NCBI GenBank assembly: GCA_964016885.1
Contig: CAXHJY010001254.1
Location: 2,744 to 66,743, forward strand
Source: Eledone cirrhosa
Taxonomy: Eukaryota
DNA length: 64,000 nt
Direction of reading: 5' to 3'
The translations under genes and the position numbers were made by a program. The notes beneath the pieces are model-generated. The model was not told the DNA's origin and did not search any database. It worked only from the letters and a program-made list of their open reading frames with translations. Shown piece by piece: positions 1 through 64,000 of the stretch. Numbering within the stretch: the stretch's first letter is position 1; the number at the start of each line of letters is the position of its first letter.

Positions 1-399
1 ATTTATTTACTCTTGGTCCAGCAGAATTGAAATTTCCCGGTATAAGGTTAGAATTTCTTTGTTTATTTTTTATATATGAATATTGATTGTTCCTTATATC
101 TCATTCTGTTATTTTGCCCGAGAAAATATCTGTGTGTCATCAAATATTGTACACACATAGTTATTTTTTCAATTTCCAATTGAGTTCTGAGCACGTCGCC
201 TGAATTCCTTTTAGAGTTCATTGTCATGCGCATGTATTGTTTTTTTTTTGGCGGTAATTTACTTCCTCATTTTTGAATCAGTTTGAGCATTTCTTTAGAA
301 CTGCTGGACTGGCAACCTGACAGATACCTCAGGCACAGATGATGATTATCACTAAATACTGATGTTGGTTAGATTATCAATATTAATATTATTGGGGCA

Positions 400-526
400 C
401 CCACTGATGAATTATAGGAGCCCACTTGAATATATATCTATTGATGGTATACAAGCTCCTACATAAATTGGTATAATTTAACCCAAATTATAGGAATCCT
501 ATAATGAAACGAGACGTCCGTCTGGG
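400..526 (+). ncRNA. Type I hammerhead ribozyme motif with long stem II
   Basis: CCCA-CTGATGA-ATTATAGGA...TCCTATAAT-GAAAC-GAGACGTCC-GTC-TGGG: stem I CCCA/TGGG, canonical core, GTC cleavage triplet, GACGTC palindrome in loop III. Confidence 0.75.
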
Positions 527-701
527 AAGAGATATATTCGATATGTCTCATATGAAATAATACAGCCAATTTTCCACGCAATACTTTTAGTTAGCACCCC
601 GAACGCATAATTGGGAATATAATAACTTATTTCCTAATGTTTGTTGAGTGAGTTGGAATTTGGCCGGAGTATCGCTAAAAAGCTTTCTCCGATATTGTAT
701 T

Positions 702-2392
<1,691 letters not shown>

Positions 2393-2525
2393 TTATTAAA
2401 ATAACAGATTAAAGTTTAAGCAAAGAATCACTCTACGGTTCTTATATATTTGATATATATTTATCCTTATCGAGCCCTCTTTGGATTTTAGTCTTCAAAT
2501 TTATTATTATTACTATTATTATTAA
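2393..2525. mobile_element. Small inverted fragment of the pLTR of the PLE at 11501-15260
   Basis: Matches 11590-11630 and 15178-15260. Confidence 0.7.
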
Positions 2526-2527
2526 TA

Positions 2528-2597
<70 letters not shown>

Positions 2598-2721
2598 ATA
2601 TATTATATATATATATAATATATTATATATATATATATTATATTATATATATAATATATTATATATATATATATTATATATATATAAAATATATATAAAA
2701 TATATATATAATATATATATA

Positions 2722-2755
<34 letters not shown>

Positions 2756-2783
2756 ATATATATATATAATATATATATATATA

Positions 2784-2962
2784 ATTGTTTCTACTTTAGG
2801 CACAAGGCCAGCAATTACCCAGTGCATTACTGGTACTTTATTTTATCGACCCCGTAAGGATGAAAGGCAAAGTCAACCTCGGCGGGATTTGAACTCAGAT
2901 CGTAAAGGGACGTAACTATGCTGGAAAGCATGGCGTCCGACCCTCTACCGATACTGCCAATT
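2784..2962 (-). mobile_element. tRNA-derived SINE
   Basis: Reverse complement has A box TGGCAGTATCGG, B box GAGTTCAAATCC and core CTTTGCCTTTCATCCTTACGGGGTCGATAAAAT; same family as 17392 and 31919. Confidence 0.85.
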
Positions 2963-3115
2963 ATATATAATATATATATAATATATAATATATATATATA
3001 TATATATATAATATATATAAATGAAGTAATACCGTCGGAAAAGTCCAGGAAAAAAGAGTTCTCTATGTAGGTAACAGAGCTTAATAGTTATGTAATAAAC
3101 AACATAAGGCAATTA

Positions 3116-3187
3116 TTTCATTTACCAGTGGTTTACCAGTGGTTTCTTAAAAGCCACAACATTTTGCTTTCAATCATCAGAATGAAA
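3116..3187 (-). ncRNA. Type I HHR motif with duplicated stem III
   Basis: Reverse complement: TTTCATT-CTGATGA-TTGAAAGC...GCTTTTAA-GAAACCACTGGTA-AACCACTGGTA-AATGAAA. Confidence 0.75.
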
Positions 3188-3295
3188 AAATCCTGGCGTA
3201 TTTATTGACTTTGGATTTTAAAAACAAAAATGCAATCTATATGAGTGAGGCTGGAGAAGGAAGAAGGAAAGGAAAAATAAAATAAAAACACACAT

Positions 3296-3326
<31 letters not shown>

Positions 3327-3339
3327 ATTATATACATAC

Positions 3340-3792
3340 ATTCGCGAATTCAAAAGAATCAATCACTGATTGACCTCGATGTCAAGTGATTGATTCTTTT
3401 GAATTCGCCACCGACTAAGTAGGCAGTGATTTTTTTAATGTCCTGGAATTTAGTCCTCGCTTGCTTTTTTCCATCCACTGAATTATTTTTGTATAAGTTC
3501 CCTGTGTCCACGCATTGCCTGGGAACTTAGCTGAGAACACATCTCCCTGATGACGAAAGGATATTTCTCCATGTTGTTCCAATCGGAAACCATGTTTATT
3601 CCCTTTCAGAAACAAATTAGTTGGAGTGAAATTTTAGTAAGTAAGTAAATTTTTATAATTTTCTTAATTTACGTCTTTCATATAATTGTTCTGCATCCCC
3701 ATGCATTGAACCACAAAGTTACTAACACAAAACCTATATATTTGCTAGCATAGGTATGCATCTGTATATATATGTTAGTAGATATACTAATT

Positions 3793-3795
<3 letters not shown>
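3340..3795 (+). mobile_element. Diverged copy of non-coding HHR repeat family B
   Basis: Similar to 5961-6666 (CACTGATTGACCTCGATGTCA, GTAAGTAAGT..., CCCCATGCATTGAACCACA). Confidence 0.7.
3543..3626 (+). ncRNA. Type I HHR motif (family B)
   Basis: CTCC-CTGATGA-CGAAAGG...CCTTTCA-GAAAC-AAATTA-GTT-GGAG. Confidence 0.75.
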
Positions 3796-3831
<36 letters not shown>

Positions 3832-4418
3832 TATATAAATTTATATATAATATAATATATTATATATATATATATATAATATATTATATATATATATATA
3901 TATAATATATTATATATATATATATATAATATATATATATATATATAATATATTATATATATATATATATAAAATATATATATAATATATTATATATATA
4001 TATAATATATATATATAATATATATATAATATATATATATAATATATATATAGTATATATATATAATATATAGATATATATATAATATATATATAATATA
4101 TGTATATAGTATATATATATAATATATATATATATATTATAATATATATATAATATATATATATATTATATATATATAATATATATATATATAATATATA
4201 TATAATATATATATATATAATATATATATAATATATATATATAATATATATATATAATATATATATATATAGAGAGAGAGATTAGAAAGTGAGGTTTTTT
4301 TTACAAAATGAAAAATAACCGAGGTGTCCTACAAGAGTGAAAGTATAAAGAAAAAAAGATGAAATCGAAAATGCAACTGGAGTCTTATTTTAAAAAAACA
4401 AAATATATATTTATTGGT

Positions 4419-4459
4419 TTCCTTTACCGGTTTCGCAGTTCTTCTGCTTTTCAAAAGTA
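4419..4459 (-). ncRNA. Minimal HHR variant with U3-A8 core
   Basis: Reverse complement: CTT-TTGAAAA-GCAG-AAGAA-CTGC-GAAAC-CG-GTA-AAG; palindromic stem III ACCGGT; short stem I. Confidence 0.55.
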
Positions 4460-4482
4460 GAGTTGAGATGGCGAGTCTGTGG

Positions 4483-4572
<90 letters not shown>

Positions 4573-4619
4573 TTGCATTTTCGATTTCATCTTTTTTTCT
4601 TTATATATATATATATATA

Positions 4620-5226
4620 TGTTATACTTTGGGAGGGTCATGTTGCCAATAAGAAACACACGCACCAGTTGCTTTCACTTCAATTTATTATAATAAAATT
4701 ATAAATTTAGGAATTTATAAATCTCTGGTTGGTTAGTTGATTCCACAACCAGATGGTTGTTTATATATTGTCAACGTTCTTTCGTCACACATTCTGTGAC
4801 CTCTTCAGTGACTGGGGATTCTTTTCTTTGTTTTTTGTGCCTCTCCTTTGTTCTGTCCTACGCCATCTCTCCTTTGTTCTGTTCTATGCCACACACAAAC
4901 AAGTTGGCGTAGGACAGAACAAAGTAGAGGCACAAAAAAACAAAGAAAAGAATCCCCAGTCACTGAAGAGGTCAAGAGAATGTGTGCCGAAAGAACTTTG
5001 ACAATATATAAACGACCATCTGGTTGTGGAACCAACCAACCAACCAACCAACCAGAAATTTATAAATTCCTAAATTTATAAATTTATATATTTATTATAA
5101 TAAATTGAAGTGAAAGCAACTGGTGCGTGTGTTTCTTATTGGCAACATGACCGTCCCAAAGTATAACAATATCGGTTTCAACACACGTTTACAGATAAAG
5201 AATCTTGCTAAACAAATTCAGAAACG

Positions 5227-5230
<4 letters not shown>
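4620..5230. mobile_element. Inverted pair of PLE pLTRs (~245-bp arms), related to the 3' end of the PLE at 45130-48080
   Basis: 4621-4865 is the reverse complement of ~4895-5167; terminal ATGACCGTCCCAAAGTATAACAAT resembles ATGACCCTCCCCAAGTATAACAAT at ~48058. Confidence 0.7.
4959..5002 (+). ncRNA. Minimal HHR motif in the pLTR (mirror copy ~4770-4812 on -)
   Basis: GTCA-CTGAAGA-GGTCA...TGCC-GAAAG-AA-CTT-TGAC. Confidence 0.55.
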
Positions 5231-5307
<77 letters not shown>

Positions 5308-5309
5308 CA

Positions 5310-5740
5310 TTGCTGTAGTGGAGTCTGTGCTGCTGTGTGGGTCTGAGACTTGGACACTGACCAAGAGACTCACTCAGATGGTGGATGGGTGCTACACGAG
5401 AATGCTGAGGATGGCTCTGAACATTAATCAGTATACACTGAGGATGAAAAACTCAGAGCTGTATGGGAGCATCCCAAAAGTCAGCTCAAAAGTGACACAG
5501 AGGAGACTGAGGTTGGCTGGACATGCTCACCGACATCCAGAGTTGACATTGCACTCAGTTCTCCTTTGGGAGCCCCTACATGGACACACTAGAAGTGGAA
5601 GACCAAGGTTAACATATGTTGATGCCCTAAGGACAGACACTGGTCTGTTGGAGATGCAGGATATGGCAGCGATAATGAGGGACAGAGACCGCTGGAGAGA
5701 ACTGAACTCGTCCATGGATCTCGGGAATTTTACCCGCCTT

Positions 5741-5742
<2 letters not shown>
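5310..5742 (+). mobile_element. 5'-truncated RTE-type LINE, 3' end of ORF
   Basis: VESVLLCGSETWTLT...DGCYTRMLRMAL...RLRLAGH...GRPRLTYVD, typical RTE post-RT C-terminus; inserted in (TA)n. Confidence 0.8.
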
Positions 5743-5802
<60 letters not shown>

Positions 5803-5808
<6 letters not shown>

Positions 5809-6663
5809 AAGAATTCATATCTAGTAACATATATATACATACAGATGCATATCAATGCTAGCAAATATATAGGTTTTGTCTTAATAACAGTGTGGTTCAA
5901 TGCATGGGGTTGCAGAACAATAATATAAGAGACGTAAAATAAGTTTCTAATAAGTTTCTAATAAGTTTCCAGTGTCCTCGCTTTGCCTGGAAACTTACAT
6001 GAGAATAGACTTTCCTGACGACGGAATGCTTCTCTATATTATTCTTCGGAAAATATATTTACTCCATTCCAGAAACTAATTAGTTGGAAGTGATATTTTA
6101 GTAAGTAAGTTAATTTTATAATTTTCTTATTTTACGTCTCTTATATTATTGTTCTGCAACCCCATGCATTGAACCACACTGTTATTAAGACAAAACCTAT
6201 ATATTTGCTAGCATTGATATGCATCTGTATGTATATATATGTTACTAGATATGAATTCTTTATTATTATCTCCAAATTATTTGTCGAGCAATATTGGCCA
6301 TGACTGCTGCTACGGTTGTAGGCAGGCCGCTGTCTTATTAGCAAACCACTTTCCACTGATTGACCTCGATGTCACGTGTTCGATTCTTTTTGAATTTGCC
6401 ACAGACGTAGAGGCAGTGATTTTCTCAATGGCTTGGAATTCAGTCCACGCTTCGCTATTTCCTATCCACTGAATTATTTTTTAATAAGTTTCCAGTGTCC
6501 TCGCTTTGCCTGGAAACTTACATGAGAATAGACTTTCCTGACGACGGAATGCTTCTCTGTATTATTCTTCTGAAAATATATTTACTCCATTCAAGAGACT
6601 AATTAGTTGGAAGTGATATTTTAGTAAGTAAGTTAATTTTATAATTTTCTTAATTTTACGTCT

Positions 6664-6666
<3 letters not shown>
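5803..6666 (+). mobile_element. Non-coding HHR repeat family B: ~523-bp tandem unit with a 5' inverted segment (retrozyme or pLTR-like)
   Basis: 5961-6143 repeats at 6484-6666; 5803-5943 is the reverse complement of ~6125-6263; no credible ORF. Confidence 0.75.
6009..6091 (+). ncRNA. Type I HHR motif (family B); second copy at 6532-6614 has GAAAC>GAGAC
   Basis: ACTTTC-CTGACGA-CGGAATG...CATTCCA-GAAAC-TAATTA-GTT-GGAAGT; palindrome ACTAATTAGT. Confidence 0.8.
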
Positions 6667-6698
<32 letters not shown>

Positions 6699-6989
6699 AA
6701 ACAAAATGAAAACGAAATTTCATTTCTCACTCAGTATGGCACTTACTTAAATGTAAGTATGCATGTATACGTACATACATATATGTATACAGACGTACAG
6801 TAGCACGCACATATATATATATATACATATATATATACATATGCATACAGGTACACATACATATATGCACGTATCAGTTTAGCGGCGCTAACGTCGCTTT
6901 GTTCGTTTGTAAACAAACTGAACAGCCTGAATTTATGCCATACGGTGTTAAGGCAACCACGTCACCTTTTTGTTCAACACTGACACAGG

Positions 6990-7034
6990 AACGATGTACT
7001 AGTTTCAAGCTTGTTAGCTATCATCAGCACCGTT
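6990..7034 (-). ncRNA. Minimal type I HHR (family A)
   Basis: Reverse complement matches 7635-7679. Confidence 0.85.
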
Positions 7035-7553
7035 TACCCATCTGCCAGATAGTTGAACGTTCGAAAGTATATACTTTCCTTATGAAAATTAACGGCTGAG
7101 CAGCCTAATTTGCATATTGAGTGAGTTAAATCGGTCAGGCATACCGAAAACGATAAATTGAAACAAAATGAAAACGAAATTTCATTTCTCACTCTTGAAA
7201 CTAGTACATCGTTCCTGTGTCAGTGTTGAACAAAAAGGTGACGTGGTTGCCTTAACACCGTATGGCATAAATTCAGGCTGTTCAGTTTGTTTACAAACGA
7301 ACAAAGCGACGTTAGCGCCGCTAAACTGATACGTGCATATATGTATGTGTACCTGTATGCATATGTATATATATATGTATATATATATATATATGTGCGT
7401 GCTACTGTACGTCTGTATACATATATGTATGTACGTATACATGCATACTTACATTTAAGTAAGTGCCATACTAAGAGTGAGAAATGAAATTTCGTTTTCA
7501 TTTTGTTTCAATTTATCGTTTTCGGTATGCCTGACCGATTTAACTCACTCAAT

Positions 7554-7606
7554 ATGCAAATTAGGCTGCTCAGCCGTTAATTTTCATAAGGAAAGTATAT
7601 ACTTTC
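7554..7606 (+). promoter_or_regulatory. Putative snRNA-type promoter module: octamer, PSE-like segment, TATATA
   Basis: ATGCAAAT 7554-7561; CTCAGCCGTTAATTTTCATAAG 7569-7590; TATATA 7596-7601 inside palindrome GAAAGTATATACTTTC; octamer and TATA retained in diverged copies near 8370-8420 and 34243-34295. Confidence 0.35.
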
Positions 7607-7634
7607 GAACGTTCAACTATCTGGCAGATGGGTA

Positions 7635-7679
7635 AACGGTGCTGATGATAGCTAACAAGCTTGAAACTAGTACATCGTT
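7635..7679 (+). ncRNA. Minimal type I HHR (family A)
   Basis: AACGGTG-CTGATGA-TAGCT-AACA-AGCTT-GAAAC-TA-GTA-CATCGTT; palindromic stem III ACTAGT. Confidence 0.85.
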
Positions 7680-7918
7680 CCTGTGTCAGTGTTGAACAAA
7701 AAGGTGACGTGGTTGCCTTAACACCGTATGGCATAAATTCAGGCTGTTCAGTTTGTTTACAAACGAACAAAGCGACGTTAGCGCCGCTAAACTGATACGT
7801 GCATATATGTATGTGTACCTGTATGCATATGTATATATATATGTATATATATATATATATGTGCGTGCTACTGTACGTCTGTATACATATATGTATGTAC
7901 GTATACATGCATACTTAC

Positions 7919-7998
<80 letters not shown>

Positions 7999-8019
7999 TA
8001 TATATATAATATATATATG

Positions 8020-8490
8020 TACGGAAAAAATGAAACGAAATTTCATTTCTCACTCTTAGTACGGCTGTTACTTAAATATAAGTATGTATACGTACATACA
8101 TATATGCATACAGACGTACAGTAGTATGCATATATATATATATATATATACATGCACACATATATATATATATGTACGTATGGATTCACCGATCATTTAT
8201 TATAATGTTCGGTGTGTTTGTAAATAAACATCCCGAATTAAGCCGTACAGTGTCTAGCAACCATCGTTGCTCATTTGTTCAACACTGACAAGGGAACGCT
8301 GTACTAGTTTCAAGCTAATTAGCTATCGTCAGCAACGTATACCTTCCTGCCAGATGGTTGAACGTCTGAAAGTATATACTTTCCTTATGCATAATAACGG
8401 CTGAGCAGCCTAATTTGCATATCGAGTGAGTTAATCGGCCGGGGTACCGAAAACGATAAACGGAAAAAATGAAACGAAATTTCATTTCTC
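8020..8490 (-). mobile_element. Diverged family A unit with terminal direct repeat and intact HHR at 8296-8338
   Basis: Reverse complement: ACGTTG-CTGACGA-TAGCTAATTAGCTT-GAAAC-TA-GTA-CAGCGT; ACGGAAAAA(A)TGAAACGAAATTTCATTTCTC at both ends. Confidence 0.8.
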
Positions 8491-8676
8491 TGTTTATCTG
8501 TTTATCGTTATAATATATATAATATATATTTAATATACATAATATATATAATATATATAATATATATAATATATATATATAATATATATATATAATATAT
8601 ATATATAATATATATATATATATATAATATATATATATATTATATATAATATATATATATATAATATATATATATA

Positions 8677-8777
<101 letters not shown>

Positions 8778-9150
8778 ATAGATAAATATAATATATAATA
8801 TATATATATAATATGTAAATATAATATATAATATATAATATATATATAATATATATATAATATATATATATATATAATATATATATATATAATATATATA
8901 ATATATATATATAATATATATATATAATATATATATATATAATATATATATATATAATATATATATATAATATATATATATAATATATATAATATATATT
9001 TAATATATATAATAAATATAATATATAATATATATATATAATATGTAAATATAATATATAATATATAATATATATATAATATATATATATATAATATATA
9101 TATATAATATATATATATATAATATATATATATAATATATATATATAATA

Positions 9151-9722
9151 TACAGCAGCACAGACTCCACTATGAAGAAGCGGATTTTCAGGTCTCTACG
9201 AAGGTCCGACTTCCACACCGATCTCAAGCTGTGACACGCCGCCCAGGCCTTTCTCTTACTCTTAACCACATCATCTTCCGTATTCCCAATCTTTGCTCCC
9301 AAATACAGGAAGTCCTCAACCAATTCCAGCGGCTTCCCGCCTACATTAGTGATCCCCTCAGATGGTGGATGGGTGCTACACGAGAATGCTGAGGATGGCT
9401 CTGAACATTAATCAGTATACACTGAGGATGAAAAACTCAGAGCTGTATGGGAGCATCCCAAAAGTCAGCTCAAAAGTGACACAGAGGAGACTGAGGTTGG
9501 CTGGACATGCTCAGCGACATCCAGAGTTGACATTGCACTCAGTGCTCCTTTGGGAGCCCCTACATGGACACACTAGAAGTGGAAGACCAAGGTTAACATA
9601 TGTTGATGCCCTAAGGACAGACACTGGTCTGTTGGAGATGCAGGATATGGCAGCGATAATGAGGGACAGAGACCGCTGGAGAGAACTCGTCCATGGATCT
9701 CGGGAATTTTACCCGCCTTAGA
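9151..9722 (+). mobile_element. RTE-type LINE 3' fragment with 5' inversion
   Basis: 9357-9722 nearly identical to 5373-5742; 9151-9357 encodes the upstream part (VEDFLYLG...VESVLLY) on the minus strand. Confidence 0.85.
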
Positions 9723-9990
9723 TAGATAGATATATAATATATATATATATATATAATATATATATATAATATATATATATATAATATATATATATATAAT
9801 ATATATATATAATATATATAATATATATAATATATATTTAATATATATAATATATATAATATATATAATATATATATATAATATATATATATAATATATA
9901 TATATATAATATATATATATATAATATATATAATATATATATATATAATATATATATACAATATATATAATATATATATATATAATATAT

Positions 9991-10024
<34 letters not shown>

Positions 10025-10250
10025 ATATATATAATATATATATATATAATATATATATATAATATATATATATAATATATATTTCATTTATATATATATA
10101 ATATATATATATATAATATATATATAATATATATATATAACATATGTATATATAATATATATAATATATATATATATAATATATATAATATATATAATAT
10201 ATATATATTATATATATATAAAATATATAAGATATATATAATATATATAA

Positions 10251-11065
10251 TCTCTATATATAAAACTGTGGTTGTCTGTCTGTCTATCGATTTTTGGCAC
10301 ACATCTCCTCTTAGAATCTTTGACGGAATTGCACCGAAATTGCTATACTTGTACATTGAGCCCTAGCGAATACATCGGAAAAAAAAAATTTCAAATTGAC
10401 CCACCCTATGTGACGAAATCGAATATAATGTATCGATTTTTGAGCGTAAGTTATCAGTTATTTCCCTTTGTTCTGTTTACATTGAGCGTCTTACGTAAAA
10501 AATTACGCTGGCTTTTTCAGCGTTTAAAATGACATTAACACAATACACGAACAGTTGTCGAGCCAGCAAAATATTGACCTGCAAAATTCATCAGTTCGAA
10601 CACTAAGCTTCCGTTTTGCTTCATTTCCATTTAAAAGCATTTTAAAACAATATTTTTACTTGAAAACAAGTCTATTTAAAGACTACGTAAAACAAGCAAA
10701 TATTTCAGGCGTGCAGACAGACAGTCGTGCAGAGAGGTGATATAGGCGTGCAGACAGACATAACTGATAATTTGGTTACGCTAATGTTTTTCTCTGCGTT
10801 GCAGTGTTTACATTTTCGATCTTTGTTAATAAATAACCAGTGCAGTTTTTATCCCCAGCATCCTCTTTTGTTATAACATTCGGGTTATCGTTATGTTTTC
10901 TTAACTTCATAAGGCATATTGTTGGTTGAGGGAATATTAATCAAAAACACCACATGCAAGTCTGCATAGTAGACATTACAGTTTTTAAGCCAAAAAAGAA
11001 ACTTAACATTGTAACTTTAACACAGCTACTGAGCGACCCCGAGCAACGCCGGGCTTTACTGCTAG
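10251..11065 (+). mobile_element. Non-autonomous Helitron
   Basis: 5' TC (TCTCTATATATAAAAC), (CTGT)n near the 5' end, 3' hairpin CCCGAGC-AAC-GCCGGG (11038-11053) then CTAG; inserted between A and T with no TSD. Confidence 0.8.
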
Positions 11066-11166
11066 TATATATATATAATATATATATAATATATATAATA
11101 TATATATATATAATATATATATATAATATATATATTATATATATATATATAATATATATATTATAT

Positions 11167-11227
<61 letters not shown>

Positions 11228-11394
11228 TATATATATAATATATATATATAATATATATATAATATATATATAAAATAATATATATATAATATAATATATA
11301 TATAATATATATATAATATATATATATATATAATATATATATATAAAATATATATATATATATAATATATATATATATAATATATATATATATG

Positions 11395-11502
<108 letters not shown>

Positions 11503-11830
11503 GTAATAATAATAAATTTGAAGACTAAAATCCAAAGAGGGCTCGATAAGAATAAATATATATCAAATATATAAGAACCGTAGAGCAAATATTTATTAAA
11601 ATAACAGATTAAAGTTTAAGCAAAGAATCGCTGCTTTCACCCTACGACCTCTTTTATACCATAAACGTGGTTCTGTCTTTGCGCGTAATTGTTTTTCACC
11701 GCTCCTATTAATGACGTATTATATTCGTTTTTTCCCGTTCTTTGCCAGCGAAGGTTTCCACGAACCAAAGTATCGTCTTCCTGTCTTCCTCCGGTTGCAA
11801 AGTTTTTTGAAATATCCACTTCTGCCTTTA

Positions 11831-11904
11831 CAGATTGACTTTGTTAGTTTCAGAAGATCCCGTTAAGGGTGAAAGCAGCGATTCTTTGCTTAAACTTTAA
11901 TCTG
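11831..11904 (+). ncRNA. HHR variant (U4A core CAGAAGA) in PLE-1 pLTR; further copies 15084-15157, 20020-20093, 50856-50929 (+) and 18766-18839 (-)
   Basis: CAGATTGA..AGTTT-CAGAAGA-TCCC-GTTAA-GGGT-GAAAGCAG..TTGCTT-AAACT-TTAATCTG; bulged extended stem I; CTT triplet. Confidence 0.65.
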
Positions 11905-12050
11905 TTATTTTAATAAATATTTGCTCTACGGTTCTTATATATTTGATATATATTTATCCTTATCGAGCCCTCTTTTGATTTTACTCTTGAAATTTATTAT
12001 TATTACTATTTGGCTCCCTCGGTTGAGCACTCTACTGACTTATATTCATC

Positions 12051-14163
12051 ATGCAGAAACAACATCTTAATATTTCTAGAAAGAACATACCCGTACCAAG
12101 CAGGAAAACATACCTAAAACTCCTGATACAGAAAACAGGCGCGTTCATTAAAAGGTTGCGTTGGCGTGCCTTTTATTTCGATAATCCGCGAAAAGCAGAC
12201 AACAAACAGGATAAATTTGGATTTAAAACCTATACTAAACCCCGTGTAACCCAGCATTGCTACCCTTCGAAAATGATGTCTTGGAACTCATTCGGAGTAT
12301 CAAATTACGGAATAGGAGCAATTCCTTCCAGCAAGACCTGAAGAATATAATTCGTTGTATTAAGGATTCTAATGCCGTGCACGTCCATTCCGACAAAACT
12401 GGCAACCTATATCAAGTGGAGTGCAGTACTTACCATCAACTACTACATAATGCTGTAACTAAGGATTATCGTAAAACTAATCGGTGCGTCATCAATGAAA
12501 TCAACGGTTCTGGGTTTAAAATGACATCTGATCTCAACATCCTGGACCGGACCGAACCTCTGGACCCTATTTCTCCCCACTTTACCCTGAAGGATCACAA
12601 ATCCAATTTTCCGAACAACCCCTCTATTCGGCTTATTAACCCTACGAAGTCCGATTTAGGTAGACTTAGTAAAACGATTCTTGATAGAATTATAGCTGAA
12701 ATTAGAAGTTTGGCCCCTCTTGCACTGTGGAACAACTCTTTCGCGGTGATTGATTGGTTCAACGGCATATGTAACAAGGAACATTGCCGTTTTATCCAAT
12801 TCGACATCAACAATTACTACTCCTCCATCACTTTACCACTTTTCCTTAGAGCTATCAATTTCGCTAAAACACTCACAGTGGTTAAGGATTTCGAAGTTGA
12901 TGTCATCCTCAATGCCCGAAAGTCGGTGATTAATTTCGACGACTCTATTTGGATTAAAAAATCCAATAGTACCGCATTCGACGTGAGTATGGGCGCCAGT
13001 GATTCTGCGGAGGTTACTGATCTTATCGGCCTTTTCTTTCTTTTCTCTATCAAGGACGAATTCCCCAACGCGGACGGTGGTTTGTACCGTGACGATGGTC
13101 TTTTGACCATGACTAAGTGCGGACCTCGTGCTTGCGACAGGTTCAGAAAAGAACTCACAGCCTTCTTTAAAGACTTCAACCTCTCTATACAGGTTGAGGC
13201 CAACCTCTCGGTCGTTAATTACCTCGACGTTACCCTCAATTTATTGAATGGGTTGTATTACCCGTATAGAAAGCCGAATGATACGCTTAATTACATAAGT
13301 AAGCATTCCAATCATCCTGCCAGCATAACCAAGAACCTGGTAAGAAACGTTTCGTTGAGGCTTTCCCGTCTTTCCACCAACGAGCGTTCCACTTATTACA
13401 ATGAAGCTCTTGCTCGAAGTGGATTTGTCGATAAGGTAGCATATACAGAGTACGAAAATAGACCTAGAAGAAATAGATCCCGTCGCATTTGTTGGTATAA
13501 CCCACCATATAATATGGAGGTGGCCACACCATTAGCTAAGATCTTTCTTTCCCTTATTACGAAGCATTTTCCCCTACACATAAATATAGTAAAATTTTTA
13601 ATAGAAATACTATTAAAATTTCTTACTCTACGACTCCTAACCTTGCACATAACGCCACAGCTTCAAATTTAGCTAAACTACCTAGCCGTAGGAACGCGTG
13701 CAACCCTGTAGTTAGTACTAACTGTAATTGTAGGAATCGGGTTGATTGCCCCCTATCCGGGAAATGCCTCTCTAGCAACATTGTCTACAAATGTAAGGTT
13801 GTAACACCCACGTCCCGTAGAGCCTACATAGGGTTAACCGCCAATAGATTCAAGCAGCGTCTTTAATTGCATACCCATTCTTTTCGTTACCCTCTAAGAA
13901 GGAATATAGCGTCGCTTTCAGCTTATATCTGGAGTCTAAAAGACAACCACACCCAATATAAGTTACACTGGGAGATCCTAGCTAGGGCTAGATCGTATAA
14001 CGGAAATAAAAGACCATGTGACCTCTGCGCCGCTGAGGCTCTGGAAATACTCTACGCCACAGACCACATCTTAAACAAAAAATCTGAGGCAATTTCGGCT
14101 TGTAAACATAAATTGCACAAAACTTTCCTGTATTACAGCCCCACGTTATACCCTAACGGATAG
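12051..14163 (+). pseudogene. PLE RT/GIY-YIG polyprotein, disrupted by frameshifts near 12250 and 13580 and a stop near 13864; possibly Hydra clade
   Basis: DKTGN, TLKDHK, FDINNYYSSI, SMGA, LYRDDG, WYNPPY; CNCRNRVDCPLSGKC linker; IVY...YIG; CDLC...LNKKSE...CKH. Confidence 0.88.
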
Positions 14164-15256
14164 TGCTATCTATACGTGGATATTTTACGTCTTGATGTGG
14201 GAGCTAAGTATGTTTTGTTTATACCATTACTTATTTGCATAGGTAAGTATATATTAGCCGTATGTTTTGTGAAGGTACGTATACCTTCTCGTACGTATAT
14301 TTGATTGTTTATGTTATGGCGTATATTTTTATATATTCTGGTACATATGGTTTGGCTATGTGTATACGGGAGTTTTGCTTCTGTGTGAGTATGCAGTGTG
14401 TACGTATGTAGGGTGTGTGTATGTGTGTACTTCATGTTTTGGTTGACTTACGTATCCGAACATTCGTGTATTTACATGTAGGTATGTGTGTGCTTTTGTT
14501 ATATACGTATTTATTTATTTATATACGTTTATATAATTATTTAGTTATTTGTATACACGCATACACACACACACATATTTATATGTGCATAGTTTGGTTT
14601 ACCTATGGTAAGTGTTTTGCGTATGCTTGTGTATGTACGTATTTGTTTGCGTGTATGTATTTATTTATTTCTATTACTTCTGTATTGTATTTATTTACTT
14701 TGTTCTTAACTATGTAGCGGAGATTCATTCGGTCCCCTAGTTAGAATTTTAGTCTACGACTTCTGCTATACCATTTACGAGGTTTTGTCTTTGCGTGCTA
14801 TTGTTCTCCACGATCCATATATGACGTATTATCTTCGTTTTTTTTCGTTCATTGCCAGAGAACGTCTCTATGAACCACCTAAGAGACAATTAGTCTACGA
14901 CCTCTTTTATACCATAAACGTGGTTCTGTCTTTGCGCGTAATTGTTTTTCACCGCTCCTATTAATGACGTATTATATTCGTTTTTTCCCGTTCTTAGCCA
15001 GCGAACGTTACCACGAACCAAAGTATCGTCTTCCTGTCTTCCTCCGGTTGCAACGTTTTTTGAAATATCCACTTCTGCGTTTACAGATTGACTTTGTTAG
15101 TTTCAGAAGATCCCGTTAAGGGTGAAAGCAGCGATTCTTTGCTTAAACTTTAATCTGTTATTTTAATAAATATTTGCTCTACGGTTCTTATATATTTGAT
15201 ATATATTTATCCTTATCGAGCCCTCTTTGGATTTTAGTCTTCAAATTTATTATTAT

Positions 15257-15330
<74 letters not shown>

Positions 15331-15451
15331 CATATATATATTATATATATATATATTATATATATATATATTATATATATATATATATTATATATATATA
15401 TATTATATATATATTATATATATATTATATATATATTATATTATATTATAT

Positions 15452-15662
15452 CGGTCGTTAATTACCTCGACGTTACCCTCAATTTATTGAATGGGTTGTA
15501 TTACCCGTATAGAAAGCCGAATGATACGCTTAATTACATAAGTAAGTATTCCGACCATCCTGCCAGCATAACCAAGAACCTGGTAAGAAACGTTTCAGAA
15601 GATCCCGTTAAGGGTGAAAGCAGCGATTCTTTGCTTAAACTTTAATCTCTTATTTTAATAAA
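15452..15662 (+). mobile_element. Chimeric PLE-1 fragment: RT piece joined to the pLTR HHR piece
   Basis: 15452-15595 matches 13209-13354, then jumps via GTTTC to the sequence at 15100-15170. Confidence 0.75.
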
Positions 15663-15665
15663 TAT

Positions 15666-15746
<81 letters not shown>

Positions 15747-15789
15747 AAATATATATATATAACATATATAATATATATATATAATATAA

Positions 15790-17372
15790 TAGGAACGAGT
15801 AGGACCCCGACGGCTGAGCTCAAGCCGTTTCGACGGCTAATTCTGGACTAAATGAAAATTTTTATCCTGGTATATGAATAGCCGAGCTTCTCAGGAGGTA
15901 ATTCCATAAATGGTAAAAGTGATTGTCACAAGGATTGGTCAAACGTTTGTTGTTGAGACACATAATTCTATCATCGCAATTTGTGGAAGGAAGGGGTAGC
16001 TGAACCTGCCAGTAGAAGAAAGAGGGAGAGGGAGTGGAGGAAACCCAGTCGTGCGTTGATAGTGCCAACTACAGCAGGGCAGGAGGTCAAGCAAGTATAC
16101 TAGGGAGTGAGAAGGGTAGGAAGTCGAGACAATAAGTAAATCAATATGGAGTAAATATATAGAAGAATACCAATAATGTTAAAAATATAAAAAAACAATT
16201 TCTGGTTACCATTCCCTAACGACAGTCATCAAGTCTCTCACTGGTCTGCTAAACTATAGAAAAGTTTACTAGGTGGGACGGAATTGTAATGAGACCATTT
16301 TAAGAGTTAGTAGTAATCAACCGAGTATATCTTACGGTGACAGGTCAACAAGTAGGGGGCCAAACAACTAAAGAAACTACCACGAAATAATAATTCCGAG
16401 TCCCGAAACTAATACGAAATAATTGTTTCTACCCTAGGCACAAGACCAGCAACCACCCAGTGCAAAAAATAAACTAATACGAAATAATAATTCAGAATCC
16501 CGAAAATGAATACTAATACTATCTCCAAGGGTGCCGCTACGATACAAAAATTCTAGTGCAAACTACATAAATGCTCGTACGAAGTATATGAAAAATTTGA
16601 TACAGAAAATTAATTCAGAATCCCCCACCCCCACCCTCACCCCCAAAAATAAATACTGATATACGAGAAATTAAAGCAGAGATACCACTAAGAAATGTAG
16701 AAAGCACGGAAATGGGGCAGCCATCGAATAAGAAAGCAAGTATCTGGGGTCTATCACATCTGCTATAAAAAGCGGAGTCAGCCAATTCTATCATAGAATA
16801 GGTGGGGGTACTGAGGCTACAAAGGACTGAGGGGCTGCCCCGGGTGGGCGAGAAAGTGAAAAGGACGACGACAAAGAAGGAGGACTGGGGTGGAAGGACT
16901 AGGAAGGGATGGGGGGAAGAAGGAAATATAGAGGAAACGATAAAAAGATATAAAAGAAGATCTTACGTCTACCTTTGCAAGCAGGGGTTACCCATTACAA
17001 AGTCGGCAAGTGGGGTGTTACAGCCCTTGTCTACTCCCACGGGTCATTATGGGGTTTGATGGCGAGGTAAGTCCTACGCAATCTGTGTTTGCATGCAGTT
17101 ACCAGTTCATCTTTCTTGTTTAGGAGTTGGTCCGTCGAAAACAGCATTCGTAAAGTTTCCTCTGAGCATAAATTGCACGGACGGCGTCTTCCCTTGTAAG
17201 AGTTGGCTCTGGACAGTAAGCTCCGAGTGAGATCATGGGTAATATTGGTATCTTTAAGGTCCCAGATGTGGCCAGAAAGTGTGGTGGCGTGACGCCGGGC
17301 CGGGTTTCGGAAAGTATGTCTGTGTGGTATAGACGGGTCTTGAAGTCACATGACAACACAGACATACTTATA
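15790..17372 (-). mobile_element. 3' part of PLE-3 family: GIY-YIG C-terminus plus long 3' pLTR with HHR at 15804-15899
   Basis: 16980-17350 is highly similar to 48240-48620; the non-coding part matches 51505-52460. Confidence 0.8.
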
Positions 17373-17391
17373 TATATTATAAAGGCAGTGG

Positions 17392-17572
17392 ATTGGCAGT
17401 ATCGTTAGAGGGTCGGACGCCATGCTTTGACGCATAGAGTTACGGCCCTTGCCATTCTGAGTTCAAATCCCGCCGAGGTTAACTTTGCCTTTCATCCTTA
17501 CGGGGTCGATAAAATGAAGTACCAGTAATACACTGGGTAATTGCTGGCCTTGTGCCTAACGTAGAAACAATT
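17392..17572 (+). mobile_element. tRNA-derived SINE
   Basis: A box TGGCAGTATCGT, B box GAGTTCAAATCC, conserved core and tail as at 2784. Confidence 0.85.
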
Positions 17573-18707
17573 ATATATATATATATTATATGTATATATT
17601 ATATATATATATTATATATATATATTATATATATATATATTATATATATATATTATATATATATATTATATATATATATTATATTATATATATATATATT
17701 ATATATATTATATTATATATATATATATTTTATATATTATATATATATATATTATATGTATATATTATATATATATATTATATATATATATATTATATAT
17801 ATATATTATATATATATATATTATATATATATATTATATATATATATTATATTATATATATATATATTATATATATTATATTATATATATATATATTTTA
17901 TATATTATATATATATATATTATATATATATAGATTATATATATATATATTATATATATATAATATATATATATATATAATATATATTTATATATTTATA
18001 TAATATATATATATTATATATATATATTATATATATATATTATATATATATTATATATATATATAATATATATATATATAATATATATAATATATATATA
18101 TAATATATATAATATATATATATAATATATATAATATATATATATAATATATATAATATATATAATATATATATAATATATATAATATATATATATATAA
18201 TATATATATATATACATAAATATAATATATATAATATATATATATATAATATAATATATATAATATATATATATATATAATATATATATAATATATATAA
18301 TATATATATATATAATATATATATATAAAATATATAAATATATATATATAATATATATATATATATAATATGTATATATATAATATATATATATAATATA
18401 TATATAATATATATATATAATATATATAATATATATATGTAATATATATATATATATATTATAAATATATATATAATATATATATAACATATATATATAA
18501 TATATATATAATATATATATATAATATATATATAATATATATATGTAATATATATATATATTATAAATATATATATATAGTATATATATAATATATATAT
18601 ATAATATATATATATATATAATATATATATATATAATATATATATAATATATATATAATATATATATAATATATATATAATATATATATAATATATATAT
18701 ATAATAT

Positions 18708-18738
<31 letters not shown>

Positions 18739-18751
18739 TACATATATATAT

Positions 18752-20105
18752 ATTTATTAAAATAACAGATTAAAGTTTAAGCAAAGAATCGCTGCTTTCA
18801 CCCTTAACGGGATCTTCTGAAACTAACAAAGTCAATCTGTAAACGCAGAACTGGATATTTCAAAAAACGTTGCAACCGGAGGAAGACAGGGAGACGATAC
18901 TTTAGTTCGTGGAAACCTTCGCTGGCAAAGAACGGGAAAAAACGAATAATACGTCATTAATAGGAGCGGTGAAAAACAATTACGCGCAATATATATATAT
19001 ATATAATATATAATGTTTTGTTTATTCCTTTACTTATTTGCATAGGTAAGTATATATTACCCGTATGTTTTGTGAAGGTATGTATACTTTCTCGTACGTA
19101 TATTTGACTGTTATGGCGTATAATTTTTACATAGTCTGGTATTTAGGGTTTGGCTATGTGTATACGGGAGTTTTGCGTCTGCGTGAGTATGCAGGTTCGT
19201 ACGTATGGTGGGTGTGTGTATATGTGTACTTCTTGTTTTAGTTGACTTACGTCTCCGAACATTCGTGTATTTATATGTAGGTATGCGTGTGCGCTTGTTA
19301 TATACGTATTTATTTACTTATATACGTTGATATAATTATTTATTTATTTATTTGTACACAAGCATACACATACACACACATATTTATATGTGCGTGGTTT
19401 TGTATACCTATGGTAAGGTTTTGCGTATGCTTGTGTATGTACGTATCTGTTTGCATGTATGTATTTATTTGTTTCTATTACTTCTGTATTGTATTTATTT
19501 ACTTTGTTCTTAACTCTGTAGCGGAGATTAATTTTAGTCTACGACTTCTGCTATACCATTTACGTGGTTTTGTCTTTGCGTGCTATTGTTCTCCACGCTC
19601 CACATATGACTTATTATCTTCGTTTTTTCGTTCATTGCCAGAGAACGTCTCTATGCACCACCTAAGAGAACATTAGTCTACGACCTCTTTTATACCATAA
19701 ACGAGGTTCTGTCTTTGCGCGTAATTGTTTTTCACCGCTCCTATTAATGACGTATTATATTCGTTTTTTCCCGTTCTTTGCCAGCGAACGTTACCACGAA
19801 CCTAAGTATCGTCTTCCTGTCTTCCTCCGGTTGCAACGTTTTTTGAAATATCCAGTTCTGCGTTTACAGAAGTGGATATTTCAAAAAACGTTGCAACCGG
19901 AGGAACACAGGAAGACGATACTTTGGTTCGTGGAAACGTTCCCTGGCAAAGAACGGGAAAAAACGAATATAATACGTCATTAATAGGAGTGTTTTTTTAA
20001 ATATCTACTTCTGCGTTTACAGATTGACTTTGTTAGTTTCAGAAGATCCCGTTAAGGGTGAAAGCAGCGATTCTTTGCTTAAACTTTAATCTGTTATATT
20101 AATAA
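18752..20105. mobile_element. PLE-1 3' UTR/pLTR copies: 18752-18989 (-) and 19013-20105 (+) with an internal inverted duplication ~19740-19990
   Basis: Homologous to 14210-15170. Confidence 0.85.
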
Positions 20106-20171
20106 ATATATATATATATATATATAAATATATATATATATAAATATAAATATATATAAATATAAATATAT

Positions 20172-20202
<31 letters not shown>

Positions 20203-20244
20203 AATATAAATATATATAAATATAATATATATATATATATAAAT

Positions 20245-20303
<59 letters not shown>

Positions 20304-20306
20304 AAT

Positions 20307-20337
<31 letters not shown>

Positions 20338-20363
20338 AATATAAATATATATAAATATAATAT

Positions 20364-20396
<33 letters not shown>

Positions 20397-20446
20397 AATA
20401 TATATATATATAAATATATATATATAAATATATATAAATATAATAT

Positions 20447-20642
<196 letters not shown>

Positions 20643-20654
20643 TTAAATATATAT

Positions 20655-21172
20655 ACAAATTAATATAAAATAAATTTTAGTCCCATATAAACGGCTGTTA
20701 TTTCTAGCGGCACGAGTAAAGGACTGGCTAAGCACTGGGACACCATGTGCGTTCTCTCAGTCCTCCTAAGTATTTTGAAGTGAAACATACCAATTTCTGG
20801 GTACCTGCAGATGAGCACAGAAATGGAATTTTCACTTATTGTTGCGAAACGGATTTGAGTTATGAAATTCAAATTTGTCCAGGTACCACGGCTATTGCCA
20901 ATATGGGTTTGTTTTTATTGATTTATTGTTTTAAATCGAGACAGGCAAACTGTATTAATTTAATTAGTATTTTTCAATCTAGCTAACTTGGTCATTTACA
21001 ATACAAACACTTATATAATTGTATTAGTGTTTATCATATATTAATTTATATTAATTTGTATTTCACGGCTCAGAAATATCTCTTTCTTTGAGCTATTTAA
21101 TTGTAAAAGACTGTTTGAGTTATAACTCTATATATAGTAAATATATATATATATATATATAAATATATATAA

Positions 21173-21205
<33 letters not shown>

Positions 21206-21255
21206 AATATATATATATACATATATAAATATATATAAATATATATATATATATA

Positions 21256-21313
<58 letters not shown>

Positions 21314-21465
21314 AATATATATATATATAAATATATATAAATATATATATATATAAATATAAATATATATAAATATAATATATATATATATATATAAATA
21401 TATATATATAAATATATATATATAAATATATATAAATATAATATATATATATATATATATATATA

Positions 21466-21521
<56 letters not shown>

Positions 21522-21895
21522 AATATATATACAAATTAATATAAAATAAATTTTAGTCCCATATAAACGGCTGTTATTTCTAGCGGCACGAGTAAAGGAC
21601 TGGCTAGGCACTGGGACACCATGTGCGTTCTCTCAGTCCTCCTAAGTATTTTGAAGTGAAACATACCAATTTCTGGGTACCTGCAGATGAGCACAGAAAT
21701 GGAATTTTCACTTATTGTTGCGAAACGGATTTGAGTTATGAAATTCAAATTTGTCCAGGTACCACGGCTATTGCCAATATGGGTTTGTTTTTATTGATTT
21801 ATTGTTTTAAATCAAGACAGGCAAACTGTATTAATTTAATTAGTATTTTTCAATCTAGCTAACTTGGTCATTTACAATACAAACACTTATATAAC
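20655..21895 (+). mobile_element. Non-coding HHR repeat family C: two copies 876 bp apart separated by an AT microsatellite
   Basis: 20655-21018 nearly identical to 21531-21894. Confidence 0.75.
20800..20887 (+). ncRNA. Type I HHR variant (U4A core CAGATGA) with long stem III; second copy 21676-21763
   Basis: GGTACCTG-CAGATGA-GCA...TGC-GAAAC-GGATTTGAGTT-ATGA-AATTCAAATTT-GTC-CAGGTACC; perfect 8-bp stem I. Confidence 0.8.
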
Positions 21896-21911
21896 ACACA
21901 CACACACACGC

Positions 21912-21961
<50 letters not shown>

Positions 21962-21984
21962 TTGTTGTGAAAGAGTCATTTCTC

Positions 21985-22215
21985 AATCTTGGCGCAAAAC
22001 CAAATTTTTATTCACATGACCTCTACCGACCAATCAAAATTGTTTTGACCACAAGAATTGTTGCTGGAGCCACTTTTTTAACATAAAAACAGTCTTGGCG
22101 CAAAATCAATTTTTTACACTCACATGACCTCTACCGCCAATCAAAATTGTTTTGACCACAAGAATTTTTGCAACACCAAAGTAACGCTGGAGCCACTTTT
22201 TTAACATAAAAACAG
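21985..22215 (+). repeat. Tandem duplication of ~105-120 bp
   Basis: TCTTGGCGCAAAA...CACATGACCTCTACC...GCTGGAGCCACTTTTTTAACATAAAAACAG occurs twice. Confidence 0.7.
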
Positions 22216-22276
22216 GTAGAATTCCCAAAACTAATCAGATCAGAGCAAACAGCACGGACACTCTACCTCAAAATTA

Positions 22277-22314
22277 TTTTTGAAAAGCATTTAGAAATGC
22301 GCAACCGGTAAAAA
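22277..22314 (+). ncRNA. Degenerate minimal HHR variant (U3-A8 core; GAAA>GCAA)
   Basis: TTT-TTGAAAA-GCATTT-AG-AAATGC-GCAAC-CG-GTA-AAA; same architecture as 4419-4459. Confidence 0.4.
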
Positions 22315-22431
22315 CTTAAAAACTTAAAACCACAACTGAATACTAACCCATACAATCACTAATACTCTTTTATTCCTAATTAAACCATTTTTCAACTGTG
22401 AACAATTTGTCAGCATTTTCTATTCCGTTTA

Positions 22432-22997
<566 letters not shown>

Positions 22998-23059
22998 AAT
23001 ATATATATATAACTTTGAAATGTTTTGGCCAGTATTGGCCCAGGCCATGTCTAACTTTA

Positions 23060-26000
23060 TAGCACCACCTGGCGAAGTCTTTCAATTCAGGATTTGGGCA
23101 CCATGGCCCATTCGAGAAGAGAATTACTGTTGCGGAGACATATCCGGGTGTGGGTGGTTTGTCCGGGATTACTTGGAGGAATTTGTCCAAAGACTTCTTG
23201 AATTTTGTGTGGTCAGTTTCTGTTTTGACGTGTCCTGGTGTGATGTTGAAGAGAGCAGGGCCAATTGAGGTGAAATAATTATGCCGTATTGTTGTTATGA
23301 GTTGCGATTTAGATTTTTGTTTGGGACGGATAGCACGGGGCCCAAGCCTTGGGTGTATTTTGAAGGTGATGCCAACATCATTTGGGCAGTGCTGATGAAA
23401 CATTTTCCACATCATGCAGATAATATAACGCTCACGGCGACGTTGGAGTGAGTAAAGTTTCAGCTTTTCTAGTCGACCCCAGTAGTCAAGGTCTGACATG
23501 CCATCTATCTTTTTCGTTATTGCTCTTTGGGGAGCTTCAAGTTTCATGATACTTTGTTTCGTGTGGGGAGACCATAGTGGACAACATTATTCAAGGTGTG
23601 GTCGGGCAAAAGTGGAGAAGAGAAGGATAATGGTGTGGGAATCTCTCGACTGGAAGGTTCTGAGGATCCAGGAACACATTCTGCGGGCCATGTCAACTTT
23701 GCTGCTTATATGCGTGGCCCAGCTTATGTTGCTGTCCACGGTTACTCCCAAGTCTCTGATGTTGTTAGATGCCACGAGAGTTTCACCGGAGGGAAGGGAG
23801 TACGGGAGTTTCAGAGCATCCTCTTTTCCAAAGTGGATCAGTTCGAATTTGTCTTCGTTCAGTAACATGTTGTTCTTTTCCGCCCATTGGGTAACAGCCA
23901 GTAGGTCTGACTGAAGGCTTATCCGGTCATCCACGCCATTGATGACCTTTTGGAGCTTGGAATCATCAGCGAAAATTCTAATGTTGCTGTGTTTGATGAT
24001 GTCAGTGATGTCATTAATATAGATGATGAAGAGAAGTGGGCCCAACACAGTGCCTTGTGGGACCCCACTACTGACTTTGGCTGGGCTGGATTTGACTCCT
24101 TCGACTACAACATGTTGGGTTCTGTTTGACAGGAAGCTCTTGATCCACTGCAGCAGCCTTCCAGTGACACCAATATTGGACAGCTTTCTCAGTAAAATGT
24201 TGTGATCAGCCCTGTCAAAGGCCTTGCTGAAATCAAGGTAGATAACATCAGTGTTGGAACCCTCTCCCAAGGCTCTCAAAATGTCATCAAAGTGATGCAG
24301 TAGCTGCGTCAGGCAATCCCTTCCATTACGGAATCCATGCTGGTTGGAGTTCAGCATATTGTTACTCTCAAGGAAGTGGGTCATTCGCGATCACACCACT
24401 CTCTCAAATACCTTAATGATATGAGAGGTGAGTGAGATTGGACGGTAATTCACGGCAAGGGATTTGTTTCCTTTTTTGAAAACTGGGACAACAGACTGGG
24501 ATAGAAGATTTTCTGGCACATATCCAGCATCCAGTGAGTTCCGCCACAGATTGGCAAGAGGAGATGCAAGTTGGTGTTGACACGCCTTCAAGACACAAGC
24601 AGGGAACCTATCGGGACCTACTGCTGAATTATGCTTGATTTCCTTTATTGCCGCTAAGACATCAGGGGCGCCAAACGTTATGTCCGATAAGGTGTAATGG
24701 GGAGTAACATCGCCGATACAGCCCAGATCGGCCATATCAGGATTGCTGAAAACAGAGCAGTATTGTTTCTGCAGTATCTCACCCATGATTTTAGCATTGT
24801 CTTGAAGGGTGCCATTTTCATCAATTAGAGGGCCAACAATAGAGGCAGTGATTTTATGTTTTTTTTGCAAATGAAAAGAACACTTTGGGATTGAGTTTGA
24901 TCTTCTCAATGGCCCAGGCCTCTTCAGTTCTTCTCTGATTGTTGATGAGGGACATTATGTTGTTTTGGAGGTTATGTTTTTTAATCTCTAGTCATGAAAT
25001 GGCAGTCAAGTTGATGTGTTGCTGCTGACAGTATTTCAGCTTGTTGATTTTTTTGTTAGTTCTCTTAATTTTCCTGATGAGCGTTTTTCTATTTCTAGGG
25101 ATTCTGCTCTTAGATTTGTTTATAGTTCTTAATGGGGTGTGTTTTGCACATATGTTTGTAACAGTGTCCACAAATTTCTGCCAGGACTTTTTGATGTTAG
25201 TGGGTGTATGAGTGTGCGTGAAGGACCAGTCGAGATGTGCAAGATCATGACTGATCGCTTCCCAGTTTGCATTGTGGAAATCCATAGCGTCAAACGGATG
25301 GACAGGAGAGATGACATTGGGTTTGTATATTGGACGGTGGAATCTCAGATCACAGAAAACCATGTCATGATCAGAGAGTAGAGTTTTCTTCACTGAAATA
25401 TTGTGGATATTGTCAGTGTGATTGCTGAAAATTAAGTCTAGGACGTTTTTGTGGCACCTCGTTGGTTCGAGCACCAGTTGGGACAGGAAGAAATCATCCA
25501 TGAAGTCAAGAAGCGATTCCACTGCTTCCCTGTCAGAGGTTGAGGCAGAAGAACCTGGTGGCAGGCTGTTTGTGGACCAGTCAACTCCGGGGAGGTATGT
25601 TGTCAGGGTGACACTCTTGGATGAAACACTTTATGCTGTTGAGGCATTCCTTGAAGCATGGTAGAGGCGTTTGGGGTGGCCTATAGAGCCCAACTACTAT
25701 TAGGGTGTTGGTTTGACTGAATACATTGACTGCTTCGCAGTATCCATTAGTAAATATGTTCATAGCCTCTGTTGAGAAAGAATTATGGACATAAATGGCA
25801 GTCCCACCCTTTCTTCTGCCAGCGCGATCAGCACGGATGGCTTTGAAATTTTTCACTTTCACCTCGGCTTCCAAGTGGAGGTTACTGAGATGGGTTTCAG
25901 TGAGGACGAAGAAAGGGATGTGGTTTGGATGGACATCAACCCAGTCCTCTAGGAATTTGATCTTCCATTTTTGAGTATTGGTGGAAGGGCTGATGCCTTG

Positions 26001-26087
26001 GGCGTTAAGCAAAAATGCTGAGGCGAGAGTGGATGGTTTTAATTGTTTTGGTGTGTTGTTAATTTGTTTGTTTGTTAATGGCAGCAA
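23060..26087 (-). pseudogene. LINE ORF2 (APE endonuclease + RT), frameshifted
   Basis: LNAQG, LTETHL, GGTAIY, LYRPP, LDLIFSN, SDH; NYRPISLTS, QHGFR, YLDFSKAFD, GVPQGTVLGPLLF, FADD. Confidence 0.9.
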
Positions 26088-26682
26088 TGGGAGTTTGTGA
26101 AGTGGGGTGATAGTGGAGGGTGGTTCTGGGTGATAGCTCGAATGTTTTTTTCCAGTTCTTTTGCCAGATTCATTATGGCTAAAAAAGAGGAAGAAGTTTC
26201 CTGTTTAGGAGACTGTTGGTGACTGTGGTAGTGGTTATTTTTATGTAGGTTATGGTTTTTGTTTTTGCATTTATTTTTATTTTTATTTTCATTTGTCCGA
26301 CGGGTCCCCGGGAGATGGGTAAAGGGACAATCCCGGTGTAAACATAATCTGTCTCGCATGTGGGTATGGTGTGGCGTGCGATGGCCGGAGGCGGGGGAGT
26401 GCTCGACCGGAAGGGGTCTTTGGCCGGAAGGATGCTCGACCGGAAGGGCCAGCAGAGGGTCTCTCTCTAGTGGTGACCAGCACACGGTGTGGACGCGAGT
26501 TTTGGGCAGCTCCCGGTGTTAAGCAGTTGGACGCACGTGGAAGAGGAGTACCTGCAGTGGAATTTAGCGGCGCCTGTGAAAAGCGGTAAGTGAGATAGCT
26601 TTTTCTAACCACAAGCTATTTCGGCGACTGAAAAAAAAACAAAAAACCAAAAAAAAACACTTGCCGCAAGACAAATCAGAAG

Positions 26683-27444
26683 ATGGCAACAAGACTACGG
26701 ATGAACGAAGCTATCAGGGCATTCACCGGGGAAGGTGATGTTGTCGCTTGGCTGCGGAAGGTTCGGCTGGTCGCAAGCTTGCAGAAGATAGAGGACGTGG
26801 CCGGCCTCATGGCATTGTACCTCGAGGGCGACGCGCTGGTACTCTTCCTTGAGTTGGACGAGCACAGCCAAAGAGATGTGCAGAAGATTGAGAGGCGTCT
26901 GATGGATGCATTCGCCGAGGGACCGTTGGCGGCTTTTGCTAAGCTGGCGAGAATCAGGTGGAATGGTGAGCGCGTCGACATTTTCGCAGCGGAAATAAGG
27001 CGGTTGGCTATGTTGGCCGGTTACCAGGCGGAATGCGAACGCACGGTGCGGTTGGCGTTCATCAATGGATTTCCGGACGACATAGCGGTGAAACTGCAGC
27101 AAGTCCCGGGTTATAAAGAGATGGAAATGCGTTCACTGGTGGAACAAGCCCGGATCATAGCGGAAGATGCCAAAAAGAGTGTTGCGGCGATGGCAACTAC
27201 GGAGGCTCAGGACACCTGGCAGCGAAATGGTGAAAGGGAGGCAACCTCGACACGCGGCCGTCCGCATGCGTTTAGGGGGCGCTGTTTTCGGTGCCAGGGC
27301 CCGCATATGGCTAGAGACTGTAGAGAGTCGAAGCCGGAGATAATTTGCTACCGGTGTAAGCGACCGGGCCACATCGCTACTAACTGCGACCAGGGAAACG
27401 ATCCAAGGGGAACTACTGCGCCGGTAGTTGCCCCTTACGAGTAG
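26683..27444 (+). CDS. gag: Gag with two zinc knuckles
   Basis: CFRCQGPHMARDC and CYRCKRPGHIATNC. Confidence 0.9.
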   Translation: MATRLRMNEAIRAFTGEGDVVAWLRKVRLVASLQKIEDVAGLMALYLEGDALVLFLELDEHSQRDVQKIERRLMDAFAEGPLAAFAKLARIRWNGERVDIFAAEIRRLAMLAGYQAECERTVRLAFINGFPDDIAVKLQQVPGYKEMEMRSLVEQARIIAEDAKKSVAAMATTEAQDTWQRNGEREATSTRGRPHAFRGRCFRCQGPHMARDCRESKPEIICYRCKRPGHIATNCDQGNDPRGTTAPVVAPYE

Positions 27445-27450
27445 CGGCGC
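27393..27450 (+). promoter_or_regulatory. Programmed -1 ribosomal frameshift signal (slippery heptamer + pseudoknot)
   Basis: G GGA AAC in gag phase (27393-27399); stem AAGGGG-AACTAC/GTAGTT-G-CCCCTT; loop GCGCC complementary to GGCGC at 27446-27450; -1 frame is open into pol. Confidence 0.8.
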
Positions 27451-27455
27451 TGCCC

Positions 27456-29414
27456 GTGGTGGAAGTCTTCGTGAGGGGGAAGCCACAGCGAGCCCTCGTG
27501 GATACGGGCTGTACGACGACACTGGTGACCGCGGGGGTGGCGCAGAGGTGGGGAGGGAAGAGCAGCGTAAGGGCAGTCGACGGCAGGAAAATTGAATGCC
27601 GAGGTTGCAGCGAGATGGAAATAGCGGTACGGGGAAGGAGGATAAGGCTTTCCGCCATCGTGGTAGACAGTGTGGTGGAAGGGATCGGCGTGGTTATGGG
27701 CATGGACGCGATTGGCCGTCTAGGGGGCGTCACGGTGAACAATGTCGGTGTGTCGTTTGGCGCCGCTGCATCGGTATGCGCTGTGAGTGCACGTCATGAG
27801 AACCAGAAGGCCCACGAGGAGGAATACCCCGCTTACACTGTACAGGACAAAGACTTCAAGGCCGTGTTTGATGGGCAGCGATGGGTTGGTGAGTGGTACT
27901 GGAAGGGAGAACCACTAACACTGGAGACCAAAGTGGGCTGCTATCAACACACATTGAAGGGAAACGCTAGGAGCGAGTTCGAGCGAGAAGTAGAGAGATG
28001 GATCGAAGAGGGCATACTGCTTCCCTGGAAGGAGGAGGTGAAGTGCGGAGTATTGCCGTTGATGGCGGTGGTGCAACCCACGAAGAGCAAGGTGAGGCCG
28101 GTGCTGGACTATCGGGAGCTGAACGAGCACGTGTCATGCCACACGGGTGGCGAGGTCACGGATATCTGTGGGGAAACCCTGCGTGAGTGGAGACGCATGA
28201 CGGGGGGTTCAGCGATCGTGGATCTAAAGTCGGCTTACTTGCAGTTGCATATAGATGAGAAGCTCTGGCGGTATCAGCTGGTCAGGTATAAGGGCCGGAC
28301 ATATTGCCTGACCAGGCTCGGTTTCGGGCTGAGCTCCGCACCGAAGATCATGGCGGCGGTCCTCAAGACCGCTCTGGGGAGGGCCGACAAGATAAAAAGG
28401 GCTACTAACTCCTATATTGACGACATCCTAGTGGACGAGTCGGTGGTGTCGACGGCAGAGGTCACGAGCCATTTGCGGAGGTATGGACTGACTGCGAAGC
28501 CATCAGAAGCATTGGAGGGAGGAGCCGCGCTGGGACTTAGGCTACGGCGAGACAAGACGGGCGTTTTGGTGTTCCAGAGGGGAAACGAAGTCCCGGAACT
28601 GGGCCCAAGTATGAATAGGCGGGAGCTTTTCTCGGTGTGTGGAAAGCTGGTGGGTCACTACCCGATCGCTGGGTGGCTCCGGACGGCATGCAGCTATGTC
28701 AAGAGACGAGCGGGAGGGGTGACTTGGAGTGACAGAGTGGGAGAGAGGACGATGGCCATGATGCAGGAGATCGTGGGGAGGGTGAAGGCCGACGACCCAG
28801 TGCGGGGACGCTGGTACGTTCCCAAATCACAGAGCGGGCCCGTATGGTGCGATGCCAGCAGCATAGTGCTGGGTGTCACGTTGGAGATAGGAGGTGTTGA
28901 GGTCGAGGATGCAGCCTGGCTTAGAAAGAAGGACGACTGCAGCCACATCAATGTGGCCGAGCTGGACGCGGTGTTGAGAGGAGTGAACCTCGCCCTGCGG
29001 TGGGGGCTGCGCACCATCGAGATACGCACCGACTCGGCTACTGTACTCGGATGGGTAAGATCAGTGCTCACCAGTGAGAAGAGAGTGCGAACGAGAGGCA
29101 CGGCGGAGATGCTGATAAAGCGCCGCCTGGGAACGTTAGGAGAGCTGGCCACCGAGTTCGACCTGAAGCTGAGAGCAGTGTTCGTGCCCTCAGAGAAAAA
29201 TAGGGCGGACATCTTAACTAGAGTGAAGAAAGCCTGGATGGAAGCGCCGGAGGAGGTGGAGGATGAGATAGCTGCCGTGTGTCGGCTGACCGAGTTAGAC
29301 CTGAGGGGGTTGCATGACATGCACCACATGGGGGTGGATAGGAGCCTGTTCCTAGCCAGGAGAATTGACTCGGACGTTAGCAGACACAGTGTTCGGGGGG
29401 GGGGGGGGGGTTAG
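27456..29414 (+). CDS. pol: Pol: protease, RT, RNase H and start of integrase
   Basis: LVDTGC, VDLKSAY, LGFGLSSAP, YIDD, CDAS/AELDA/TDS/NRAD, HDMHHMG. Confidence 0.9.
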   Translation: MVEVFVRGKPQRALVDTGCTTTLVTAGVAQRWGGKSSVRAVDGRKIECRGCSEMEIAVRGRRIRLSAIVVDSVVEGIGVVMGMDAIGRLGGVTVNNVGVSFGAAASVCAVSARHENQKAHEEEYPAYTVQDKDFKAVFDGQRWVGEWYWKGEPLTLETKVGCYQHTLKGNARSEFEREVERWIEEGILLPWKEEVKCGVLPLMAVVQPTKSKVRPVLDYRELNEHVSCHTGGEVTDICGETLREWRRMTGGSAIVDLKSAYLQLHIDEKLWRYQLVRYKGRTYCLTRLGFGLSSAPKIMAAVLKTALGRADKIKRATNSYIDDILVDESVVSTAEVTSHLRRYGLTAKPSEALEGGAALGLRLRRDKTGVLVFQRGNEVPELGPSMNRRELFSVCGKLVGHYPIAGWLRTACSYVKRRAGGVTWSDRVGERTMAMMQEIVGRVKADDPVRGRWYVPKSQSGPVWCDASSIVLGVTLEIGGVEVEDAAWLRKKDDCSHINVAELDAVLRGVNLALRWGLRTIEIRTDSATVLGWVRSVLTSEKRVRTRGTAEMLIKRRLGTLGELATEFDLKLRAVFVPSEKNRADILTRVKKAWMEAPEEVEDEIAAVCRLTELDLRGLHDMHHMGVDRSLFLARRIDSDVSRHSVRGGGGG

Positions 29415-30270
29415 AGGCTGCGTCCGATGTCAGTCCATTGATCCCGCCCCGGGTGTACACGAAACGGGAAGCCTCCCGGTGGATCGCGACTGGAAGCGAT
29501 TAGCGGTGGATGTGACGCACTACCGGCAGGGAACGTACCTCTCGATGGTCGACTGTGGACCAGGTCGAGTGGCGATATGGAGGGAGATGAAGACTGGAAC
29601 GGCCGAGGAAATCGTGCGGACGTTGAGAGAGGTGTTCTTGGAGCGGGGCCCTGTGGACGAACTGCTGATGGACAACAGCGCAGCGTTCCGCTCGGAGGCA
29701 CTGAGGGAGATGCTCGATGGATGGAAGGTGGACCGTTTCTTCAGAGCGGCGCACAGGCCGAGCGGGAATGGAATCGTGGAGCGACACCACCGGACGATCA
29801 AGGCAATGGCGGAGCGGGGCCATATCTCACCAATGAAGGCAGTGTTCTGGTACAATATGTCCCCTCGGGTTGGACAGGTCGAGGAATCGGTGCCACATAG
29901 AGCAGTATTCAAATACGAGTGGCGGCACGCGTGCACGCCACCACAACGGCCAGTGGGGAGGGAGAGTGCATTCGGGCAGGTGGGCGAAGAAGTCTGGGTT
30001 AAGCCCCCAGATGCACGTTGCACATCTCAATGGGGAAGGGGAACGGTGACGGCCGTAAATTCAAAGAACAATGTGCCCGTGGACGGGGTACCACGTCATG
30101 TCCTGGATGTAAGAAGAATCACTGTGTCGACGGACTCCGAGGAAGAGGAAACCCAAGATGAGGTGGAAACCCAGAGCTCTGCCCCAATACTACGAAGATC
30201 GCAACGAAGTCGTAGACCACCGGCCTGGACAGCAGACTTTCATATGCAGAGGGACGAGGGGGGAAATTGA
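29365..30270 (+). CDS. Integrase, shifted out of the pol frame at the poly-G run 29395-29410
   Basis: CVRC, AVDVT, MDN, NGIVER, GEEVWVK. Confidence 0.8.
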   Translation: MTRTLADTVFGGGGGVRGCVRCQSIDPAPGVHETGSLPVDRDWKRLAVDVTHYRQGTYLSMVDCGPGRVAIWREMKTGTAEEIVRTLREVFLERGPVDELLMDNSAAFRSEALREMLDGWKVDRFFRAAHRPSGNGIVERHHRTIKAMAERGHISPMKAVFWYNMSPRVGQVEESVPHRAVFKYEWRHACTPPQRPVGRESAFGQVGEEVWVKPPDARCTSQWGRGTVTAVNSKNNVPVDGVPRHVLDVRRITVSTDSEEEETQDEVETQSSAPILRRSQRSRRPPAWTADFHMQRDEGGN

Positions 30271-30816
30271 TCCTTGAGATCAGGGGGCGTGTGGGTATGG
30301 TGTGGAGTGCGGTGGCCGGAGGCGGGGGAGTGCTCGACCGGAAGGGTGTGTGGAGTGCTCGACCGGAAGGGCCAGCAGAGGGCCTCTCTCTAGTGGTGAC
30401 CAGCACACGGTGTGGACGCGAGTTTTGGGCAGCTCCCGGTGTTAAGCAGTTGGACGCACGTGGAAGAGGAGTACCTGCAGTGGAATTTAGCGGCGCCTGT
30501 GAAAAGTGGTAAGTGAGATAGCTTTTTCTAACCACATCGCAGGGAAAAGCGGCAGATTTGTGGATTCCTTGTTTGAGTTATTGGTGGTGTTGGTGTTAAA
30601 TTAGAGTATGTATTATGGTGGTGGCTGTTTGTGGGGATAGACCGTTTTGTCCTAGGTAAATGGGTGAATTTGCAGCCACTATCCGTACATATTCTATAGC
30701 GTAGAGAGTAACGACAAATGGTGGGGTTTCGAGTGGGTGTGTGTGTGTGTTGTGAGAGGTGTAGATGATGGTTTGAGTAGGTTTTGACGACCTTTGTGGG
30801 CTGTGGGAGGGAGAGT

Positions 30817-31063
30817 TCATGTACTGGTATTAGAAGGTAAATTCCTTGAGATAGCAGTAGGCAAAGATGTAGTAGTAGTAGTAGTAGTAGTAGTAGGCAG
30901 AGGAGATGTTAGCAGTGGTGATGATTGGACTGCTGGGACAGAGAAAGGAAGTGGCGTTTCCTGCTGTGAGACAGTGGCTACTATGAGGTCAATAGTTTCA
31001 TTTAGTAGATCGGCCATTGTTGATGAATCAAGGAGTGGTTCACACTGTTGTTGTTGTTGCCGT

Positions 31064-31110
<47 letters not shown>

Positions 31111-31380
31111 GACAGCATCCGAAGAAAAAACACACCGTAGTTTATCCAAATGTTTATTGATTAATTTATTTTGAATCTGTTGTTCAGATCGGGTTTTCAA
31201 AAGGTGAACTGTATGTTTAGCAATGTCGTTCAGACATGAAGAATCTATGTCTTCTGTTTGGGTAAGGCAATGCCATGTGTTTATTAGAATGTCGATTTCA
31301 TTATCAGACCAGTTCTGTTTGGATTTTTGCTGGTTAGCCATTCTAGTTTTGAGTGTGTGTGTTTTAGTTAAGTATTTCAA
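30817..31380 (-). pseudogene. LINE ORF1 N-terminal part with polyQ and polyT tracts
   Basis: Same strand as and upstream of the CCCH fingers and ORF2; (CAG/CAA)n at 31045-31110. Confidence 0.5.
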
Positions 31381-31792
31381 TATATATATTTTTTGTTTTT
31401 TTTTTTGTTTTTCTTGTGTGTGAGTGAGAAGTGTATATATAAATATGAGTATATATATATAAATATATTCTGGTTATTTGAAATTAATGAAAGGACGAAA
31501 GTATATAATAATTTATAGTTAAAGGAAAATGTACTCACAAGTTGGTAAACACGTGGTTTCAAATATATAAGAATATATATATACATTCAGTGGCGGACTG
31601 GCTCTAAAAATATTGGTTGCCAGGAGCTGAAGGGGTGCCCACATACATATTGAATGTTATCATTTAATTTTTATAATGAATAAATAGCATTTTCGAAAAA
31701 TACATAAGTTGAAACAAAATGTAATCAAATTTTTGTAGAAAAATATCTTACCTTCTCCAATAAAAAATATTATGTATTTTGCGAAATCAATA

Positions 31793-32441
31793 ATGACCAG
31801 AAGTCGACCTTAAATATTACTTATAGCTCTAGGAAAGCCATGAACGACACCACATCTTTTTAACTTTGATTTTGAAAGTAGTTTATAATTATCAATCTTC
31901 ATTATACTTTTGTAGCTGGATTGGCAGTGTCGGTAGAGGGTCGGACGCCATGCTTTGATGTATTGAGTTACGGCCCTTGCCATTCTGAGTTCAGATCCCG
32001 CCGAGGTTAACTTTGCCTTTCATCCTTACGGGGTCGATAAAATAAAGTACCAGTAATGTACTGGGTAATTACTGGCCTTGTGCCAAAAGTAGAAGCAATT
32101 ATACTTTTGTAGCTGTCTCAGTGGCCTAGTTGGAGGAATCATAGACGCTGGTGATCCTGGTCTGAAGTTCGATCTTGGTCGGTAGTAGGTTTCCCGGTAA
32201 ACGTTTTCAGTTTTTTTCTATTGGTTGTAAAATAAAAAACTGAAAAAGGTTACATGTACTTCTTGACCAGGATTGAACCCAAGGCCACTTCTCCACCGTC
32301 TCTAGTACTTACCGCTAGGCCACAGAGACAACTACGAAAATCTTATGAAACTTCATACTTATAAACCTACTTTCTAAATTTTCACAAACAAAATGATATG
32401 TTGTCGTTCATGTCTTTCTTAATGTCGACTTCTAAATCATT
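31793..32441. mobile_element. Degenerate foldback element containing two convergent tRNA-like Pol III units
   Basis: Outer arms AGAAGTCGAC..CATGAACGACA / TGTCGTTCATG..GTCGACTTCT; A/B boxes on both strands. Confidence 0.55.
31919..32097 (+). mobile_element. tRNA-derived SINE with 18-bp TSD
   Basis: TSD ATTATACTTTTGTAGCTG at 31901-31918 and 32098-32115. Confidence 0.9.
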
Positions 32442-32644
32442 TGGGTGTTCCATAAAGTTCATCCTCGTTTTATTTCTCATATATCTAGACTACATTTTAA
32501 CCTGTAATAAACTCATTCAGCCTGTTATATAAAAAGAAAATGGCTTCCTCCACCGGTTGATTGGAGATAATACAACGGGATTCCACACAGTATCGGTCTG
32601 CCAACTTTCATTCCCAATTTCACTTTGACATTGGTAATCCTGAT

Positions 32645-32745
32645 ACTATATAGTAGAAGACATTTGTCGAAGGTGCCACACACTTGGATTGAACTCGAAA
32701 CCACATGGTTGGGAAACAAACTCCTTAACCACACAACCAGTGCCA
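32645..32745 (-). mobile_element. Fragment of a second SINE family (also ~38720-39000 on - and ~60400-60480 on +)
   Basis: tRNA-like head on the minus strand (GGTTAAGGAG...GAGTTCAATCC). Confidence 0.55.
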
Positions 32746-33564
32746 GAACCTATAATTAATTATTTTAACCAACAAATATCCCAGAATTCTCCTTCATAAT
32801 AAATTTCATTTCATTTTAACTTTTCCCAATAATTTTCACTTCTCTCGATTCAATTTTTTCAATTAGAAATCCTAGTTTTTCCTGCCGAGACAATAGTTAG
32901 CTGTTAAAAAACAAACAATTGGAATAATAAAAAAAAAAAAAACACAATTAAAAAAGTAATAGATATAAAAACACAACAATACTAAATTTAAATAAAAAAA
33001 AACTAGATTATTTCATATTTTATATTCAATAAATTATATAATCATAATGGATGGATTAAATTATTTCATTGTTTTCTAAGTTCTCCCCTCAAGACAAAAC
33101 TTTCTTCATCTTTTCTTGTGGTTTATATATTTCTGATTCTTATTTCCTGCCTCGTGGCTCTTCTTGTTGTTGTTGTTGGTGGTGGTGTTGACGTTGTTGT
33201 TGGTGGCGGTGTTGATGGTTTTAATGTTGACGTTGTTGTCTTGGTGGTGGTGATAATGTTGTTATTGACTGAATGAAACAGTTCTAGTCCCGTTCAGGTC
33301 ATGTGTATATATATATATAATATGTATATATAATATGTATATGTATGTATATATATATATAGGAAAGTAAGCCCATAGAATCATTAGATATAATATATAC
33401 AGTATTTCTTCTCCCAATCAGCATAATCAACCATACAAAAAATCATTTAAACGAGGCGATAGGTTTAAAATATACCTATGAAGAAATAATAGATAATTAA
33501 ATGATAGCTTTTTATCCGCGATTCACAGCCACAGAAAATTTACCATTTCTCTCTCTATCTATCG

Positions 33565-33603
<39 letters not shown>

Positions 33604-33683
33604 TAAAGGTTAAACAAGGTTCAATGAATAAATCAAAGAATTAGTTTAAACAATAGATTGGAAGGGTATGTCATGCATCATCT

Positions 33684-33750
33684 TATTTTATCTGATGAGG
33701 ACGTACTATTGAAGATAGCTCAGTACATCTGAAATATGTATAATAAAATA
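33684..33750 (+). ncRNA. Minimal type I HHR with canonical core
   Basis: TATTTTAT-CTGATGA-GGACGTACT...AGTACATCT-GAAA-TATGTA-TA-ATAAAATA. Confidence 0.8.
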
Positions 33751-33844
33751 CTTGATCACACGAATGTCTATTTTTGTTAATATTTTTAATTAATACATAT
33801 ATAATTTACCATTTCTCTCTCGCTCTCTCTCTATATATATATAT

Positions 33845-34585
33845 GGAAAAAATGAAATTTCATTTCTCACTCTTAGTACGGCTGATACTTAAATATAAGT
33901 ATATATACGTACATACATATATGTATACAGACGTACAGTAGTATGTATATACATACATACATGCACACATATATATACATGTACGTATGGGTTTACCGAA
34001 CATTTATTATAATGCTCGGTTTGTTTGTAAACAAAGAGCCCAAATTATTAGCCGTACAGTGTTCGGCAACTATCGATGCCCTTTTGTTCAACACTGACAA
34101 AAGAACGACAAACTAGTTTCTAGCTTATTAGCTGTCATTAGCACCGTATACCTTCCTGTCATTTGATTGAACGTTTGAAAATATATACTTTCCTTATGCA
34201 TATTAATCGTTTTCGGTACGCCCGGCCGACTAACTCACTCGATATGCAAATTAGGCTGCTCAGCCATTAATATGTATAAGGAAAGTATATACTTTCAAAC
34301 GTTCAATCAACTGACAGGAAGGTATATGGTGCTAATGACAGCTAATAAGCTAGAACTAGTTCATCGTTCCTTTGTCAGTGTTGAACAAAATGGCAACGAT
34401 GGTTGCCGAACACTGTACGGCTAATAATTCGGGCTGTTTGTTTACAAACTGAACATTATAATAAATATTCGGTAAACCCATACGTACATGTATATGTGTG
34501 TGCATGTATGTATGTACTGTATATACATACTACTGTACGTCTGTATACATATATGTATGTACGTATACATACTTATATTTATATA
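33845..34585. mobile_element. Inverted pair of family A units with decayed HHR cores (CTAATGA)
   Basis: 33845-34204 (-) and 34205-34585 (+) homologous to 7194-7922. Confidence 0.8.
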
Positions 34586-37500
34586 TATATATATACACAC
34601 AGACACATATATACACAAACACTTGGCTAGACGCCAGTCTAAGTCTGACTAACAAACTCTACTGTCGAATGCCACCTTAGATCTTTCACCAAACTGTAAT
34701 CCCAACCTTTGATTTTCTCTGCCTAAATTCTACCTCTCCCCTTTCATATAATGGTAGCAACCGTAGCAGAAAAGGTGATTCCTTTGGTGAGCTGGTACCA
34801 TTACACGGTTTCAGTTCTTCAAGTCTTTGGAGCTGATATACCATCAAGACGAATATAGACGGGAGATTTTCTATTTCCCCCCACCACCACCTCCATCACT
34901 GCCAGCATTACCAACATTTCAACTACCACCAATACCAATGCCGCCACCACAGCTATTACTACTACCATCATCAACGCCACTATCACAACCACCAGTTGTG
35001 GCTTTTCTTATTGATTTCATTAAACAGTGAAAGATCTTTCCTTACAACGGACAGTTTGTCTTTTTCATTATATTGTCGTTTCGTCGAGTTTTAACCTTGA
35101 AAGGTACTTTTGTCTATCGTAAGATCTACTACTGATTTCACTTAATTATTTCTATCATTGTCATGTTCAACATCATCCTTTCAATGGTCTCTTCTAAATT
35201 CTTATATTCCTTTTATTTATAGAAGGTCGTTACCTGCTGATAAAACTATTTGTTAATTATGTACCTACCTTTATAAATTGTTCAAATAATGTTTAAAATG
35301 ACTTTCTCAATGAAGATTAATAACAGTTTGAATACTGTTGAACAATAACGTTCATTTAAAATACTTTGTTTCATATTCTACAGAATAAGTGTATTCCGCT
35401 TCTCCATCTGTGTCTCCGTCAAACATATTTATAGGAGGGAAAAGAGGATTGAAAAATTGTTGTTGAGAGCGAAATAGGGGGGGGGGGGATTTGATATTGA
35501 TGGTATATTATTTACTTTGTTTTCTTTAAGTTATTTGTATTTTTTTCTTTTAATTGTTTTATTTCGAATTCTATTATTTTTTTTAGCTTTGTGAAGGTCC
35601 CTCCTTAAGTTAAACTGATTTTATTTAGTTCTTCACCATTATTGTCCGGTACCTGGTCATACCAAATTTTCTACGAACTATTTTCCCTACTTTTTATGCA
35701 TCAAATTTAATGTTTTCCCCTTCGATTGAAAGATATGATTTTTATTTGTATTGTTCGTGCGAGGTTGTGTATTAGTTGAGAGAATCTGTTTGTTGGTGAT
35801 ATGAGATCTATTTTGTTAGTTTGGAAGGGATATCTAACCACCGTCCAATACAAACATTTGTAAGATATCAATTAAATATCGACAAATTAAAAAACCGAAA
35901 TGACAAAAATGTTTAAAAACATCTCCGTAAATAATACTTGTAAAATTTATCGATCTTGACCTTGTACAATTAATTTCTAACATAGATACGTGATTGATGG
36001 GTATAATTGATTCTATTTACCCTGTACTTGGCTGGTACTTTATTGTTTTATCGACCCAAGAAGGATGAAAAGGAAAATCAATCCTACTGAGGTCGACTTT
36101 AGTATTTCATACTTCCGAGGTCGATAAAATAAGTACCATTGAAATTACTGAATTGATTGTGTCCCGGTTTCTCTCTTTGTTATAAATCTTTGTCAATAGT
36201 GTTTAATTCTTCACCAAGAGAAAAAATGGAAATGTTTCTTTCAGAGAGAAAGTACTTTTCTTAGAATATTAACAGTTCCAATAAAAAGCGACTTTTGTAT
36301 GAAGTTAATGCTTTTATTAGTAGCTGCTCGAGTTGGAATCGAAGATGTCTGTTGAAAGGATCTTAGGTTGTAGTTCTTTAATTATCATTGTCTTATTGTT
36401 GTTTTCTCATTGAATTTTAACCTTGGGAGGTACTTTCGTCTCTTAGAAGATTTTCTATTGACTTGAATTCATTATTTCCACCCTGAGAGCGTTATATTCA
36501 AGATTTCTATCTTTTGAATGTTTTATTCCACACAAAAACTAACAACAAAAATAGAAGAACGTATCATTTTACTCAAATTTAATCCTATATGTCATTTGTA
36601 CATATATGTTGAACACTTGTTGCGTCCTATACTAGGTCACCCATGCCCACAAACACTCTCTCTCTCCAACATTATCCACTACTGTATCATCCAGCAGTCT
36701 TTCAATGTAATTTCTTTTCCTTCTACCTTTGTGTATCCATCTGATGGTTCCAACAATCTCCCCCAGAGATAATGTCATGATACAAACGTCATTACTGTAA
36801 CAGACAGCAAGACACAACTAAACGTAGGGTTTGAATGAAACAGTAAAACAAAGCATTAAAATTAAAAACAAAACCAACCAAACGATGGAAACAATTTTAT
36901 GGACTTTATTGAAAGATGAAAACCTCGATTTAGGGAAGGTTTAGCTGCTATTTCAGACAGGTCAAACTGCCAATATTGAGGTTCGACACAAGATGTAAAC
37001 ATGATGAGATTATAGAATCAAAACAGTTTTTACACGGTACCCAACATAGCAACAGTCTAATGGCTAAAACTAGTAAAAGAGAAGAATAAACAATATATAC
37101 ATACATATATACACGTACATACTCTTATACACACACATATATTGTTACATGCTGACATTTAGTCATACACACACATGAATTAATACTTTAAACACATACA
37201 TATACGAATGAATGCATACTTTAAGACATTTATAACAAAAGAAAACAAACTAATGCATCAGTACATATAATGCACACACAGCTTCTTTCCTTGGGGAAAT
37301 ATGCTGCCTAAGTAGTAGTAAAAGAGTAAAAAAAACATCAAAGGAGCCAGAGAGATGTAACAAACAAGGCAGCCACAAAACATGTATATACACACACAGA
37401 TATACATATATTATATATATACATATATTATATATATATATATATAATATAGTTAAAACACCAGTGGCTACATCAAAAGCATGATTTAATTTATTGGTTG

Positions 37501-37739
37501 TACATCGTCCACAGAAAGAGCAACACAACACACACACACACACACACACACACAAGGTCTGTCCCAAATGTAAGAGCAGTGATTTTCCTATGTACGACAT
37601 GACAATGAAGCACCTCGATGTATAAAGGCGTATTGGTTATGATCTTGGCTGTACATACATACTTATTTCAACATAATCGATTGAATTAATCGTGAGTTAT
37701 TGCTGTTTATGTACAGACATGTTTACAACCTCTGTTACG

Positions 37740-38030
37740 TTTGTGATGCTGGAAAATATCGAACAATGGTACGTGATCAAATTTTGTGTGAAACTCAACA
37801 AATCTGCCACCAAAATATTTAATTCTTTAGTACAAGCTTATGGAGATACCACTCTATCGATATGTAAGGTTGTTATGGGACACAAAGACTTAATCTGGTC
37901 CAGCATGTCCGAAAGGACATTGCAGGAGATTGGATACTGCACCAGGATAACACGCCTGCTCACACAGTACTTTCAATTAGTCAATTTCTGGCGAAGAAAA
38001 ACATCCCCACTCTTCCACATTCTCCCTACT
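37740..38030 (+). pseudogene. Internally deleted mariner transposase relic
   Basis: EQWYVIKFCVKLNKSAT...AYGDTTLS (N-terminal HTH); in another frame WILHQDNTPAH...FLAKKNIPTLPHSP. Confidence 0.7.
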
Positions 38031-39413
38031 ACTACTACCACTACTAAGAGTGCACTTAAATTACTTTGTAAACCCTTTAACAACGACACATTGGAGGAAT
38101 GAAGGAGGGTGAGAGGTGTACAGAAGGAGGGACAAAGTACTGTAAAGGAATGTTACTTAAAGTAGGTTTCGTGAGATAAAGTGGCTGAATATAATTTAAT
38201 AAAATTCATTGCTTCGTTTCTAATTGAATTTTATAAGAATAAATAACATTTCTAAGGTAATTTTCATTTCATTTAATGTTTTAATTAAAATGAGAAGCAG
38301 AGATTGTCCACAAAATACAATTATGGGTTTAGAAATCGTTTAATGTACATATACACACACACACACATATATATATATATAAATGTACACCTTGACAAAA
38401 TATATTTGGGAAATATTGTAGCAGAGTTACGGTAATTTTAAGTATACCATGTTCTACCTTTACAGTAACTTCATTACATAATTAATTAAAGGTGAATAGC
38501 GAAGTATTCTACACGTGATTGTATTATTGTATCGTGAAGAAAAGATAAGAAGACACGTAAAAGTAGAGATACAAACAAAAAACGCCTTCACTTCTGAACA
38601 AAAACTGACAGTGGAAAAATACAACTGTAAAAGATAAAACAAAAATCTATTTACAGTGTTTAATAGTTAATATTATAAAATATAATTTGACGACGAGCGA
38701 AGGACCTCCGTCAATTTCGGCGATGAGTGCTCCAGTTAATGAAACAGCTTGCTTATGAAATTAACATTTAAGTGGCTGAGTATTCCACAGACGCGTGTAC
38801 CTTTAACATAATTCAGAGGAAAATTCAGCATAATGTGTGTGAGAAGACTGACCCTCTAAATAGTTTCCATCTACCCCGTTTCTACCCACAAAGCTTGGAT
38901 TAACTCTAGGCTATGTTAAATGACAGTTGCCCAACATACTACACAGTAAGATCGAACCCGCGATCTTAATGGTAGGGAAACTAACTCCTTAACTATTCCG
39001 TAGAATGTAATTTACGTGATAAAGAATAACTAAAACCAACTCCCCTCAACAATATCTAGGTTGTTCTAATAATTACTAAGGATTTTTATTTAAAAAAATA
39101 CCCGCAAATGTCAGACAGGGTGTCGACCACAGATTCGTTTGTTAGTCAATCGATTTATGCCATTGATTTAATGGCAGTCAATCAATATATAGGCGTGGTG
39201 CCTAGTTAGTTAAAGACATTTACCACCAGACTTGAAATACTGTCGACATCAACTTTGCCTTTCATCCCTCCAGTAGCAGTTAATTACTCTGACTGGTTTG
39301 TAATAATTCTTCCCAACAACCATTCTAGATGGTTCTGGAATTATAGTGTTAGAAAATTTAAATTGAATGGCGTCATTGAGTCAGGTCGTCAGGTATATGT
39401 ATGTGTGTGTATA

Positions 39414-39458
<45 letters not shown>

Positions 39459-39724
39459 TGGTGGTTAACAGTGCTGTTATTCAATGCTATACCCCCGCCA
39501 CACACTACCACCACCACCACCACCACTACAGAATATCTCCTCAGCTATATTCTATAGTAGAAGTATATCAATAATCTTCTGTCTAAAATATTCAATACCC
39601 GTGTAAAAGTTATTTCACTCTTCGGAATATTCTACATTTTAAATCACTCTGAGCCAAACTGCGGCTCGTTTCACTTTCTGAATGTCACACCTAATTTCAA
39701 AATTACCTTAACTTGTCTAGCAGT

Positions 39725-40295
39725 GTGGCCCACCCTATGATGAGCCACATCCTATGTGGCCCACCCTATGTTGAGCCACATCCTATGTGGCCCACCCTTA
39801 TGTTGAGCCACATCCTATGTGGTCCACCTTTATGATGAGCCACATCCTATGTGGTCCACCTTTATGATGAGCCACATCCTATGTGGTCCACTTTTATGAT
39901 GAGCCACATCCTATGTGGTCCACCATTATGATGAGCCACATCCTATATGGTCCACCTTTATGATGAGCCACATCCTATGTGGTCCACCTTGTGATGAGCT
40001 ACATCCTATGTGGTCCACCTTGTGATGAGCTACATCCTATGTGGTCCACCTTTATGATGAGCCACATCCTATGTGGTCCACCTTGTGATGAGCTACATCC
40101 TATGTGGTCCACCATTATGATGAGCCACATCCTATGTGGTCCACCATTATGATGAGCCACATCCTATGTGGTCCACCTTATGATGAGCTACATCCTATGT
40201 GGTCCACTTTATCAGTCACATCCTATGTGGCCCACCTTATCAGTCACATCCTATGTGGCCCACCTTATTATCAGCCACATCATATGTGGCCCACT
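39725..40295 (+). repeat. ~29-30-bp minisatellite with internal hairpin
   Basis: Unit TGATGAGCCACATCCTATGTGGTCCACCTTTA, about 19 copies. Confidence 0.9.
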
Positions 40296-40977
40296 GCGAG
40301 AAAAATGTTACCCATACCTGTTTTAAATTTTATTATTATCACCATTTAAATTTTATTATTACAGGATCGATAAAATGAAGTACCAGTGATGCACTGGGAT
40401 CGATTTAATCGACCCCCCCCCAAAAAAAAAATTTGTTGGCCTTGTGTCTAAATCAGAAGCCATCATTATTGTTGTTAGTATTGTTACTCGGTGAAACTAA
40501 AACGAGCTTTCTCCATGCTCCACTATTTCTGTTCAATTGGTGTCTGTAGTCTTTGCTGATTGTTGTGTGTAGATCTAATCAATAAAGAGAGCAACTCCAT
40601 GACAGTTCCACTTTTCTGACTGTCGACGGATGCTCCCTTCATCGAAAGATCTCATCAATTTCTTTGTCACGTGAAACTTATGGCGGCCATCTTGAAATAT
40701 AAACTGATGATAGAAATAATATCTTCATTCTTCGACATTTCCTGCGTTTTTTTTCTATTGCAACTGATATAAGTTCTGTCGATCGATTGGTCAACGTTTT
40801 GTCAGTTATATTGGAGCATTTCTGAAACAACAACAAAATATGTAAAGAAAACATGACATAAATAATTATGAAGAAAAAAAACCACATTAATAAATTACCA
40901 ATATCATTTTCTAGGCAAATATTGGACATAACTACTGGCATGTCTTTGTCAGACTTCAGTAGAGTATAGTAGTTTTC

Positions 40978-41018
<41 letters not shown>

Positions 41019-41199
41019 ACACTCTAGCCACCCGATAAAATAAATAACCAACTAGACTAAGTAGTGGGATCGATATATACGCCTGATATCCTTAAAAGTG
41101 GTGCCCCAGCATGGCCACAGCCTAATGAATGAAATCTAGAACAGCCAGCCAATATCGATGGCAGTTCGAATTAAGAATAATCTGTAATTTATGCACACG

Positions 41200-41385
41200 G
41201 CCAAAAAATTTAAGGGAAGGGGAAATATCAATTATATTGATCTCAGTATGTGACTGGTACTTTTATCGACCTCGAAAAGAAGGCAAAGTTGACCTCTACG
41301 GCGGGATTTGAACTCAGAACGTAGAAACTCTTAACTAAACACCACAAAAACATTTAGTCCGACACTCTACCGATTCTGTCAATCT
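41200..41385 (-). mobile_element. Diverged tRNA-derived SINE (related fragments ~36030-36140 and ~40365-40460)
   Basis: CTGGTACTTTTATCGACC...GGCAAAGTTGACCTC...GGGATTTGAACTCAG. Confidence 0.7.
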
Positions 41386-41429
41386 TCTGTCTTAATCCAA
41401 ATAACAGTTAGCAACTGACAGGGATTTGT

Positions 41430-41675
41430 AAATTATACGGAAAGCCGTAATAAGAGAAGCTAGTCTAAAGAGAGGAGTATTATAAAATGTATGGAAAGCA
41501 ATTGGGGTAACAAATTATACGGAAAGCCAAATGAATAAGAGATCTAAAGAGAGGGGGATTATTATATATTGTATGAAAGGCAATTGGGTAACAAATTATA
41601 CGGAAAGCCAATACAAGAAGAGAAGCTAGTCTAAAGGGAGAGTGTTATATATTGTATGGAAGGCAATTGAGGTAA
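41430..41675 (+). repeat. Three tandem ~82-bp units
   Basis: AAATTATACGGAAAGCC at ~41430, 41512 and 41594. Confidence 0.75.
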
Positions 41676-41919
41676 AAAATGTAAATTTTAAAAGAATGTC
41701 CAACTCCGAATCTATTTAAAGTAAATTACAGAGAAGTGGTAAGAAGAAGACTGTCCTGTGAATTCTTGTAGGACAACAGTAATTATTAGAGAGTAATATA
41801 ATAGACAACGTCCTTAATTTCCTGTCCACAGACTCGACCAACGATCAATGGTGAATGTAATGAAGAAAGAAATTATAGTATAAGTAGTGTCGGCATGATG
41901 GACAGAGTTCACTGACATA

Positions 41920-41986
<67 letters not shown>

Positions 41987-42050
41987 CAGGTATAACATGC
42001 ATATATGTATATATATATATATATAACAGGTATAATATGCATATATATAT

Positions 42051-43089
42051 AGGGAAATGGCCTTGCTCAGTATGTAGGAAAGGTGTAGGTAGGAACTCCA
42101 TTCTCTGCCCCAAATGCAAACAATGGGTACACAAGAGATGTAGCGGGATCTCAGGAAGCTTAATTAAGAATGTAGGCTTCACATGCAGCAGCTGTGCTGA
42201 GACAGCAAGCAGCAGACAGCCACAGGAAACAAGTACCACCAATCTCTGGGAGGGCTCTGTAGAAACAGTTGACAGCTTCTGCTACCTAGGTGACCGAATT
42301 AGCAGCGGAGGTGGGTGTTCAGAAAGTGCAATAACTAGGGTAAGGACGGGATGGAAGAAGTTTAGGGAACTACTACCACTGCTAGCTGCAAAAGGCTTCT
42401 CCCTCAGAATGAAAGGCAGACTGTATGATGCGTGTATCTGAACAGCAATGTTGCATGGTAGTGAGACCTGCTCCGATGGATGTGTAACAGTAATATACGT
42501 GAACGACAAAGCATAAATGAATTGAGAGAGAGACTGAGCATAAGAGGAATCAAATGCTGTGTGCAGGAGAGGTGGTTGCGCTGGTATGGACATGTGATGC
42601 GTATGAAAGATGACAGCTGCATAAAACGGTGCAGAGCACTAGAAGTTGATGGAAACCGCGGAGTGGGGAGACCCAAGATGACCTGGGATGAGGTGATAAA
42701 AGCCGACCTTACCCAATTACACCTCTCAAAGGCAATGACACGACCGTGACTTCTGGCGTCACGCAGTAATACAGAGTACCCGACCTCCCATGGGTACAAG
42801 CTGAAGCATATAGACAATATGCCCCCACACCCCCCACCACAAGGTGATCGTGGAGGTGCCATGGCAAAAAAGCACCCAGCCCACACTGTAAAGTGGACGT
42901 GTAGGCGCCACGAAAAAGCACCCAGCACTCACTGTAAATGAGGTTGGTGTTAGGAAGGGCATCCAGCTGTAGAGATCAGTTCCTGTATGAGCAAGGTATG
43001 GTCAGCCGACCAGACACTGCCCACAACAGGACAACCTGTCTAACCCATGCTAGCGTGGAAGAACGGACGTAAAATGATGATGATGATGA
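42051..43089 (+). mobile_element. RTE-type LINE 3' fragment with Cys-rich finger and (TGA)n tail
   Basis: WPCSVC...CPKC..WVHKRC...CSSC; FCYLG; LRWYGHV; GRPKMTW; ATGATGATG tail. Confidence 0.85.
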
Positions 43090-44995
43090 TACACATGACA
43101 CTAATACACCTACAACTTACCAAATAAAAAACAAATTAATACCACAATGGTAGACATCTCTTAAAAACAGGAAATTCTCCTTTTGGAAGATGATACAAAA
43201 CAATAACAAAGCGGAGCTCTATGAAAAATGGATTAACTCATCCCCATTAATCATCCCCCGCAAACTACAAATTAAATACATCCCAAATGAACCAAAGACA
43301 CAAAGACACCCCAGGGAAAGAATGGCACTTGATAACATAAAAACTGAAATTGAACTCCTTAAATTGAGAGCCCAAGCAAATGAAGATAGGATCAAATAAA
43401 TCGATGAGGAGATTAATCTAGCAATTATCAATATAACCAAAGACACCACCCTAGAAAATATTTCAAAATTATGGTTAGAGGACTGTAATAAGGAAGAATT
43501 AAAATCCTTTCAACACTGGGAAATAAACGAAACCTGGTTCTCTAACTATGAAACACTTTTCCAAAAAGAACACACATCCAAGAACCCCTTCATTAAAACC
43601 ATAACAAGAAAACTCAATCAACACCCAAACACCACACAACAACCAACAACAACAAAAAAACAATACCTCCCCACATACCAACAAAAGAAGGCATCACCTT
43701 GCCCCTACCTCCTACATCCTCCACACAACTACCACACGGACTCCCAAGCAACAAATATAGTAATAGAGAAACATCAGCTACAAGATAGACACAACAACTT
43801 CTCTCCCACCAGGAGAAACCATAAAACCCCCCACACTTACAACCCCCTTAACATCCCCACACAACAAACCCACAACCATCATTACTTCCAACATAGAACC
43901 CAAAATACACAACTACCACACATGTCACACAGGGCCTCACAACCACACACCAGCTATAAGGAAACCCTAATCTACCCTCCCCCACTAACCACATCCTACT
44001 ACAACACCACCAGCAGGGGACAATATAACCACACGAGACACCCTAACCACTACAACCACCATAGCTACACACCATATAACAGCAACAACAGGACTCAATA
44101 TGACCACACAAGACAACCCTACTACAACTACCACCAAGTCTACACACCCTACAACAACAGCAGTGCTCAACACAACCACACGATACAACCCAACTTCAAG
44201 AACCACCACAACTTCACACCCTATAACCACGTCCATCAAATCTACACACCCTACAACAACATCAGCAAGGCTCAATACAACCACACGATACAACCTAAAC
44301 TCAACAACCACCACAGCTACACACCATCTTACAACAACACAATACAACTATAAGAGACATCCAAACTTCAACAGCCATCACAACTTCCGTAATCATTTTT
44401 TAGACACAGCACACAGACACAGGAGACACAAAATGCAATAAAAATTGTCAATTTAACTTCTAAAGAATTAACAACAGACTAAATCAACATACTCTCCAAA
44501 GGTCTAAAATTTACACCAACTCCCCAACAACCAAACTACCCCCGAAATGAAGGAAGATATTGCAGAATTCTGTAGAAAACTAAGACTCAGCGAACAACTA
44601 TACAACAAATACAATGAGGATGACTCAATAGCCAGAAATAGAAGCAACTACACCCCACCAAAAGGCAAGAACAAATTCCTTGATCAATTCTGTGAACACA
44701 TTACTTATTACCCATACCACCACCTACACAGACATAAACAAAAACCAAACCCAAGCAAAAAAGAATGGAATGGTCTTAACAGTCTAAAAGACGACAAAAC
44801 CCTAACAATCAAAGAGGCAGATAAAGGGAGTGCAGTAGTCCTTATGGAGACAGATTATTACACAACTCTAGTACTCTCAACTCTAGAAAACCAAACATAT
44901 TATGAAAAGGCCCAACACTACACACAACAGAAAATAATGAGAAACCTAAAATCCCTAACAACCCTTTACAAAGAAGGCCTTACAGACAAGGAATA
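43090..44995 (+). pseudogene. 5' part of another PLE, truncated before the RT core
   Basis: IVNLTSKEL...LSKGLKFTPTP...FCRKLRL...IKEADKGSAVVLM, typical PLE N-terminus. Confidence 0.7.
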
Positions 44996-45657
44996 CAACA
45001 ACAACAATAACGGTGAAGTAAACAACAATACGTCTAGCAATCATAACAATAATAATAATGCTAATGATAGAAACAACAACAACCACCCTGATAACAACAA
45101 TAGCAACACACACAACTATGACGATAGATATAATGACAACCCCTTAGAGAAACTATTTTTCAACCCAGCTGACAAAACATATAAGATGGGTAATATCTAT
45201 CCTACGAGGTTACCCTTTAATAAAAGAGTTTGCATACCACAGCAAATAGATGACGAGACAGAGGCACAGTTCACCATAGCTAGAAATAAGATTAGACAAG
45301 TAGTAGACAGGTATACTAAGAGACAGAGCAGACCAGAGGCCCAACAACTTGGGAGGAAACCTGTAGAAGGCTTGGTTAGCCTCAAGCAGCGCACAAGGGA
45401 TGGTGAGGTAGTGTGTCTACCCACAGATAAGTCTGGTAGGATGTCAATAGATAGCATGCCGAACTACATCGAGGCTATGCAACCCCACATCACCAACACG
45501 AGCGAAGTTGCACAACAAACACACGATGGGAGAGAGAAAATCCTCAACGCTCACATGATGATGTGGACTGACATCCTAAAGCCAAGCAGCTGACATCCTA
45601 AAGCCAAGCAGACGCACTGCCAACAACTTCCAGGCGTCTAACAATGGCATACCACCC

Positions 45658-47565
45658 TTGTATGGGCTCCGCAAAGATCACAAGACAGTCGACGACCCGA
45701 CAACAGGACCACCAACAAGACCCGTATGCGGAGCTAATATAGCTAGCAACTACAGGATCTCCTACTTCCTCTCAATGGTTATATGCCCCATAATCAAGAT
45801 GTCCCCAGATGTATGTGAAAGTACAGAGGACCTCCTCAGCAGAATCAGTGAGTGCAACAAAAACAGGAGCCTATCCAACTGCATAATAGGCAGCATGTAT
45901 GTGGTGTCACTGTACCCATCCATTAACATTGATTTTGTTGTGAAAAGATGTGTGGAGATGATCATTGAGAGTGAGGTGGAGTTCTGCGACATCGACACAG
46001 ACGAACTGGGCCTCCTACTTAGACTTACCTACGACACTGACTACCTAGACAGCCATGACCTTAGATGTTTCTGCCCTAGTAGACCTATAAGAGGTAGACC
46101 CCCCACCATAACCTCAATGGCAAAAAAGACTCCCATGGGAAGGTGGATTGGGTGGATCAAAGCTATACGGACCCCCCAAAACAATGATCAGGTAAGAAAA
46201 ATGGTCGCACATGCAATAGGGGCTAGTATCAAAACTACCCTAAAGGGCCACATATTTAAGTTCAATGAGAAAATCTACACCCAAAATGAGGGAGCAGCCA
46301 TCGGCGTCAGCATAGCTGGTGATGTTGCCAACCTTTTCATGGTATGGTGGGAAAGGAGACTTAAAGATCTCCTTAATGAAAGCTCCATAGACCTCATCAT
46401 GTACTCTCGTTATGTAGACGATATCAATATAGTTATAAGAACACCCCCACTAGAGAGCACTAACAAGTTTGAGTTAGAACGTAGCACGATGGAAAGCATC
46501 CAGCAGATAGCTAATTCCATACACCAGAGTATAACTGTAACTATCGACTTCCCTTCCAAACACCCTAACAATAGACTACCTGTATTAGACACAGAACTCT
46601 GGATTAACACTATAGACGAGAGAGCCCAAATTCTCCACTCACACTATGCTAAACCCATGGCCTCCAAATACCTGATACTCAAAAACTCAGCAATGTCCAG
46701 TAGTGCTAAGTTTAATATTCTGATCGCAGATTTGGTACGAGTGATGAAGAATGTGTCCAGCATGTGTGACCCAACAGAAATGGAAAGACACATCCAACAC
46801 TTCATCAACCGCATGCAGTTCTCTGGCTACAACCAAAGAGACAGAATCAGAGTATACGAAGGAGCCATGGAGAAGTATAAGACCCTCATAGAACTGGACA
46901 TGAAAGGAATTTGCCCATTATACAGGAGCAAATCATGGAATAGCTTAGATAGGGCTAGACATAAGATAGGGAAGGCCACATCATGGTACGACAACCAGAG
47001 ATATCAGAGTATCATGTTTGTGGACGCCACCCCTAGAGGGAAATTAGCTAACCAGTGTAGAAAGGCCTTGAGAAAGACCCACTTAAAAATAAAGGTGGTA
47101 GAAAAACCAGGAACCACCATAAAATCCCTGATCAGCAAAACCTACCCTTTTAAGAAAACCCACTGTACCAATAGGAAATGTATCATATGTAAGGTGAACC
47201 CCCGGATAAACTGTAAAACTAGAAACGTAGTCTATAGCATAAGATGTACAGAGGGTACTTGCAGAAACATGACAACAACATACATAGGTGAGACAGCTCG
47301 TAGCATAGGTGAAAGGATAGACCAACACTGGGGGGAACTAAAAGGACGAAAAAACGGGTCAGTACTATACGAACATGCTAGACAACATGACGGTAACATA
47401 GACAACATAGAAATTAGAATAATATCTAAACATAGGAATGACCCAGCAGATAGGCAAATCAGAGAGGCCAGTGAAATAGAAATTAGAAGACCAAAGCTAA
47501 ACAGAAAGAATGAGTGGAACAACAACAACACCCAAACAAACAACACTGACCTAAGAGAAGTATAA
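45658..47565 (+). pseudogene. PLE-2 RT/endonuclease ORF, probably inactive
   Basis: Motif A reads SMYVVSLYPS where Asp is expected; 22-bp duplication 45568-45611 separates it from the upstream frame. Confidence 0.8.
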
Positions 47566-47828
47566 ATAAGTAAATAAAATAAAATAAGATAAATAAATAC
47601 TTACACAAGCACAATAACAACAAGCACATAAACACACACTAGTCACCCAGCAGACACAACACTATACACACTAGTCACACAGCAAACATAACACTATACA
47701 CACACGCAAACGTATGCGCAAAGAAGACAAAATAAAATAAACAAACAAGCAAATAAATAAATAAATATATAGACAGACTGAATAAAAAATGGCGTAGACA
47801 TACAACACAACAGGAGGAAAAAATATAA

Positions 47829-47870
47829 CACCACTGACGATGTTGCAGATGTGCAACGAAAGATTTATGT
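47829..47870 (+). ncRNA. HHR-like motif in PLE-2 3' region (weak stem I)
   Basis: CTGACGA-TGTTGCA-GATG-TGCAAC-GAAAGATTTA-TG. Confidence 0.5.
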
Positions 47871-48118
47871 AAATTATGTAAACTATATATATGTGTTTGT
47901 GTCTATATTGTATCTGTATTATTTTTGACCGTCGGTCAGTCAATGGCAACATTGAGGACCGAGTAAGTTAGATTGCAGATATAAAAGACAGCGAGAAGCG
48001 AAAACCAACCAAACAATGAGTGTGTTCTGTTATTAATTCTGGCAATATTACACAAATATGACCCTCCCCAAGTATAACAATATATATATATATATATAAC
48101 AGGTATAATATGCATATA

Positions 48119-48169
<51 letters not shown>

Positions 48170-48180
48170 CAGGTATAATA

Positions 48181-48225
<45 letters not shown>

Positions 48226-48226
48226 A

Positions 48227-50342
48227 ATGGGTAACCCCTTAGCAGGAGTTACCCATTACAAAATCGGCAAGTGGGTTGTTATAGCCCTAGTCTACCCCCC
48301 CCCCCCCCGGGTCATTATGGGGTTTGAGGGCGAGGTAAGTCCTACGCAATCTGTGTTTACATGCAGTAACCAGTTCATCTTTCTTGTTTAGGAGTTGGTC
48401 TGTCGAAAACAGCATTTGTAAAGTTTCCTCCGAGCATAAATTGCACGGACGGCGTCCTCCCGTGTAAGAGTTGGCTCTGGACAGTAATTTCCAAGTGAGA
48501 TCATAGGTAATGTTGTTATCCTTGAGGTCCCATATGTGGCCCGAAAGTGTAGTGGCGTGACGCCGGGCCGGGTTTCGGAAGGTATGTCTGTGTTGGTATA
48601 GCCAGGTCTTGAAGTCACATGCGGTTAATCCTATATAAGCTTTGTTGGAGGTGTCCATCCTCACGTTACACTGGTAGATCTCATTACAATCTCTGCATCT
48701 GTTGTCGAGGGGGAAAATGGATCCATCAGGAGTGTTGCATCTCCTGGTCGGCTCTCCACTGCTATTTAGGTTATTTCTTCCATAGGGGTTGAGTTTTTTG
48801 TTGTTGGAGGAGACGATGTTTTGTGCAAAGTTTGGTGTAAGAGAGTTTGATGGTATTTTTGTTAATTATGTGGTAGCGGTGTTGTAGTGGGAAGTGTTTT
48901 TCAATGAGCCTAAAGAATATTTTCCCGATAGAAGTTGTCACCTCGGCGTTGTGGGGAGGATTGAACCATGTTACATTGCGTGAGCGGCGGTGTCGCCTGC
49001 TGGTTCCGCTAATGGGAGCTGGACAGTAGGATATTTCCTCCTGGAAACCACTCCGCTTGAGGGCCTGGTTGTAATAAGGCGCATATTCATCGAATATCTG
49101 CTCATTAGCTGACAAACGGGATATGCGGAGGGAGATGTTTTTAACCAGGTTATTGGTGATGTTCCTAGGATGGTTTGACCGGCGGTGGATGTAGTGCAGG
49201 TTGTCGTTAGGTTTCCTGTATGGGTAGTACAGATCATTAGCGAGGTCGAGGGTAACGTCCAGGAAGTTTACTCGGGTCAGGGACGTTTGTAGGGTTATTT
49301 TAAATCCCCAGTCGCGGAAGAAGCTGATTAATTGTTTATGGACCCGATCTGTACTACTAGGGTTGTACCCTTTAAGGGTAAGGAGCCCATCATCACAGTA
49401 CAATCCACCGCCGAATGCAGGAAACATATCGGTGAGTTTGGCTATTAGGAAACATCCTATAAGATCTGTGACCTCAGCCGAATCCGTCGCGCCCATGCTG
49501 ACGTCGAAGGGTGAGTCGGGAGCTCTTTTTATCCATTTGGAGTTGTCAAAGAGTAAGACTGTCTTCCTGGCGTGGAGGATGATGTTTCTTTCCTGGTCGG
49601 TGATGGGCGCAAGTGTTTCGGCGAAGTCCAAGGCAGCCGTAAGTAGCGGTAAGGTGATTGAAGCATAGTAACTCTCTATGTCAAACTGGTGTCTCGTTTT
49701 TCCTCCATATTGCTGAACCAAGAGATTACTTCTTGGGTGTTGACCCATAGGCTAAGTCGGGCGTGTTGCTTAACTTTTGGTATCACGCGGTCTAGGATTT
49801 TTTTGCTGGTTCTCCCTATGTCGGACTTCGTTGGGTTTATGAGCCTGATAGAAGGTTTGCGGTCGAAATCGGATTTGTGGTCCTTCAGTGTGAAGTAGGG
49901 TGTCCATGGGTCTAGGCGACCCCGAGGCTGGAGGTAATTTGTTGTCCATCTCGATTTATGTCCTCGATGCATGAGTGGTTAGCCTTTTTATAGGTGGAGT
50001 TTAGGCTGCTCCTGATCAGTGTGTGGTATCTGTCGGGGTTGACAAAGTAGAGGTTACCAGTTTTATCCGAGTGCACCATGAAGTCGTTGGTGTTATCATA
50101 CTCTGTTAAGTTGCTACGGAGTTTTTGTAGGAAACTGTTGTGTCTGGGTTTGAATTTAATGTTCTTGACCAGTTGGAAAAGGTCATTCTCGAAGGGTAAG
50201 AGCATAGGGTTTGGAAGGGGAGATTTGTAGGTAATAAATCCAAATCTCTCCTTGGTACCGAAGTCCTGATTGTCGCAATATCTGTCGTAGAAAAAAGTCC
50301 TCCATCTAAGTCTTTTCGCAAATAGATCAATTTTTTGCTTAA
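48227..50342 (-). pseudogene. PLE-3 RT/GIY-YIG ORF, frameshifted; related to PLE-1
   Basis: LLPFENDL, DKTGN, TLKDHK, FDIESYY, SMGA, LYCDDG, WFNPP, AYIG, CNLC, LNKK, CKH. Confidence 0.88.
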
Positions 50343-51032
50343 CACATATTTATATGTGCGTGGTTTTGTATACCTATGGTAAGTGTTTTCGCGTATGCTT
50401 GTGTATGTACGTTTTTGTATGCGTGTATGTATTTATTTAATTTCTATTATTTCTGTATTGTATGTATTTACTTTGTTCTTAACTCTGACGCGGAGATTCA
50501 TTTGGTCTCCTAGTTGGAATTTTAGTCTACGACTTCTGCTATACCATTTACGTGGTTTTGTCTTTGCGTGCAATTGTTCTCCACGCTCCACATATGTCGT
50601 ATTATCTTCGTTTTTTTCGTTCATTGCCAGAGAACGTCTCTATGAACCACCTAAGAGAACATTAGTCTACGACCTCACTTATACCATAAACGTGGTTCTG
50701 TCTTTGCGCGTAATTGTTTTTCACCGCTCCTATTAATGACGTATTATATTCGTTTTTTCCCGTTCTTTGCAAGGGAACGTTTCCACAAACCAAAGTATCG
50801 TCTTCCTGTCTTCCTCCGGTTGCAACGTTTTTTGAAATATCCACTTCTGCGTTTACAGATTGACTTTGTTAGTTTCAGAAGATCCCGTTAAGGGTGAAAG
50901 CAGCGATTCTTTGCTTAAACTTTAATCTTTTATTTTAATAAATATTTGCTCTACGGTTCTTATATATTTGATATATATTTATCCTTATCGAGCCCTCTTT
51001 GGATTTTAGTCTTCAAATTTATTATTATTACT
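50341..51032 (+). mobile_element. PLE-1 family 3' UTR/pLTR with HHR variant
   Basis: Homologous to 14570-15260. Confidence 0.85.
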
Positions 51033-51168
51033 AAATATATATATATAACAGGTATAATATGCATATATGTATGTATATATATATATATATATTATATATA
51101 TGTATAACAGGTATAATATGCATATATGAATGTATATATATATATAACAGGTATAATATGCATATATG

Positions 51169-51200
<32 letters not shown>

Positions 51201-51282
51201 ACAGGTATAATATGCATCAGGTATAATATGCATATATGTATATATATATATATATCAGGTATAATATGCATGTGTATATATA

Positions 51283-51342
<60 letters not shown>

Positions 51343-51504
51343 GTATAATATGCATATATGTATGTATATATATATATATATCAGGTATAATATGCACATA
51401 TGTATATATATATATATATATATATATCAGGTATAATATGCATATATATATATATATATATATATATAACAGGTATAATATGCATATATGTATATATATA
51501 TATA

Positions 51505-52460
51505 TAACGGAGGAAATGTGGTAAGGAACAGGTGAACCATAACGCACCAAAGTACTCAATACTTAGGGTAGTAGAGTGGGTAATAGGAACGAGTAGGACC
51601 CCGACGGCTGAGCTCAAGCCGTTTCGATGGCTAATTCTGGACTAAATGAAAATTTTTATCCTGGTATTTGAATAGCCGATCTTCTCAAGGGGTAATTCCA
51701 TATATGGTAAAAGTGATTGTCACAAGGATTGTGGCGGCACCCTTAGAGATAGTATTAGTATTCTTTTTCGGGATTCTGAATTATTATTTCGTATTAGTTT
51801 ACTTTTTTGCACTGGGTGGTTGATGGTCTTGTGCCTGGGGTAGAAACCTTTATTTATTATTTTGTGGTAATTTCTTTAGTATTTTGGCCCCTCACTTGTT
51901 GACCCGTCACCGTAAGATATACTCGGTTTATTACTTATACCTCTTAAAAGGGTCTCATTATAATTCCGTCCCACCTAGTATAACTTTCTTTAGCCTAGCA
52001 GTACCAGTGAGAGACTTAGCTCGTAGTAACCAGAAATTCTTTATTTTTTTTTACATTTAATTGCTTTTTAACACTCTCGGTATTTTTCTATATATTTACC
52101 CCATATTGTTTTACTAATTGTTTCGACTTCCTGCTCCTCCCCCTCCCTAGTATCTTCTTTGACCTCATGCCCAACTGTAGTCGGCACTATCAACGCATGA
52201 CTGGGTCGCCTCCACCCCCTCTCCCTCTTTCTCCCACTGGCAGGATCAGCTACCCCTTCCCTCCACAAATTGCCATCATAGAATTATGATGTCTCAACAA
52301 CAAACTTTTGACCAATCCTTGTGACAATCACTTTTACCATATATGGAATTACCCCTTGAGAAGCTCGGCTATTCAAATACCAGGATAAAAATTTTCATTT
52401 AGTCCAGAATTAGCCGTCAAAACGGCTTGAGCTCAGCCGTCGGGTCCTACTCGTTCCTAT
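51505..52460. mobile_element. Inverted pair of PLE-3 pLTRs
   Basis: 51583-51730 is the reverse complement of 52314-52460; body homologous to 15790-16540. Confidence 0.85.
51598..51693 (-). ncRNA. Type I HHR variant with U3-A8 core (plus-strand copy 52351-52445 has GAAA>AAAA)
   Basis: Reverse complement: ACCCC-TTGAGAA-GATCGGCTA...TAGCCATC-GAAAC-GGCT-TGAGCTC-AGCC-GTC-GGGGT. Confidence 0.8.
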
Positions 52461-52504
52461 ATATATATAACAGATATAATATGCATATATGTATGTGTAT
52501 ATAT

Positions 52505-52850
52505 ATCATCATCATCACCGTTTTACGGTGATGATGATGATGATGATATATATATACATACATATAGCATGGGTTAGACGTGTTGTCCTGTTGTGGGCAG
52601 TGTCTGGTTGGCTGACCATGCCTTGCTCATACAGTAACTGATTTGGCTTGATTTCTACAGCTGGATGCCCTTCCTAACACCAACCTCATTTCCAGTGAGT
52701 GCTGGGTGCTTTTTCGTGGTGCCTACACGTCCACTTTACAGTGTGGGCTGAGTGCTTTTTTGCTGTGGCACCTCCACGACCACCTTGCAGTTGGAGGGTG
52801 TGGGGGCATATTGTCTATATGCTTCAGCTTGTACCCATGTGAGTTCGGGA
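52505..52850 (-). mobile_element. RTE 3' UTR fragment
   Basis: Reverse complement of 42780-43055. Confidence 0.8.
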
Positions 52851-52969
52851 TATATATATATATCATATATATATATAACAAGTATAATATGCATATATGT
52901 ATGTATATATATATATCATATATATATATATATATATCATATATATATATATAACAAGTATAATATGCA

Positions 52970-53014
<45 letters not shown>

Positions 53015-53030
53015 ACAGGTATAATATGCA

Positions 53031-53081
<51 letters not shown>

Positions 53082-53437
53082 ACAGGTATAATATGCATAT
53101 ATGTATGTATATATATATATTATATATATATTATATATAACAGGTATAATATGCATATATGTATGTATACACAGTTCAAGAGTAACCAATCTTAAAGAGA
53201 GAGATGGAGATAGGAGAGGAGATATGAGAGGAGAGATTGGTGAATTAGTTAGAAGCCAAAACGTAATGGCATGTGCTCAATGTGCAATATGCAGTAGAAA
53301 ACAGCTACGTGGCTGGGTTCATGCAGAAGTTAGGTGCGCAGAGCTGGAAATATTCATTAGTTAAGCAAAACAAGTCCACAAATTTTACAAGGAAGACATT
53401 AAAAGATTGTCAACATACCTGTATGTATATATATATG

Positions 53438-53469
<32 letters not shown>

Positions 53470-53474
<5 letters not shown>

Positions 53475-56400
53475 AATTATATATATATATATATCTATAA
53501 TTATATATATATATATCGATAATTATATATATATATATATCTATAATTATATATATATATATCTATAATTATATATATATATATCTATAATTATATATAT
53601 ATATATATCTATAATTATATATATATATATATCTATAATTATATATATATATATCTATAATTATAGATATATATATATCTATAATTATATATATATATAT
53701 ATCTATAATTATATATATATATATATATCTATAATTATATATATATATATATATCTATAATTATATATATATATATATATCTATAATTATATATATATAT
53801 ATATATCTATAATTATATATATATATATATCTATAATTATATATATATATATATCTATAATTATATATATATATATCTATAATTATATATATATATATAT
53901 CTATAATTATATATATATATATATCTATAATTATATATATATATATATCTATAATTATATATATATATATATCTATAATTATATATATATATATATCTAT
54001 AATTATATATATATATATATCTATAATTATATATATATATATATCTATAATTATATATATATATATATATCTATAATTATATATATATATATATATCTAT
54101 AATTATATATATATATCTATATCTATAATTATATATATATATATATATCTATAATTATATATATATATATATATCTATAATTATATATATATATCTATAT
54201 CTATAATTATATATATATATATATATCTATAATTATATATATATATATATATATCTATAATATATATATATATATATATATATCTATAATTATATATATA
54301 TATATATATATCTATAATTATATATATATATATATCTATAATTATATATATATATATATATCTATAATTATATATATATATATATATCTATAATTATATA
54401 TATATATATATCTATAATTATATATATATATATATATCTATAATTATATATATATATATATATCTATAATTATATATATATATATATATCTATAATTATA
54501 TATATATATATATATCTATAATTATATATATATATATATATCTATAATTATATATATATATATATATCTATAATTATATATATATATATATATCTATAAT
54601 TATATATATATATATATATCTATAATTATATATATATATATATATCTATAATTATATATATATATATATATCTATAATTATATATATATATATATATCTA
54701 TAATTATATATATATATATCTATAATTATATATATATATAAAAATCTATAATTATATATATATATATCTATAATTATATATATATATATATATATATCTA
54801 TAATTATATATATATATATATCTATAATTATATATATATCTATAATTATATATATATATATATCTATAATTATATATATATATATTTCTATAATTATATA
54901 TATATATATATCTATAATTATATATATATATATATCTATAATTATATATATATATATATCGATAATTATATATATATATATATATCTATAATTATATATA
55001 TATATATCTATAATTATATATATATATATCTATAATTATATATATATATATCTATAATTATATATATATATATATCTATAATTATATATATATATATCTA
55101 TAATTATATATATATATATATCTATAATTATATATATATATATATCTATAATTATATATATATATATATATCTATAATTATATATATATATATATCTATA
55201 ATTATATATATATATATATATCTATAATTATATATATATATATATCTATAATTATATATATATATATATATCTATAATTATATATATATATATATCTATA
55301 ATTATATATATATATATATCTATAATTATATATATATATATATCTATAATTATATATATATATATATCTATAATTATATATATATATCTATAATTATATA
55401 TATATATATCTATAATTATATATATATATATCTATAATTATATATATATATATCTATAATTATATATATATATATCTATAATTATATATATATATATATC
55501 TATAATTATATATATATATATCTATAATTATATATATATATATATCTATAATTATATATATATATATATCTATAATTATATATATATATATATCTATAAT
55601 TATATATATATATATATCTATAATTATATATATATATATATCTATAATTATATATATATATATATATCTATAATTATATATATATATCTATATCTATAAT
55701 TATATATATATATCTATATCTATAATTATATATATATATATATATATCTATAATTATATATATATATATCTATAATTATATATATATATATATAATTATA
55801 TATATATATATATATATATCTATAATTATATATATATATATCTATAATTATATATATATATATATATCTATAATTATATATATATATATATATATCTATA
55901 ATTATATATATATATATATCTATAATTATATATATATATATATATCTATAATTATATATATATATATATATCTATAATTATATATCATCATCATCATCAA
56001 CGTTTAACGTCCGTGTTCCACGCTTGCATGGGTTTGGACGGGGGTAGTCCCACTTGAGGCAAGAGTGATTGTCTTGCTCGCATAGGACTGTCTGGCAGGT
56101 TTTCTACAGTTGGATGCCCTTCCTAACACCAACCACATTTACAGTGTGGGTCTGGGAGGTTTTTACCGTGTTGCCTACACGGCCACATTACAGCGTGGAC
56201 TGTGTGTTTTTTTGTCGTGACACCTACACGATCTCATTTGTTTCGGCCTGGATGGCGCGGCACCAACATAACTTTACATAGAACGGGGTGGTGTGGATGG
56301 GGTGGGGGTGGCGGCGGGAGGGGTGTATTTTGTTAGAGATGCCTACTGGCAAGGCGGGTCTTCTCTGTTACTGAGTACCGCCAAAGGTCACGGTCCAGTG

Positions 56401-58055
56401 ACATTGTCTTGGAGAGGTGTAAGTGTGTGAGGTCGGAGTTTATCAGCTCATCCCATGTTTTTCTAGGTCTGCCTATTCCGTGGCTACCGTCTATCTTTAT
56501 TGCCCTGCACTTTGTAATACAGCTATCGACTTTCATGCGCATCACGTGTCCATACCAACGCAGCCTTCTCTCGAGTAAACAACATCTGATCCCTCTTATC
56601 TCTAATTTTTTCCTTAGTTCGTTTATGCTTTGCCGTTCACGTATATTACTGTTACACATCCAGCGGAGCATGCAAGCTTCGTTCCTCTCTAGTCTGCGTA
56701 TATCCTCTGCACACAATGCCCAGGTCTCACTACCATGCAACATTGCTGTTCGTATGCAGGCATCGTACAACCTGCCTTTCATTTTTAGGGAGAACCCTTT
56801 AGCAGCTAATAGTGGTATAAGCTCTCTGAACTTTTTCCAACCAGTTCTGACTCTAGCTACAGTACTTTCAGAGCACCCTCCCCCACTGCTGATTTTATCG
56901 CCCAGGTAACGGAAGCTGTCCACTATTTCTATAAAACCCTCTGCGCAATTGAAAGAGCTAGTATTTTGTGGGCACTTGCTGCTACTTATTGCACCAGAAC
57001 ACCGGCCACATGTAAAGTCTATGTTCTTAGTTAGCTTACCTGTGATCCCACTACGTCTTTTATGCACCCATACTTTGCATTTAGGACATAAGATGGAGTT
57101 TCTACCTACGCCTTTCCTACATACCGAGCACGACCATTTCCCAGAAGGGACCGCCGCCTTGTTTTCTTTCCTACAAACTAGAACTTTGGTCTTAGCCAGG
57201 TTAATTTTAAGTCCTTTTGACTCTAGGCCGTGCTTCCATGTTTGGAATTTCTTCTCTAGCTCGGCCATTGATTCCGCTATGAGTGTCAGGTCGTCTGCGT
57301 ATAGGAGTTCCCATGGGCAGCCTGTCTTGAACTCCTCTGTTATAGCCTGAAGGGCAATAATAAATAGTAGGGGGCTGAGAACAGAGCCCTGATGGACGCC
57401 AACTTTTACGCTAAACTCTTCACTATATTCGTTGTTAATTCTAACCTTGCTGACTGTTTCTTTATACATGGCTTGTATAGCCCTCACAAGCCATTCGTCA
57501 ACGCCTAGTTTTCTAAGAGCCCACCAGATAATGGAGCGGGGGACTCTGTCGAAGGCTTTCTCCAGGTCGACAAAAGCTAAGTAGAGGGGTTTACCTTTAG
57601 CTAGGTACTTCTCCTGTAGTTGTCGTACTACAGGAGAAGTACCTAGCTAAAGGTAAACCCCTCTACTTAGCTTTTGTCGACCTGGAGAAAGCCTTCGACA
57701 GAGTCCATATATATATATCTATAATTATATATATATATATATATCTATAATTATATATATATATATATATCTATAATTATATATATATATATATATCTAT
57801 AATTATATATATATATATATATCTATAATTATATATATATATATATATCTATAATTATATATATATATATATATCTATAATTATATATATATATATATAT
57901 CTATAATTATATATATATATATATATCTATAATTATATATATATATATATATCTATAATTATATATATATATATATATCTATAATTATATATATATATAT
58001 ATATCTATAATTATATATATATATATATATCTATAATTATATATATATATATCTA

Positions 58056-58086
<31 letters not shown>

Positions 58087-58231
58087 CTATAATTATATAT
58101 ATATATATCTATAATTATATATATATATAAAAATCTATAATTATATATATATATATCTATTATTATTTATAAGCATAAAAATCTATAATTATATATATAT
58201 ATATCTATAATTATATATATATATATATCTA

Positions 58232-58262
<31 letters not shown>

Positions 58263-58385
58263 CTATAATTATATATATATATATATATATATATCTATAA
58301 TTATATATATATATATATATATATATCTATAATTATATATATATATATATCTATAATTATATATATATATATATATATATATCTA

Positions 58386-58420
<35 letters not shown>

Positions 58421-58501
58421 ATAATTATATATATATATATCTATAATTATATATATATATATATATATATATCTATAATTATATATATATATATATATCT
58501 A

Positions 58502-58550
<49 letters not shown>

Positions 58551-58551
58551 A

Positions 58552-58593
<42 letters not shown>

Positions 58594-58670
58594 TATATAT
58601 ATATATATATAATTATATATATATATAATTATATATATATATATATATAATTATATATATATATAATTAT
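53470..58670. repeat. Long (CTATAAT(TA)n) minisatellite interrupted by an RTE insertion
   Basis: ~20-28-bp unit on both sides of 55985-57706. Confidence 0.95.
55985..57706 (-). mobile_element. 5'-truncated RTE-type LINE with RT, Cys-rich finger, (TGA)n tail and 5' foldback
   Basis: ORF 56333-57487: GVHQGSVLSPLLF, LYADDL, FRYLG; frame continues upstream with FVDLEKAFDRV. Confidence 0.9.
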
Positions 58671-58671
58671 A

Positions 58672-58890
58672 GAGAATTTAGTATATCTACTAACATATGC
58701 GTACAGATGTACACTAATGCTAGCAAATACATAAGTTATGTCATAGTACCTAGGTGGTTCAATGCAGGAGGATGCAGAACAATAATATGAAAGACGTAAA
58801 ATAAGAAAATTTTAAAAAGAATTAAAAAAATTAACTTACTTACTAAAATTTTAGTAAGTTAATTTTTTTAATTCTTTTTAAAATTTTCTG
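58672..58890 (-). mobile_element. Family B fragment with short terminal foldback
   Basis: Similar to 5810-5943. Confidence 0.6.
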
Positions 58891-60398
58891 ATCCTACAGA
58901 TCAGGGGAACATACCAGCCAGGTAGATTATATCCTTACCAGAAGATGTGACAGAGTGTCTGTTGTAAACACTAAATCCCTCCCCCATGAAAAATGCACCT
59001 CTCAACATAGACTCATAATTAGCGACCTCATAGTCAGGATGAGACGTACTCAACAACAGAAGAGGACTATCCTCAGGAGAAAAATATGGAAGCTAAAGGA
59101 CCCCACAGCCAGTAATAAATTTGAAAGCATATTACTTGATTCTTTCGACAGTCAGGAAGAGCAATTAGAGTCGTACAATAGAGAGGAACAGTGGGAATTC
59201 CTGAAAGCAAACCTGCTGATGGCAGCAGATGAAGTCTGTGGCTGGAGCAGGCCTATAGGCAAGAGGAGAGTAACTTGGTGATGGAACAGTAAGGTGGAAG
59301 AGTCGATCAAGGCCAAAAAGCAGGCTTGGAAAGTATGGGGGAAGTAGAGGAGACTATCAAGTGGCCAGGAGGGAAGCTAGGAGACAAGTGTACTTTGCAA
59401 GAAGGGAAGCAGAGGCAAGAAAGTTCAAGCATGTTCTACAACGCGAGGACCTAAAATGTGAGGTGTTCAGGATTGCTAGGCAATGTGTCAAGGAAAACCG
59501 TGATATTGTCGGGCAGAAGTGTGTCCTTAATGATGATGGTGTACTTGCCATAAGAAGGTAGCTTGGAAGTGTCACTACAAAAGGCTACTAAATGAGGAGA
59601 ATAAATGGGAGAAAGACAGCCTCCCCCACATCAATCCAATAGAGGGACCAACAGTGTTAGTTGAAGGTAGTATAATAAGTAAGGCAATCAAAGATATGAA
59701 GACGGGTAAGGCACCTGGGCCTTCGGAAATAGTTGCTGAAATGCTGAAAGCTTCTGGAACGGTGGGACACACTATGGTTACCCGGATATAAACCATGTCA
59801 TACAGAATGGGGTTGTTCCAAAGGAGTGGCGTAGCAGCATCATCATTAACTGCTACAAAGGTAAAGGAGATGCCCTAGATAGGGGTAACTATAGAGGCAT
59901 TAAATTAATCGACTAGGTAATGAAGGTCATAAAAAAAGTAATAGAGCAACTGATAAGAGAGCGAATTGATCTAGATGAAAAGCAGTTCGGGTTTGTGTCA
60001 GACGCTCTTTTCATTGTACGATAACTACAGGAGAAGTACCTAGCTAAAAGTAAACCCCTATACTTAGCTTTTGTCGACTTGGAGAAAGCCTTTGACAGAG
60101 TCTCCCATTCCATTATCTCGTGGGCTCTTAGAAAACTAGGTGTTGATGAATGGCTTGTGAGAGTTATAAAGAAACAGTCAGCAAGGTTAGAATTAACAAC
60201 GAATATAGTGAAGAGTTTAGCGTAAAAGTTGGTGTTCATCAGGGCTCTGTTCTTAGCCCCCTACTATTTATTATTGCCCTTCACACTATAACAGAGTAGT
60301 TCAAGACCGGCTGCCCATGGGAACTCCTATACGCAGATGATCTAACGCTATTAGCTGAATCAATGGTTGAACTAGAGAAGAAATTCCAAACATGGAAT
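58890..60398 (+). pseudogene. Degraded RTE ORF (end of endonuclease through RT YADD)
   Basis: QVDYIL, SQHRL, KAPGPS, NYRGIKL, QFGF, FVDLEKAFD, YADD, with many stops. Confidence 0.85.
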
Positions 60399-60913
60399 TG
60401 TGAGGTTGTGAGTTCAATTCCTGGACCGTGCGATGCGTTATGTCTTTGAGGAAGAGACTATATTTCACGTTGTTCCTTCTACCTGGAGTTGCGACCGATA
60501 GATAGTATTAGCAATTAGAAAGACCAATGGAAACATTGTTTCCTCGGTCCAATTTGACGAATGTCGATCGTTCCATAAATATATATATATATATATATTA
60601 TATATATAATATATTATATATATATATAATATATTATATATTATATATAATATATAATATATAATATATAATATATATATATAATATATAATATATATAT
60701 ATAATATATAATATATATATATAATATATAATATAATATATATTATATATATATAATATATAATATATATATATAATATATATATATATAATATATAATA
60801 TATATATATAATATATATATATATATAATATATTATATATAATATATTATATATAATATATTATATATAATATATATAATATATTATATATAATATATTA
60901 TATATAATATATT

Positions 60914-60957
<44 letters not shown>

Positions 60958-61015
60958 AATATATATATATATATATTATATATAATATATATAATATATA
61001 TATATATAATATATT

Positions 61016-61059
<44 letters not shown>

Positions 61060-61154
61060 AATATATATATATATATATTATATATAATATATATAATATA
61101 TATATATAATATATTGTATATAATATATATATAATATATATGTATATATATATT

Positions 61155-61199
<45 letters not shown>

Positions 61200-61400
61200 A
61201 TATATATATAATATATTATATATATTATATACATTATATATATAATATATATATATATAATATATATATATAATATATTATATATTATATATAATATATA
61301 TATATAATATATATATTATATATATATATAATATATTATATATATTATATATATATATATATAATATATATAATATATTATATATATATATATTATATAT

Positions 61401-61597
61401 TAGGAACCAGTAAGACCCCGACGGCTGAGCTCAAGCCGTTTCGACGGCTAATTCAGTCCAGAATTAGCCGTCAAAACGGCTTGAGTTCAGCCGTCGGGTT
61501 CTTACTGGTTCCTATTACCCACTCTACTACCCTAAGTATTATTGAGTACTTTGGTGCGTTATGGTCCACCTGGTTCCTTACCACATTTCCTTCGTTA
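61401..61597. mobile_element. Foldback fragment of the PLE-3 pLTR (HHR 3' half only)
   Basis: Matches 22730-22865 and 15790-15845. Confidence 0.75.
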
Positions 61598-61739
61598 TAT
61601 TATATATTATATATATATATATATATTATATATTATATATATATATAATATATTATATATATATATATATTATATATTATATATATGTATATTATATATA
61701 TATATATTATTTTTATATGTATATATATATTATATATAT

Positions 61740-62211
61740 ATCATCATCATCATCATCAACGTTTAACGTCCGTGTTCCACGCTTGCATGGGTTTGGACTG
61801 GGGTAGTTCCACTTGAGGCAAGAGTGATTGTCTTGCTCGCATAGGACTGTCTGGCAGGTTTTCTACAGTTGGATGCCCTTCCTAACACCAACCACATTTA
61901 CAGTGTGGGTCTGGGAGGTTTTTACCGTGTTGCCTACACGGCCACATTACAGCGTGGACTGTGTGTTTTTTGTCGTGACACCTACACGATCTCATTTGTT
62001 TCGGCCTGGATGGCGCGGCACCAACATAACTTTACATAGAACGGGGTGGTGTGGATAGGGTGGGGGTGGTGGCGGGACGGGGTGTAGTTTGTTAGAGATG
62101 CCTACTGGCAAGGCGGGTCTTCTCTGTTACTGAGTACCGCCAAAGGTCACGGTCCAGTGACATTGTCTTGGAGAGGTGTAAGTGTGTGAGGTCGGAGTTT
62201 ATCAGCTCATC
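61740..62211 (-). mobile_element. RTE 3' end, near-identical to 55985-56452
   Basis: Direct sequence match including the (CAT)n tail. Confidence 0.85.
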
Positions 62212-62231
62212 ATATATATATATATATTATA

Positions 62232-62281
<50 letters not shown>

Positions 62282-62332
62282 GGATAAGGAAAAGCGAAGT
62301 AGTTTCAGATGTTCAAGTCCTTTAATAATAAT

Positions 62333-62406
62333 GGTGTGATATATATTTCAATGATGACACTGGTCACACTGTTCTGTGTGCGACTGTCGTGTCATCATCA
62401 GACAGC
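62333..62406 (-). ncRNA. HHR-like motif, imperfect
   Basis: Reverse complement: TGT-CTGATGA-TGACAC...GTGTCA-TCATT-GAAA-TATATA-TC-ACA; 5 extra nt before GAAA. Confidence 0.4.
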
Positions 62407-62741
62407 TTGTTACATAATAAGGTTATGTTTCCGAGGCAATCCAAATTGAATCGACATGTTAACCCTAATATATTATATATATATATATTATATATATATA
62501 ATATATATATTATATTTATATATATATTATATATATATAATATATATATTATATTTATATATATATTATATATTATATATATTTATAACAGATTAAATAT
62601 TTGCTCTTCGGTTCTTATATATCTTATATATTTTCCTTATCGAGCCCTCTTTGGATTTTAGTCTTCAATTTTATTATTATCACTATATATTATATATATA
62701 TATATATTATATATATATATATATTATATATATATATATAT

Positions 62742-62800
<59 letters not shown>

Positions 62801-63204
62801 ATTATATATATATATTATATATATATATATTATATATATATATATATATATATTCAGCCTATATTATAAGATCGATTGCCTGCTTCAACTGCCTGACCCT
62901 GCAAATTCTGACGCACTCTAATCATGTATCGATAAGACAAGCGTGCATGCTACACGGGAGATTGCTTCATGCACTGACTACTCTAAGCTTTCCTCTTGCT
63001 TTATCTTCATAGACTGCCAACGCTTCATGTTTATCTTTATTTTCACACTTGCTTTTGTTTTATTTTATTTTTATCATGTAACACTTTATATGTAAATTGC
63101 CATGCTATTTCATTTGATGAATGTCATCCCACTGTTGATCAATATGCGCATATGTTTTATGTGTCTCTTGGGTTGAAAAGGAGGTCAAGTATGTTATAAA
63201 TAGC

Positions 63205-63251
63205 TGCTCCGAAGAATCCAAACCTCGGTTTGGAGGAAACAATTGTAAGCA
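63205..63251 (+). ncRNA. Minimal HHR variant (U4C core CCGAAGA)
   Basis: TGCT-CCGAAGA-ATCCAAACC-TC-GGTTTGGAG-GAAAC-AATT-GTA-AGCA; palindrome ACAATTGT. Confidence 0.7.
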
Positions 63252-63294
63252 AATAAATGACTTAAACTGAACTTTGATTACTGTAATCTCTCTC

Positions 63295-63355
63295 TCTATA
63301 TATATATATAATATATATATATATATATAATATATAATATATATATATATATATA

Positions 63356-63400
<45 letters not shown>

Positions 63401-63944
63401 TATATATAATATATATAATATATATATATATAATATATATATATATATAATATATAATATATATATATATATATAATATAATATAATATATATATATATA
63501 TTATATATATTATATATATATTATATATAATATATATATATAATATATATAATATATATATATATATTATATATAATATATATATAATATATAATAATAT
63601 ATATATATATTATATATATATTATATATAATATATATATATTATTATATATATTATATATATATATTATATATAATATATATATAATATATATAATATAT
63701 ATATTATATATATATATATATATTATATATAATATATATATATTATATATAATATATATATTATATATATTATATATATATTATATATAATATATATATA
63801 ATATATATAATATATATATTATATATAATATATATATTATATATATATATATATATAATATATATATTATATATAATATATATAATATATATATATTATA
63901 TATAATATATATATTATATATATTATATATATATTATATATAAT

Positions 63945-63996
<52 letters not shown>

Positions 63997-64000
63997 ATAT
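63295..64000. repeat. Degenerate (TA)n microsatellite (also 8510-9150, 9723-10250, 17573-18750, 60578-61400)
   Basis: Direct reading. Confidence 0.95.

Follow-up and report, generated by a model that had tools for sequence, protein, structure and literature searches.

A 466-bp hammerhead repeat family of Eledone cirrhosa, probably a non-autonomous retrozyme mobilised by PLEs

Metazoan non-LTR retrozymes are an already described class of repeats (PMC7229834, PMC6155905 and PMC11722881; Li et al. 2026, 10.64898/2026.07.22.740005), and Li et al. have argued that animal retrozymes derive from the pLTRs of Penelope-like elements (PLEs). The 2020 account (PMC7229834) did not settle which enzyme moves them, and Li et al. 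(2026) have since put forward an argument based on phylogeny. PLE insertions have hallmarks of their own: according to Craig et al. (PMC8557442), copies lie in partial tandem, a 5'-truncated copy adjoins them in inverted orientation, and there is a tail of 30–40 bp. A PLE protein has been shown to cut and extend both strands at AT-rich DNA, the tail being defined by a pair of internal start sites (Frangieh et al., PMC11167929).

Here we describe a hammerhead repeat, family A, in a 64-kb window, the whole stretch of 64,000 nucleotides of Eledone cirrhosa DNA that was analysed. The repeat encodes no protein, yet its insertions show the PLE signature of an inverted pair, two end points and a TA target. 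We consider it probable that family A is a non-autonomous non-LTR retrozyme mobilised by PLEs, whose copying in trans would be the work of a PLE RT-endonuclease. It defines no new class and may already appear in the supplements of retrozyme papers. Because it joins this signature to a protein-free unit and includes a ribozyme-mutant subfamily that was inserted alike, family A is nevertheless a convenient system, probably of high copy number, in which to examine trans-mobilisation and the need for ribozyme cutting.

The repeat unit and its hammerhead

Sequence comparison within the 64-kb window gave a period of 466 bp, as evidenced by the identity of positions 7194–7456 with 7660–7922. The window holds five copies at three loci (c1/c2, c3 and c4/c5), which span 0.8–1.6 units of 36% GC and fall into three subfamilies, A1–A3, that are about 80–90% alike. 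The copies and the two structured segments of the unit are as follows.

6696–7196, minus strand: copy c1 (A1), 1.07 units long, beginning at +267 counted from the cut site and ending at the T-rich 'tail' point, beyond which lies (AT)n
7194–7923, plus strand: copy c2 (A1), an exact tandem of 1.56 units that begins 13 nt ahead of a cut site and ends in CATTTA, then (TA)n
8020–8490, minus strand: copy c3 (A2), a single unit with a short terminal direct repeat in addition
8491–8509, plus strand: inverted remnant of the unit, reading GTTTATC twice before a GTT, directly next to the 5' end of c3 and followed by (TA)n
33845–34206, minus strand: copy c4 (A3), octamer absent through 5' truncation; its 3' end falls at the tail point, within (AT)n
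34202–34581, plus strand: copy c5 (A3), 3' end TATTTA in (TA)n
7457–7516, plus strand: 'tail' region, lying between the recurrent pair of 3' end points (+251 and about +295 to +310) and containing a predicted hairpin as well as T4 runs at 7495 and 7501
7796–7910, plus strand: TA/TG-rich segment, predicted to form a long imperfect hairpin

Copies c1 and c2 lie back to back with an overlap of 2–3 nt and are identical at 501 of 501 aligned bases, gaps aside, while c4 and c5, also back to back and overlapping by 5 nt, match at 293 of 312 aligned bases. Relative to A1, c3 matches at 400 of 445 aligned bases and c5 at 322 of 372. The 19-nt remnant beside c3 is a weak match (nhmmer E=1.7), and neither a profile search nor a covariance model of the module described below yielded a further convincing copy elsewhere in the window. 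The first-pass annotation had proposed a repeat of about 465 bp with tandem and inverted copies, and this is confirmed at 466 bp, with c1 inverted and c3, c4 and c5 diverged. Its tandem units hold as regards head-to-tail continuity but not as regards two complete ribozymes on the same strand at one locus, the tandem amounting to 1.56 units; such a pair occurs at none of the three loci in the window, so they fall outside the 'active' rule of Li et al.

The ribozyme was delineated in c2 and located in the other copies.

7635–7679, plus strand: type I hammerhead of c2, stem I formed by 7635–7641 and 7673–7679 (7 bp)
7642–7648 and 7663–7666, plus strand: core elements CUGAUGA and GAAA
7650–7653 and 7658–7661, plus strand: stem II, 4 bp, with U-U at its base
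7666–7671, plus strand: stem III, the palindrome ACUAGU, 2 bp; GUA site with the predicted cut after A7672
7611–7697, plus strand: predicted stem I extension enclosing the ribozyme, 7611–7631 pairing with 7680–7697
7194–7213, plus strand: partial hammerhead with which c2 begins, consisting of the 3' half: GAAA, the palindrome of stem III, the cut site and the 3' arm of stem I
6990–7034, minus strand: intact hammerhead of c1, predicted cut after 6997
8296–8338, minus strand: intact hammerhead of c3, predicted cut after 8302

A strict type I descriptor matched the window three times (7642 on the plus strand, 7027 and 8332 on the minus strand), all within this one family, and gave no match in 60 dinucleotide shuffles. 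The hammerhead core is thus present in three of the five copies; in the A3 copies CTAATGA stands in place of CTGA-GA (34135–34141 in c4, 34332–34338 in c5), and c5 also lacks one A of GAAA. We take the CTAATGA change to be inactivating. A minimal hammerhead had been claimed for each unit, which holds for c1, c2 and c3 in so far as each carries an intact type I ribozyme, but not for the core-mutated c4 and c5, and not for the word minimal. Judged by its sequence, the family A hammerhead is the ordinary metazoan type I form and not the min-HHR of Cervera and de la Pena. The ordinary form has a helix I of 6 bp, a helix II of 4 bp and a helix III of 1–2 bp with a palindromic loop, and works as a dimer (PMC4209133). 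The G10.1-C11.1 pair that closes stem II, highly conserved in metazoan hammerheads according to the same source, is absent from family A, where U7649 and U7662 occupy these positions in A1 and A2, and C and A in A3. This U-U, the CTAATGA core of c4 and c5 and the want of a locus with two whole ribozymes on one strand all speak against activity.

Stem I spans 6–7 bp across the family and pairs in 24 of 24 cells, every change keeping the pairing. One such change had been described as compensatory (ACGGTG/CATCGT to ACGTTG/CAGCGT); it is indeed two-sided, but it exchanges wobble for wobble, G-U becoming U-G. The predicted energies are −20.8 kcal/mol for the active double hammerhead of the dimer, −21.7 kcal/mol for the best dimer fold and −2.0 kcal/mol for the active monomer. 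Rfam returned no hammerhead among 117 matches down to E=1, and its microRNA matches over the unit were rejected, lying far under their gathering scores and tracking the TA hairpin. Elsewhere in the window, a mir-46/mir-281 hairpin at 40572–40653 passes the Rfam threshold (64.9 vs 44.7 bits), in keeping with DNA of a protostome.

Insertion ends and the search for a partner element

Measured from the cut site, the 3' ends of the copies fall at +251 in c2 and c5 and at about +295 to +310 in c1, c3 and c4, and (TA)n lies at all five outer 3' ends. The window as a whole is rich in TA microsatellites. Within each inverted pair one arm ends at the first point and the other arm at the second, and the partners overlap by 2–5 nt. 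A partial tandem with an adjacent inverted truncated copy is clear at two of the three loci, the third having the weak 19-nt remnant. The offset between the 3' end points, which corresponds to the tail, is 45–60 nt, whereas the published PLE tail is 30–40; this offset apart, the ends of family A are a good match to the published PLE insertion signature. The 5' ends lie at +267, +273, +305, +371 and +454. No copy starts at the cut site and each of the five reads through one, from which we infer that the templates were uncut multimers or circles. The core-mutant subfamily A3 still forms a full inverted pair, and ribozyme mutants still insert in vitro with PLE protein (Frangieh et al., PMC11167929).

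In the putative mechanism of family A insertion, Pol II would first transcribe across the unit, starting at a promoter of pLTR type or at one that lies outside, and yield a multimeric or circular RNA. The PLE protein would then nick both strands of a TA tract, and each nick would prime reverse transcription at its own internal site, one at +251 and the other at about +295 to +310, after which the two cDNAs would join over 2–5 nt of microhomology to leave an inverted pair with the 'tail' on one side. The ribozyme would cut mainly as a dimer via ACUAGU, and this cutting is likely dispensable for insertion.

These ends also bear on the notion that family A is a dispersed satellite amplified at the DNA level, in which the ribozyme and hairpins would be relics of a PLE ancestor and there would be no current RNA stage. 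Consistent with such a history, two of the five copies are core-mutated and stem II is without its G-C closing pair, and Li et al. (2026) report cleavage in only one of nine tested elements and suggest that tandems expand locally once a PLE end has been deposited. However, slippage or unequal crossover does not explain how three independent loci came to share two end points in (TA)n along with inverted partners. The lack of any substitution between c1 and c2 and the fact that all stem I changes keep pairing also speak against amplification at the DNA level, which we regard as extremely improbable.

The coding capacity of the unit was examined together with the sequences that adjoin it. The unit contains no conserved ORF; the longest ATG frames of a doubled unit, 112 and 93 codons, are antisense and run through the microsatellite, and a 57-codon frame through the module in c3 was rejected as a gene, as it is not kept in A1. 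In c1, c2 and c3 the tail leads directly into the unit's own start, on the octamer side, with no coding sequence between units, and since no ORF lies between units a non-autonomous, PLE-mobilised element is the best reading. The same junction occurs in public sequencing reads, four of 24 listed runs having been compared with the unit: contigs bridge tail to octamer in X4 (record 16, 7469–7581, 0 differences), X1 (record 1) and X2 (records 6–8). In run X2, 5285 contigs match family A with a summed depth of up to 2.2 million, which is consistent with a very abundant family, depth not being copy number. From 47 X2 contigs the unit is exited at the same T-tract, in the tail region, into TA-rich sequence. 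Among the loose ends listed, outside of which there are 116 more, the six best-supported ones of X2 are unit variants or TA target, and two of X4 (before 7631 and behind 7666) lead into sequence without assignment. A joint of 7715 to 7250 in the read comparison merely marks where the unit had been opened and was set aside as evidence for circles. Exact-pattern scans for the unit gave no locus in metagenome contigs, viral contigs or prokaryote genomes, as expected for an animal repeat.

Turning to possible partners, we found no RT-GIY-YIG ORF beside family A at the three loci in the window. Of several broken retroelement ORFs elsewhere in it, three have RT and GIY-YIG-like motifs and are, by these motifs, putative PLEs.

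12039–14160, plus strand: broken retroelement ORF
43400–47565, plus strand: broken retroelement ORF
48287–50349, minus strand: broken retroelement ORF

Their match to RVT_1 is weak (Pfam, E=0.00094, short of the cut-off), a profile search against solved structures found nothing, and 2166 unnamed relatives of about 700 residues were found among 8000 candidates scored. These broken RT-endonuclease ORFs have tandem and inverted ends as in family A and are likely candidates for its drivers. The unit itself has no significant likeness, after controls, to the ORF-linked pLTRs of the window, and none to families B, C, D and F. The sole match of the family A profile in the window outside the family is the start of the family E pLTR (nhmmer, E=9.7). 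A link to the ORF-bearing family E was pursued through a likeness of 17–18 nt at 14236 and 19039, which no shuffle of 100 equalled for two of 54 comparisons, and through a pattern composed after the likeness had been seen, which gave four matches; the likeness only ties with an unrelated window locus, and the link was set aside as a weak lead. The window also holds SINE and RTE repeats, which presumably resemble cephalopod ones.

An autonomous PLE could account for the same ends if the unit were its pLTR, possibly tandemly doubled, and the window held only 5'-truncated solo copies, and the first-pass annotation had allowed for this. The end signature would then equal that of a PLE-mobilised retrozyme, and most animal PLE hammerheads are solo motifs from truncated elements (PMC4209133). 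Family E offers a local example, with pLTR fragments that stand alone or are inverted and with an internally duplicated stretch next to an ORF, and a rare ORF-bearing master could hide among the 5285 contigs. Yet what follows the tail is the unit's own start in three subfamilies that have diverged by this much, the six best-supported X2 loose ends listed are unit variants or TA target, and the unit keeps no ORF. The PLE-type ends that such an element would leave are present and an ORF adjoining a copy is absent (0 of 3 loci in the window), and we consider it unlikely that family A is merely the pLTR of an autonomous element. The non-autonomous retroelement with a dimer-type hammerhead envisaged earlier is supported by the lack of a conserved ORF, the head-to-tail arrangement, the PLE-type ends and an active dimer fold within 1 kcal/mol of the best. 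Against it stand the lack of a partner PLE in the window and a tail longer than published.

The octamer, PSE-like and TATA module

Upstream of the hammerhead lies a module for which the first-pass annotation had proposed transcription from an snRNA-type promoter. Its octamer at 7554 and TATATA at 7596 are where they had been placed, and both are kept in 8020–8490 and 34202–34581.

7553–7588, plus strand: predicted hairpin 1, with the octamer ATGCAAAT (7554–7561) in its 5' arm and the 'PSE-like' stretch as its 3' arm
7591–7606, plus strand: predicted hairpin 2, the perfect 16-bp palindrome GAAAGTATATACTTTC, with TATATA (7596–7601) at its centre

Hairpin 1 pairs in 95% of cells and hairpin 2 in 100%, its single change keeping a G-U, and across four copies the predicted structure pairs in 174 of 182 cells. 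The module fold has z = −2.3 to −2.7 in all three copies scored, with 3, 9 and 7 of 500 shuffles as stable. A circular-monomer z of −8 was disregarded, being driven by the TA segment. Covariation in the module is not above that of shuffles (83 of 500), and the hairpins therefore rest on folding and on invariance among four sequences. Outside family A, the module's covariance model gave no convincing match. On these models, the octamer, the 'PSE' and the TATA more probably belong to a pair of conserved RNA hairpins than to an snRNA-gene promoter, and in the mechanism outlined above they would serve as the arms and loop of these hairpins.

The rival here keeps the PLE as copying enzyme but gives the unit its own snRNA-type promoter of octamer, PSE and TATA, from which tandem masters would be transcribed as in newt satellite 2, whose promoter is of snRNA type (via PMC2220036). 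A precedent for the compact layout is the H1 promoter, in which octamer, PSE and TATA fit an 84-bp core that includes a Staf site (PMC11340601). Conservation in the module is in keeping with a promoter: the 24 nt at 7552–7575, including the octamer, are invariant in all four copies that have the octamer, and run X2 shows no change at ≥5% in 7552–7581 or 7585–7606. Positions 7582 and 7584, in contrast, vary in about 54% of X2 depth. Per 30-nt bin the module retains 24–28 positions vs 18–23 in 7719–7838, but 7869–7898, just 5' of the first 3' end point, is the unit's most conserved bin (29/30 and 30/30). The octamer ATGCAAAT occurs six times in the window vs 5.42 by chance, TATATA occurs 3992 times per strand, and Rfam identified no snRNA gene in the 64-kb window.

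We used the human U6 register as a stand-in, which may not be the host's. CCGT at 7574–7577 then matches −62 to −59 in A1 and A2, while −53 to −51 read TTC or TGC and not GAA. TATATA falls at about −40, some 9 nt too close, the human U6 TATA standing near −31. The AA of GAA at −53 to −51 matters for SNAPc binding in human U6. In vertebrates a PSE combined with a TATA denotes a Pol III promoter, and the human octamer lies in a distal element at −250 to −170 (PMC9652321). The octamer of family A is 7 nt from the PSE-like stretch, which bears out the compact spacing remarked on earlier, and the PSE-like stretch ends 5 nt before TATA; in the predicted Schistosoma japonicum U6 promoter the corresponding distances are about 175 nt upstream for the octamer and 14 nt between PSE and TATA (PMC5460494).

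The first-pass annotation had also anticipated that T4 runs could stop Pol III. Such runs occur at 7495, 7501, 7519 and 7581, with a T6 in c3, and T4–T6 runs lie about 335 nt past the supposed start and about 180 nt 5' of the next cut site, so Pol III would stop before a second ribozyme. No copy in the window extends a full unit beyond its own module (338–420 nt vs 466), and none of the five genomic 5' ends lies 25–30 nt past TATATA. The motifs are most simply accounted for as hairpin arms and loop, the SNAPc bases and spacing fail in the human register, and the T runs intervene; independent transcription from an snRNA-type promoter is weakened by these observations without being refuted, and we rate it very improbable.

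The module may still have some role in transcription, the snRNA type being the unlikely part, and PLE pLTRs contain internal Pol II promoters (PMC2377424, PMC6765202). The octamer arm shows no change but the arm with which it pairs does, a hint of sequence-specific binding. If the octamer block were a sequence-specific promoter element that doubles as RNA hairpins, tandem master copies would transcribe themselves, and family A would be a PLE-inserted protostome counterpart of newt satellite 2, a combination that we consider improbable. A search of titles and abstract openings, which covered few subscription papers, found no published description of an octamer/PSE promoter in a hammerhead repeat. 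A true snRNA-type promoter, if real, would be more notable than the retrozyme alone, and the evidence leans against it.

Comparison with known systems

As a PLE-mobilised retrozyme, family A is best compared with the metazoan non-LTR retrozymes (PMC7229834; Li et al. 2026), with which it shares a low-GC non-coding unit, a type I hammerhead and a head-to-tail arrangement. Its 466 bp lie within the range of 51–972 bp given by Li et al. and near the 350–390 bp of mussel units. Unlike these long tandems, it consists of 0.8–1.6 units in inverted pairs within (TA)n, without two complete ribozymes and with U-U at the base of stem II, and it is known here from DNA alone.

The pLTRs of EN+ PLEs (PMC4209133, PMC8557442, PMC11167929, PMC2377424) resemble family A in that the hammerhead has a short, palindromic stem III, copies occur in partial tandem beside a truncated one in inverted orientation, 3' ends fall at two points and the target is AT-rich. 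Family A differs from them in having no ORF after the tail and a tail of 45–60 vs 30–40 nt, and its module is unlike the mapped promoter of Penelope, which is TATA-less and internal (PMC2377424). Chlamys PLEs such as MRC1 (PMC8557442) provide non-autonomous PLE derivatives with pLTRs in head-to-tail order, as in family A, but they are green algal, belong to a clade without canonical hammerheads, and generally have a known autonomous partner.

The repeat of newt satellite 2 (via PMC2220036, PMC6155905) is likewise a few hundred bp long, and its type I hammerhead, of the dimer type, has a stem I extension with an internal loop. Its promoter is a tested one of the Pol II snRNA type (via PMC2220036), whereas the family A module adds a TATA, does not fit the human PSE register and is predicted to form hairpins. 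The Sm-alpha repeats of Schistosoma (PMC2220036, PMC6765202) are, like family A, invertebrate repeats with the hammerhead placed after a promoter or promoter-like module; theirs is a functional Pol III promoter, whereas the T runs of family A argue against Pol III read-through.

Family A in public sequencing runs

The family A stretch (a 466-bp protein-free repeat with a type I hammerhead motif) is present in 20 runs (X1-X20) from 15 studies, which carry many organism codes and include a wastewater metagenome. Run X1 yields a single identical contig of 470 nt at a depth of 7, run X2 holds thousands of variants, and run X4 contains both subfamilies at depths from tens to about 240. The occurrence of the repeat in so many runs might also be read as its presence in related species or as horizontal spread; neither is the simplest reading, which is carry-over of a very abundant repeat.

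Ends of the family A copies

The 5′ end of copy c1 (minus strand) is AAGAG, at +267 counted from the predicted cut site, and c1 passes that point a second time without exactly the two A's of this end (window positions 6728-6735 and 7196). Copy c3 has its 5′ end 6 nt beyond the c1 start point. This single case could reflect the 5′ end of an RNA, or else a template jump, in the region of 7473-7479, which lies upstream of the octamer. At 100 nt from copy c4 lies a hammerhead-like descriptor match at 33692-33750 (+); this match and a second one of that kind at 63209-63251 (+) fall outside the named families.

Further families and features of the window

Features of the window
3030-3800, 5803-6672, 58663-58851: family B, 523-bp unit
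4621-5230: family C, inverted pair, hammerhead-like cores at 4808 (-) and 4963 (+)
11500-15262, 18716-20109, 50342-51033: family E, broken ORF similar to those in Penelope-like elements (PLEs) and a 1.1-kb terminal repeat (pLTR)
26356-30536: LTR retrotransposon, 258-bp repeats 94% alike, gag-, pol- and integrase-like ORFs
40572-40653 (-): mir-46/mir-47/mir-281 precursor, exceeding the Rfam gathering score
47570-48081: family D, 3′ of an RT-endonuclease ORF (45580-47565), hammerhead-like core at 47834 (+)

Family E also occurs as numerous solo and inverted pieces in the window. Near 15105 lies a fold resembling a hammerhead, whose core is the variant CAGAAGA, and a possible intron would extend from GTAAGT near 14243 to AG near 14716. 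The family E start carries an inverted octamer (14233 and 19036), and its likeness to the octamer/PSE-like/TATATA module of family A is weak and not significant.

Family B is probably a second non-autonomous PLE family. Its unit bears a CTGAYGA...GAAA motif at 3547, 6015 and 6538, the octamer is absent from its window copies, and the copies of families A and B in the window share a layout, partial tandem plus inverted, in (TA)n. Between families C and D the terminal 24 nt are almost identical.
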